From Octopus sinensis (lineage: Eukaryota), in contig NC_043014.1 in NCBI RefSeq assembly GCF_006345805.1, forward strand, positions 43,710,001-43,774,000: a stretch of 64,000 nt of DNA, read 5' to 3'. Below are positions 1 through 64,000 of the stretch, in pieces. The position numbers were made by a program, and so were the translations under genes. The notes below the pieces were generated by a model. It was not told where the DNA came from. It worked only from the letters and a program-made list of their open reading frames with translations, and made no database searches. Each line of letters opens with the position of its first letter. Position 1 is the stretch's first letter.

Positions 1-591
1 ATTACTGTACTAAGGAGGAATAAAAGGGAAGATGTTAATCTAAACCCATCTGTAATTTGATTCGAAGTTTGAACACGAAGCACTGTTCCTTCTATTTCTC
101 ACAGTATGTTGATCCATGACATGTAGAGATATTGCACATTGATAAATGAGTAATGGAATAGCCCACTACGTTGAAGAAGGTAGCAACAGGTTGGTCAGGT
201 ATATGTGGTGGTGTGTTTTGGATGTGCTCATGGAGGTGATCAACAAGGAGATGGCCTGTATTCTCAGTGTAATCTGCGCTGTGAAGTTTACAGCTAATGC
301 AGTATATAAGATTAGAAAATGTGTACCAGAAGTTTTGACTAATATGGTACTGTGTCTTAGCCCTGGAAATGATGTAATGTTTTCAATATAGGGTCAAATA
401 TTGTATCATTGCAAGCACATTTAACCTGATCATATCTGACCCTTATATTCTTCATGTTTTATGTTCAAACTGGCCATATTCAGCCACTCGCAGTTCCCTA
501 CAATGTCATACTAAAAATAAACTAGCACATTATCAAAATCTCAATGTGAAAAGATAATGAGTTATTCAAAACAATGTGAACAAATAATGGA

Positions 592-985
592 CCTGTAGGA
601 GTGGCTGTGTGGTAAGTAGCTTGCTTACCAACCACATGGTTCCAGGTTCAGTCCCACTGCATGGCATCTTGGGCAAGTGTCTTCTACTATAGCCTCGGGC
701 CGACCAAACCATTGTGAGTGGATTAGGTAGACGGAAACTGAAAGAAGCCTGTCGTGTATATGTATATATATGTATGTGTGTGTGTCTGTTTGTTCTCCCA
801 ACATCGCTTGACAACCGATGCTGGTGTGTTAACGTCCCTGTAACTTAGTGGTTCGGCAAAAGAGACCGATAGAATAAGTACTAGGCTTACAAAGAATAAA
901 TCCTGGGATCGATTTGCTTGACTAAAGGCAGTGCTACAGCATGGCCACAGTCAAATGACTGAAACAAGTAAAAGAGTAAGAGACA
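592..985 (+). mobile_element. S1 tRNA-derived SINE (inserted in a piggyBac-B MITE remnant at 420-590)
   Basis: Head GGAGTGGCTGTGTGGTAAG (A box) and GGTTCAGTCCC (B-box-like), core CTTGGGCAAGTGTCTTCTACTATAGCC, internal (TA)n(TG)n, 3' GACTGAAACAAGTAAAAGAG tail. Confidence 0.9.
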
Positions 986-1844
986 GAACATGAATGATAA
1001 AGCGTCAAAAGTGCCTTGTCTGTGGCTCAGTGAAATGTGGCAGAATCATTAGAGTGCCAGAAAAAAATGCTTTGTGGCATCTTTACTTTCTGAGTTCAAA
1101 TACTGCCAAGGTCAACTTTGTATTTCAATCCTTCAAGGGTCGGTAAAATATTATGATTATCCTGGGCATCGGGGAAAACTGATATTCCCCTGAAGTAAAT
1201 AAAAACGTCTAAAATGAAACCAAGAGTACCGCTGACAGAGTATTGTATGTTCAATTACAAAACACTCCTCAGCGTTAATTAACTTTGTATTTCAGCTTCT
1301 GCAGTTTATACATTAAGTTCTTTCAGCATGCTGTTGATATCATCGTTAGTCATTATTAATAAAGCAAAAAACGATATGTGTGTACATACATACACACATG
1401 CAGGCACACACACACACATGGTGTGAAAAAAAAAATGGATAAGATTTTGTAAATAATGTTTCTTTTATTCACAGCTCTTGCAAAAATGTTTACATAGATA
1501 TAGTTTGTGTATATAAACATGTGATTTATGAGTTGGCGTCAGAGGATTTTCTGACATGCGGTACTTCAATATCTTCCTGTATATTGTTCAGTTGCAGTCC
1601 AAATGTTTACCTTACGTCCTGTCTTCAATAAAATAAAGTGCAAGTCAAGTAGTACTCTGTTGAAATTTATCTACTACTTAGACTTCTCTAAAAATTGTGC
1701 CCTCGTGTACTTATGTTAGAAACCATAAAAGCACCAGTTGAGCACCGCAGTTGATGTTTTTGATTTACTTACCCCTCTCACTAAATTTGCAAGCCTCGTG
1801 TCAAAATTTGAAATTATTAGGTGATGAGCGGGTATAATCATTAC

Positions 1845-2099
1845 CAGGGAGTCGGAAACGATTAAAGGGTATCTAGAGTCGTAGTCGGAGTCGGTTATAC
1901 TATACCAACTCCAACTCACAATATCTTTATTCTTTAATATAAACCAGTTATAACATATGGGCCTACTCAAAGTACAAGTGTATGCATATGCTTTATGAGA
2001 TATGTAGACCACAAGCACGTAATTATATAAGGAGGAATTGGAGTCGGAGGTGCCAATAGTACAGGAGTCAAAGTTTTTTATTTCGACTCTACAATCCTG
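1845..2099. mobile_element. hAT-type MITE
   Basis: Perfect 8-bp TSD ATCATTAC (1837-1844 and 2100-2107), CAGG...CCTG termini and subterminal GGAGTCGG repeats. Confidence 0.8.
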
Positions 2100-2627
2100 A
2101 TCATTACCATACCAAACTACCTACTAGCATTTACTTATAGCTCTATACATTCTGAGTTCAAATTCCACCAAAGTCTATTTTGTCTTTTGTCCTTTTTGAG
2201 TACCAGCTGAGTGCTGGGGTCGATCCAGTACCGGACAAGGAATCTGGATTATTTTTCCAGTTTTTTAAACTTAATTTTTGAGAGTGGTCAGGTTCATTTT
2301 TTGTTTTCTCGGTTGTTAGAGCAGTTGAGTTTATTTCAGATATTCTCATTTTAAAAATCATCTCTGGCTAATCGTTGAGAGGACATTGGTGTTGCCTTGG
2401 CAGAGGTTTGCACTCTCTGTGAGCTAGTAGAATCACTAGCATGCTGGGCAAAATGCTTAGCTATATTTCATCCGTTTTTTTTGTTATGAGTTCAAATTCC
2501 ACTGAGGTCAACTTTACCTTTTATCCTTTTAGGGTTGAAGAAATAATTACCAGTGAAACACTGGGGTTGATGTAATTGTCTAGTCCCTTCTCACAAAATT
2601 TCAGGCCTTGCACCCATTGAAGAAAGG

Positions 2628-2659
<32 letters not shown>

Positions 2660-2660
<1 letters not shown>

Positions 2661-3217
2661 GTGTGAGAGAGCAGTGCATGCCATCAAAGTGACACTGGGG
2701 TAAAATATACAAAGTCCAGTATACCCATTATGACTACCCGTCTGATAAGGGTACACTAGGCACATGCATCACAACTATATGTGTGCGACATGGTGATCTC
2801 ATATAAAGATAAACAGCATATGACCTTGTAGGTGGGGCCCCAATTAGAATGTTCTTCTGGTTGAGTAACCCATCTCGCTCAAAAGGTCCCTGAATAAGGG
2901 TTGTTTAAGGAGGTTGAATGAAACACCCATGTTTCCAGAGGTGAATTATCCAAGCCCTAAAGAATCCCTCTCAACACATGGCTATGAAGCTCCCCCCACT
3001 ACTTCTGCTCGTGATCAGAGATGCACATATCGTCAGCCACTAAGGGACATGCTCAACTGGTTATGGTCAAACAACTGACAAGCAAATCTGTGGTATTGAG
3101 CAGAATATTTGCTGTAGCCCATCTTTTATACCAAGACAAAACAATGTACATGATAACACTTCCAATCAGTTAAGATCAGAAACCACGAGAGCCTCTGTCT
3201 GGTACTGCATCAGGGCT
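2660..3217 (-). mobile_element. Non-coding retroelement fragment embedded in (TTA)n, possibly an R4/Dong-type 3' end
   Basis: A ~560-bp unique block with (TTA)n on both sides. The family assignment is inferred only from the (TAA)n target. Confidence 0.4.
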
Positions 3218-3306
3218 TATTATTATCATTATTATCATTATTATTATTATTATTATATTATTATTATTATCATTATTATTATATTATTATATTATTATTA
3301 TTATTA

Positions 3307-3355
<49 letters not shown>

Positions 3356-3368
3356 ATTATTATTATCA

Positions 3369-3446
<78 letters not shown>
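3217..3446. repeat. (TTA)n microsatellite
   Basis: Read directly from the sequence. Confidence 0.97.
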
Positions 3447-3448
<2 letters not shown>

Positions 3449-3924
3449 CAAACAAGAAATGAAAAACAAAAACTTTCCAGGCTTTATGTAATTCTTAGTT
3501 GTATGAGAGATTATATTATTATTTACAGAAAGAATGAAAAACAAAAAACAAAACAAAAAAAAACAAAAACAAAAAAGCAACAAGAATAATACAAAATGCC
3601 AGCAGAGAAGAAGAAGAAATACAATAACAAAAAAAATAAAAGGAAACCAACAACAAAAACAACAACAACAATAACAAAACCCCTCCCCTCAAAATTGTTT
3701 GAGACATGTTAAATCAAGCTTACACTTATTACTTACTGCTGCTCATGTTCTTTTCTGACATCGCGTCCCCTGGGATATGCAGGCTTTTCGTTTTTAATCA
3801 GTAACAACTCATAAATTACATCATGTACATAACACAAAACATATCTTTCGCTAGAGCTGCAAATAAAGGAAACATTATTATTTTCAAAAAAAAAAAAAAA
3901 ACCCCAGAAAAAATGGCTGCTACT

Positions 3925-4055
3925 GTTGTTGTTTTTGTTGTTGTTGTTGTTGTTGTTGTGGTGGTGGTGGTGGTGGTGGTGGTGATGGCGGAGGTAGTGG
4001 CAGTAGTATTATCATCATTATTATTATTATTATTTCTTTATTACTATTATTATTA

Positions 4056-4106
<51 letters not shown>

Positions 4107-4194
4107 CATCATCATTATTTCTATTATTATTATTATTATTATTATTATTCTATGTTTGACTTTTGCTTTATATTTGTACAAGTTGGCTCCAAGT

Positions 4195-4247
<53 letters not shown>

Positions 4248-4360
4248 TATTATTATTATTATTATTATTATCATTATTTCTATTTTTATTATTATTATTA
4301 TTATTTTTTTCTATTATTATTTCTATTATTACTATTACTATCATTATTATTATTTCTATG

Positions 4361-4402
<42 letters not shown>

Positions 4403-4420
4403 GTTATTGTTATTATTACC
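3925..4420. repeat. (GTT)n/(GGT)n/(TTA)n compound microsatellite
   Basis: Read directly; the source of the poly-Ile/Tyr/Leu ORFs. Confidence 0.95.
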
Positions 4421-4555
4421 TTCCATGCTTTATTTGTCTCTTCTTTTGCACACTTTTCCTTGTTAATAATTGCAAAAACAAAAGTGTTGTGCCTAATGTA
4501 CTTCACCCTATGGGCAGTTTGTTGTTATTGCTGTTGTGTGTGTATGTATACATAC

Positions 4556-4616
<61 letters not shown>

Positions 4617-5578
4617 TACACACATGTGAAGGAATGGAATATGAAAATGAAATGTGAGCAAAAGAAGAGCTGTTAATATCGACTCCAAATGGATTCTTAC
4701 ACCCCGTGCAATATTAAAGGAGACGACATGAAAAAAAAATAAAACAAAAACAAAAAACCCCCCAAAAAATGAAACAAAATATAGCTGTAGAAGTGTGAAT
4801 CAAATGACATAAATCAGTCAATGCAGGAACTGCGAGAAGCATCTTGATGTTCTTTGTTGTTTGTTTGCCTTTGTTTTTTTTTTTAAGTTTTATGTTTTCA
4901 TTTTTTTTTTGTCTTGTTTTTCCTTTTAAAAGATTTACTTGACGACATAATGGGAAAAAGTTTGAATTTTACAGTAAATAATAAGAGCGAATAAATATAT
5001 GTGTGTGTGTCTGTGTGTTTGTCTGCGTGTGATGGGGGAAGTAGTGTTTGAACGAAGTTAAGTGAGCTATCTAGTTTTTTTTTTTTTTTTTTTTTTTTTG
5101 TAATAGCAGCACTCTGGTGTGTTTGATAACGATTTAAATCTGAGAAGAAGATAGATATGAAAGTAGGAGGTAAGAAAACTGGATAGAGGACTCACAGTCG
5201 GAAAATGATAAAAAAAACAACTTTTTTTTAAATCAGTGGCAACTGTAGAAACGGTACCCGGTATTTGCAAACCTGTTCCAAAACCTGTATCAATGTAATC
5301 CTTTCTACTATAGGCACAAAACCTGAAATTGTATGGCAAGGGGCTAGTCAATTACTTAGACTCTTGTTTGTAACTTGCACATATTAGGCGCAGGAGTGGC
5401 TGTGTGGTAAGTAGCGGCAAGTCACATTGCTTGGGGGACCTGACAAGGAGAATTGTTGTAAATCTATGTGCTGTCCTTGTGGCAGGATGAATGAAATAAG
5501 GTGGCTTGTAAGAGGTTTTAGTGCCTCCTTCTTGTCAGAGGTTTGAAACCTCATATTGATTTTTAGAAAAAAGAAAAT

Positions 5579-5754
5579 AGGCACAGGAGTGGCTGTGTGG
5601 TAAGTAGCTTGCTAACCAACCACATCGTTCCGGGTTCAATCCCACTGCGTTGCACCTTGGGCAAGTGTCTTCTACCATAGCCTCGGGCCGACCAAAACCT
5701 TGTGAGTGGATTTGGCAGACGGAAACTGAAAAGAAGCCCGTCGTATATATATAT

Positions 5755-5796
<42 letters not shown>

Positions 5797-6006
5797 TGTG
5801 TGTGTTTGCGTGTCTGTGTTTGTCCCCCTAGCATTGTTTGACAACTGATGGTGGTGTGTTTATGTCCCCGTTACTTAGCGGTTCGGCAAAAGAGACCGAT
5901 AGAATAAGTACTGGGCTTACAAAAGAATAAGTCCCAGGGTCGAGTTGCTCGACTAAAGGCGGTGCTCCAGCATGGCCGCAGTCAAATGACTGAAACAAGT
6001 AAAAGA
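5579..6006 (+). mobile_element. S1 SINE
   Basis: Full-length match to the other copies. Confidence 0.9.
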
Positions 6007-7466
6007 ATATGTTTTCGAGAAAAATCCAATCGGCGGGTGTTGGGTTTCTTCTCTCATTTATTCATTTTATTTCATTTTCATTCATTAATGTGTTTGTCCA
6101 GCCCGCAAAGCTACACAATCTATGTACTGTCTATATGACAAATTTTATGAAATAAAGTGGCTTGCTTACCAATCACATGGTTCTGGGTTCAGTCCCACTG
6201 CGTCGCACCTGCGACTATGTGGCTGCAAAGTGAGATTCTTAACCACACAACCATGCCTGCACTGTGGGATTGAAACTGCAATCATGTGGCTGCAAAGGGA
6301 GCTTCTTAACCACACAGCCATGCCGGCACCTGGTGCTGAGAAAAAAATATTGTCATGCTGACGATGATGTTCTTTCTCCTCAGCAAATACATTTCTTATT
6401 TTTTGATTAAAAGTTTGAACAAGCAAGAAATCTTGAAAGATGCTGGAAGCCAAACTATTTACTCAAATCTCACATTGAACGTTGATGTTATTGTAGAAAA
6501 TATTTTACTAGCAACATCAAAAAACTGGAAGTCAACAGACTAATGATTTGTGTCTTCCATCTTTCATAATATACTAAGATATCATTATTCATTGCACTCT
6601 GTTTCAGCACATCTTGTTGTGATTTAGCCAACCTGGTTTAACCCTTTAGCATTTAAGCCACCCATATCTGGCCCAAATATTCTACCTATTTTATGTTCAT
6701 ACTTTTCACTATGCATCCACCATCGCCACCACCACCATCATCATATCTCTCTCTCTCTCTCTCTAATCTCGCCATCAGAACATCACCCCTCTGCTAAAAT
6801 TATATTCCTAACTCTCCTCTATATCACTACCTTCAACTAACTTTTTTAACCACATAATAAATATTACATTCCACTTACCACAGGTCGTGGGTGCTTCTCT
6901 CTCTGTCTTTTTTCTCTTTTTCTTTCTCTTTCTGCCTCTTTGCCTTATCCTCTTTTTCTCTCTCCTTTTTCTTTCTCTGTTCTCTCTTTTCCTTCAACTA
7001 ATCATGTGAAAGCATTACAGTTATGTTCCCATTACCTTATGACATGGACGCTTCTCTCACCCACTTTTTCTCTCTCCCTCTTTTCTTTCTCCTCACATAA
7101 AAGTATTACTGATGGGCTAAGTAACATGATGACAAGCAGAATTATTATAAGACTCTCATCGTTTTGTATTAATTTTGCATTATCTCATAGCTTCAGCTTT
7201 GAGATTTCAGTGATGTGATTGTTTAGTTTTAGAGTGACATTGTAGGGAAGGTGAGACAGCCTGGATCTGTCTGGTTTGAACATAAAACACAGAGAATATT
7301 TGAGCTGGATTTGGCCACTTCAAATGCTAAAAGACTGAAAGCAGTGTGACCGATCACCCATTGCTGGATACTTCTGATCATAAAAGACCAAGTAATTGAC
7401 TCGACTATCTGACAGCAGATATGATGGAGTGCTGAAAAATTCTTGCTTTAACCGTACTACGAAACG

Positions 7467-7776
7467 TGGGGGGAACAAACACAGATACACAACATATACA
7501 CAAGCCCGTCGTATATATGTATGTATATATATATATATATATATTATATACATATATATATATACATATATATATATACACATATATATACATATATATA
7601 TATACATATATACGACAGGCTTCTTTCAGTTTCCGTCTACCAAATCCACTCACAAGGCTTTGGTCGATCTGAGGCTATAGTAGAAGACACTTGCCCAAGG
7701 TGCCACGCAGTGGGATCGAACCCGGAACCATGTGGTTGGTAAGCAAACTACTTACCACACAGCCACTCCTCTGCCT
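7467..7776 (-). mobile_element. S1 SINE, 3'-truncated
   Basis: Reverse complement of head, core and microsatellite. Confidence 0.88.
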
Positions 7777-7925
7777 ATATGTGTCATTATATTCAATTTT
7801 ATCTTGGTTCATCCGTCCTAGAACAATCATGTACGTACCAGTGGTCAATGACACCTGTCTCTTACAAAAATTATCCTTGAGATTCTAATTATTCCAGACG
7901 ATTAACCATCATCTTTAGATGGAAG

Positions 7926-8114
7926 ATGAAACTTTTTATTCAGTGTTTTTTATTAATATTTACATCTACCACTTCATTTCATTCCAGAGATCAAACCAAT
8001 CAAATCTATAGTGTGGATGTAGATATTAATATAAAACGTTTCATCTCTAATGATGGAATTAATCATCTGAAAAATTACATTATTAATGACAAACAACATT
8101 TCAACCATTTAAAG
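7926..8114 (+). CDS. Candidate first coding exon with signal-peptide-like N-terminus (unassigned)
   Basis: MKLFIQCFLLIFTSTTSFHS.. in non-repetitive DNA, with upstream acceptor TTATTCCAG and possible donor AAG|GTTGTT. No homolog recognised. Confidence 0.3.
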
Positions 8115-8137
8115 GTTGTTTTCTTAAGTATTTCAAA

Positions 8138-8168
<31 letters not shown>

Positions 8169-9144
8169 GTCATTTATTTAGTATTTATTAATTAATCCTC
8201 GTAAACTATATCTGCTGTTATCACATTGAACTCTCTCCTACAATCATCCTGTTTCGGAAATATATCTAATGTAGGCACAAGCATGGCTGTGCGGTAAAAA
8301 GTTGGCTTCCCAACCACATGGTTCCAGGTTCAAATCCCACTGTGTGGCACCTTCAGGGCAAGTGTCTTCTATTACAGCCTTGGGCTGACCGAAGCATTGT
8401 GAGTAGATCTGGTGGACAGAAATTGACAGGAAGGCAGTGAGTTGGCAGAAACGTTAGCACACTGGGCGAAATGCTTAGCAGTATTTTATCTGCCGTTACA
8501 TTCTGAGTTTCTAATTCCGCCGAAGTCGACTTTGCCTTTCATCTATTCAGGGTCAATAAATTAAGTACCAGTTATGCACTGGGGTCGATGTAATCAACAT
8601 ATCGTCATCATATAAGAGAGAGATTTTGGCTGATTTTTCTAGCATGTTGAAATGATCGCATAGGGGATCCCTCATAAGCTGAGTGTGTTGTTTGTAATGT
8701 CTGTTGTGAATAAGTTTTGTTTGTTGCATTTTATTTTTTTCATGTTAGCCTGTATTGGAAGGGACCATAATTGGGAGACCATTTCCCTCATCAACCCTAC
8801 ACCTTTCTACCAAATAGCTGTTTATTCAACTGGTCTTCAAAAGCTCTGTATGGTCTGTTGTAACATCAGCAAGAAATATAAGCATCATATCACCATTTCA
8901 GTTAGACAAGAACAAGTGAAGCTGTGAAATGCCAATATTTGTGAACACACACACACATGCATTGCATATGCATATGTGCATACACTTACACATGAATACA
9001 TGTGCACTCACACATACACTAGGCTTCCATGCAGTGTCTGTTGACTGATTCCACTGCAAATAAATACTTTAAACAGCAACAAGAACAGCAATATATTGCA
9101 TTGGTCACATGTTACTAATTGTCTACAATATCTGACAAGGCGTG

Positions 9145-9510
9145 GCCCTGTTATAAGAAGCTTGCTTCCCAACCACATGGTTCCAGGTTCAGTCCCACTG
9201 CATGACACCTTGGGCAAAGTATCTTCTAAAGCCTCAGGCCAACCAAAGTCTTGTGAGTGGATCTGGTAGACGGAAACTGAAAGAAGCCCATTGTATATAT
9301 ATGTATATGTGTGTGTGTGTGTGGGGGGGGTGTATGTCTGTCTGTATCCCCCTCAATCACCACTTGACAACTGGTGTTGGTGTGTTTACATCCCTGTAAC
9401 CTAGTTGTTCAGCAAATGAGCTCTTGGGTCAATTTGTTCGACTAAAATCCTTCAAGGCAGTGCTCCAGCATGGCTGCAGTCAAATGACTGAACCAAATAA
9501 AAGAATAAAG
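9145..9510 (+). mobile_element. S1 SINE, diverged
   Basis: Same modules as the other copies, with more mismatches. Confidence 0.8.
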
Positions 9511-9937
9511 GGACATCTAGCCGTTAGAATATATAATGAAGACACTTGCCCAATGTTTTCTGTGCACTGGGATTGATCCTAAAACCATGTGATTGGGAAG
9601 TGAGCTTGCTAATCACCCACCCTTCCCCTGCGCTTGTATATATGTGTGACATGGTCTTAGAAATCTTACTGTGTCTGCCTGATATGATTATTTGTGCGGT
9701 GTGTGTGTGTGTGTGCATGTGTGTGCGCATGTGTCTATCTGTGTGTGTCTATGATATTACTGCTTATGTATTATATTTATGTATCTATAATCTCACTTTG
9801 CATGCCCTGATACTCCTTTATTCATGATATTGTTGTATAATGTGATATTGGTATGTGTTTATGGGTATTATTATGTTTGCTTGATATCGTCATCACCATC
9901 ACCATCACCATCATCATCATCAATATTATTATCATCA

Positions 9938-9996
<59 letters not shown>

Positions 9997-11704
9997 TTAT
10001 ATCTGTGATAAGCATTGTGTGTTCCTGATATTAGCATTATATATACTCTATGAAACACTGTCTATTGATATTTGTCAACTTTGGCCAATTCTTATTCATC
10101 TAAACCAAAGTTCACAGAAATACAGACTTAAAAATACCTTCATTGTTTGTGGTATTTATACACTAAATAAAGAGCTCCACCTTTCAAAAGAAATTGATTG
10201 TAACCCATTGACACCTGTGTAACGATGACAGGGTAAATAACCAGGTTTAAATATTAATAGTTTCTGCATTTTATTCCGATGGAAATGGAATTTATTATGG
10301 TATAAGTATAAAAGATCTGAGACCGACAAAATCATTGCTCCTTATATATGACTGCGATACAAGCTACTTACCATTGTTATTACTTTTATTTCATGCATTA
10401 CCTTATTTCGTTTTAGAAATAATAGTTTTTCGGAGCTGCTAGTGCCAGGGGTGGGGGGTGGGGATATGGAAGACCAAAAAAAAAAAGAAAGAATTTTTTT
10501 TGTTTTTTTGTTTTTGTGAATAATGGGCAAGACATTTGCAAACTTATTTCATGTAATGGAAATAAGAAAATAAAAAAAAAATACCCCTTTGAAGTTTTTC
10601 TTTTTTAAATTCATTTTATCTGTCCTTTCTCCCTTGTTCTGCATAGTAATATAATATATATATATATATATATTATATTCTGTCTATTACTAACCAATAT
10701 AATGCAGCGACCACCTCTACAGATGCAATAACAGTTATTACTTAACTTTTAGCTCTTAACACTTCTTTCTGCTTTTGACATACTCCCTCAGTGGCCGTTA
10801 TCATTGTGTTTTATTGTGTTATTCTTGACACCCATCTGCTCTTCAAAGATCATCAACAAAGTTAAAAACTGTGATCTATGAGCCAAAGAGAAACAAAAAC
10901 CAAAATACCTCCCCGCCTCCCAATCCTAAAAAAAAAACAAAAAATAACAAAACATGCACAACAAAGAAAAATATCAAAAACGTCGGGGTGTGTCCGGCTT
11001 CTATGGACATGAAAGAATCAAATCATCTGCAGGAATTTTTATTGCATAATAATAGTAATAGATGCTTAACATAAAACTGTCCGTTGTCCACAAAGATATA
11101 CAGGCTGGCTTTCCTTTCCAGTTTGCGTTCAATATTTTTTACTAATCACCTTCTTGTGATATTCCTGTACCATTGGTGACAGCTGAAGCAGAACACAGAA
11201 AAACCTGGTGTACCATTTGGCTAAGTAGATGAATAAAACTGTAGAATAATAATCAAGTAATTAAGGATGCGAGAGACCAACATATTATACAACCTTAATT
11301 AACTGTTCTTTTATAGTTTGGTAGTGCCAATAGGTTCTTAACTGACATGTAATCAGAAACCATTTTCAATTGATGTGACTTCTAAACACCATTCATTGGC
11401 ATGGAACTTGGAATTTTTGTTTTTCCTTTCTTTTTTTTTTTTTTTGTTTTTCTTTCTGTTTTTTTTTTTTTTTTGCTTAAAATTCCTGTTGTAAATGATC
11501 AAGGTCTATTCTGAAATAGTTGAAATCAGATCTAGATTTGAAGAAATTAAGAGAAATTCTTCATATATAAAAGGACTAAACCATTAAGATTATAATTCTC
11601 CAAGCTGTTAGCTTCATCTTTTTGCATTTCAATCAGTTTGAGTTCTAATTGCCATGAGGTGCTTCGTTGTTTTGTTTTGTTTTGTTTTCTCTGAACTCTG
11701 TGCA

Positions 11705-12140
11705 TATGTACATGCAGTTAAGAAACTCACCTTGCAACCACGTGGTTTTGAGTTCAGTCCCACAGCATGGCACCGTGGGCAAGTGTCTTCTACTATAGCC
11801 TCGGGTCGACCAAAGCCTTGTGAGTGGATTTGGTAGACGGAAACTGAAAGAAGCCCGTCATATATATGTATATATATATATATGTATATATGTGTGTATA
11901 TATATATATATAGGTGTGTGTGTGTGTGTATTTTTGTGTGTCTGTGTTTGTCCCACCAACGTTGCTTGACAACCGATGTTGGTGTGTTTACGTTCCCGTA
12001 ACTTAGCGGTTTGGCATAAGAGACTGATAGAATAAGTACTAGGCTTACAAAGAATAAGTCCTGGGGTCGATTTGCTCGTATAAAAGGTGGTGCTCCAGCA
12101 TGGCCACAGTCAAATGACTGAAACAAGTAAAAGAGTAAGT
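11705..12140 (+). mobile_element. S1 SINE
   Basis: Head, core, microsatellite and tail all present. Confidence 0.88.
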
Positions 12141-12401
12141 TACAATCTTTCTTTAACATTTCGTGCTAATTTATGTCCCAAATGCTTGCTTAACCCTCTA
12201 GCATTCAGATTATTTTGTCAAATGTAAAGCTTATGGATTAACACCATTTTAAATTAATCCTGCTTCATTTTATGGCTTTGACATTTCAGTGATGTGATTG
12301 TTTATTTTTAAAATGACACTAGGGTAGCTACGAAAGACCATATCTGACCAGTTTGAAGATAAAACAGATATAAATATTTTGGCCAGATATGACTGATTTA
12401 A

Positions 12402-12621
12402 CCCTTTCGTTACTGTATTTATTTTGAGATGTTCCGTGTTTCTTTCAATTACTTTAAATATAACAAAGAATTTGGTAAAATAACTTAGTTATCATTCAGC
12501 TAGTGTCAGAAACATAAATTGTGACAAAGGTTTGGTGGAAGATTTTAATTCAAAACTTTTGAAAACGAAACATTTGTACTAAGAGCCAGAGCCAGTTTCA
12601 GCTGGATTGGTAACGAAAGGG
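12402..12621. mobile_element. piggyBac-type MITE A
   Basis: TTAA|CCCTTTCGTTAC...GTAACGAAAGGG. Confidence 0.8.
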
Positions 12622-12797
12622 TCAATAACTATAGTTATTTTACTAAATTCCTCACTATTTTCAAATTTAATTGAAACAAACATAATATATTTCAACAGAA
12701 ATATGGTAACAAAAGCCTTGATATGTTTACCATAGCAGCCATTACTGTTCACGTTTATCATCACAGCCATTAACAGTTAACATGTTTATGACAGTGT

Positions 12798-12960
12798 CAT
12801 GGTCATCATGGCAACTATTACCATTAACATGTTCATCACCACAACCATTTCTTTTAACATGTTCATCACTACTGCCATTAGTACCATCATGTTCATCTTT
12901 ACTGCTGTTAGTTTTACCATGTTCATAATCACAGTTTTTGCCATCATTATGTTCATTGTG
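12798..12960. repeat. Diverged 30-bp minisatellite
   Basis: (C/T)ATG(T/G)TCAT at 12798, 12828, 12858, 12888, 12918 and 12948. Confidence 0.75.
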
Positions 12961-14262
12961 ACCCACTGGTGATTCTCTCATTACTATTAGAACCAACCAC
13001 TATGCAAGCATCATCATCATCATCATCACCAAAGTTACCATCAATGCTATCCCTATCATCAGCACCATAGTCTTGAACTTCATTCGCTGTGGTTACCGAA
13101 ACGAATTGTTGTCAGCGTTGCTACCACCACTGCTACAACCATCGTAAACACCATTATAACAGCTGCTACTATGAACACAACCACCACAACCAATATCACA
13201 GTCGTAAACACATATCTCTGCCACCACCACCATCACCATCACCACAACCATTACTACTGCTACCACCACCACCTCCATCATCATCATCAACAACAACACC
13301 TGCATATAACCTATGAAAATTGTAAATAACAATTGTTGGAGATGTACTGCTGTGCTTTAAAACACGAAGAAGAGTTCAGGTGCGTTGTATAGTAAGGTCA
13401 ATAGCAGGGGTCAGCTCCAAATATGTCTTCTTAGCTGATGGCACTTAAACTTTTCTTGAAGTCTTCTTACTAAGATTCTGGAAAAGTTTCCAATAAAACT
13501 TTCGGTCTTTTTCTCCAGTGGATACTGAAGAGAGAAATATCACGCTCGCAGCCATCAGGGCTGAAATACTTCTTTCCGTGATCCACAGCATGAAAAGCCA
13601 AAGTTTAGTTCCGAACTGCAATCTCGCAGCCAAAACCTCTCCCACCTTCCCCCTCTCCTTTTTTCCCTTCCTTCCTTCCTTCCTTCCTTCCTTCCTTTCT
13701 CTCCTCTCCCTCTCCCTTTCTCTCTCATTCTGCACACATTCCCTCTTATACAGTGCGTGTATTAATATAAATATAAAATCACCATCATTTTTACTTCCAC
13801 TTTCCATGCTGGCATGGGTTAGATTGGAACCAACACATGCCCCATCTAACCTGTGGAATTGTAGAAATACATATAAAATATATGAAATATGGCTTTGTTA
13901 GTACAAATTTTTTTAAAAATAGAGCTTAAGACATAAATATGCCTTCTTTCCTGAGCGTCCAATAATACCTTATTTGTTCCACGTCCTCGCGTTGTTGTGT
14001 TTTTTTGTTTTTTTTTTGTGTTTTCTTGTTTGGATTAACTATATATATATATATAGATAGATAGATAGATATAGGGTGAAATATAATTAATTTAATAAAA
14101 TCAACAAATTTCACTTAGTAGTATTTCGGTATGGAAAAGGACCATATTCAGTAAAAATTTATATAATTATAATAATAAGGGTTTTTTGCGACAAGTTGCT
14201 TAAACCACATACCGAAAATATTATAATATATATATATATATGCATATTCATGTCTTAACTTA

Positions 14263-14460
14263 TTACGGAGATGTACTTGCAAAGCAAGTGACCTGATCTG
14301 AGATCGTGTGCTGGAACTAAAATAATTGCAGCATGGAAGCCATGTAAGAAACACACAAAAACCGTTAGATTCACTTCAACATTTAAATTTAATTTATGAA
14401 TCTAACGGTTTTTGTGTGTTTCTTAAATGGCTTATAAACACCTTCCATGCTGGAATTGTT
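14263..14460 (-). mobile_element. Family B element, 5'-truncated, with inverted arm
   Basis: 14263-14395 is the minus-strand 3' part of family B, and 14397-14460 is an inverted duplicate of its interior. Confidence 0.8.
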
Positions 14461-14526
14461 TGATAAGGTTAAGTGTTTTCTTCAAACTTTCATTTCGCAT
14501 TTCATAAAAATATTCAAACAGTGAAT

Positions 14527-14815
14527 AGGCGCAGGAGTGACTGTGTGGTAAGTAGCTTGTTTACCAACCACATGGTTCCGGGTTCAGTCCCACTGCGTGG
14601 CACCTTGGGCAAGTGTCTTCTACTATAGCCTCGGGCCGACCAAAGTCTTGTGAGTGGATTTGGTAGACGGAAACTGAAAAGAAGCCCGTCGTATATATGT
14701 ATATATATATATATATATGTGTTTGTGTGTCTGTGTTTGTCCCCCTAGCATTGCTTCACAACCGATGCTGGTGTGTTTATGTCCCCATTATGACTGAAAC
14801 AAGTAAAAGAGTAAA
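14527..14815 (+). mobile_element. S1 SINE with internal 3' deletion
   Basis: Jumps from ATGTCCCCATTA to TGACTGAAACAAG. Confidence 0.88.
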
Positions 14816-15060
14816 GATTAAGAGAGTGAATATTTCAAAAGAAAAGCAGGCTTAGTTTGCTAATTAATGCTCAGAAACAATGTAACTCCGAGTACTGGAA
14901 ATCAGGACCTTTCAGTTATAATGTATTGAGGAATACTCTTCGTTTGTAGTGAGTCTTGTCATTTATATGTGTGTGTGTGTGTGGCGAACAAAAGTGTGGA
15001 ATTGAGAGAAAGTGTTTGAAGGGGCCAGGATAATGCATGCAAGACTCAAAAGAGATTTAA

Positions 15061-15284
15061 CCCTTTAGTATTCAAACTGGTCATATCTGGCCAAAATATT
15101 TAACCTGTTTTATATTGAGACTGACCAGATCTGTCCTCTCACCTCAGCCCTACAATGTCATTCTAAAACTAAAAAAACTACACATCTCTGAAATCTCCAA
15201 ACTACAAGATAATGCAATGATTAATTCAAACCATTTTGAATAAACAAACATCATATTTGACAGAATAATCTGAACACTAAAGGG
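15061..15284. mobile_element. piggyBac-type MITE B
   Basis: TTAA|CCCTTTAGTATTC...GAACACTAAAGGG|TTAA. Confidence 0.82.
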
Positions 15285-15469
15285 TTAATGTTATGGTCAA
15301 GAAGGTGAACCACAATGACCTTTTTGTGTGCACAGTTTGTAAGAGACCATGCCTTGTTTTTTTTTTTTTTGCTGGGCTTAAATCTCATTTGTGAACCCAT
15401 GGAAAACGAACCTCCACCAACTACTCTACCTATATGCCTGTGCTCACCTTTGGATGCAGTGTATGCACT

Positions 15470-15753
15470 AGGCACAGGTGTGATATGCTTCCCAACCTTG
15501 CTTTCCAACCATGTGGAACCCATTGGAGTCCCACCACATTGCACCTTGGGCAAGTGTCTTCTACTATGGCCTCGAGCTGATCAAAGCCTTGTGAGTGGAT
15601 TTGGTAGAAGGAAACTGAAAGAAGCTTGTTATGTGTGTGTTTGTGTATGTTTGTCCCTCACCACTGCTTGGTAACCAGTGTTGGTTTGTTTACATTCCCT
15701 AAATTAGCAGTTTGGCAAAAGAGATTGATAAAATAAGACTTTAAAAAAATATG

Positions 15754-15784
<31 letters not shown>

Positions 15785-15870
15785 GTACTGGGATCAATTC
15801 ATTCAACTAAAAGTGTCTGCAAGGTGGTGCCCCAGCATGGCCGCAGTCCAATGACTGAAACAAGTAAAAT
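15470..15870 (+). mobile_element. S1 SINE, diverged
   Basis: Core and tail are recognisable. Confidence 0.78.
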
Positions 15871-17272
15871 TTCAATAGCTAGGGGAACATGCAAAACCCA
15901 GTGAATCACAGAGAATTAACCTAAAATGAAAATCCTATGCAGGATATTTTCTGTATTATGTTATCGTTTTATTGATTTTTGAAGTATTGCACTTATTTCA
16001 CATCACAGATGTGCAGTGTTTTGTGCAAGTGCAAATAAACGTGCATTGCACATAATAAACATCTGCACAGTCACAAGGGAAGAAAATCTTTGTCAAATTC
16101 AGGTCAAGGATACGGTATATTATTGATTCTTCTGTTAAATTTTTTTTTTGTGTTTTTTTATTTTTTGAAGCAGTGCCTGTTAGCTCAGCCAAAGCATTTT
16201 AGTGGTGGTGGTGGCGGTGGTGATGATGACGACGATGACGAAGAAGTTATCTGCATTTATTCAGCTTCTAATGATGATTGCACTCTGCTGACATCTGACA
16301 CGATTACTGGAAACGATATAATGACGTAACCCTAACTCCTGGAAGACCTGTCAGAAAATTTTAGATCTCATCAAAATAAAGTCGATCCATCCCATTAACG
16401 ATATTGCCGTCGTTACTGAGCGAGCAAGATGAGTTTTCTCTCGTATACACTGCAATCAGAAATATTTCGTTATTTAAGAAAGTGTAATGATGTAAAAACC
16501 GCCTCAGACATATTGCACTTAGGAAATGGTAGGGCCAAGTGTTGTTGTGGTTTTGGTTTCTTCTGCTTGTTGTTGTTGGTGTCTGAGAGCGATTTGGTTG
16601 GTTTTGGTTGATATCGATTACGAAACCTTGGCACAAGGCCAAACATTTGCAGAGTATGTATGAGTGTGTGTGTGTGTGTGTGTGTGTGCATGCATGTGTG
16701 CATGTGTTAGTGGCAGTATGTGTTTACAATTGATTAAATCAACTCCATTACTTGTCGCGTACTTTATTTTATCGACCCCAGAAAGAGGAAAGACAGAAAC
16801 CAATTTTGGCAAGATTTGAACTCAGAATGCGAAGGGCTGTTGCTAAATACTGCAAAATATTTTCTCCTTCGCTCTGGGTTTTTTTCCCCTTTTATGTCAC
16901 TCTTCATATTGAGGAACCCTCAGTTTTTTTTCTTTCTACTTGATCATGGCATTATGCAGTTGATCAAATACTTTTTATAATACACATATACTGTGGTAGA
17001 CATACAAGTATGAGATATTAGGTATGATGGTTTCGTTGTTTGATTAGTGATTTGGCCATGACCGCTTCATCTTTGCGAATGACTTGTACAATCCTTAAAT
17101 CAAATCTTGCTATTGTCAACTTAGCCATCTACCCTTCAGGGAAGGGATTCGAATAAACAATCAGACAAATACATGGAATAAACTAAATAACTATCGTCAC
17201 CATTCATTTTTCCCTTCTATCTCCACCTGCAACAGAATGCATGCTAATATGAGAAAGTTACCTCTATAGTAT

Positions 17273-17505
17273 TTGTTTCTTTACTACCCACAAGGGTCTA
17301 AACATAAAAGGGACAAACAAGGACAGACAAATGGATTAAGATGCTTACATCAACCCCAGTGCGTAACTGGTACTTAATTTATCGACCCCGAAAGGATGAA
17401 AGGCAAAGTCGACTTCGGCGGAATTTGAACTCTGAATGTAGCGGCAGACGAAATACGGCTACGCATTTTGTCCGGCGTACTAACATTTCTGCCAGCTCGC
17501 CGTCC
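17273..17505 (-). mobile_element. S2 tRNA-derived SINE, monomer
   Basis: Reverse complement of GGCGAGCTGGCAGAAA..GAGTTCAAATTCCGCCGAAGTCGACTTTGCCTTTCATCCTTTCGGGGTCGATAAATTAAGTACC..TAAAGAAA. The central motif resembles the Nin/Deu-type conserved SINE domain (from recall). Confidence 0.85.
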
Positions 17506-18361
17506 ATATGAGGATGTTGCCTCTATAGTATTAACCTACGCTATTGGGCATGCCCCATATCAGTTTTATCGTCTATATTCTTCTATGTTGGCTTGTTGAA
17601 AGAGGGCATTAATTTTGGAGTTTTCCTTCACTTAAATTGATTGCTTTCACCACAGCTAAGGAACTCAATCTGTCCTTACAAAAATCTATACCATCTATTG
17701 CGGGGACCTTGGCAGATACAACTGTTCCGGTTCAGAACAGACCTGAGGGTAATGAGAATTAAAGGGTGACCTTATACCCCCTGCAAATCCAGAACTCTGA
17801 AACTGGACCCTTACTACCAGATGCAGTTAGTTAAATGGTGTACATAGAACTAATCAACTATAATTTATTATTCAAGCCCTCTCCACTCCAAATAATAAAT
17901 TGTAGTTTCTGTAACAATGTTCAAAAATCAGTTTTTAATCCTTAAAGTTCTGTACAGGATATCCACAGTGGTTGCCTATTCTTCAACTGCATGAAATCAC
18001 AGTTCAAATAATGTTGTTGGTGGTGGTGGTGTTGTTGTTTGGAGGTCAGAACCTGATGCTAAGAACTCTTCCATACTAGAAACAAAGTTTAGTCTTTTTT
18101 TAGACAGAACTTCTTATCAAAAGACTTCTTGTTCACCCCATATTTTTTTGTAATCGGTTTCAGCTCAAAGCTGTGGCCATGCTGGGGCACCATCGTTATA
18201 TGTTTATTTTTTGCATTTTATCAAGTACGTACTCTGATTTTTCTTGTTTTTTTAAAAATTTAATTATCAAGCTCAATAGTAGTAAATGTCTCAAGTGGTA
18301 AGTTAAAAATTGGGTGATTTTGCATATTAATCATTTATTTATTTATCTTTTTCGCTTTTGG

Positions 18362-19290
18362 ATTTGGTTTGCAAGATTCTTTATATGAGTTTGTGTGTTG
18401 AAGCAATTTTGTTGTGTCTGGGGAGAGTCATTTTCTTTTTGTGCCTTATAATTTAATACACTCACCGGTGAAATTTCCATTTATTTCTTATTTATATTTT
18501 CCTAAAATTTTCGTTGCATCTTGCAACCTTTTCAATAGTCAAAACTATTGAAAAGATTGCAAGACACAATGAAAATTTTTGGAAATTAAAAATAAGAAAT
18601 AAGTGGAAATTTAACCGGTGAGTGTGTTAAATTATAAGGCACAAAAATAGTCAAGACTATTGAAAAGGGTTTCAAGATGCAACGAAAATTTTAGGAAAAT
18701 AAAAATAAGAAATAAGTGGAAATTTAACCGGTGAGTGTGTGTTAAATTATAAGGCACAAAAATAGTCAAGACTATTGAAAAGGGTTTCAAGATGCAACGA
18801 AAATTTTAGGAAAATAAAAATAAGAAATAAGTGGAATTTAACCGGTGAGTGTGTTAAATTATAAGGCACAAAAATAGTCAAGACTGTTGAAAAGGGTTTC
18901 AAGATGCAACGAAAATTTTAGGAAAATAAAAATAAGAACTAAGTGGAAATTTAACCGGTGAGGGTGAGTGTGTTAAATTATAGGCACAAAAATAGTCAAA
19001 ACTATTGAAAAGGGTTTCAAGATGCAACGAAAATTTTAGGAAAATAAAAATAAGAAATAAGTGGAAATTTAACCGGTGAGTGTGTTAAATTATAAGGCAC
19101 AAAAATAGTCAAGACTATTGAAAAGGGTTTCAAGATGCAACGAAAATTTTAGGAAAATAAAAATAAGAAATAAGTGGAAATTTAACCGGTGAGTGTGTTA
19201 AATTATAAGGCACAAAAATAGTCAAGACTATTGAAAAGGGTTTCAAGATGCAACGAAAATTTTAGGAAAATAAAAATAAGAAATAAGTGT
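18362..19290. mobile_element. Fold-back hammerhead-bearing element (probable Penelope-like pLTR) with a tandem array of ~113-bp monomers
   Basis: One minus-strand copy (18362-18540) is joined head-to-head through the hairpin AATAGTC-AA-(G/A)ACTATT to ~6.6 plus-strand monomers starting near 18543, 18655, 18770, 18882, 19000, 19113 and 19226. Confidence 0.85.
18502..18538 (-). ncRNA. Minimal type-I hammerhead ribozyme, U3-A8 core variant (family A, best-paired copy)
   Basis: Minus strand reads CTA-TTGAAAA-G-GTTGC-AAGAT-GCAAC-GAA-AATT-T-TAG. This parses as stem I CTA/TAG, core N3UGANN8A with U3-A8, one extra G, a 5-bp stem II, GAA, palindromic stem III AATT and U17. Folded by hand. Confidence 0.65.
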
Positions 19291-19605
19291 TCATCTATTT
19301 GTTTATTAATTAATGATTTATATTAAATAAATAACATGAGAAATCAGTAACCAAGAATCAATATCTTGTAAATGCATGTGGGAATACGTTTAATCAATTT
19401 CATGTATTCACTCCACCATGGTAGGTGATGGTGACCTGACAATAAGTAAAAGAAACTACATTCACAATGAACACTGATGATTGTTAAATGTCACGAGAAT
19501 CATTAGCATGTCTGGTAAATTGCTTCATAGCCTTTCTTCTGGCTCTTTATATCCTCGGTTCAAATCATACCAAAGTCAGCTTTGCCTTTCATTTTTTTTT
19601 TTCAG

Positions 19606-19773
19606 TGTCGAGTGGCTGTGTGGTAAGTAGCTTGCTAACCAACCACATGGTTCCGGGTTCAGTCCCACTGCGTGGCATCTTGGGCAAGTGTCTTCTGCTA
19701 TAGCCCCGGGCCGACCAATGCCTTGTGAGTGAATTTGGTAGACGGAAACTGAAAGAAGCCTGTCGTATATATG

Positions 19774-19804
<31 letters not shown>

Positions 19805-20000
19805 CTGTGTTTGTCCCCCTAGCATTGCTTGACAACCGATGCTGGTGTGTTTATGTCCCCGTTACTTAGCGGTTCGGCAAAAGAGACCAATAGAATAAGT
19901 ACTGGGCTTACAAAGAATAAGTCCCGGGGTCGAGTTGCTCGATTAAAGGCGGTGCTCCAGCATGGCCACAGTCAAATGACTGAAACAAGTAAGAGATTAA
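19606..20000 (+). mobile_element. S1 SINE
   Basis: Near full length. Confidence 0.9.
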
Positions 20001-20092
20001 AAAAAGAGAGTACAATAAAGTGCTAGCCAATCACTGAGATCAATATTATTGACAGACCCCACCATTCTCCAAATTTCAGACCTTGTGCCTAT

Positions 20093-20460
20093 ATATTTCT
20101 TTATTGCCCACAAGGGGCTAAACACAGAGGGGACAAACAAGGACAGACAAAGGAAACAAGTCGATTACATCGACTCCAGTGCGTAACTGGTACTTTATTT
20201 AATCGACCCCGAAAGGATGAAAGGCAAAGCCGACCTCGGCGGAATTTGAACTCAGAACGTAATGGCAGATGAAATACCTATTTCTTTACTACCCACAAGG
20301 GGCTAAAAAACACAGAGGGGACAAACAAGGACAGACAAATGGATTAAGCCGATTATATCGACCCCAGTGTGTAACTGGTATTTATTTAATCGACCTCCAA
20401 AAGGATGAAAGGCAAAGTCGACCTCGGCAGAATTTGAACTCAGTACGTAATGACAGACGA
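20093..20460 (-). mobile_element. S2 SINE dimer
   Basis: Two units joined at AAAGAAATAG|GTATTTC on the minus strand. Confidence 0.88.
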
Positions 20461-20584
20461 GAAACGATTATATCATACAAGAAAATTTCAGCCAAATTCA
20501 TGCAACATGCAGTTATGCTATTATGGTAGTTACTCTTCACTAACAGCATTTCAAGATTTCTAGTTTCTTACTTGGAGAGGTTTA

Positions 20585-21003
20585 TGTCCTTGTTTGTCCT
20601 CTCTGTGTTTGGCCCCTTGTGGGCAGTAAAGAAATAGGTATTTCGTCTGCCCCTACATTCTGAGTTCAAATTCCACCGAGGTCAACTTTGCTTTCATCCT
20701 TTCAGAGGTTGATTAAATAAGTACCAGTTACTCACTGGGGTCGATATTATCGACTTAATCCGTTTGTCTGTCCTTGTTTGTCCCCTCTATGTGTAGCCCC
20801 TTGTGGGTACTAAAGAAATAGGTATTTCGTATGCCTCTATGTTCTGAGTTCTAAGTCCACCAAGGTCAACTTTGCTTTCATCCTTTCGGAGGTCAATTAA
20901 ATAAGTACCAGTTACGCACTGGGGTCGATATAATCGACATAATCTGTTTGTCTGTCCTTGTTTGTCCCCTCTATGTGTTGCCCCTTGTGGGCAGTAAAAG
21001 AAT
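20585..21003 (+). mobile_element. S2 SINE multimer (partial + 2 units)
   Basis: Junction AAAGAAATAG|GTATTTCG near 20637 and 20821. Confidence 0.88.
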
Positions 21004-21952
21004 TAAAAAATATCAAAATTTCGTACATATACTCTACTATCTATTTAACAAAAAAAAAAAAGGGAAGGCATTTGGTAAATTAGCCTTAGTGACTGGAATG
21101 TCTTTGATTGTAGGTCTTTTAGATCAAGCTGGGTAGATCAAGAGAGTGGGGAGATGTTTGTCCAAACGTCATCAGCACAAGCCTGACATTTGTGATGTGG
21201 ATTAGCTGATATAAGTTGGATGCTATACGGTGGAACAATTGAAGTTTGCTATACAAGAATTTACTTTTAGTTGAATAATAATTTTCAGGCCTATAATGGC
21301 ATTTTACTAATTCTATTACTTGTGTTCTAACCATAAATTACATGAAATGCCATATAGCACAAGAGCAATGTAGCTGAATGTAAAAGCGTATTTATATGTT
21401 TAAAACATATCTGCAGTCTTTCTCATGCCCATTCTCACAATTTGAATTGGTTATTATTTAAATTTTTATTATTTCTGTGCTGGCAAACCATGTTATAATC
21501 TGCCATTAAGTGTTCTATGTTATATCCAATAAGCTGGTATAGACTACATTCCGACCTGATGAGAAACTAACAAATATCAAAACCAAACACCTGACTGCCA
21601 ACCATATGATTCAATCTCCAGGTGTGGCTGTGTAGTTAAGAAGTTTGCTTCTCAACAGCATGATTTCAGGTTCAGTCCTGCTGTCTGGCACCATAGGCAT
21701 GTCTTCTACTATAGCCTTCGATTCAAAGACTTGTGAGTGAATTTGGTAGATGGAAACTGAAAGAGGCCTGTGGCGAAGCCTGTTGTGTTGAGTGTGTCTT
21801 TGTGTCTGTATCTTCCTATTTGATCTTGTCAATGATGGACACTTGACCGCTAGAAGCAGTAGCGTTTCATCTCCCCACCAGGGATATATAGATTGACAGT
21901 TGCCAGAACAGGCGCTAGTGTCACGATTAGCCAGTTAGCTTGTTGCATATAT

Positions 21953-22190
21953 ATATCATCATCATCGTTTAACATGCATTTTCCATGCTAGCATGGGTTG
22001 GACGGTTCAACTGGGGTCTGGGAAGCCAGAAGGCTGTGCCAGGCCCAGTCTGATCTGGCAGTGTTTCTACAGCTGGCTGCCCTTCCTAATGCCAACCACT
22101 CCGTGAGTGCAGTGGGTGCTTTTTACATGCCACCTGCACAGGTGCCAGACGAGGCTGGCAAATGGCCACAGTCGGATGGTGCTTTTTACA
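21953..22190 (-). mobile_element. RTE-like 3' end / SINE with (TGA)n tail
   Basis: CATCATCATCGTTTAAC..CAGCTGGCTGCCCTTCCTAATGCCAACC on the plus strand; homologous to 23560 and 26605. Confidence 0.75.
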
Positions 22191-23151
22191 TATATATATA
22201 TATATTTATTTATTAGTGACAAAGTTAGTATTAATATCAAGAGGTAATATTTATTCCCACTTAAATGTAGATGTTCTGTTAGTGTTGTGGGGAGAAATTT
22301 GGGCTGGTCCACTACCAATAGTGTTCTGACACAGTCAGTATTGTCAGTTAGCGAGCTATGCTGTTGAGCCAGTCCTGCCAAGACGAAATACATCGTCATA
22401 ATGCAGGACATAACCGTTAGAACAAATTTTTCTGATAAAGTTACCATGAAAGAAAGTCATATTGGCTTTTTGGTATAAAATGCACTCTTTCTTTCTTTCT
22501 CTCTCTCTCTCTCTCTCTTTTCTCTTTCTCTCCTTTTCTGTCTATCACTTTCTCCCCCCCTCTCTCTCTCTCTGCTTGATTGATTGAACACAAGTTCCCT
22601 TCTACTTTGCAGTCATATGGTCTGAAGTAAGTCTATAAAAACCCTAGTTTGTTCTTGTTCCCATTCCTTCTTCTCAAAAAGCAAAGAAATTTTTTTAAAA
22701 ATACCATCTTGTTAATGGATGGCAAAACAAACATAAGTTGGGGACATGAGAAATTTGAAATAAAAATACCCGTTTTAACCATTTTTTAAGCCGTATTTTT
22801 GTTGTAAGACACTGCTTTCATTAAAAATAATGAAGAATTTATCAGTTCAGCAAAATCAACCTTGGCAGAATTTGAACTCAGAATGTAGTGGCAGATGAAA
22901 TACTGCTAAGCATTTCGCCCGGTGTGCTAACATTTCTGCCAGCTTGCTGCCTTTGACTTTGGTTTCTGACACCTCAGTGTGGCACAGTGGGCAAGTGGTT
23001 AAATTTATTGTTCTCAGACTGACCAAAATGTAATGAAATTTGCTAAACAATAACAGTATAGGAGAGACCAGACCATTTTGGGCTTTTTTTTTTTTTGTTA
23101 TTTGACAAACTTAATCTTTTGCCTGCTTCAACTTCAGCACCTGGCTTTTAA

Positions 23152-23371
23152 CCTTTTAGTGTTTAAACCGGCCATATCAGGCCAAAATTGTCTTCCTGCT
23201 ATATGCTCAAACCAGCCAGCTCTGATCTCTCACACCTAGCCTACAAAGTCATTCTAAAAGTAAACAGGGACATCATCAAAATCTCAGAGTCACAAGATGC
23301 TGTACAATTAATTTAAAACAATGTGATTAAACAGGCTTTACATTTGACAGAGAAACCTGAATACCAAAGGG
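23152..23371. mobile_element. piggyBac-type MITE B (other copies at 12194-12397, 31762-32375 split, 7188-7332, 6641-6700, 420-590)
   Basis: TTAA-flanked, with the same internal sequence as 15061. Confidence 0.82.
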
Positions 23372-23559
23372 TTAAAGGCCTTTAGCCAATTCCATTCTCC
23401 TGCTGGCATTAGGGACAGGTCTGTGTATAACTTTCCTCCATTCCTATATAAACCCGAAAGGCCATGATTTTCTGCTCATTCTCTTCAGACTACATCATAT
23501 ATTAAAATAATGAAATATATAGCACAGGAATTAACAGGAAAAAAAATATATATATATTA

Positions 23560-23862
23560 AAAAGCACTATCCGACTCGTGGCCGATGCCAGCACCGCCTC
23601 GACTGGCTTCCGTGCCGGTGGCACATAAAATACACCAATCTGACCGTGGCCGTTGCCAGCCCCGCCTGGCACCTGTGCAGGTGGCACGTAAAAAGCACCC
23701 ACTACACTCACGGAGTGGTTGGCGTTAGGAAGGGCATCCAGCTGTAGAAACATTGCCAAATTAGACTGGAGCCTGGTGCAGCCTTCTGGCTTCCCAGAAC
23801 CCCGGTCGAACCGTCCAACCCATGCTAGCATGGAGAACGGACGTTAAACGACGATGATGATG
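23560..23862 (+). mobile_element. RTE-like 3' end / SINE with (GAT)n tail
   Basis: GGTTGGCGTTAGGAAGGGCATCCAGCTG..GGACGTTAAACGACGATGATGATG. Confidence 0.78.
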
Positions 23863-23995
23863 AAAACGAACTCTATAGAATAACACTCCTGGCAGATGTT
23901 CCATTCTTGGATGAGACAATACCAATTTTGATCAGATAATGAAATGATTGATAACATCATTGATCAGTAATCAGTGATAGGGGGGAAAAAAAAAA

Positions 23996-24027
<32 letters not shown>

Positions 24028-24170
24028 GGTTTTCTTTTCATTTAGATAAAGCACCACATCGATTTACTTCTTTAGTTGCCAATCATCACATATCTACCAG
24101 CACCGTACCAAACCCTATCTCACAGCTTCGAAAAGCATGAGCAGTAGCAGCAGCACAGCATTAACAGCAA

Positions 24171-24202
<32 letters not shown>

Positions 24203-25014
24203 TCTGTTTTGTGCTTTCCTCTTTGCTGGACAGTTTATATTGGCTCGGATGAGGATGAGGAGGAGGAGCCAGGGCAGGGGGATAGGGGGAAATGGTGTTT
24301 CCACCATTTCTGTCATTTGCATATTTATGAAACGATTTTTATTCCCCGCCCTCCGCCGCCACTTTGCGTTTGTCTTTTTTTCTTTTTTTTTTCTTTCTTT
24401 TTTTTTTTTTTTTTTTTTTGCAATGTGTAATCTTCATCCTTCCCATCATCACCACCACCACAACCACCGCCACCACTACCACCACCAGGACTAATTCAAA
24501 TTAAGATTTGCTTTATCCAAAATTGTGCTCTCTAGCGTTCTTGTTGTTGTCGGTTCCATTGTATATTGCAAGAAGGTCAGAAGCGCTTCTTATTTAAAAG
24601 AGCCAATTAACCTGTTTCACGTCTCAAATTGAGGCCACAGCATCATTGGTGCTGTTGTTATTGACGTTAGCCTTGTTGTTGTTGCCGCTTCTGTTATTGT
24701 TGTTTTCGTTGTTGTTGTAATTATTTCTGCTTCTTACCGCATGGGTGAACCACTGGATTCATTCCCCCATAGTCATTCGTATATAATAATTATATATCCA
24801 TTAATTCCATTGCTGTAGTAAATAACGTGCCGTTCTGAACCATTTTTGCGTCTTATATTTCCGCATGTGTGCATGCATGTGTTGGTGCACATGTGCATTG
24901 TATATATATTGGTATGTGCGTGTGTATGTGTGTGTGTGCTTGTGCATGTGTGTGTGTTTTCCTCCTTCCTAATTTGGTTCTTAACATTGCTATAGTACAC
25001 ATGTTGGTTCTGTG

Positions 25015-25039
25015 TGAGTGTGTATGTATGTATGTATAC

Positions 25040-25083
<44 letters not shown>

Positions 25084-25088
25084 GTATA

Positions 25089-25127
<39 letters not shown>

Positions 25128-25134
25128 TATATAC

Positions 25135-25186
<52 letters not shown>

Positions 25187-25350
25187 TATATACATATACA
25201 TATAAATATATACATATATATATACATATACATATAAATATATAAATATATATACATATACATACATACATATATATATATATACATATACATACATACA
25301 TACATACATCATACATATATACATACATACATACATATATATATATATAT
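25015..25350. repeat. (TA)n/(TACA)n microsatellite
   Basis: Read directly from the sequence. Confidence 0.95.
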
Positions 25351-26070
25351 GCTTCAGCGATTTCTTTGATTATATGATACCAATGTTACTTCCGTTCCTC
25401 TGCTTTTTTTTTTTTTTCCTTCTTTCTTTATTATTTAAAGCCTATCAAACAATGCACTGGTTTTGTATTGTATAAAATAATCGGTTTGGGTTACCTTATA
25501 ATCTCTTTAGAATTTATTCCTAAGTGTGTAAAGAAATCCGGCAGAATCATGCAAACTGACTTATAAGAAAAAAAAACTTCTGGAAATTCTAGGGTTGGTC
25601 GTGGTGGTGAGGTGTTGGCTTGTTTTTGTTTGCCTTTGAAAACAAGTATTTCTACGATTTGGTTCTGCAATATACAATGTTCATTCGCCGTGTGTTTATA
25701 TTTTTATATTTCACTAGCTTTGAATTACAGCTAATTTGTGTTGTCTACACCGTATATATGAGGCAGAAGCCGATTAGCAGAATTATTTGAGCGTTGGACA
25801 GAGGATGCCTTATGGCAATTGTTCAGGCTTTTGATTATTTAAAAAAATTTTTTTTTTCCTTCCCATTTTTGTTTTTGTTTTTCTCATTCTTATTTAAAAT
25901 CCTGCTGAAGTCAGCTTGGCCTTTATATTCATTTAGGGTTAATAATATAACATACTAGTCTTGACCGATGGACCGGCAAAATTGTTAGAGTATCAGAAAA
26001 GATGCTTTCTGGTATTTCATTCTGGGATTTAGCATTCTACATTCAATTCCTGCAGAAGTCAACTCAGCCT

Positions 26071-26392
26071 TTCATCCTCCAAGATGTTGGTAAAGTACCA
26101 GTCAAGTACTGGGGTCGATTGCCCCCTCTCCCCTTTTGTCTTGTTCTCTTTCACTTGGCTGTACAGCAACACTATGAAAGGGTTACTGTGTGGGTTGCTG
26201 ACAGTATCACTACCATTCCCAGAATGGAGAATTCATCCTCCAAGATGTTGGTAAAATACCAGTCAAGTACTGGGGTCGATTGCTCCCTCTCCCCTTTTGT
26301 TTCATTCTCTTTCACTTGGCTATACAGCAACACTATGAAAGGGTTATGGTGTGAGCTGCTCACAGTATCACTACCATTCCCAGAATGGAGGA
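26071..26392. repeat. 161-bp direct tandem duplication
   Basis: TTCATCCTCCAAGATGTTGG at 26071 and 26232; the unit is the 3' part of an S2 relic plus flank. Confidence 0.88.
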
Positions 26393-26604
26393 TGGTTGAA
26401 GTAGAGGCTAGCAACTGTTTTCCTTTAGTATGTTACAGAAATCACAAAAAGAAACCAAGGGACATACTGGATGTGGCTGATCTTATGTGCTGTTCAACAC
26501 AAAATTGTTTTAAAAATAACAATATGGCTTCACGTCATCGAAATCCTGAAGCTATGAGATAATGCAGGATCAATTTGAAACAGTATGAATAAATAAGCAA
26601 TACA

Positions 26605-26942
26605 GTTGATTGATTATACCAGTGTCGGTGGCACGTAAAAAGCACCATCCGAATCATGGCCGTTGCCAGCTTCGTCTGTTCTCCGTGCCGGTGGCACGTA
26701 AAAAGCATCATCCGATCGTGGCTGTTTGCCAGCCCCGTCTGGCACCTGTGCCGGTGGCACGTAAAAAGCACCCACTACACTCACGGAGTGGTTGGCGTTA
26801 GGAAGGGCATCCAGCTGTAGAAACACTGCCAGATCAGATTGGAGCCTGGTGCAGCCATCTGGCTTCCCAGACCCCAGTTGAACTGTCCAACCCATGCCAG
26901 CATGGAAAGCGGACGTTAAACGATGATGATGATGATGATGAG
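26605..26942 (+). mobile_element. RTE-like 3' end / SINE with three internal GTGCCGGTGGCACGTAAAAAGCA subrepeats (fragment also at 31050-31160)
   Basis: Same family as 23560, ending in (GAT)n. Confidence 0.78.
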
Positions 26943-27240
26943 AAGGTTAAAGTATATTTTGTAAACCTGTGGTGGTGCAGTTGGTGGGAACCAATGTACT
27001 TTATAGTGTAGTTAATAACTGTTTCCAACAATAAGTGTGGCTGTGTGGCAAGTGGCTTGCTTCCCAACCACTGGTTCGAGGTTCCATCCCACTTCATGGC
27101 ACCTTGAGCTAGTGTCTTCTATTATAGCCTCAGGCTGGCCAAAGCTTTGTGAGTGAATTTAGCAAATGGAAATTTAAAGAAGCCCATTGCATGTATTTAT
27201 TTATGTATGTATGTATGTATGTATGTATGTATGTATATAG

Positions 27241-27610
27241 ATCTATAATGGACTTTCCCGTTGTTAGACAACATATGAGTGTTTGACAATTTCTTACTGA
27301 ATAACCACACAGATGATTTGTTTATAGTAATCAAATGTTTGTGTAGACCTAAGCTCACTCCCCCCATCAGATCGACATTACCTGTACCAACAGGTGCCAG
27401 AAAGTTGAATCGTTAATCCCTACACATTTTTTTCTTTCTTCTTTTTCTTCATTCTCTCTGTTTTCCCCCCTTCAATCCTTTCTGTTGAAGAGCATAGGCT
27501 CGAAACATCAAAGAGTTTTTCATTCTTCCTGACTCTTAAACTAATGCCCCTACTTATTGTTCCCTTCACATGTCTTCGTCTTTTGTTTTCTGTAAATTTG
27601 AACTGTGAGT
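27241..27610 (+). mobile_element. Family C Penelope-like fragment inserted in the microsatellite of an S1 SINE
   Basis: 27420-27610 is homologous to the reverse complement of 49495-49686. It separates the S1 5' half (27035-27238) from the S1 3' half (27605-27845). Confidence 0.6.
27478..27513 (+). ncRNA. Degenerate minimal hammerhead (family C)
   Basis: CTTT-CTGTTGA-A-GAGC-ATAG-GCTC-GAA-ACAT-C-AAAG. The core has A6>T and stem III has G>A relative to the ACGT palindrome, so this copy is probably inactive. Confidence 0.55.
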
Positions 27611-28400
27611 GTGGGTGTGTCTTTGTGTCCGTCTCAGTCCTCCACCACTGCTTGAAAACTAGTTTTGGTGTTTTCATGTCTCTGTAACTTAGCATTTTGG
27701 CAAAAGAGACTGATAAAATAAGTATCAGGATTTAAAAAACAGAAACAAATAAAAAAAAAAATACAGGGTTAAATTTGTTCAACTAAAAGTCTTCAATGTG
27801 GTGCCCCAGCATGGCCACACTCTAATGACTGAAACATGTAAAAAAAATAGAACAGTGGCACAAGGCCAGAGATATAAGGAAATTTGGGTAGGGTTTAGGC
27901 CAATGAGATCAACCCCCTACTTGACTGGTATTTTATCACAATGACACCCACTCCCGCCTAAAAAGAGAAGTTGACCAGAATAGGATTTGAATTTGACGAT
28001 ATAAAGTGTCATAAGCATTTGCTGATATTTTATTGGACATTATTGTGTAAATAAGAATGTATGAAAAAGAACTTTCATTCACTCTAGATCCTAGTATTTC
28101 TGCAGTTTGGTTAGTATCATAATGTCTGTATGTAGACTTGTTCAATTCAGACATGTGTTGGTGTGGGTGGTGAGGAAAGAGTACAAAAGAAATTAAAACA
28201 GCTTCCACCACTTCACTTTTATTATTATTATTATTACTTACGCTCTTGAAAAACACGTGGCTCTCACTACTTCCTATTTCATTTTCTTTAAAAAGAGAAA
28301 TCTCGAGTTTTGCTGATATGTAAGTAATCTTTTATTGAAACCCAAACAGATTTTAAAAGAAAAAAAATATCCCCACATGAAATATCATGATGTCTCTTAA

Positions 28401-29124
28401 CCCTTTTGTTACCATATTTATTTTGAGATGCTCTGTGTTTCTTTGAATTACTTTCAATATAACAAAGAATTTAATAAAATAACGTAGTTATCACTCAGCT
28501 AGTGTTAGGAACATAGATTGTGACTAAGGTTTGGTGGAAGATTTTAATTCAAAACTTATGAAAAAAAGACATTTGTACTACAGAGCCAGAAGTGGTTTCA
28601 GCCGGGTTGGTAACGAAAGGGTTAAGAATTATTTCTCTATTATATATTTTAACCGTTTCATTACTGTAATTATTTTGAGATGCTCTGTGTTTCTTTGAAT
28701 TACTTTCAATATAACAAAGAATTTAATAAAATAACGTAGTTATCACTCAGCTAGTGTTAGGAACATAGATTGTGACTAAGGTTTGGTGGAAGATTTTAAT
28801 TCAAAACTTATGAAAAAAAGACATTTGTACTACAGAGCCAGAAGTGGTTTCAGCCGGGTTGGTAACGAAAGGGTTAAGAATTATTTCTCTATTATATATT
28901 TTAACCGTTTCATTACTGTAATTATTTTGAGATGCTCTGTGTTTCTTTCAATTACTTTAAATATAACAAAGAATTTAGTAAAATAACTTAGTTATCATGA
29001 AGCTAGTGTTAGGAACATAAATTGTGACTAAGATTTGGTGGAAGATATTAATTCAAAACTTACAAAAACAAGACATTTGTACTCAGAGCCAGAGGTGGTT
29101 TCAGCTGGGTTGGTAACGAAAGGG
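28401..29124. mobile_element. Three tandem piggyBac MITE A copies (28401-28621, 28653-28873, 28905-29124)
   Basis: Each copy is TTAA-flanked with CC..GGG termini; 252-bp period with an identical spacer. Confidence 0.88.
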
Positions 29125-29915
29125 TTAAGGTTTTAAAGGTAGATAGATGTCTTTTAGAAGCATATTGTTGCAAAATAATTTCTCTCTGGTCTTCCTTCTT
29201 TCTTGTCTGTCCCTCTTTCTTTCCCCCTTCCTCATCTTCTCCTTCCTTGACTCCCACTTTCTAATGTGGAGTTCTGCTTGAAATGTTGACTTTTCCTTTC
29301 CTCTCAGCAAATAATTTACCATTCCATTTTGCGGACTTCTTGCACATCACTGTTTTTTTATTTCTTTATTTCCCACAAGGGGCTAAACACAGAGGGGACA
29401 AACAGGGACAGACATTCTCTCCTTATACGAAGTTCATTTCTGAAATAGTCATAGTACCAATTTTCTGCCAAGTTCCTTGGTTTTAGCTCAAACCTACTAT
29501 CGCTAATTGGAACCAACGAAACGTCCTACGTTCCATTGCCAACCATCAAATATAGTTGTAGCCCTTATTTTAATTATATTAGACCAATCTCTCCCTATAC
29601 GTATCCCTCTTACTTTCCTTTCCATCATGTGATTCGAGTGTTTTATCTATTATATTTATCTGAACAGTTGTAATTTAGTTTACACTTATTTTGTCCACCT
29701 CCAGGGGTCATTAATCTTGTTAATGGGCCCGTGTCACTTGACCTATTTTTCCTCGATACACCATTTCAAATTTGAGTTAATTAATCAATAATTTTCTGTT
29801 TGTACTGCTCCTACCAGTTAATATTTCTGATATATGATATACGTGTCTAATTACTTTGCAATGTAAGAATATTTTTCTGTCCCTATTCCCTTCTTTCTTT
29901 CCATATCTTTCCTTT

Positions 29916-30132
29916 CCTTTCCTTTACTTGTGTCAGTCATTTGACTGCGGCCATGCTGGAGCACCGCCTTTAGTCAAGCAACTCGACCCCGGGACTTATT
30001 CTTTTGTAAGCCCAGTACTTATTCTATCGGTCTCTTTTTGCCGAACCGCTAAGTAACGGGGACATAAACGCACCAGCATCGGTTGTCAAGCAATGCTAGG
30101 GGGACAAACACAGACACACAAACACACACACG

Positions 30133-30175
<43 letters not shown>

Positions 30176-30320
30176 GAGCAAATCGACCCCGGGACTTATT
30201 CTTTGTAAGCCTAGTACTTATTCTATTGGTCCCTTTTTGCCGAACTGCTAAGTGACAGGGACGTAAACACACCAGCATCAGTTGTCAAGCAATGCTAGGG
30301 GGACAAACACAGACACACAA

Positions 30321-30351
<31 letters not shown>

Positions 30352-30523
30352 AATACATATATACGACGGGCTTCTTTCAGTTTGCGTCTACCAAATCCAC
30401 TCACAAGGCTTTGGTAGGCCCGAGGCTATAGCAGAAGACACTTGCCCAAGGTGCCACGTAGTGGGACTAAACCCGGAACCATGTGGCTGGCAAGGAAGCT
30501 ACTTACCACACAGCCACTCCTGC
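29916..30523 (-). mobile_element. S1 SINE with tandemly duplicated 3' half
   Basis: Tail to (TA)n at 29916-30172, then a second partial tail, microsatellite and head at 30173-30523. Confidence 0.88.
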
Positions 30524-31195
30524 ACTATGTATGCACACACACAAGCATACATACGTAATTAATCATGTACATATATGCACATTCCTTGTTCCCTCAGATG
30601 CAGTTATTTAAAAACCATTTTCATACTTATCTGGTTTCTTTGATTTTCTTTTTACTTACATTTTCTGAACATGTGTCCCCCACTCCTTAAATAGTCACCT
30701 GATAGCTTTTTTCCCCAGCAAAACACTTTATGATTCTGAAACAAACTTCGAGAGTCATTCGTATCCTGTTCTGTCCGGCGTTGCTGTTTATTTAAATTGT
30801 TAGTTCTTTATCGTCTGTAATACAAGCTCACAGGCCACAGCGTCTTAATTACAGAATTTGATAGGAAAAATGCTAATTTAAATCTTCTTCCTGGTTCCTT
30901 ATTGACTGTCAAGTTACATGGAAGATATGTTTGTAAGTATTCAACCTTTCGCAATACAGTCTAATGACGTGTTTGTGTATGTATGTATGTATGTATGTAT
31001 GTATGTGTCATGTGCGTGTGTCATGTTCTGCTGTGTAAATATATGTGAGAGGTATATAAATATCAGACTGGGCCTGATGCAGCCTTCTGGCTTCTCAGAC
31101 CCCAGTTGAATCGTCCAACCCATGCTAGCATGGAAAGCGGACGCTAAATGATGATGATGATAAATATAATAGGCAGTGAAACAGTTATGGACTCT

Positions 31196-31613
31196 CTTTA
31201 CTCTTTTACCTGTTTCGGTCATTTGACTGCGACCATGCTGGAGCACCGACTTCTAGTCGAGTAAATTGACCCCGGGACTTATTCTTTGTAAGCCTAGTAC
31301 TTATTCTATCAGTCTCTTTTGCTGAACTGCTAAGTAACGGGAACGTAAACACACCAGCATCGGTTGTCAAGCAATTGTGGGGGGACAAACACAGACACAC
31401 AAACATATACATACACACACATATATATATATATATATATACATATATACGATGGGCTTCTTCCAGTTTCCGTCTACCAAATCCACTCACAAGGGTTTGG
31501 TCGGCCCGAGGCTATAGTAGAAGACACTTGCCCAAGGTGCCACGCAGTGGGACTGAACCCGGAACCATGTGGTTGGTTAGCAAGCTACGTACCACACAGC
31601 CACTCCTGTGCCT
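31196..31613 (-). mobile_element. S1 SINE
   Basis: Full-length reverse complement. Confidence 0.9.
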
Positions 31614-31935
31614 ATTTAAGATTATCCTCAAATCAGTCTTATCTATCTTACCAGAGGCATCAAAGCTATGACCATACTCTTCTTTTTTTCGACATATTTT
31701 ATCTGGAACTACACCGTCTAATGTATCCCTCCTGCTTTTTTTTTTCTTTTTCTATTATTAACCTTTTAGAGTTTAAACTGGCTATATCCGGCCCAAATAT
31801 TCTACACATTTTATGCTCAAACTGGCCAAAACCAGCATCTCACACCTACCCTGCAATGTCATTCTAAAAATAAGCAATTACATCTTTCCTATCTTGAAGC
31901 TACAAAATAATATCAGATAATTTTTTTTTTATGTG

Positions 31936-32340
31936 AATAGGAGCGGCTGTGTGGTAAGTAGCTTGTTTACCAACCACATGGTTCTGGGTTCAGTCCCACT
32001 GCATGGCACCTTGGGCAAGTGTCTTCTACTATAGCCTTGGGCCGACCAAAGCTTTGTGAGTGGATTTGGTAGACAGAAACTGAACGAAGCCCGTCATATA
32101 TATATATATATGCGTTTGTGTGTCTGTGTTTGTCCCCCTAGCATTGCTTGACAATCGATGCTGGTGCGTTTATGTCCCCATTACTTAGCAGTTCGGCAAA
32201 AGAGACCGATAGAATAAGTACTGGGCTTACAAAAGAATAAGTCCCGGGGTCGAGTTGCTCGATTAAAGGCGGTGCTCCAGCATGGCCGCAGTCGGACGAC
32301 TGAAACAAGTAAAAGAGTAAAAAGTGAGAGAGTAAAGAGT
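31936..32340 (+). mobile_element. S1 SINE nested in a piggyBac-B MITE
   Basis: Full-length copy splitting the MITE at 31762-32375. Confidence 0.9.
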
Positions 32341-33085
32341 ATTACTTTTGACAAATTAATATGAATGCTAAAGGGTTAAGTCAGTTGAGTGTAATACAGG
32401 GCTGTTGTTTCTAGCTGGTAGTGAGACCATGTAGATGATCTCTCATCTTTAATGAAATGGCGAATGTAGTAGAGAATGAATGATATAGAAAATATAAAAT
32501 CAATTGATTACTGTAATGCCAGTCTGTATGATAGAGAACAGTAAGTGTGAAAGTCATAAGTAAATAATAAACAAGAGTTTGTTGTGTGTTAGTTTGCAAT
32601 CACGATTCTAAAATACACCGCAGTCGAAGTCACAATTTATTCCTGAGAATTAATTAGCATTTATTTAATTATTCTAGCTTGGAATATTATTAACAACTCT
32701 TATGTATTTGTATTTGATGGAATATTCTAGCAAAAGTCTAAGCTTTGCACAAAGTTGTTAATAAATTTTTGATCACTTCATTGTGTCAAAATTTCTTCTC
32801 TTCTTCCAGCCCCCCCCCCCTATTTTTAGTCTTCTGAGACAAAGACTGGTAAGGTCTTTGAAATGGGTGGTGAGCTCACTGAGCTCTCAGACGCTGGGCC
32901 CTCTCCAATGTGGATACAGTGGGTTATGTGAGGGGTGATATGCTTGCTATGTGTCAGACCTGAACTTACCCATGGAGGATGAATAAAATGAACATTAAAA
33001 GGATTTTGATGGTAATGATTCCTCTGAAGTAGAAGTTAGCTGTAAATAATAAATTCCATGGATTGTGTCTCAAGACCATTACTTG

Positions 33086-33394
33086 ACAATTGCAGCGTGG
33101 AAGGTGTTTATAAGCCATTTAAGAAACACACAAAAGCCGTTCGATTCACTTCAACATTTAAGTTTAATTTGTCAAAATATTTTTGTTGCTTTAAGACGGA
33201 TTTTTGTCAGTGAACAGGTCGCGGTCTTAAAGCGACGAAAATATTTTGACAAATTAAACTTAAATGTTGAAGTGAATCGAACGGCTTTTGTGTGTTTCTT
33301 AAATGGCTTACAAACACCTTCCACGCTGCAATTGTTTTCGTTTCAGCACACAATCTCAGGTCAGGTCACTTGCTATGCAAGTACATCCCCGTAA
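33086..33394 (+). mobile_element. Family B element with inverted 5' duplication (probable Penelope-like pLTR)
   Basis: About 110 bp at 33086-33198 are the reverse complement of 33224-33335. The 3' end CATCYCCGTAA is shared with the copies at 14263 and 45939. Confidence 0.8.
33203..33253 (+). ncRNA. Minimal type-I hammerhead ribozyme, G3-C8 core variant (family B)
   Basis: TTTGTCA-GTGAACA-G-GTCGC-GGTCTTAAA-GCGAC-GAA-AATATT-T-TGACAAA: 7-bp stem I, core with G3-C8, extra G, 5-bp stem II, palindromic stem III. Confidence 0.7.
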
Positions 33395-33566
33395 CAATTA
33401 CTTGAGTCATCAGGAAATTAGCAATGGAATTCATAGTAATGTACTGGCCTACCTGTACATCGGAGATGATGTAAAATGATGGTACTTGTTTGGTGCGCTA
33501 TTGGCCTTTATTTACAGAGAGACCTGTCGACTTCTCGCAGTTTTGCACTTTACCACATCATCATAC

Positions 33567-33765
33567 TGTGGAGGCACATGGCCTAGTAGTTAGAGCAGCG
33601 GACTCTTTCGCCACAGCTTTCTCTCATTCCTTCCTCCTGCATCTTGCAGCTCACCTGCGACGGACCGGCGTCTCATCCAGGTGGGAAACCTATACGCCAA
33701 GAAACCGGGAAACCGGGCCTTATGAGACTGGTATGGCTCGAGAAGGAACGCCAAACCAAACATCA
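33567..33765 (+). mobile_element. S3 SINE with internal deletion
   Basis: The head is joined directly to the 3' half at GACTC. Confidence 0.82.
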
Positions 33766-34117
33766 TCATACACGGATTAAGGTTCCTCAGTGGCACTGAA
33801 GGTGGATATGAGATCTTTTGGCACAGCTGTTTTTGCACTCCCTATTTGGTGCCACTGATATGACAACGACCTATTGATGTCAGATGCTTTAATGTTTCTT
33901 TTGTTACCCCTCAATTCAATTCAATTCAATTTTTATTGGCTCAAAAAGCAAAAGCAAGGCCATGTAGGGGGACAGGGAGTTCTGATTTAAAAAAAAAAGA
34001 AAAAAATGTTCTGCTTACAATTTATAGATTTCATTTCATCTAACAATTTTACTTGTAATGAACTGCAAGAATGCCCATGTCCCACCCTCTCTGAATGCTT
34101 CTAGTATTAGTATATAC

Positions 34118-34512
34118 TCTTACTCTCTTTTTTACTTGTTTCAGTCATTTGACTGCGGCCATGCTGGAGCACTGCCTTTAATCGAGCAACTCGACCCTGG
34201 GACTTATTCTTTTGTAAGCCCAGTACTTATTCTATCGGTCTTTTTTGCCGAACCGCTAAGTAACGGAGACATAAACACACCAGCATCGGTTGTCAAGCAA
34301 TGCAAGGGGGACAAACACAGACACACACATGCATAGATATATATACATATATACGACAGGCTTCTTTTCAGTTTCCATCTACCAAATCCACTCACAAGGC
34401 ATTGGTCGGCCCGGGGCTATAGCAGAAGACACTTGCCCAAGATGCCATGCAGTGGGACTGAACCATGTGGTTGGTAAGCAAGCTACTTACCACACAGCCA
34501 CTCCTGCGCCTA
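34118..34512 (-). mobile_element. S1 SINE
   Basis: Full-length reverse complement. Confidence 0.9.
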
Positions 34513-36143
34513 TAAAAAAAAAAAAAAGAGAGAGAGAGAAAAGAAGCTTAATGAAATTCTTGGTTTTGTGTTTCTAAGCATATATTTAGTATTAATAGCT
34601 CTCAGTTTAGACCATTCTCTTTGTTTTGTCTTTTTAACCTCTGACATCCCGACCTTTGACATTTTAAGTTGTTCATTAAAAGCCCAATATTTTGTGTTAG
34701 ACAAACGAGTTCTCTCTCTCCCAGTTTGCTACTGAAATATTTTATATTCTAATTAAAATTAATTTCCTCTCTTGTAAAAAGGCAATGCAGTCTGTTTGTT
34801 ATATATAAAGACAACAAAAGTTGTTTTTTTTTCTGCCTTCATATATTCCTAATGTCAGAGTTAGTTAATGCATGGATTTCTTTTCATTATAAGTCTTGCT
34901 AGTTCATTATTCCCCGCCCCCCCACCCCGACTTTATTTACTTCATTGATATCAGTTTCAAACCTCCTATTAGTAAAGGGGGTGGAAAAAAAATGCTCTCG
35001 GCTAAATTGGAAAAACACAAGGAGAGAGAGAGAGGTTAAAAAAAAGAAAAAGGCAAAAATCCTTTTCTTCCCTCACTTAGCCATCATTCTTTTTTTTTTA
35101 ACCCCATCAACCCAGCTTCACCCCCCCCCTCCATCACAATTTGTAAAGATGGCTCAGGGTGTTTTTTCTGTTGATTAGAACTTGTTTTTTAATGTAACCT
35201 CTGAATAATAAAAAAAAAAAATGCTCTTGCTTTCAAGAAGTTGGGTTTGTGTTTGGATTTTCATTCAAGATGATTTGTTATTGTTTATTTTAGTCAGTAT
35301 ATAAAGGGCATTTTATATTGGTGTTGTTTCTCTTGTTTTCATGCATGGGCTGACAATAATTAAGTTTTACTCTTCATAGATGTCGACCTTGCTTTGTAGT
35401 TTAAAAGCTCACTTTGCTACCATGTGGCGTCAGGTTCAGTCCCTCTGTACTGCACCATGGACAAGTGTCTCCTACTATAGCCCCAGATAGATCAATTCCT
35501 TGTGAACAAATCTGGGAGACAGAAACTGTGTAGAATCCCATTATAATCAGCAGATGCATTCATTAGACTAAAATAGCCATTTGTGTATCATACTTAATGT
35601 AAATACATCTTGAAAAAGCAAATTGCATGTAAGAGGCTTTTATTCAACCAGGTGATTAATTACAGTACCAGTGATTGTATAGTCACTGTTTTCAGTAGTG
35701 ACAGTAGTATCAGTAGTGACAGGTTTTGTCTTGCCAGGTAGTTAGTTGGCAGTGAATACATGCTACTGACGAAGTGCAATGAGAAAGAAATGCACATCCA
35801 GCAGTCTAACCTCTGCTGCTGGATGCTTTTCGACCACTACTGATATACTTGTGTTTGTAAACACAGCACACCCATAACAGATATTATCTCTGGACAAATA
35901 CCTGAGTAAATTTCATTTTGCCTGATTTATTTACATCACAGCTGACCACACACACACACACATATACTGGGTGTATTTAGTCTTATACTCAACTTCTTCT
36001 ATCTTGATAATTTCCTCTGGCACCCCATCATTACCATCTTTATCTTTTCCCCACTTACTGCTACTCACCATTTCATAACATGGGATAGCCACGCATCTCC
36101 TTTATTGCAAGAGAACTGTTCTTCTCCTGTTGCCATGCTTTAA

Positions 36144-36365
36144 CCCTTTCGTTACTATATTTATTTTGAGATGCTCTGTATTTCTTTGAATTACTTTAAA
36201 TATAACAAAGAATTTAGTAAAATAACTTAGTTATCATTAAGCTAGTGTTAAGAACATAAATTGTGACTAAGGTTTGGTGGAAGATTTTAATTCAAAACCT
36301 TATGAAAACTAGACATTTGTACTACAGAGCCAGAGGCGGTTTCAGTCAAGTTGGTAATGTAAAAG
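36144..36365. mobile_element. piggyBac-type MITE A
   Basis: TTAA|CCCTTTCGTTAC left end, degenerate right TIR, then TTAA. Confidence 0.8.
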
Positions 36366-36391
36366 TTAAATGTGTTATCTTACCGTTTTTA

Positions 36392-36429
<38 letters not shown>

Positions 36430-36432
<3 letters not shown>

Positions 36433-36644
36433 TAATCCCTTGACTATCATGGGTGTTACTCCACTCCCCCGCGACATGTGAAAATCCATAATGTAGAAAG
36501 AATACTGTATATTTTTTTAGAATTATTTTTATAATTTGCATATATTTATTCTATTATATATGCAATACAACACCATGGCGGAATCGCCGTAAGCTTAGAT
36601 AATAAACTACGATAGGTGAACCGCAATATAGTGAGGGCTTACTG
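36430..36644. mobile_element. Tc1/mariner (Tigger/pogo-like) MITE
   Basis: TA|CAGTAATCCCT..AGGGCTTACTG|TA. Confidence 0.75.
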
Positions 36645-36650
36645 TACACA

Positions 36651-36682
<32 letters not shown>

Positions 36683-37174
36683 GTAATTCTTCTTAGTTCC
36701 TCGTGTTTTGACTCTTGATTTGATTTCATAGCAGCAATGCGAAAATGCCTAATTAAAATCTCCGTTAGAACTCCCTTAAGTCCTGCAGTTACTAAAAGGT
36801 AAAAAAAGATAGATAACATTATATATATATACATATATAAACAAGAAAAGTATATAACAACAACTGTTTTCACTTGGCAATGATGAATGTTTGTTTCCTT
36901 CTAAATTAAAGGAGCTTACATGTATCCCGACGCGTGTACACACACACTCATGCTCACTCACACACACATAAAGGAGAAAAGAGATAATCTGTTTGTTGTC
37001 GGGTTTTTTTTGTTTTGTTTTGTGTTGTTTTTTCCTACGGTCTTTTCCACTTCACTTTCTGCCTTGTAAGATGTTAAGCTATAGATTAAGGAATGTTACT
37101 TGTGGATTTATTTTGTAAAGTTTCCATTTCTTTGAATCACATTTACTTTAAAATGAAAATTAATTAGTCTTTCG

Positions 37175-37515
37175 TACATGTATGTGTGTATGTATGTATG
37201 TATGTATGTATATTTGTGTGTTTGTATGTATGTATGTATGTATGTATGTATGTATGTATGTTTGTATGTATGTATGTATGTGTGTGTTTGTGTGTTTGTA
37301 TGTATGTATGTATGTATGTATGTATGTGTGTGTTTGTGTGTTTGTATGTATGTATGTATGTATGTATGTATGTGTGTGTCTGTGTGTGTATATATTTATG
37401 TATGTATATGTATATGTATATATATATACACACACACGCACACACACATACATGTATGTATGTATATATTGATACAGACATATATATATACACACACACA
37501 CACACATATACTGAC

Positions 37516-37559
<44 letters not shown>

Positions 37560-37658
37560 ATATTTATGTATGTATATATTAGCTTTTGGTATAAAACAGA
37601 GTTCATTTGCTGCCCTTATGATTAAATGTGTCTGTGTGTATATGCATTATGTGTTTAG

Positions 37659-37689
<31 letters not shown>

Positions 37690-37720
37690 CATGTATGCTT
37701 ATGTGTGTATGTGTATGTAT
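37175..37720. repeat. (TATG)n/(TG)n/(TA)n microsatellite
   Basis: Read directly from the sequence. Confidence 0.95.
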
Positions 37721-38426
37721 ATGTTATCTTTGATCCCTTGGTGTGGCATTTTTTTTTAATCATAATATTTTCACTTACAGTGGAAACATGATTTTAAAGC
37801 TATATGCAGTCTAGCAAGTACTGTATGTTTAAAATACCTTATAGTTTGGTTTTTCTTGCTGTTGCATGTGTGTATGCACACATGCATGCACATGTGTACA
37901 TGTACATGCACATCCTATGTTATTGATGCTATAGAATAGAATATCTTGCAAAATAATTAAGGTAGCCATCTATGTATCATACTTAAACGTATACACAGGG
38001 TTGATGGGCCACTTACTGCTGTATTTGTTCTGATATAACATCCCTTATGGATATGCTGAGTTAAAAACAATAATGTCAGAGGAAATAAAAGTTCATCACA
38101 GCAGCATCCTGCAAGAATAGCAGATGCATTGTGGCCATTTAGAAATGACATGAACTCACAGCCAGCCTCATACTCAGATGAAAATCCACTGTGTCTAATA
38201 TAAGAAAATGTGAATATAACATTCACTGATGCTGCAAAGAGCTTCCTGGCTGAAAAAAAATCTGGTGTATGCAACTGAGGTAGCATTTCATTAAGTACTA
38301 AGATATTTTTGTACGAAGTTATGGGTGTCACAAGGTAGAAATATCGACACCATCTTACCATCCACCTGTTCTTTCTCTTTTTCTCTCCTCTCTCATACAC
38401 ATTTTTAATTTACTGGTTTCACTTAT

Positions 38427-39386
38427 TCAGAATCGTTAGCACGCCGGGCGAAATGCTTTGCAGTATTTCATCTGCCACTACGTTCTGAGTTCAAATTCCG
38501 CCGAGGTCAACTTTGCCTTTCATCCTTTTGGGGTCGATTAAATAAGTACCAGTTACGCACTGGGGTCGATATAATCGACTTAATCCGTTTGTCTGTCCTT
38601 ATTTGTCCTCTCTGTGTTTAGCCCCTTGTGGGTAGTAAAGAAATAGGTATTTCGTCTGCCACTACATTCTGAGTTCAAATTCTGCCGGGGTCAATTTTGC
38701 CTTTCATCCTTTCGGGGTCGATTAAATAAGTACCAGTTACGCACTGGGGTCGATATAATCGACTTAATCCATTTGTCTGTCCTTGTTTGTCCTCTCTGTG
38801 TTTAGCTCCTTGTGGGTAGTAAAAAAATAGGTATTTCGTCTGCCGCTACGTTCTGAGTTCAAATTCCGCCGAGGTCAACTTTGCCTTTCATCCTTTCAGG
38901 GTCGATTAAATAAGTACCAGTTACACACTGGGGTCGATGTAATCGACTTAATCCGTTTGTCTATCCTTGTTTGTCCTCTCTGTGTTTAGCCCCTTGTGGC
39001 TAGTAAAGAAATAGGTATTTTGTCTGCCGCTACGTTCTGAGTTCAAATTCCCCCCGAGGTCGACTTTTCCTTTAAATCTTTTGTGGTCAATTAAATAAGT
39101 ACCAGTTATGCACTGGGGTAGATATAATCGACTTAATCCATTTGTCTGTCCTTGTTTGTCCTCTCTGTGTTTAGCCCCTTGTGGGTAGTAAAGAAATAGG
39201 TATTTCGTCTGCCGCTACGTTCTGAGTTCAAATTGCGCCGAGGTCGACTTTGCCTTTCATCCTTTCGGGGTCGATTAAATAAGTACCAGTTACGCACTGG
39301 AGTCAATATAATCAACTTAATCCGTTTGTCTGTCCTTGTTTGTCCTTTCTGTGTTTAGCCCCTTGTGGGTAGTAAAGAAATAGGTA
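38427..39386 (+). mobile_element. S2 SINE pentamer, 184-bp period
   Basis: GTATTT unit starts at 38463, 38647, 38831, 39015 and 39200. Confidence 0.92.
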
Positions 39387-40304
39387 AAAAGGTTTGATCT
39401 GGATGTGACTGGTTTAGATAGACACTAACGAATTAAGTAACTCTTCTAGTTTGAAACGAGAGGAGATGGGAAGCAAAGGTATCTCTGATATTTCTTTCAC
39501 CTTGGTCACCATTTGGCTATTGTAAAAGATGCTCACTCAAAGCACTGCATCGTGGGATTGCTGCCATGTGCTTGCAAAATAAACTGCTTAACTATCCAGT
39601 TATGTTATAGCTGTATTTAAATTCACTAGTTTTCCATTACCAAAGTAATGCACTATGTAATGGGATAGTACAGAATATTATTAATAATATTATTACGGTG
39701 TTGTTGTTGTTGTTGTTGTTGCTGCTGTTGTTATTGTTATTAGGTAATGTTGACTACTTTTCCATTAACTAAGTAATGGGAAAAATAGCCACCTTAAACA
39801 ACAGTCGTCGTACTAAATATTTACTTTACTCAACTTACTGATTACTCTCTTACTTGGCCGTACCGCTACGCTACTTGTTAAGTTCTGCAGACACACACAT
39901 GGATGTGCACACGAATATATAAGCACATCTACGCATGCATAAAGACGTGTACCCACACACACACGTGTGTGTATGTCTGTGCAGAGAGTGGAGATCTCAT
40001 TCACTGTTTCATTGGGTGGATATAATGTCAGAAGAAAATGAATGAACTTAATATAAAAGCTGTTTTAGTGGTAGGTATAAATAACGGTCGGTTTTATATA
40101 CGTCACAAAAACCGAAAGCATATTAAAAACCTTTCTCTCATTAATAACAAATCACAGACTTGTCAGCCTGGGAACAAAGCTCCAATGAGCAATGTTATAA
40201 CATAAAAATTTTTCTAAAAGTTATCAAACCTCATGATTTTTAATTGTTACATGGTACATAACGAGTTACAACACATTGTTCTGCAGGCCAGCTAAACATA
40301 GACA

Positions 40305-40323
40305 TAGAACTCTACCACCACCT

Positions 40324-40354
<31 letters not shown>

Positions 40355-40810
40355 CACCACCACCATAACTACTACCACCACCACCGCCATTACTACTACT
40401 ACTACCACCACCATTACAACTACTTACTACTACTACCACCACTATCACCACTACTGCTACTACTACTTCTACCACCACCACAACTACTACCACTACCACT
40501 ATTTTTACTACTGCCACTACTACTACTACTACTACTACTACTGCCACCACCACCACCATTACTACTACCACCACCACCATTACAACTACTACTTCCACTA
40601 CCACCATTACTACTACTACATCCACCATCACCACTACAGCTACCACCACCACAGCTACTAACTACCACCATTTTTACTACTGCCACTACTACTACTACCA
40701 CCACCACCACCACTACTGCTACTACTACTACTACTACTATTACTGCTACTACTACTACTGCTACTGCTACTACTAATACAACTATCACTACTACTACCAT
40801 TACTACTACT
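40305..40810. repeat. (ACT)n/(ACC)n compound microsatellite
   Basis: Read directly from the sequence. Confidence 0.95.
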
Positions 40811-41064
40811 GCACGAAACAAAAAGCAAGAGAGAAAGCCAGTCTTTGACAACCTCACTGCAGCATCTGTAGAATATGCTACAAGCGCTTAATGTCATAAT
40901 GTCATTCTCGGGAATATATTCTGGTAAATTTGATGCCAGCCGAAACATAACAGACACAGATGTGGACATTAAGAAAAGTTCAGTTAAAATTCCAAGACTA
41001 ACAAATCAGATATTTAAAATCGGGGGGAACCATCCAATAAAAGAGAAATAATGTAGCGAACCAT

Positions 41065-41535
41065 TCTGCTGCTGCTCCTGCTACTACTACTGCTGCTGCT
41101 TCTTCTTCTTCTTCTTCTTCTTCTTCTTCTTCTTCTTCTTCTTCTTCTTCTTCTTCTTCCTCCTCTTTTTCCTCTTCTTCCTCCTCCACTTCTCTTTTTC
41201 TGCTCTTCTTCTTCTTCTCCTTCTTCTTCTCCTTCTTCTCCTTCTTTCTTCTTCTTCTTCTTCTTCGTCTTCTCCTCCTCATCCTTCTTCTTCCTTCTCT
41301 TCTCTTCTTCTTCGTTCTTCTTCTTCTTTGTTCTTCTCCTCCTTCTTTCTTCTTCTTCGTTCTTCTCCCCCTCCTCCTCCTCCTTCTTCTTCCTCCTCCT
41401 CCTCCTCCTTCTTCTTTGTACTTCCTCCTCCTCTTTTTCTTCATCTTCTTCCTCCTCTTCTTCATCTTCTTATTCCTCTTCTTCTCCTTCCTCCTCTTCT
41501 TCTTCCTCCACCTCCCCTTCCTCTTCTTCTTCTGC
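41065..41535. repeat. (TTC)n/(CTC)n polypyrimidine tract
   Basis: Read directly from the sequence. Confidence 0.95.
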
Positions 41536-41985
41536 CATTAATTTCAAATGTTGCATTGTTACTCGGTGTTATTATATGCCAACTGTGCCTCGTTGTTGAG
41601 GCCACAATTAACTTAAAATGATTGATATTCCAGACTGTGGAACTGAAAACACTAAAAATATGGGAAAAACGACCATAAATCAAATAAACTAAGTCTCGTG
41701 TTTTTCATTCCATGTCTGTGTGTATGATGTGTATATAAAATGTATCTGTGTTTATGCATGCGTGCGCATGCATATGTGTGTATAGACAAGGATGCATACA
41801 CTGAAGTCTAGGATATGTATGTTTATAGGTATTTGTTAAAGACATTTGAATGCTGCTCTCTAAGCCATGTCCATTATTATTATTGTGAATGCCTGAAGGT
41901 GTTGTGATTCTACTTTCCTTTAATAAATAAATACCTGATTGGAGGTGAGATCTCTCCCTTATTTAAACCCTGGTATTGTGTTATA

Positions 41986-42484
41986 CAGGGATTCCTTGAC
42001 TTGCACGAGTAATTGGGGAGCGCGCAATTCGAAATTCGCGCTAGTCGAGTACCAGATATTGTTTTCTATAAATATTTTCCGGGATAACTGCTAAATATTG
42101 TTATATTAAAGAAACACTTGGAGAAAGTATTGAATGAACTTTCTCTCTATTTGAAACCAAAAAACTTTTATTGGTGACTGCTTTGTACGAATACGAATTA
42201 CAAAAAAATAATACAAATTGTTTAATGATTATAAACAGAAAATAGAAAAATACATAGCAAATAAATTTACTTATTCAGTTGATCAAACATTTTTTTTATA
42301 ACAAGACAAATCATGTTCCAAATGATGGATAGATAACAAGGTAACAAACAAGGCAATGCAACCATGGATAATAAATATTTTTACAACAAGCGCAAGTTGA
42401 GAATACAACTCGCGCAACCTGAACACTCAGTATCAAAAGTTGGCTGACACAAGTCGAATTTCGCGCAAGTCGGGGGAATCCCTG
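41986..42484. mobile_element. Tc1/mariner-type MITE
   Basis: TA|CAGGGATTCCTTGACTTGC...GCAAGTCGGGGGAATCCCTG|TA. Confidence 0.8.
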
Positions 42485-42749
42485 TATACTGTTGTCATAT
42501 AATGGGTGAGATCTCCGCCTTCCTGAAACTGAATATTGAGTTGTGACACACGTAACATCAGTCAATGAATAATGGGTTTGGTATTATTTCTTATTCAGTA
42601 CGACAGCTTGTTTACCAAATGTGAGCAAACTTTCTATGACCTGATTGATTCCATAACAATTCCTTTTTAATCAGAGTCCATATCTGAATTCAAACACTGG
42701 ATACTCACACTTGAGGAATTTTAAACATTTTTTTGCTAATATACTATTA

Positions 42750-43140
42750 TAGGCTGTGTGGTAAGTAGCTTGCTTATGAACTACATGGTTCTGGGTTCAG
42801 TCCCACTGCATGGCACCTTGGGCAAGTGTCTTCTGCTATAGCCTCGGGCTGACCAAAGCCTTGTGAGTGGATTTGGTAGACGGAAACTGAAAGAAGCCCG
42901 TCGTATATATGTATATATATATGTGTGTGTGTGTCTGTGTTTGTCCCCCTAACATCGCTTGACAACTGATGCTGGTGTGTTTATGTCCCCCGTAACTTAG
43001 CGGTTCGGCAAAAGAGACCGATAGAATAAGTACTAGGCTTATAAAGAATAAATCCTGGGGTCGATTTGCTCGACTAAAGGCGGTACTCCAGCATGGCCAC
43101 AGTCAAATGACTGAAACAAGTAAAAGAGTAAAAGAGAGTA
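42750..43140 (+). mobile_element. S1 SINE
   Basis: Near full length. Confidence 0.9.
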
Positions 43141-44319
43141 TACTCCATTCATTTTTATCCACCTCATACCTTGAAGATCCAACTTAATGCTTCATCATCA
43201 CTATTTTTATTGCTTTCCAGCTTCCTGAAATCTCTCCCTTCTAAAATATGAGTAAAGATGTAGCTCCACTACAGCAAGAAACCTGTTCTACTCTATTTCA
43301 TCTCTCATACTTTTAACCTTCATCTCTGAGCATAAGGCTGCTGCCTTGAGGTTCATGGTCTTGCAAGCTGCATGGTGACTCCTCTAGTGTTGGTGCATGA
43401 GAAAAGCACTCAGTACATGATGTAAAGTAGGAAAGACATCGGGTTGTAGAAACCATGCCAAAATAAACCTGGAGCATAATGCAGTCCTTGAAATTGTTTT
43501 ATCCTTCAAACCATCCAACTTACGCTGGCATGGAACATGGATATTAAATGATGATGATTCCAGATTTTGAAAGACTCCAGATTTTCCTACTTACTCCTTC
43601 TCCATATATTAGTCATGGTAACTTCCCATATATCAGTAGAGTTGTGTTTTCTTTCCTGCTCACTCAAACTTATGTCTTTGCTAGGTTTACAGTGGCAGAT
43701 GCTTAATTCCCTGTTTTGCTTCTGTGTAGGAAACTTCTTAATATCCAGCAGATACATCCCTGAGTACTTGGTCCTCACCATACAAGGGTTACCACTGACA
43801 GCTGATTTTAAAAGTTCCTCTGTCGTGGACTGGGGAGATGTAATAAACAGTAACAGCTGAGAACTAAATTCTGATATACAACTTTTATACCTGCTAAATT
43901 TTTCACTGAAGTCTGTGCTAAGTCTTTATATACAGCATATTTGTAGTAGACTTGCATGGCTCTTACAGGTCCTCCACGTCAAATGCTAGTTACAATGGTT
44001 TCTTCTTATTTAAGGACGTTTCTTCTTGTATTTTCTCACAGTATTCTGTTCTGGCAATGTTCTAAACTGTATCTCATCTAAGTTAATTCTCCTCATCGGC
44101 TGCTCTATAATTCTTTATTACTTTCACGATCACCTCTTTACAAAAGCAAACATGCACATACGAAAATGCAGTCCTTTGGGTAGAAGTTAAAACTACTGGA
44201 ATGTAATTAAAAGTTTTGTCTGTGTCTGGAAAACTATGTTGTTGTTGTTATTGTTGTTGTGGTGGTAGTCATTCTTGTTGTTGTTGACACTGTCTCACTT
44301 TGTGAGATGTCCGACATCT

Positions 44320-44544
44320 CCGGGTGAATTAGTGAAGTTTTATGGAATCAGACTTTTCCAATTGCTGACTCAATTCCAGAATCTCAATAACACTCTCGAC
44401 TCTCATTCTTTGTTCCACAACGGTGCTATTTCTCAAGAAGGAGACTCGTTAATTAAAAGCGATAGCGAGATTATTATCGCTCCTATTGATAAACTCTGTC
44501 GTTCAAAGAGAACCATCAAACCACGTGAAAGACTTAATTTGTGA
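44320..44544 (+). pseudogene. Possible relic of the C-terminus of an LTR-retrotransposon pol
   Basis: The ORF ends ..KLCRSKRTIKPRERLNL*, resembling the RRSxRxxxxPxRL motif that ends many Ty3/Gypsy pol proteins. No LTR or PPT seen. Confidence 0.3.
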
Positions 44545-44689
44545 CTTTATTATCATGTTAAATTGTATAAACATAAAATCTAATTTCAGATTGGATTATT
44601 TGTGTTATTGCTGTGGAGCTTTTGTTAATTTTACATTCTCATAGTTCATTGTAATATAATATACACATATAGGAAGTTCACATAGTTCA

Positions 44690-44703
44690 TTGATACACAT
44701 ATG

Positions 44704-44738
<35 letters not shown>

Positions 44739-44998
44739 ATATATGTATATATGTATGTATGTATATATATGTATGTAAAAATATGTATATATATATATGT
44801 GTGTGTGTGTATATATGTATATGTATGTATATATGTATATGTATGTATATATGTATATGCATGTATGTATATACATGTATGTATATGTATATGCATGTAT
44901 GTATATGTATGTATGTATATATATATATAGATATGTGTGTATGTATGTATATATATGTATGTATGTATATATATATATAGATATGTGTGTATGTATGT

Positions 44999-45034
<36 letters not shown>

Positions 45035-45332
45035 GTATGTATATATATATATATATGTGTGTGTAAGTATATATATGTATGTGTGTGTATGTATATATAT
45101 ATGTATATGTATGTATATATATATATGTGTGTATGTATGTATGTATATATATATATGTATGTGTATGTATATATATGTATATATATGTATGTATATATAT
45201 GTATGTGTATATATATATATATATATGTATGTGTATGTATATATATTTATATGTATGTGTATGTATATGTATATATATATATGTATGTATATATATACAT
45301 ATATATATACATATATATAGATAGATAGATAG
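44690..45332. repeat. (TA)n/(TATG)n microsatellite
   Basis: Read directly from the sequence. Confidence 0.95.
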
Positions 45333-45415
45333 GTAATTATAGATAGGAAATTGAATGTTGTGATTCTACTTTACTTTAATAATGTAATATATGAGAGGTG
45401 AGTTCTCTTTCTCAC

Positions 45416-45496
45416 TTAAAATCGCATATCGATTTGTCGCATCATCTGGTGGAATAAAGTCTCGGTTTATAGTTTCTATCATCATTACTTCTTGCT
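45416..45496 (-). CDS. Candidate 81-bp internal exon (phase 1-1) EQEVMMIETINRDFIPPDDATNRYAIL
   Basis: Acceptor CCTGCTTACCTACAG, donor TAA|GTGAGA, and a single open frame. No homolog recognised. Confidence 0.28.
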
Positions 45497-45730
45497 CTGT
45501 AGGTAAGCAGGTCGTTAAGTCCTTATCACGATTCCACGTTAAGCATACGAGTTGTAGATACATGTACTTATTATAGCGGGTATAGAACGGAAGAAATAAT
45601 AGGCTGCAGATGACCGATGACCACTACCACTGTATCATTCCTATACTGGGAACTGTGGAGATCAGCTTGGATGCCTGCAGCAAACTGTGATAAAGATATC
45701 GTGGTTGAGTTGCTATAACTACAAACATAG

Positions 45731-45939
45731 AAGCCGTTCGATTCATTTTTGTCAGTGAACAGGTCGCGGTCTTAAAGCGACGAAAATATTTCGACAATTT
45801 AAACTTAAATGTTGAAGTGAATCGAATGGCTTTTGTGTGTTTCTTAAATGGCTTACAAACACCTTCCACGCTGCAATTGTTTTCGTTTCAGCACACGATC
45901 TCAGATCAAATCACTTGCTATGCAAGTACATCTCCGTAT
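45731..45939 (+). mobile_element. Family B element with 15-bp inverted 5' arm
   Basis: AAGCCGTTCGATTCA (reverse complement of internal TGAATCGAAYGGCTT) abuts the hammerhead start. The body matches 33201-33394. Confidence 0.8.
45748..45798 (+). ncRNA. Second family B hammerhead (G3-C8)
   Basis: TTTGTCA-GTGAACA-G-GTCGC-GGTCTTAAA-GCGAC-GAA-AATATT-T-CGACAAT. Core and stem II are identical to 33203; stem I has a mismatch at the first pair. Confidence 0.62.
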
Positions 45940-46076
45940 AAATATAGATTCTCTTGTTATTATGGATTCAATGTCCTCTGTGTGGTCACATGTTGTTAAG
46001 AGTCTGTGATCATGCTCCTGTATGCATGTGTAGATGTGCATATTCATGTGTATATATGTATGTGTGTTGTTGTTTC

Positions 46077-46345
46077 TTCCTTCTCAAGCCACGCCTGGCT
46101 CATAGGGCCGGTTTCCTTGGCATTTAGGTTCCCCACCTGGACGGGACGCCGGTCCGTCGCAGGTGAGCTGCAAGATGCAGGAGGAAAGAGTGAGAGAAAG
46201 TTGTGGAGAAAGAGTCAGCAGAAGTTTCGCCATTACCTTCTGCCAGAGCCGCGTGGAGCTTAGGTGTTTCGCTCATAAACACACACATCGCCCGGTCTGA
46301 GATTCAAACCCACGATCCCTTGACCATGAGTCCGCTGCTCTAATC
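46077..46345 (-). mobile_element. S3 tRNA-derived SINE, full length
   Basis: Minus strand GTGGAGGCACATGACCTAGTGATTAGAGCAGCGGACTC head, then CTCACCTGCGACGGACCGGCGTCCCGTCCAGG, ending in an (AAC)n tail. Confidence 0.85.
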
Positions 46346-46701
46346 ACTAGGTCATGTGCCTCCACATGTATGTGTGTAGATGTTCTAAAGAACTGAATCG
46401 TGTTGAGTTATCTTCCTTAGCTCATTATCAACATCAGCAACACATATTCACTTTTCCATGCTTGTATGGGTCAGATGCAATTTGTTAAGGTAGATTTTCT
46501 ATGACTGGATGCCGTTTCTGTCACCAACTTGGTTCGAAGCAAGGTAATATTTCGCTGTAGCTAGGGAGTAACATTGAAGCCCTGAACTTGACAGGTGCTT
46601 ATTTTATCGACCCCTGAAAGGCAAAGTCAATCATGGTGGAATTTGAACTCAGAATGTAAGGATAAATGAAATACCTCTAAACATTTTGCCTGACATGTTA
46701 A

Positions 46702-46919
46702 CCCTTTTGTTCTCGTATTTATTTTGAGATGCTCTGTGTTTCTTTCAATTAATTTTAAATATAACAAAAAAATTTAGTAAAATAACTTAGTTATCATTAA
46801 GCTAGTGTTAGGAACATAAATTGTGACTAAGGTTTCGTGGAAGATTTTAATTCAAAACTTATGAAAATAAGACTTTTGTACTCAGAGCCAGAGTTTCTGC
46901 CGGGTTGGTAACGAAAGGG
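46702..46919. mobile_element. piggyBac MITE A inserted at a TTAA inside a minus-strand S2 SINE
   Basis: TTAA duplicated at 46698-46701 and 46920-46923. Removing the MITE restores the S2 head. Confidence 0.85.
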
Positions 46920-46945
46920 TTAATGATTCTGTTAGCTCACCAATA

Positions 46946-46988
<43 letters not shown>

Positions 46989-48660
46989 CTTTTCTCTATG
47001 TGGTCGCCATGCCTACTAAGAATAACAGTCAAAACATACTTCCCCTGAATTACATGCTACCATTTTAAAACAGAGGAGGATACATTAGATAATGTAGTGT
47101 TAAATGTTCCCAAAAGATGTGTTGATCTAAGAAGGTTTTTGATAAGTTTCTTGAGAAAGTATATATAGATGGTTAGGTGATAGTGTGCTGGAAAAACTGT
47201 CAAGTTGTCAAGGCCCATGTCAGCAAATTTGCACAATGTCCGTGATCTCTGGTTCAGTCACACTGCATGGCACATTGGGCAAATGGTTTCTACTATAGCC
47301 TCAGGCTGACCAATGCCTTGTGAGTGAATTAGGTTGGTAGATACTTTGTGAAAACTTGTGTGTGTATGTTTGTGTGTCTGTCTGTTTGTCTTACTGTTTG
47401 AAAAACTGATGTTGGTTTGTTTATATTCCTGTAACTTGGTGACCTGGCAAAAATGAGCTGATGGAACCGGTACCAGACTTTATAATAAGTAAGTATAGGA
47501 ACTGATCTGTCTGGCCAAATCTGTAAAGGCAGTGCCACAGCATGGCTGTAGTCTAGTGATTGAAACAAGTATAACAGAAAAGATTTTTTAAAAAATACTG
47601 AAAATAGATAGGTACCATGGAATAGGATCAACAATTCTATAAAATTGATACAAGTTTTATTAACTGGTTATAACTGCTAGCTGGTATCTTGGTCCGATTT
47701 GCTCTTAGTTATCAACAATTCAGGTTTAAATTTTGTATTGATTAAAGTCATATGTACCACGTGTATATAAATTCATAAAATCAAAGGCATTTGAATTATA
47801 GAGCTGTGACATTTCAAACAACCCTTTAGAAAAGAAATTTGAATGGTTTTATCCATATAATGTCTTGCTCCATAATGATAGAATTCTAGAATTCCTGTCT
47901 TACTTTGGCAAACAACCCTGTTTCAATTCATAAATTTTAATGGCTGAATTTTTTTTTTTTTTTCCAACACAGCAGACAGCCTAGTTTCTTCCGCCACTAT
48001 TTTTTTCTTTACTATATTCAGAATTGATGAGGGCTAACAGCATTGATCTTGACAGCAGTTTAAGTGATACATCAAACAGCAGTGTTTGAAATGGAGAAGA
48101 CAGATGTGTATGGATGTGCGTCTGCATATGCTTGTGCGGGATTGAGACACAATTTTTCTATCGCAAGACTTTTTTTTGTTTGTCTTTTTTTTCCTCTTTT
48201 TTCCAATCATAAAATCTATTTTTAAAAAAAAAATATACATATATTTACTCCAACTGGCATTCGCTGTTGACAAACAGTTGCTACTTTAAAGAAAGGAAGA
48301 TATTTTAACATTTGAACTAGCAGCATGTGATTTCACTCGGTAGTAATTAATAAATGTTAATGAAATTAAATAGAAATCATCCGTTGATTAGTTGAAGAGA
48401 TTGAACACCTGTTTCTGTCTAAACTGTGTTTCCAATGCCACACCAACTGGAGGAAGCAGCTTCAGTATATCTGGAAGAACATGATGTATTTTCTTGTTTT
48501 CTCTTTCTCCCATCTCAAATACTGAATAAATATTTATAGCTGCAAATATAAGTCTAATCAAAAGTTTGAGTGTGTGTGTGTCTGCATGTGTGCATGTGCA
48601 TTATTATTATTATTTTTATTATTATTATCATTATCATCATCATCATCATCATCATTATTA

Positions 48661-48694
<34 letters not shown>

Positions 48695-49077
48695 CATTAT
48701 ATTATTATTATTATTATTATTATTATTAGTATTAGTATTGTTATTATTATTCAGCTTGCTAATAAACAATTCCAGTAATATAAAGTTTTGTTTATCTCTG
48801 AAATTAACAAAACTCCCATGGGAAGATCCCCAGAGCCTTGGAACACACCACATGGCTCTTATCAAGTGTGCATGTGTATGCACACGCACACACATATGCA
48901 CATGTATATACATTACATATATATACATTACATATATATATATACATACATTCATTGTTTATATACATATTGTATATATCCTTGTATTGTGTTTAATGTG
49001 TGTGTTATATATTGTGTATATATTTATATGCATATAGTATGAAGGCAAATGTTTTAGCATGTATTATGTGTGTATGA

Positions 49078-49111
<34 letters not shown>

Positions 49112-49453
49112 ATAAACATATATAAATGTGTAATGGTGTCTGTCTGTGTGCATGTGTTTGTGGTTACTCTAACTCCTCCCATACCATCCAACCAATTTTA
49201 ACAACTCTTGGCACATAGGTAGATCACATGCCCTGAAATTCAAATAAGGCCGGAATTTTTTTCGAAAACTTCAGTTGTCAAGTGATGGTGGGCGGGGTAA
49301 CAAACACTGATACACATTCATACACCCACACACACATACCAGGCTTCTTTCAGTTTTCGTCTGCAAAGTCCACTCACAAGGGTTTCGTTGGCCTGAAGCT
49401 GTAGTAGAAGACACTTCAAGATATGTATATGTATGTATATATATGGTATATAT

Positions 49454-49497
<44 letters not shown>

Positions 49498-49588
49498 GTA
49501 GTGAGAATACATGAAAAAAACAAAAGATGAAGACAGGTGGTGTAGACAACAAACAGATGTATTAGTTAACGCTCGGGAATTGAAAAAG

Positions 49589-49624
49589 CCTTAACGTTTC
49601 GAGCCTATGCTCTTCCTTAGAAAG
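49589..49624 (-). ncRNA. Degenerate minimal hammerhead (family C, second copy)
   Basis: Minus strand CTTT-CTAAGGA-A-GAGC-ATAG-GCTC-GAA-ACGT-T-AAGG. G5>A in the core; ACGT palindrome intact. Confidence 0.55.
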
Positions 49625-49684
49625 TAACACAGAAAGAAACAAGGAGAGAAAAAAATGTGTGTAGCAGCTACTGATCTATCATGG

Positions 49685-49728
<44 letters not shown>

Positions 49729-49732
49729 AAAC

Positions 49733-49779
49733 AAAACTGTCCGACGAACGGGAACGTGAAACTCCGAGTAACAGGTTTT
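49733..49779 (+). ncRNA. Minimal hammerhead-like motif (family D)
   Basis: AAAACTGT-CCGACGA-ACG-GGAA-CGT-GAA-ACTC-C-GAGT-A-ACAGGTTTT: stem I CTGT/ACAG, core with U4>C, stem II ACG/CGT, near-palindromic stem III, GUA site. AATAAA lies downstream and the element is flanked by (TA)n. Confidence 0.55.
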
Positions 49780-49952
49780 GTTGAATTTCTGCTGCTTTTA
49801 AATAAAGCATATTACTCTACTCTGGTATTGAGTACTCTTTTTTTCCACCTTGTTTCACATTTATGTGTTTACTACTTTACTCGGTTATATATATCTATAC
49901 ACACCACACACACACACACACACCATATATATATATATATATAATATATATA

Positions 49953-49983
<31 letters not shown>

Positions 49984-50006
49984 ACATATATATATACATA
50001 TATATC

Positions 50007-50056
<50 letters not shown>

Positions 50057-50612
50057 TGTATCAGTGTATAGTGGTGACTTACTGTATTTAGCTTAATATT
50101 GGAAGCAAACTCGATCATCATTTTGGAGAGTAAATAGCATTTTTATCTAACCATATTCTATGTTTGTTAATTGTGCAGAAAAAGTGAGAATAGATAAGGA
50201 GAGACTATCTATGTACGAGTGTCTTACCACTAACGCACTTTCCCCCGTTCTCCTCCTTCATTACATATTTCTTATGCATACACACAGTATGCTCTTAGAG
50301 AAATACAAATACGCCAGTTTTATCAGAATCCGTATAACTTAAAACATGGTGGCTTTGGGTAGCGGGGTGTGTGCAGTGTGGGTTTGGTGGGGTTAGGTGT
50401 ACTTCATTGCACTCTCGAAACCTTTTCTGACAAAGTATGAAGATTCGATCAAAAGAAGTAGGTCACACATTTGATGTATACAACTACCAACATTACCATT
50501 GCCATCTCTCGCAAACGTACACAAACATTTCATATTTTGTCGAGAGAAAAACATTAAAAACGTTAGAAGAAATATTCTGACTTAATATTCTTTAAAAAAC
50601 AAAAAAGCAAAA

Positions 50613-51006
50613 GGGCGCAGGAGTGGCTGTGTGGTAGGTAGCTTGTTTACCAACCACATGCTTCCGGGTTCAGTCCCACTGTGTGGCACCTTGGGCAAGT
50701 GTCTTCTACTATAGCCTCGGGCCGACCAAAGCCTTGTGAGTGGATTTGGTAGACGGAAACTCAAAGAAGCCTGTCATATATATGTATATATATATATGTG
50801 TGTGTGTGTTTGTCCCCCTAGCATTGCTTGACAACCGATGCTGGTGTGTTTATGTCCCCGTTACTTAGCGGTTCAGCAAAAGAGACTGATAGAATAAGTA
50901 CTGGGCTCACAAAAGAATAAGTTCCGGGGTCGAGTTGCTTGATTAAAGGCGGTGCTCCAGCATGGCCGCAGTCAAATGACTGAAACAAGTAAAAGAGTAA
51001 AAGAGA
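50613..51006 (+). mobile_element. S1 SINE
   Basis: Full length. Confidence 0.9.
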
Positions 51007-51325
51007 ATGATGATAAAATTCTTTTGATTTTTTTCTTTACACCTGCTCTCAGGTGTGGCTGTGAAGTTAAGCGGGTCCCTTTGCAACCATGTAGTTCCTG
51101 GTTCATTTTCAGGGTTGCACGGCACTATGGGCAGTTGTCTGCCACTGGAAGCTTGAGCTTACCTTGTGATTTGAACTTTGGCTGATGGAAACTGTGCAGA
51201 AGCTCCTCTTTTGTGCTTCCACATTTGTTTCATTTGCTTCATCTTTTACTTGTTGCAGTCAATTACGCTGTGGCCATACTGGAGCACCATCTTGAAGAAT
51301 TTCAGTTGAACAAATTGGTCCCATT

Positions 51326-51849
51326 AGGATCTTTACCTTTTGACCTACAATTTAAAAAATAATTTTTTGTAACTAAACACTTTCAAACTTCGGACACTGG
51401 TAGAATGTGTCATATAAAACATCTTTTACTCTTAGCATTTTTGAGAAAAACTTATAATTACGTAAATATTTCACCTTAAAGTTCTCGTATTTCGGTAATT
51501 TCAACCAATCAATGACGTGTATTCAGCTGAATAAAATTACTGCCGCTGTTTGTCAACAATAACTTCCGGCGGTAAATTTTTTTTGTCACTGTTATTTATG
51601 ACATCGTTCGTGCATTTGTACTGATTTTAGGGTTAGGGTGTTACGGTTGGGGTTTTAGGGTTAGGGTTATCATAAATAACAGTGATAAATGAAATATACA
51701 CTGCCAGAAGTTCTTGTTAACGAACAACAGCAGTAATTTTATTCAGCTGAATACACGTCATTGATTGGTTGAAATTACAGAAATACGAGAAATTTAAGGT
51801 GAAATATCTTTGTAAATATAAGTCTTTCTCAGAAACTGTAAAGAATCCC
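51326..51849. mobile_element. Fold-back element with TTAGGG-containing loop
   Basis: Inverted arms of ~135 bp (about 51465-51600 versus 51672-51810) around TTTTAGGGTTAGGG..TTTTAGGGTTAGGGTT. Ends GGATCTTTAC / GTAAAGAATCCC. Confidence 0.8.
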
Positions 51850-52561
51850 ATTGTGTGTGTGTGTGTGTGTTTGTCCATCACTGCTGACTAACTGCTGTGT
51901 TGGTGTGTTCATATCCTCATAACTTAGCAGTTCGGCAAAAGAGACTGATAGAATAAGTACCAGGTTTTAAAAAATAAGTACTAGGGTCGATGCATTCGAT
52001 TAAGAGTTCTCCAAGGCGGTGCCCCAGCATGGCCACAGTCTCATGACTGAAACATGTAAAAGATAAACGATATGCCAGAGCCAGTCAGTCTGTGATTTGG
52101 GAACACTAAGCCTAAAACGAGAGCACTTCAAGGTGACTTCAAATTGCACTTGTCTAACCCCTGCTTGCACAAATTCTAACTACTGGACTTTTAGGGTTTA
52201 AAGTCCCCAAATAATTATTATGAAAAAAGAAAAGGAAAAGGAATAGCAAAAAATAATCAAGGATATAATAAATTACCTCATGTGTTGTGTGGATTATTAA
52301 TATCCTCGTATTAGGGCCTTTAGAGAAAATAAATCAAATTTTGAAATTAGCAAAATCCTGGCAATCCATTTTAGTAAACCCGTCTTAGTAAATAAGTGAT
52401 AGGGGAAGAAATGTGGAGGTGGGGGGGGGGGAGAAAGTGAGAAATGGCTTAGTTGATGCCATCAAGTAAAAAGCAATTAATGTTACGGCTGACATATGAA
52501 AACATGCCTGCAATTATTTAAGTTAATTATAAACATTTTCATGAAATAGATAGGTTAGCCT

Positions 52562-52603
<42 letters not shown>

Positions 52604-53905
52604 GCAATCAGAAATGAGATTTTAAATCTTATCCTTCAACTCTTGAGTTTTTCTCCTCTCAGTTCTGTTGAGCATCCAATCCATGAAACACAAATTTTCT
52701 TCCCCTATTTTCCCCCTTTTTTTTTTTTTTTTGCTTTTGATTTTTTTTTTTTTTAATAAAGTAGTTGAGAAGAAATTTATAAAGTGAGAAAAGAATTCTG
52801 AAATTGAAATAGGGTTTTCAGAGGCACAGGCATGGCTGTTCCCAAACCACATAGTTCTAGGTTCACTCCTACTGCATGGCACCTTGGGCAAAAAATGTTT
52901 CCTACAATAGCCTCCTACTATATGACTGTATTATAATCTTAGATTTGTAAAAAAAAAAACAAAAAAACAATTGTATTCTGTATACTTTGTATTCTCAGCC
53001 GAAGCATCTTTAATCATAGGTCAACTGGACCAGCGCCAACCTAGGGCTAATCAACAACTGCTAATGAGTTTTCTGTGACAGCTGAGCACCGTAACATAGA
53101 TCAAATTGAGTATACACTGGATATCTAAAATTACAGTAGGGAGTACACACGTGCACGCCCCACCCTCCTCATGCGCACGCGTTTGTTCTATACTTAGGTT
53201 TCTCCTTCATCATTGATCGAGTTTCTCTTTTATTTATAAGGTTATTTCTTGCTTTGCTAACTACTAATCTGTATTAAATTATATGGGTAGCAAATTACAT
53301 GAGGAGCAAATTCAATTTTCACTGCTTGCATCTCAAGATTTAATTATTGTTTATGTAGAAAATAAAACTAGCGTTTGGGTCTGAAGAAGAAATGTTTTAG
53401 GTCTTCTACACAGCTCCTGCAATACTGCAATAATGGTGACATGCATAAACCATTTGAGAAAATGAAAATGGGAAATTTTTTTTTTTTTTTTTTTTTTTTA
53501 TTATTCCAGGTTTTGGTTAATGTTTCCTCTCTGAGGTAAACTAAAAGAAATTGGATCTTGTTTTATGATGGATATTACGATTGAAAGAAATGAAAGAAAG
53601 AGAAAAATAATGTAATTTCTTTGGTGTCCACTGTGGGAAAGAAAGGCAAAGCTGGTCCGGAAGCCTTGATTCTGTAATGTCTCTGCTTTTCTGTGTCATA
53701 GATGTCACTATTAGACTCAAGATGTCGTGAGTCATGTGAGTCATGGAAAGATGTGTTAAGAGGCAGAGAAAATATCTCTTGAACCCTTGGCAAACCAATT
53801 TTGCATCCCGGTTTTCAATTCTCATTGATAGCTATTTCACTTCACTTAAATTTCTTTTGAGATTTTTTGCAAGACATTAAACTTTGTTAATTTGTTTTTC
53901 CTTAC

Positions 53906-54284
53906 TCTTTTACTTGTTTCAGTCATTTTGACTGCGGCCATGCTGGAGCACCGCCTTTAGTCGAGCAAATCGACCCCAGGACTTATTCTTTGTAAACCTA
54001 GTAATTTATTCTTTCGGTCTCTTTTGCCAAACTGCTAAGTTACGGGGACGTAAAAACACCAGCATCGGTTGTCAATCGATGTTGGGGGGACAAACACACA
54101 CACACACACATATACATATATGACGGGCCTCTTTCAGTTTCCGTCTACCAAATCCACTCACAAGGCTTTGGTCGGCCCGAGGCTATAGTAGAAGACACTT
54201 GCCCAAGGTGCCACGCAGTGGGACTTAACCCGGAACCGTGTGGTTGTGAAGCAAGCTACTTACCACACAGCCACTCCTGTGCCT
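53906..54284 (-). mobile_element. S1 SINE
   Basis: Full-length reverse complement. Confidence 0.9.
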
Positions 54285-54469
54285 GTAAAGAAAAGAAAAA
54301 AAAAATTAATTTCATATTTCTGTAGAAAAAAATAATGGAAACTTTAGCCATGTGTTGCAGTTTTTGTTATTGCTGTTAACTTAACTCTTATTACTCCTAT
54401 GATCAAATGTTCTCCAACTACGTCAATGTTGTCTTATTTTCAGGCATAGTATACCTAGGACTACAATAT

Positions 54470-55430
54470 TCAAATATGTCCTTAATTTTTAAGACAGTAG
54501 GCTATGATTTTTAGAGAGATTTGGTTGTCATTTCTAGCAGGTTGAGTTGTCACATAAATCTCTCCTGTTGGCTCAAAACACATTTATCTTTCTCTGTAAC
54601 TTTCTAGAATAATAAAAGATCTAGGCCTACGTTATCCAATATGCTCTTTATTTTTTAAGACAGTAGGCTATGATTTTTAGAGAGATTTGTTGTCATTTCT
54701 AGCAGTTGAGTTGTCACATAATCTCTCCTGTTGGCTCAAAAACATTTATCTTTCTCTGTAACTTCTAGAATAATAAAAGATCTAGGCCTACGTTATCCAA
54801 TATGCTCTTTATTTTTTAAGACAGTAGGCTATGATTTTTAGAGAGATTTGGTTGTCATTTCTAGCAGGTTGAGTTGTCACATAAATCTCTCCTGTTGGCT
54901 CAAAACACATTTATCTTTCTCTGTAACTTTCTAGAATAATAAAAGATCTAGGCCTACGTTATCCAATATGCTCTTTATTTTTTAAGACAGTAGGCTATGA
55001 TTTTTAGAGAGATTTGGTTGTTATTTCTAGCAGGTTGAATAGTCACATAAATCTCCGTTGTTGGCTCAAAACACACATTTATTTTTCTCCGTAACTTTCT
55101 GGAAAAATAAAAGATCTAGGGTTATATGATCCAATGTGTTCTTTATTTTTTAAGACAGTAGGGTATGATTTTCTTTTTTTTTAGAGAGATTTGGTTGCTA
55201 TTTCTAGCAGGTTGAGTAAACACATAAATCTCCGTTGTTGGCTCAAAACACACATTTATTTTTCTCCGTAACTTTCTGGAAAAATAAAAGATCTAGGCCT
55301 ACATTTTCCAATATGTTCTTTATTTTTTTAAGACAGTAGGGTATGATTTTCTGTTTTTTTAGAGAGATTTGGTTGCTATTTCTAGCAGGTTGCATAATCT
55401 CGTAAATTTCCGGTGTTGGCTTGAAGCGCA
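54470..55430. repeat. Tandem array of a ~166-bp unit, ~5.7 copies
   Basis: AAGACAGTAG at 54491, 54657, 54818, 54984, 55152 and 55330. Confidence 0.92.
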
Positions 55431-55740
55431 TGTTGTTAACCTTTCATAATAACTTTCTGGCAGAAGTAAAAGCAGAAGAAATAAAAGACGGCAAAAAAAA
55501 ACAAAAGAAAAACTGTCAAAGTGTTGAAGTGAAATAAAGCTCTTATTCTGAGAAAACTTTTAAAACTTTCTATTCTATAAGAAACATCTGCTCCCACAGA
55601 AATGTCTGATCTATGAAACACATGTAGTGTGGAATACAAAGAGAACAACAATGTATTGATGATGGGGAAGCTATTCATCTGAAATAATGAATCATTTCTT
55701 CTTTCAGTCACAGCAATATATGTTCGGTGGATAATTTACA

Positions 55741-57276
55741 GCAATGTCTGTCGTGTATAAACTTCACTTTGGTGACAGATTAATGCTGAAAGATATTTAA
55801 TTTGTACTTTAGGACTTCTGTAAACTTACCAACAGGCCATGAATGTGACATGGTCAGTCGTGTCTTTCTGTTGTTCTATGTAAAATGAGATAGCAGAAAA
55901 CACTATCTACCATTTTGGGATCTTTTCGGTTTGAACGAACAGCAGTTTTTTCTAGCGGTGTCATATGAAATTGTCACCCATAATTATGACCCTAGTATCG
56001 ATCTATTGCATTTCAATCTGTTTTAGGTTTAGGGTTAGGGGTGGGGGGAAGGGTATCTTTTTTTCTTCACAAATGTAAATAAACCCAATCTTTTTCTTAG
56101 ACGAGGGGCATATTCATATGGCACTGGATGTTTTTTTTTACCTCAATGGACGTCATTGATTGGTTGAAATTGCAGAAATTGAAGAAAAAAAGCAACAAAT
56201 ATCTCACATGGCAATGTCTGTCGTGTATAAACTTCACTTTGGTGACAGATTAATGCTGAAAGATATTTAATTTGTACTTTAGGACTTCTGTAAACTTACC
56301 AACAGGCCATGAATGTGACATGGTCAGTCGTGCCTTTCTGTTGTTCTATGTAAAGTGAGATAGCAGAAAACTTTATCTACCATTTTTGGATCTTTTCGGT
56401 TTGAACGGCAGTTTTTTCTAGCGGTGTCATATGAAATTGTCACCCATAATTATGATCCTAGTATCGCTCTATTGCATTTCAATCTGTTTTATGGTTAGGG
56501 TTAGGGTTAGGGTGGGGGAAGGGTATCTTTTTTTCTTCACAAATGTAAATAAACCCAATCTGTTTCTTAAACGAGGGACATTCATACGGCACATAATGTT
56601 TTTTTTTACCTCAATGGACGTCATTGATTGGTTGAAATTGCAGAAATTGAAGAAAAAAGCAACAAATATCTTACATGGTGATGTCTGTCATGTATAACCT
56701 TCACTTTGGTGACAGATTAATGCTGAAAGATATTCGGTTTGTACTTTAGGACTTCAAGTAAACTGACCAACAGGACATGAATGTGACATGGTCACTCGTG
56801 TCTTTCTGTTGTTCTATGTAAAATGAGATAGCAGAAAACACTATCTACCATTTTGGGATCTTTTCGGTTTGAACGAACAGCAGTTTTTTCTAGCGGTGTC
56901 ATATGAAATTGTCACCCATAATTATGACCCTAGTATCGATCTATTGCATTTCAATCTGTTTTAGGTTTAGGGTTAGGGGTGGGGGGAAGGGTATCTTTTT
57001 TTCTTCACAAATGTAAATAAACCCAATCTGTTTCTTAAACGAGGGACATATTCATACGGCACAGAATGTTTTTTACCTCAATGGACGTCATTGATTGGTT
57101 GAAATTGCAGAAATTGAAGAAAAAAACAACAAATATCTTACAAACTATAGAATTTTCTCAATAAAGCCAAGAGAAAAAGATGTTTTATAAACACATTCTA
57201 CCAGTATATGATGTTTAAAATTTTTTAGTTACCTAGAAATTATGTTAAAATCTGCCGTTCAAACCAAAAAGATCCC
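55741..57276. repeat. Triplicated ~470-bp unit (host flank + 5' part of a TTAGGG-bearing TIR element) ending in the complete element 56855-57276
   Basis: Units start at 55741, 56211 and 56678. TIR GGGATCTTTTCGGTTTGAAC / GTTCAAACCAAAAAGATCCC, with CATTTT on both sides. Confidence 0.9.
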
Positions 57277-58009
57277 CATTTTGTTCTGCCAAAACATTTA
57301 GTTTTTATAAATTTTTGTGTGTGTGTGTGTTTTTTTTTTCTTATTATTATTGTTTTACTTTTGTTTTCTGATCCAAACATGATAGCTTGGCCATAAGTTA
57401 ATGCAGTGCTTTCCAATATTTTGAGGCTGCCAAAACACTTGAATCTTGCTAAAAAATAAGGCAATACACCTAAAATATGCTAAATATGGTTGTTAATAAT
57501 TTAAATACCTGTTCAGGTAAACAGTCAGGTTATCAGAATAAACATGGTGTGGCTGTATGGGTAAGAAACTTGGTTTGCAATCACGTGGTTTTGAGTTCAG
57601 TCCCACTGTGCACCACCTTAGGCAAGTGTTTTCTACTATAACTCCGAGCCAATTAATGCCTTGCAAGTAAATTTGGTAGATGGAAACTGTATGGGAGCCT
57701 TTCATGCATGTGTGTGTGTGTTTTCGTTTTGAAACCCCCACCACCAAGCCACATGCTGGACAACTGGTTTGCTTACACCTCCGTAAATTAGCATTTTGGC
57801 AAAAGAGACTGATAGAATAAGTACCAGATTTAAAGAGAAGGGGACATGAAGGGGTGCTGTAAAGTTCCTGGCTTTAAGATTATCGCGAAAAGGCCTGGTT
57901 GGAAGTCCAACCTTCCAAGTTCTTTTACTGGGCTTGGAAAAACTGAAGGGCTCCTGCAATAAGTGTGTGAATATTCTTCTATAATTCCCTAAGTCCTTTG
58001 ATTTGGCCA

Positions 58010-58330
58010 TTGACTTTGCCTTTCAACCTTTCGGGGTCGCTAAATTAAATACCAGTTACGCACGGGGGTCGATCTAATCGACTTAATCCATTTGTCTGTC
58101 CTTGTTTGTCCCCTCTGTGTTTAGCCCCTTGTGGGTAGTAAAGAAATAGGCATTTCATCTGCCGTTACATTCTGAGTTCAAATTCTGCCGAGGTCGACTT
58201 TGCCTTTCATCCTTTCGGGGTCGCTAAATTAAGTACCAGTTACGCACTGGGGTTGATGTAATCAAGTTAATCCCTTTGTCTGTCCTTGTTTGTCCCCTCT
58301 ATGTTTAGCCCCTTGTGGGCAATAAAGAAA
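58010..58330 (+). mobile_element. S2 SINE dimer, part of a local duplicate of 59.6-60.1 kb
   Basis: Same junction, followed by the same unique flank as at 59992. Confidence 0.85.
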
Positions 58331-58847
58331 CATATTCCTCTATAATTCCTTAAGTCCTTTGATTTGGCCGTCCCGTTCCCTAAGGGCAACCACTGGGCCA
58401 TTTATCTCTTATCACTTTTTAAAGATATGTATTAAGTTATAAGAAAGAGACAGTACATATGGTAATGAATAAAAACATAATTAACTGGATCTTCGATATT
58501 TTCTGTTACCTAAAAACCAGGAACTTTTCAGTATCCTCTTGTAAGTACTGGTGTTGACTTATTTGACTAAAACCCTTGAAGGTAGTACCGCAGGATGTCT
58601 GCTGTCCAATGACTGAATCAAGTGAAGGTTGTTTTTTTTTGTTTTAACTCTTAATTTTTTTTTTTGTCTTTTCTAATAATGGCATCTACTCCACTGGAGA
58701 TCTTGAATATTCAACAGGTTACATCAACTCCATGGTTTAATATTCATTAAATAGAACATATTAAGGGTTTTGGTGGGACACTAAACATGCACAGGTTAAA
58801 ACAGTAAGGAAAACATCATAGATAAAAAAAAGAAAGATTTCAACGTT

Positions 58848-59024
58848 AGACGCAGGAGTGGCTGTGTGGTAAGTAGCTTGCTAACCAACCACATGGTTCT
58901 GGGTTCAGTCCCACTGCATGGCATCTTGGGCAAGTGTCTTCTGCTATAGCCCCGGGCTGACCAATGCCTTGTGAGTGGATTTGGTAGACGGAAACTGAAA
59001 GAAGCCTGTCGTATATATGTATAT

Positions 59025-59070
<46 letters not shown>

Positions 59071-59303
59071 ATATATATATGTATGTGTTTGTGTGTCTGT
59101 GTTTGTCCCCCTAGCAATGCTTGACAACCGATGCTGGTGTGTTAACGTCCCCGTCACTTAGCGGTTCGGCAAAAGAGACCGATAGTATAAGTACTGGGCT
59201 TACAAAGAATAAGTCCCGGGGTCGATTTGCTCGACTAAAGGCGGTGCTCCAGCATGGCCGCAGTCAAATGACTGAAACAAGTAACAAGAGTAAAAGAGAG
59301 AGT
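58848..59303 (+). mobile_element. S1 SINE
   Basis: Full length. Confidence 0.9.
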
Positions 59304-59535
59304 AACCTGGAATAATTTTGCTGCCACCTGTGTAATCGTATGGTTGAGTAATTAATGTTAATTATTAATAGTTGCAATCTATTTCCTGCCGACCACTCAA
59401 CTGTGGATTCAAGATAAAACTGGTTTGTAAAGCCAAAGAAAATGAAACATTGGTCAAGGACAGCAAGCAGCTGTTGTGGGTAGGCTTGAAAAACTCAACA
59501 ACAACTGTTTTTGTGAATACTCCTCTATAATTCCT

Positions 59536-59991
59536 CAAGGCGGTGGTGAGCTGGCAGAAACGTTAGCACACCGGGTGAAGTGCTTAGCGGTATTTTGTCT
59601 GACGTTACATTCTGAGTTCAAATTCCGCCAAGGTCGACTTTGCCTTTCATCCTTTCGGGGTCGATAAATTAAGTACCAGTTACGCACTGGGGTCGATATA
59701 ATCAACTTAATACCTTTGTCTGTCCTTGTTTGTCCTCTTTGTGTTTAGCCCCTTGTGGGTAGTAAAGAAATAGGTATTTCGTCTGCCATTACATTCTGAG
59801 TTCAAATTCTGCCGAGGTCGACTTTGCCTTTCATCCTTTCTGGATCGATAAATTAAGTACCAGTTACACACTGGGGTCGATTAAATAAGTACCAGTTACG
59901 CACTGGGGTCGATGTAATCGACTTAATCCTTTTGTCTGTCCTTGTTTGTCCCCTCTATGTTTAGCCCCTTGTGGGCAATAAAGAAATAGTT
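59536..59991 (+). mobile_element. S2 SINE dimer with 15-bp TSD
   Basis: TCCTCTATAATTCCT at 59521-59535 and 59992-60006; units start at 59590 and 59774. Confidence 0.9.
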
Positions 59992-60594
59992 TCCTCTATA
60001 ATTCCTTAAGTCCTTTGATTTGGCTGTCCCATTCCCTAAGGGCAGCCACTGGGCCATTCATCTCTTATTGCTTTTTAAAGATATGTATTAAGTTATAAGA
60101 AAGAGACAGTACATATGGTAATGAAAATAAAATCCACCATAGACAAGTATTATATCTTCTGACCAAAATGCATTTAAATGTTGAAAAAACACAAAAAATG
60201 AAATTGTTCAGAGATTGTAAGTCAGTAGAATGTAATGCATCAAAGCTTTGAAACTTTGTGTTTTGATAGAGGTTTGTGAGTTCAATATTGATTCTCTCTC
60301 CTACCTCCCATATATATATGTGTATATTATGGAACATTGGATTTTCAAAATCTTTATATAAAGCTGTAAGTAAAAGCATGTAAAATATTGATTTGAAAAT
60401 TCATCTTTGAGATAGAAAAAGTCAGATTCCCATGGGCAGCATTGAACTTTTTCCATCTAAAAGGGTTTCTCATCCCAATATTTACATGCTGTTATTTATA
60501 GTTTTATGTGAAATCTTTCAAGATTCTATGTTCCAAAAATGAATCGTTTCACATTTCCCCAAAAGCTTAGAAGGTTGTTGTGATGTCAACAGCG

Positions 60595-60960
60595 TGTGTG
60601 TGTGTGTGGTAAGAAGCTTGCTTCCCAACCACATGATTCTGAGTTCAATCCCACTGTGTGGCACCTTAGGCAAGTGTCTTCCACTATAACCTTGGGCTGA
60701 CCAAAGTTTTATGAGTGGATTTGGTAGGCAGAAAGTGAAAGAAGTCCACCGTGTGTGTGTGTGTGTGTTTGTCCCCCCAACATCGCTTGACAACTGATGC
60801 TGGTGTGTTTACGTCCCCGTAACTTAGCAGTTTGGCAAAAAGAGACCGATAGAATAAGTACTAGGCTTACAAAGAATAAGTCCTGGGGTCAATTTGATCG
60901 AGTAAAAGCAGTGCTCCAGCATGGCCGCAGTCAAATGACTGAAACAAGTCAAAGAGTAAT
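60595..60960 (+). mobile_element. S1 SINE (further diverged fragments near 8275, 21625, 35405, 47215, 49270, 51030, 51850, 52825, 57545)
   Basis: Head, core and tail present. Confidence 0.85.
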
Positions 60961-61841
60961 TGCTAAATATTTCTAGTACATATATTGTTGTGGACTGAAT
61001 GAGAGGGATCAGCCAGAATGGTTTTCAATCCTGTGTTGAGGTTTCCTCAATATATGAATATATTAGGACAAGATGTTGACATTTGTTTCTGCATACAGCG
61101 TCAGCTAAAAATCTATAGATGCATTCTGTATCCCTGTATATAGTAAAACACTGTTAAAGTATGAGTAATTTTGTGTTTGTGCCTGTCAAAACATCAGTGT
61201 CTCAGGATGCCATGCACTAATGAACCAAGTGTGTCGAATGCACTGCCATCCTAAATGGGAGAAGTTATTCTCCTGTGACATGCACTACGGCAACTAGCAT
61301 ATTTCATGTCTGAACCTGCCTAGACTTGTCGAGAATAAATATGCAAATGACTGATTTAGTTTTTATATTTTTTAAAGTTCAAATCCTAGTATTACTCAGA
61401 TGTCACTAAAAGTTGTGACCTTTGTCTGTCTCTGTATCTCTCTCTCTCTCTCTCTCTCTCATATCTCTCTCCCTTCCTCTCCCTCTAATGTCTCTCTCTC
61501 TCCCTTCCTCCCCCTCTCCCTTCCTCCTCTGTCTCTCTCCCTCTCATGTCTCTCTCCCTTTCTCCCCTGTCTCTCTTCTCCCTCCCTCTCTTAGTGTTAG
61601 GGGTGATTGAGTATGGAAGTGTATTCTTGATGATGATGATCCTTTCTCTATTAACCACAAGGCCTGAAATTTTGGGGGAAGGTTTAAATCGATTACTTCA
61701 CCCCAAATACTCAAGTGGTACTTAATTTATCGACTCCGACTGAATATGACCTCGACTAAATTTGAACTTGGAACATAAAGACCAACTGAATTCCACTAAG
61801 CATTTTGCCTGGCGTGCTAATGATTCTACCAGCTCACCACC

Positions 61842-61844
<3 letters not shown>

Positions 61845-61880
<36 letters not shown>

Positions 61881-62005
61881 GTAATAATAATAGTAATAAT
61901 AATAATAATAATGATAGTAATAATAATAATAATAATAGTAATAGTAATAATAATAATAGTAATGATAATAATAATAGTAATAATAATAATAATGATAATA
62001 ATAAT
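61845..62005. repeat. (AAT)n/(AGT)n microsatellite
   Basis: Read directly from the sequence. Confidence 0.95.
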
Positions 62006-62949
62006 CCTTTCCACTACAGGCACAAGGCCTAAAAGTTTGGAGTAGAGGGTGGGTACACTGGCCCCAGTACTGAACTAGTACTTATTTTATTGACCCTTAA
62101 ATAACGAGAGGCAAACTCAACCGTGGTGGAATTTGAACTCGACTGACGAAAATGCTTTGTGGCATTTTGTCCAGCACGTTCATGATTCTGCCATCTCAGA
62201 ATAAATACCAAGAAAGAAATTCTTAGATAAAACTATAATAGAAAATTTCAATTTAAATGTGGGGGGTTTTAAAAATGAGATGTTTTATATCATAGCGCCA
62301 AAGGCAGTCCTAGCTGGGTTGGTATCAGCAGGGTTAATTTTTTTTTTTTTTATATATATATATATTTTCTACATTCTTTCTAAATTCAAATCTAAGCTTT
62401 TCATTTCTCTAGGGGGGTGAGGGTCATTGATATTAAGATCACTGGTCTCAATTTAAGCTAACTATCTACCTCTTCCTGCAACAAATATTCATGGCCTGTA
62501 GCAATGTAAAAAAAAAAGAATGATAAAATGACAAAAAAATCAATATCCATTTGGGTTCTATTAGTGTAGAAAATTGGATGTACGGAAAAGTTAAATATAG
62601 TGGAAAATTATGATGCATCAATTTCTTACTAGTTTTAATTTATTAAAGCACTTGGATAAGTCGTGTAAAGATACGATGTGTTGCTTTCATCCAATGTACT
62701 GTCTGTGCTCTCAACTGTGGTGAATGTCTGTGTGTATGTACATGTGTGTGTGCGTGTGTGTGAAATTTATCCTCAAACATTCTTTTTTGTATAATGTTAT
62801 TTTATATGGAAAGTACTCTTCGTCTCTTGTTTTGCATACTCTGACGCACGCGTACCAATTCACCCACTCTCGTAATCACAGTCTACGATATAAGCACAAA
62901 ATTAAACACACACATACACATACTCATTTGGTGCACATATATATATAAA

Positions 62950-64000
62950 CATGTAGTGGAGGCGCAATGGCCCAGTGGTTAGGGCAGCGGACTCGCAGTC
63001 GTAGGATTGCGGTTTCGATTCCCAGACCGGGCGTTGTGTGTGTTTATTGAGCGAAAACACCTAAAATCTCCACGAGGCTCCGGCAGGGGGTGGTGATCCC
63101 TGCTGTACTCTTTCACCACTCTTTCTATCTTCTGTTGGCCTGCACATATATAAACATGTAGTCGAGGCACAATGGCCCAGTGGTTAGAGCAGCGGACTCG
63201 CAGTCATAGGCTCGCGGTTTCGATTCCCAGACTGGGCGTTGTGTGTGTGTTATTGAGCGAAAACACCTAAAAGCTCCACGAGGCTTCTGCAAGGGGTGGT
63301 GATCCCTGCTGTACTCTTTCACCACTCTTTCTATCTTCTGTTGGCCTGCACATATATAAACATGTAGTGGAGACACAATGGCCCAGTGGTTAGAGCAGCG
63401 GACTCGCAGTCGTAGGATCGCGGTTTCGATTCCCAGACCGGGCGTTGTGTGTGTTTATTGAGCGAAAACACCTAAAAGCTCCATGAGGCTCCAGCAGTGT
63501 GGGGGGGGGGGGGTGATCCCTGCTGTACTCCTTCACCACTCTTTCTATCTCCTGTTGGCCTGCACATATATAAACATGTAGTGGAGGCACACTGGCCCAG
63601 TGGTTAGAGCAGCGGACTCGCAGTCGTAGGATCGCGGTTTCGATCCCAGACCGAGCGTTGTGTGTGTGTTTATTGAGTGAAAACACCTAAAAGCTCAACG
63701 AGGCTCCGGCAGGGGGTGGTGATCCTGCTGTACTCTTTCACCACTCTTTCTATCTTCTGTTGGCCTGCACATATATAAACATGTAGTCGAGGCACAATGG
63801 CCCAGTGGTTAGAGCACGGACTCGCAGTCATAGGCTCGCGGTTTCGATTCCCAGACTGGGCGTTGTGTGTGTGTTTATTGAGCGAAAACACCTAAAAGCT
63901 CCACGAGGCTTCTGCAAGGGGTGGTGATCCCTGCTGTACTCTTTCACCACTCTTTCTATCTTCTGTTGGCCTGCACATATATAAACATGTAGTGGAGACA
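62950..64000 (+). repeat. Tandem array of ~205-bp S3-like SINE heads (5 full units, continuing off the window)
   Basis: Units start at 62950, 63155, 63361, 63575, 63780 and 63986. Each has an A box TGGCCCAGTGG and a B box GGTTTCGAT(T)CC. Confidence 0.92.

What the first reader, a model, noticed from the sequence alone, without database searches (positions are those of the whole stretch)
38427..39386. S2 SINE multimers with one invariant junction at five loci, one enclosed by a single TSD
Seen: 184-bp units are always joined as AAAGAAATAG|GTATTTC (20.3, 20.6-20.8, 38.6-39.2, 58.1 and 59.8 kb). The A-box head is present only before the first unit. The dimer at 59536-59991 lies inside one 15-bp TSD, so it was inserted as a multimer. 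The unit starts with GT, ends with AG, keeps the B box, and its consensus has no T4 terminator. Inference: either a multimeric master copy, or rolling-circle/reiterative reverse transcription of a 184-nt circular RNA. Local unequal crossover would not be expected to reuse the same junction at each locus.
Basis: partly seen in the sequence, partly recalled or inferred. Interest (0 to 1): 0.72.

Follow-up and report, generated by a model that had tools for sequence, protein, structure and literature searches.

The report
SINE body repeated in tandem arrays
A short retroposon (a tRNA-like SINE) occurs here mostly as arrays in which its 184-bp body is repeated head-to-tail through one fixed joint; whole arrays were copied into new sites, which makes this an invertebrate case of the known SINE-to-tandem-repeat transition, with no evidence for a circular RNA.

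Summary
Five arrays (20.1, 20.6, 38.4, 58.0, 59.5 kb) contain nine internal joints, all AAAGAAATAG|GTATTTC in the same register (0.01 expected by chance). The monomer is a ~50-nt box-A head plus the 184-nt unit. No internal unit has a head. All five arrays end at the SINE's native 3' end. Their 5' ends vary: full head, head position ~14, and unit positions ~1, 48 and 134. Two arrays sit inside flush target-site duplications: 15/15 bp around head+2 units, and 35/37 bp around 1.75 units. That is the polarity of LINE-mediated insertion with 5' truncation, so the arrays were inserted as multimers. In three dimers, unit 1 and unit 2 differ at the same sites, which argues for a multimeric source gene. 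In the pentamer and in 20.6 kb the units group by array, which fits local amplification. Nothing supports a 184-nt circle: no ribozyme, an unremarkable fold, heads on the two longest arrays, fixed 3' ends, and a GT/AG phase that is ambiguous by one base. The closest known cases are SINE-derived satellites of squamates and multimeric SINEs. I file it as a new member of a known kind. Recurrent template jumping by the reverse transcriptase remains a live rival. No DNA outside the window could be obtained.

The parts
38428..38462 (+). 5'-truncated head of the pentamer, starting at about head position 14; box A half missing
38463..39386 (+). Five 184/185-bp units (38463-38646, 38647-38830, 38831-39014, 39015-39199, 39200-39383) plus GTA, the first 3 nt of a sixth unit. 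No flush TSD.
59521..59535 (+). 5' copy of the 15-bp TSD (TCCTCTATAATTCCT)
59540..59589 (+). Complete tRNA-like head (box A region GAGCTGGCAGAAA) of the dimer
59590..59989 (+). Unit 1 (59590-59773) and unit 2 (59774-59989; 216 bp because of a 32-bp internal duplication at 59845-59913)
59992..60006 (+). 3' copy of the 15-bp TSD
57972..58008 (+). 5' copy of a 37-bp TSD (35/37) in the paralogous host repeat
58013..58332 (+). 5'-truncated dimer: unit 1 from position 48 (58013-58149) and unit 2 (58150-58332); no head
58333..58369 (+). 3' copy of the 37-bp TSD
20094..20467 (-). Dimer without head: unit 1 at 20278-20465, unit 2 at 20094-20277. The 5' end lies at about the head/body boundary. No flush TSD.
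20587..21005 (+). Older array: unit positions 134-184 (20587-20637) plus two units (20638-20821, 20822-21005). No head and no recognisable TSD.
17274..17505 (-). Reference monomer (head + one unit) inside a 27-bp TSD (24/27; 17506-17532 and 17247-17273)
8437..8601 (+). Monomer fragment: head plus unit positions 1-120
22850..22944 (-). Monomer fragment: head plus unit positions 1-54
29359..29416 (-). Strongly 5'-truncated copy: the last ~58 nt of the unit, followed by an A-rich tail

Best explanation
S2 is a tRNA-like SINE of about 235 bp. It has a ~50-nt head with box A, followed by a 184-nt remainder that holds box B, a core shared with other SINE families in the window, and a 3' end ...GTAAAGAAATA(G).

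A subfamily exists in which the 184-nt remainder is reiterated. The native 3' end of one unit is joined to SINE position ~50/54 (GTATTTC) of the next. I infer that this joint arose once and is identical by descent.

Source genes of the form head-(unit)n are transcribed by RNA polymerase III from the single head (box A plus the first box B). No unit carries a T4 terminator, so the polymerase reads through all units. This step is inferred.

The multimeric RNA is then inserted by a partner LINE through target-primed reverse transcription. The footprints of this step are shown: fixed 3' ends, variable 5' truncation, and TSDs of 15-37 bp around whole arrays.

Unit number then changes at the DNA level by unequal crossover or replication slippage, in source genes and after insertion. 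This step is inferred. It would give the pentamer at 38.4 kb and the 2.28-unit array at 20.6 kb.
For: Nine of nine internal joints are identical in register, at four or five loci.

A head is never internal.

Five of five arrays end within 3 nt of the monomer's 3' end. Random ends would give about (7/184)^5. The 5' ends are: full head, head ~14, and unit ~1, 48 and 134.

Flush TSDs enclose head+2 units (15/15) and 1.75 units (35/37). The monomer has 24/27.

The two arrays in the paralogous host repeat share the first-nick site but differ in TSD length and 5' end, as expected for two separate insertion events of the same dimer type.

In the dimers at 20.1, 58.0 and 59.5 kb, unit 1 has GGGTAGT and GAT(A/C)TAATC, and unit 2 has GGGCAAT and GATGTAATC. 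Same-position identity averages 92.2%, against 90.1% for different positions.

Units of 38.4 kb and 20.6 kb group by array. The pentamer's genealogy is star-like, and its only shared variants are at CpG sites.

The consensus has no T4.

Other repeats in the same 64 kb also form tandem arrays of 113-470 bp. These include a related SINE with one head and a 161-bp body x2 joined at a different position, and a 205-bp complete SINE x5. DNA-level amplification is therefore common here.

Precedent: SINE-derived satellites with a longer terminal unit that reaches the SINE terminus, and SINE multimers of up to eight units (PMC10702118; PMC8466645).
Against: Only one 64-kb window was available, and no external locus with a multimer could be fetched.

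Position-specific support rests on 2 linked sites plus 1-2 partial ones. No formal test is possible with three dimers.

The same joint occurs in two subfamilies (GATTAAAT and GATAAATT). A single origin then needs later homogenisation or recombination.

Both units at 58.0 kb share a private change (GTCGCT), which points to concerted change or to copying of one template.

Three of five arrays have no flush TSD.

The pentamer ends with an internal-type unit plus GTA rather than the terminal-type unit, so its 3' end needs a secondary deletion or internal priming.

No transcript data. The partner LINE was not identified.
Confidence: 0.55

Rival explanations
1. Concatemers are made anew at each insertion. 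The LINE reverse transcriptase copies an S2 RNA up to position ~50/54. That point is either the 5' end of a processed, head-less RNA or the far end of a helix formed with the docked 3' tail of a second S2 RNA. The enzyme then jumps to the 3' end of that second RNA. It repeats this n times and sometimes finishes on a full-length RNA that still has its head.
For: The joint runs exactly from RNA 3' end to a fixed internal point in all nine cases.

GAAATA-GG-TATTTC is an inverted repeat, so the tail can pair with the unit start. Flush arms of >=6 bp occur at 1.3% of random window positions. The terminal helix appears in the fold of the unit.

In the monomer fold, the unit starts 1 nt after the apical loop of a 12-bp head hairpin.

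One array (20.1 kb) starts at about the boundary.

Units within an array share subfamily markers and private changes.

The pentamer is star-like.

Unit 2 at 59.8 kb is a chimera of two subfamilies at an internal direct repeat.

End-to-end template jumping by non-LTR reverse transcriptases (R2) is established biochemistry (my own knowledge, not checked here).
Against: The shared unit-1/unit-2 differences across three dimers are not predicted.

Template jumps often add untemplated bases, and none is seen.

The related SINE at 25975-26390 has the homologous head and GGTATTTC motif, but its duplication joint lies ~57 nt further 3'. There is therefore no common processing site.

No head-less monomer starting at unit position 1 is present in the window.
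Confidence: 0.22
2. A 184-nt circular RNA is copied by rolling-circle reverse transcription, giving arrays of identical units. The circle would come from splicing at GT...AG, from tRNA-type processing, or from a ribozyme.
For: The unit has no T4. It begins GT and ends AG in one phasing. The pentamer's units are equidistant. Animal retrozymes show that small circular RNAs can underlie dispersed tandem repeats of 150-450 bp (PMC7229834).
Against: No Rfam family matches the array on either strand up to E=10, and that library includes the hammerhead, twister, HDV-like, pistol and hatchet ribozymes.

The unit fold has z -0.10, so it is not highly self-paired.

Heads sit at the 5' end of the two longest-reaching arrays.

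All five 3' ends are the linear SINE's 3' end.

Units 1 and 2 of the dimers already differed at insertion.

The sequence before AG is purine-rich.

The GT/AG phase is ambiguous by one G.
Confidence: 0.04
3. Arrays are dispersed as DNA, for example by extrachromosomal circles from an array that reintegrate, or by segmental duplication. They are not dispersed through RNA.
For: Three arrays lack flush TSDs. The window is full of tandem arrays of unrelated repeats.
Against: DNA reintegration predicts random phase at both ends. Instead all 3' ends are native and only the 5' ends vary. Two arrays have flush TSDs that start at the head or at a truncation point. Array flanks are unrelated except for the host repeat at 58.0/59.5 kb.
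Confidence: 0.05
4. Each array formed locally and independently. Either a 5'-truncated S2 copy inserted into the tail of a resident copy, or unequal crossover occurred between neighbouring monomers.
For: [quoted passage not shown]
Against: It predicts variable joints, internal heads and internal TSDs. Nine of nine joints are identical, none has a head, and the TSDs lie outside the whole array.
Confidence: 0.03

Closest known systems
SINE-derived satellites (sSat) of squamate reptiles (Vassetzky et al. 2023, PMC10702118)
   Same: Tandem repeats of a part of a tRNA-related SINE, with a longer terminal unit that continues to the SINE terminus. Many dispersed short loci of a few units. The unit is of nucleosome size. 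The authors describe a continuum running from SINEs with long internal duplications to satellite-like arrays.
   Different: The host here appears to be a mollusc (cephalopod-like; inferred, not tested). Arrays are short (2-5 units) and show footprints of retrotransposition as arrays (TSDs, 5' truncation), which that paper does not claim. Chromosomal position and long arrays could not be examined.
Dimeric and multimeric SINEs (Alu; tandems of B2, Dip and Ves SINEs, PMC8466645)
   Same: Head-to-tail SINE units. At least some are retrotransposed from a multimeric template, with one TSD around the whole.
   Different: In those families each unit is a complete SINE or a complete monomer with its own promoter region. 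Here the internal units lack the 50-nt head, and the joint is one fixed internal breakpoint.
Non-LTR retrozymes of animals (PMC7229834; bioRxiv 10.64898/2026.07.22.740005)
   Same: Dispersed tandem repeats of 150-450 bp, ranging from dimers to large multimers. They are also found in molluscs and are proposed to move through RNA.
   Different: Retrozymes are defined by a hammerhead ribozyme in every unit and by highly self-paired circular RNAs. S2 units have no ribozyme match and an ordinary fold, and their arrays start with a Pol III head.
Retroposons with a variable-number internal repeat (SVA VNTR; Bov-A2 made of two Bov-A units). From my own knowledge, not checked here.
   Same: A repeated internal module whose copy number varies between copies of one mobile family.
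   Different: Different origin, promoter and unit size. No sequence relation.

Membership tests
tRNA-derived SINE | Internal Pol III promoter: box A and box B in a 5' tRNA-related region | tested here: inconclusive
   Box-A-like GAGCTGGCAGAAA in the head and box-B-like GAGTTCAAATTCC at unit positions 24-36. However, ARAGORN and the Rfam tRNA model find nothing, and the alignment fold gives only a 4-bp consensus stem.
tRNA-derived SINE | Dispersed copies flanked by target-site duplications, with 5' truncation and a constant 3' end | tested here: met
   TSDs of 27 bp (monomer), 15-19 bp and 37 bp. 5'-truncated copies at 29359, 58013 and 20587. 3' ends are constant.
tRNA-derived SINE | 3' region shared with a partner LINE | not testable with these tools
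   No LINE with this 3' end is in the window, and no ORF of >=130 aa looks like a coding gene, let alone a reverse transcriptase (by eye, not scanned against profile libraries).
SINE-derived satellite (sSat) | Tandem units equal to a portion of a SINE, with a longer terminal unit that reaches the SINE terminus | tested here: met
   The 184-bp unit is the SINE minus its head. The head occurs only on the first unit (59.5 kb complete, 38.4 kb partial)..
SINE-derived satellite (sSat) | Satellite-like behaviour: long homogenised arrays and a subtelomeric preference | not testable with these tools
   Only a 64-kb window was available. The longest array has 5 units.
Dimeric/multimeric SINE retrotransposed as one element | One TSD encloses the whole multimer, and one promoter sits at the 5' end | tested here: met
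   59521-60006 (15/15) and 57972-58369 (35/37)..
Dimeric/multimeric SINE retrotransposed as one element | Position-specific diagnostic differences shared by independent copies (a source gene with diverged units) | tested here: inconclusive
   GGGTAGT/GGGCAAT and GATA/GATG separate unit 1 from unit 2 in three dimers. These are only 2 linked plus 1-2 partial sites.
Non-LTR retrozyme | A self-cleaving hammerhead (or other small ribozyme) in each unit | tested here: not met
   cmscan of 38300-39500 on both strands at E<=10 gave 0 matches. The whole window at gathering threshold gave 0.
Non-LTR retrozyme | The unit RNA is highly self-paired | tested here: not met
   MFE -40.1 kcal/mol against a shuffle mean of -39.7; z -0.10.
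Spliceosomal-intron-like unit | GT...AG with a pyrimidine tract before AG | tested here: not met
   GT/AG appears only in one of two equally valid phasings. The 17 nt before AG are GGGTAGTAAAGAAATAG, which is purine-rich.

The most novel reading that the evidence does not exclude
The fixed joint is not inherited but is remade at every insertion. The 3' tail of a second S2 RNA (GAAAUA) docks on the complementary UAUUUC, which lies just 3' of the apical loop of the head hairpin. When the LINE reverse transcriptase reaches that point it is handed the docked 3' end and starts a new unit. SINE concatemers, and from them satellite seeds, would then be produced during reverse transcription itself, without any circle and without DNA recombination.
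Probability: 0.2. Interest if true: 0.65.

Novelty: new member of a known kind. Interest (0 to 1): 0.33.

Why it matters
It gives a clean small-scale example, apparently in a cephalopod-type genome, of how a SINE turns into a dispersed tandem repeat. TSDs and 5' truncation show that the arrays themselves are mobile.

That matters in three ways.

- Repeat annotation: SINE copy numbers and 'tandem repeat' classes overlap, and in this window more S2 loci are multimers (5) than monomers or fragments (4).
- Models of satellite birth.
- Interpretation of arrays of box-B (TFIIIC-type) sites as possible chromatin elements. This last point is speculation from general knowledge.

It does not open a new class of element. 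I found no description of such arrays in the octopus repeat papers I searched, but those searches cover only the held open-access library.

Tried and rejected
**Ribozyme or retrozyme reading.** Rfam at E<=10 on the array and at gathering threshold on the whole window gave nothing. ARAGORN gave nothing.

**Viroid-like fold.** The unit's z-score is -0.10.

**More loci from outside the window.**
- The joint pattern and a conserved body pattern in JGI metagenomes gave 0 and 0.
- GTDB genomes gave 0.
- IMG/VR gave 0.
- A protein search with the 73-aa open frame that crosses the joint gave one hit. Its 543-bp contig is an ordinary monomer of a related SINE.

**Conserved head structure across 13 related SINE heads.** Only a 4-bp stem came out, too weak to place the breakpoint in a tRNA cloverleaf.

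**TSDs for 20.1, 20.6 and 38.4 kb.** Only offset 8-9-mers were found, compatible with chance. Their flanks are unique in the window.

**Inverted duplication or twin priming for the two facing arrays at 20 kb.** Rejected. Both carry outward 3' ends, a 121-bp unique spacer separates them, and their units are only 80-85% alike.

**Larger segmental duplication covering 58.0 and 59.5 kb.** Homology stops about 60 bp upstream and 145 bp downstream. A simple DNA duplication cannot produce the perfect 37-bp TSD around the truncated copy.

**Dimeric higher-order periodicity in the pentamer.** One alternating site only, and it is a CpG.

**Direct microhomology at the joint.** Only 1 nt is shared.

**Coding potential.** ORFs of >=130 aa are all low-complexity.

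Full report
**What is there.** The window is AT-rich (64% A+T), full of microsatellites and short interspersed repeats, and has no convincing gene. It looks like an intergenic or intronic stretch of an animal genome. From memory the SINE resembles those of octopus. I could not test that, and nothing below depends on it.

TRF reports a 184-bp period x 5.0 at 38463-39386, with 91% matches. The five units sit at 38463, 38647, 38831, 39015 and 39200. A BLAST of one unit against the window finds four more multimers:
- 20094-20465 on the minus strand (2 units);
- 20587-21005 (51 nt + 2 units);
- 58013-58332 (137 nt + 1 unit);
- 59590-59989 (2 units).

It also finds one full monomer (17274-17505, minus strand) and three fragments (8437-8601, 22850-22944, 29359-29416).

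**The monomer defines the element.** It is a ~50-nt head (consensus GGCGGCGAGCTGGCAGAAACGTTAGCACGCCGGGCGAAATGCTTAGCG, holding the box-A-like motif) followed by the 184-nt unit. The unit carries the box-B-like GAGTTCAAATTCC at positions 24-36. It also carries a core shared at 65-75% identity with at least nine other SINE copies in the window, and it ends ...GGG(T/C)A(G/A)TAAAGAAA(T/C)A. A related monomer turned up on a 543-bp metagenome contig.

**The joint.** AAAGAAATAGGTATTTC with up to two mismatches occurs nine times. These are exactly the nine internal joints, against 0.01 expected. No internal unit carries a head. The head-to-body boundary ...GCTTAGC(G/A)GTATTTC is found only in monomers and in front of the first unit at 38.4 and 59.5 kb.

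The head at 59540-59589 is complete. The one at 38428-38462 starts at about head position 14. The other three arrays have none. Their first units start at about unit position 1 (20.1 kb), 48 (58.0 kb) and 134 (20.6 kb).

The G at the joint can belong to either side, because native 3' ends read ...GAAACA...GAAATA or ...GAAATAG. So 'GT...AG' is one of two phasings. The stretch before AG is purine-rich and is not acceptor-like.

**Polarity and TSDs.** All five arrays end within 3 nt of the monomer's 3' end, while their 5' ends are scattered. This is the signature of target-primed reverse transcription with 5' truncation. It is not expected for reintegrated DNA or for priming at random on a circle.

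Flush TSDs were found:
- 15/15 (18/19 if extended) around head+2 units at 59.5 kb;
- 35/37 around the 1.75-unit copy at 58.0 kb;
- 24/27 around the monomer.

The arrays at 20.1, 20.6 and 38.4 kb have no flush TSD. The 20.6 kb array is old: its units are 78-88% identical to units of other arrays and 88.6% to each other. The 38.4 kb array ends in an internal-type unit plus GTA, the first three bases of a further unit, so its 3' edge is probably secondary.

**The 58.0 and 59.5 kb loci.** Their flanks are homologous: about 94% over 142 bp downstream, and about 60 bp upstream at lower identity. Both arrays therefore sit in two copies of one ~230-bp host repeat, with the SINE 3' end at the same host position (after GTGAATA).

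They differ in TSD length (37 versus 15-19 bp) and in 5' end. In the 58.0 kb copy the extra 18 bp of host sequence is perfectly duplicated on both sides. A DNA duplication of one filled site does not produce that. Two insertion events at the same first-nick site do.

**Units by position or by array.** Results come from the alignment and identity matrix and from split counts.

In the three dimers (20.1, 58.0, 59.5 kb):
- unit 1 has GGGTAGT and GAT(A/C)TAATC;
- unit 2 has GGGCAAT and GATGTAATC;
- at 58.0 and 59.5 kb, unit 1 also has CTCTGTG and unit 2 has CTCTATG.

Unit 2 of 20.1 kb is closest to unit 2 of 59.5 kb (94.5%), and not to its own neighbour (89.1%). So the two units were already different in the template that was inserted. 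That fits a source gene with diverged units and contradicts copying round a single circle. The support is thin: two linked sites and one or two partial ones.

In contrast, the five units at 38.4 kb and the two at 20.6 kb group by array. Within the pentamer, the only variants shared by subsets are four CpG sites, and private changes run from 2 to 11 per unit. That is a star-like burst. It is compatible with local amplification, with a homogenised source, or with reiteration during reverse transcription.

Two subfamily markers (GATTAAAT versus GATAAATT) both occur with the same joint. Both units at 58.0 kb also share a private change. Some concerted change or recombination must therefore be added to a single-origin model.

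**Tests of the circle idea.**
- Rfam finds no family at E<=10 in the array on either strand, and none in the window at gathering score.
- The unit folds at -40.1 kcal/mol against -39.7 for shuffles.
- A 184-nt circle has no head, yet the two arrays that reach furthest 5' have one.
- 3' ends are those of the linear element.

The consensus does lack T4. That is equally what a Pol III read-through multimer needs.

**Context.** Tandem arrays with periods of 113-470 bp are frequent in this window.

Two of them are SINE-based. At 25975-26390 a related SINE has one head and a 161-bp body twice, again with 3' end joined to an internal point, but about 57 nt further into the element than in S2. At 62941-64000 a different, complete 205-bp tRNA-like SINE is repeated more than five times with uniform joints.

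So amplification of SINE-sized units is a general habit of this genome, and the breakpoint is family-specific rather than set by a common RNA-processing site.

**An unexplained detail.** The S2 joint GAAATA-GG-TATTTC is an inverted repeat. Flush arms of six or more occur at 1.3% of random window positions. In the monomer fold, the same UAUUUCGUC pairs with the head in a 12-bp hairpin, and the unit begins one base after its loop. The joint of the related SINE at 26.2 kb is also partly palindromic (GGAGAA|TTCATCC). This keeps alive a model in which the tail of a second RNA docks there and the reverse transcriptase switches template.

**Comparison with the literature.** SINE-derived satellites of squamates are described as tandem repeats of a SINE portion with a longer terminal unit that reaches the SINE terminus. 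They form a continuum with SINEs that bear long internal duplications (PMC10702118). The same paper notes that proper SINEs form multimers of up to eight units. For mouse B2, 40% of copies are multimeric, and the origin of its tandem dimers (insertion into a tail, or retroposition of a dimeric template) is left open (PMC8466645). Animal retrozymes are tandem 150-450-bp repeats defined by a hammerhead in each unit and by circular RNAs (PMC7229834). S2 fails both tests. The octopus repeat papers I could search do not mention SINE multimers.

**Verdict.** The inference 'inserted as a multimer' is sound and is strengthened by a second TSD-bounded, 5'-truncated array.

The most likely account is a multimeric SINE subfamily whose joint is inherited. 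It moves by ordinary LINE-mediated retroposition, and its copy number changes by unequal crossover. I put this at about 0.55. Recurrent template jumping is the main rival (about 0.2). The circular-RNA idea is unlikely (about 0.04).

This is a new member of a known kind, and of moderate to low interest.

Noticed in passing
window 38640-38653 and the eight other joints: The invariant joint GAAATA-GG-TATTTC is an inverted repeat, so the SINE tail is complementary to the first bases of the unit. Flush arms of >=6 bp occur at 1.3% of random positions in this window. In the monomer the same bases pair with the head in a 12-bp hairpin whose loop lies just before the unit start.
   Followed up: partly
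window 57910-58008 + 58333-58475 and 59480-59539 + 59990-60132: Two copies of a ~230-bp host repeat, 1.6 kb apart, each carry an S2 dimer at the same first-nick position (after GTGAATA). TSD lengths differ (37 versus 15-19 bp). This suggests a preferred target, possibly through pairing of GAATA with the SINE tail.
   Followed up: partly
window 59845-59913: The 32-bp internal duplication in unit 2 has two copies that carry the two different subfamily markers (GATAAATT, then GATTAAAT). It looks like recombination or a template switch between subfamilies at the GGGGTCGAT direct repeat, not simple slippage.
   Followed up: partly
window 25975-26390: A related SINE family with the same architecture: one head, then a 161-bp body twice. 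The joint ...AATGGAGAA|TTCATCCTCC lies at a different position of the element than in S2.
   Followed up: partly
window 62941-64000 (runs off the end): An unrelated, complete 205-bp tRNA-like SINE is repeated more than 5 times with uniform joints. Each unit has its own TGGCCCAGTGGTTAG and GGTTTCGATTCCC boxes. The TRF consensus unit also has no T4 run, although a few individual copies show one (GCATTTTCG, GGTTTTG, ACTTTTAGG).
   Followed up: no
window 18534-19289, 28397-29129, 54473-55350, 55741-57142: Further tandem arrays of 113, 252, 166 and 470 bp (3-6.6 copies, 91-95% matches). Their origin was not determined. Together with the SINE arrays, about a tenth of the window consists of arrays with medium-sized units.
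   Followed up: no
window 17247-17273 / 17506-17532: The monomer's 27-bp TSD contains CCTCTATAG (read on the opposite strand), close to the CCTCTATAA of the host-repeat target. This may reflect a near-palindromic target preference, or chance.
   Followed up: no
window 58847-59300 and more than 15 other places (e.g. 19610-20012, 42752-43138, 50616-51006): A different, very abundant ~450-bp interspersed repeat with an internal (TA)n. At 29977-30363 it forms a 199-bp x 1.9 tandem.
   Followed up: no
window 51625-51668: A short interstitial telomere-like repeat (TTTTAGGGTTAGGG x 3).
   Followed up: no
L001 (ENA metagenome contig, 543 bp): A related monomeric SINE on a contig from an environmental or host-associated metagenome, presumably host DNA carried into the sample.
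   Followed up: no
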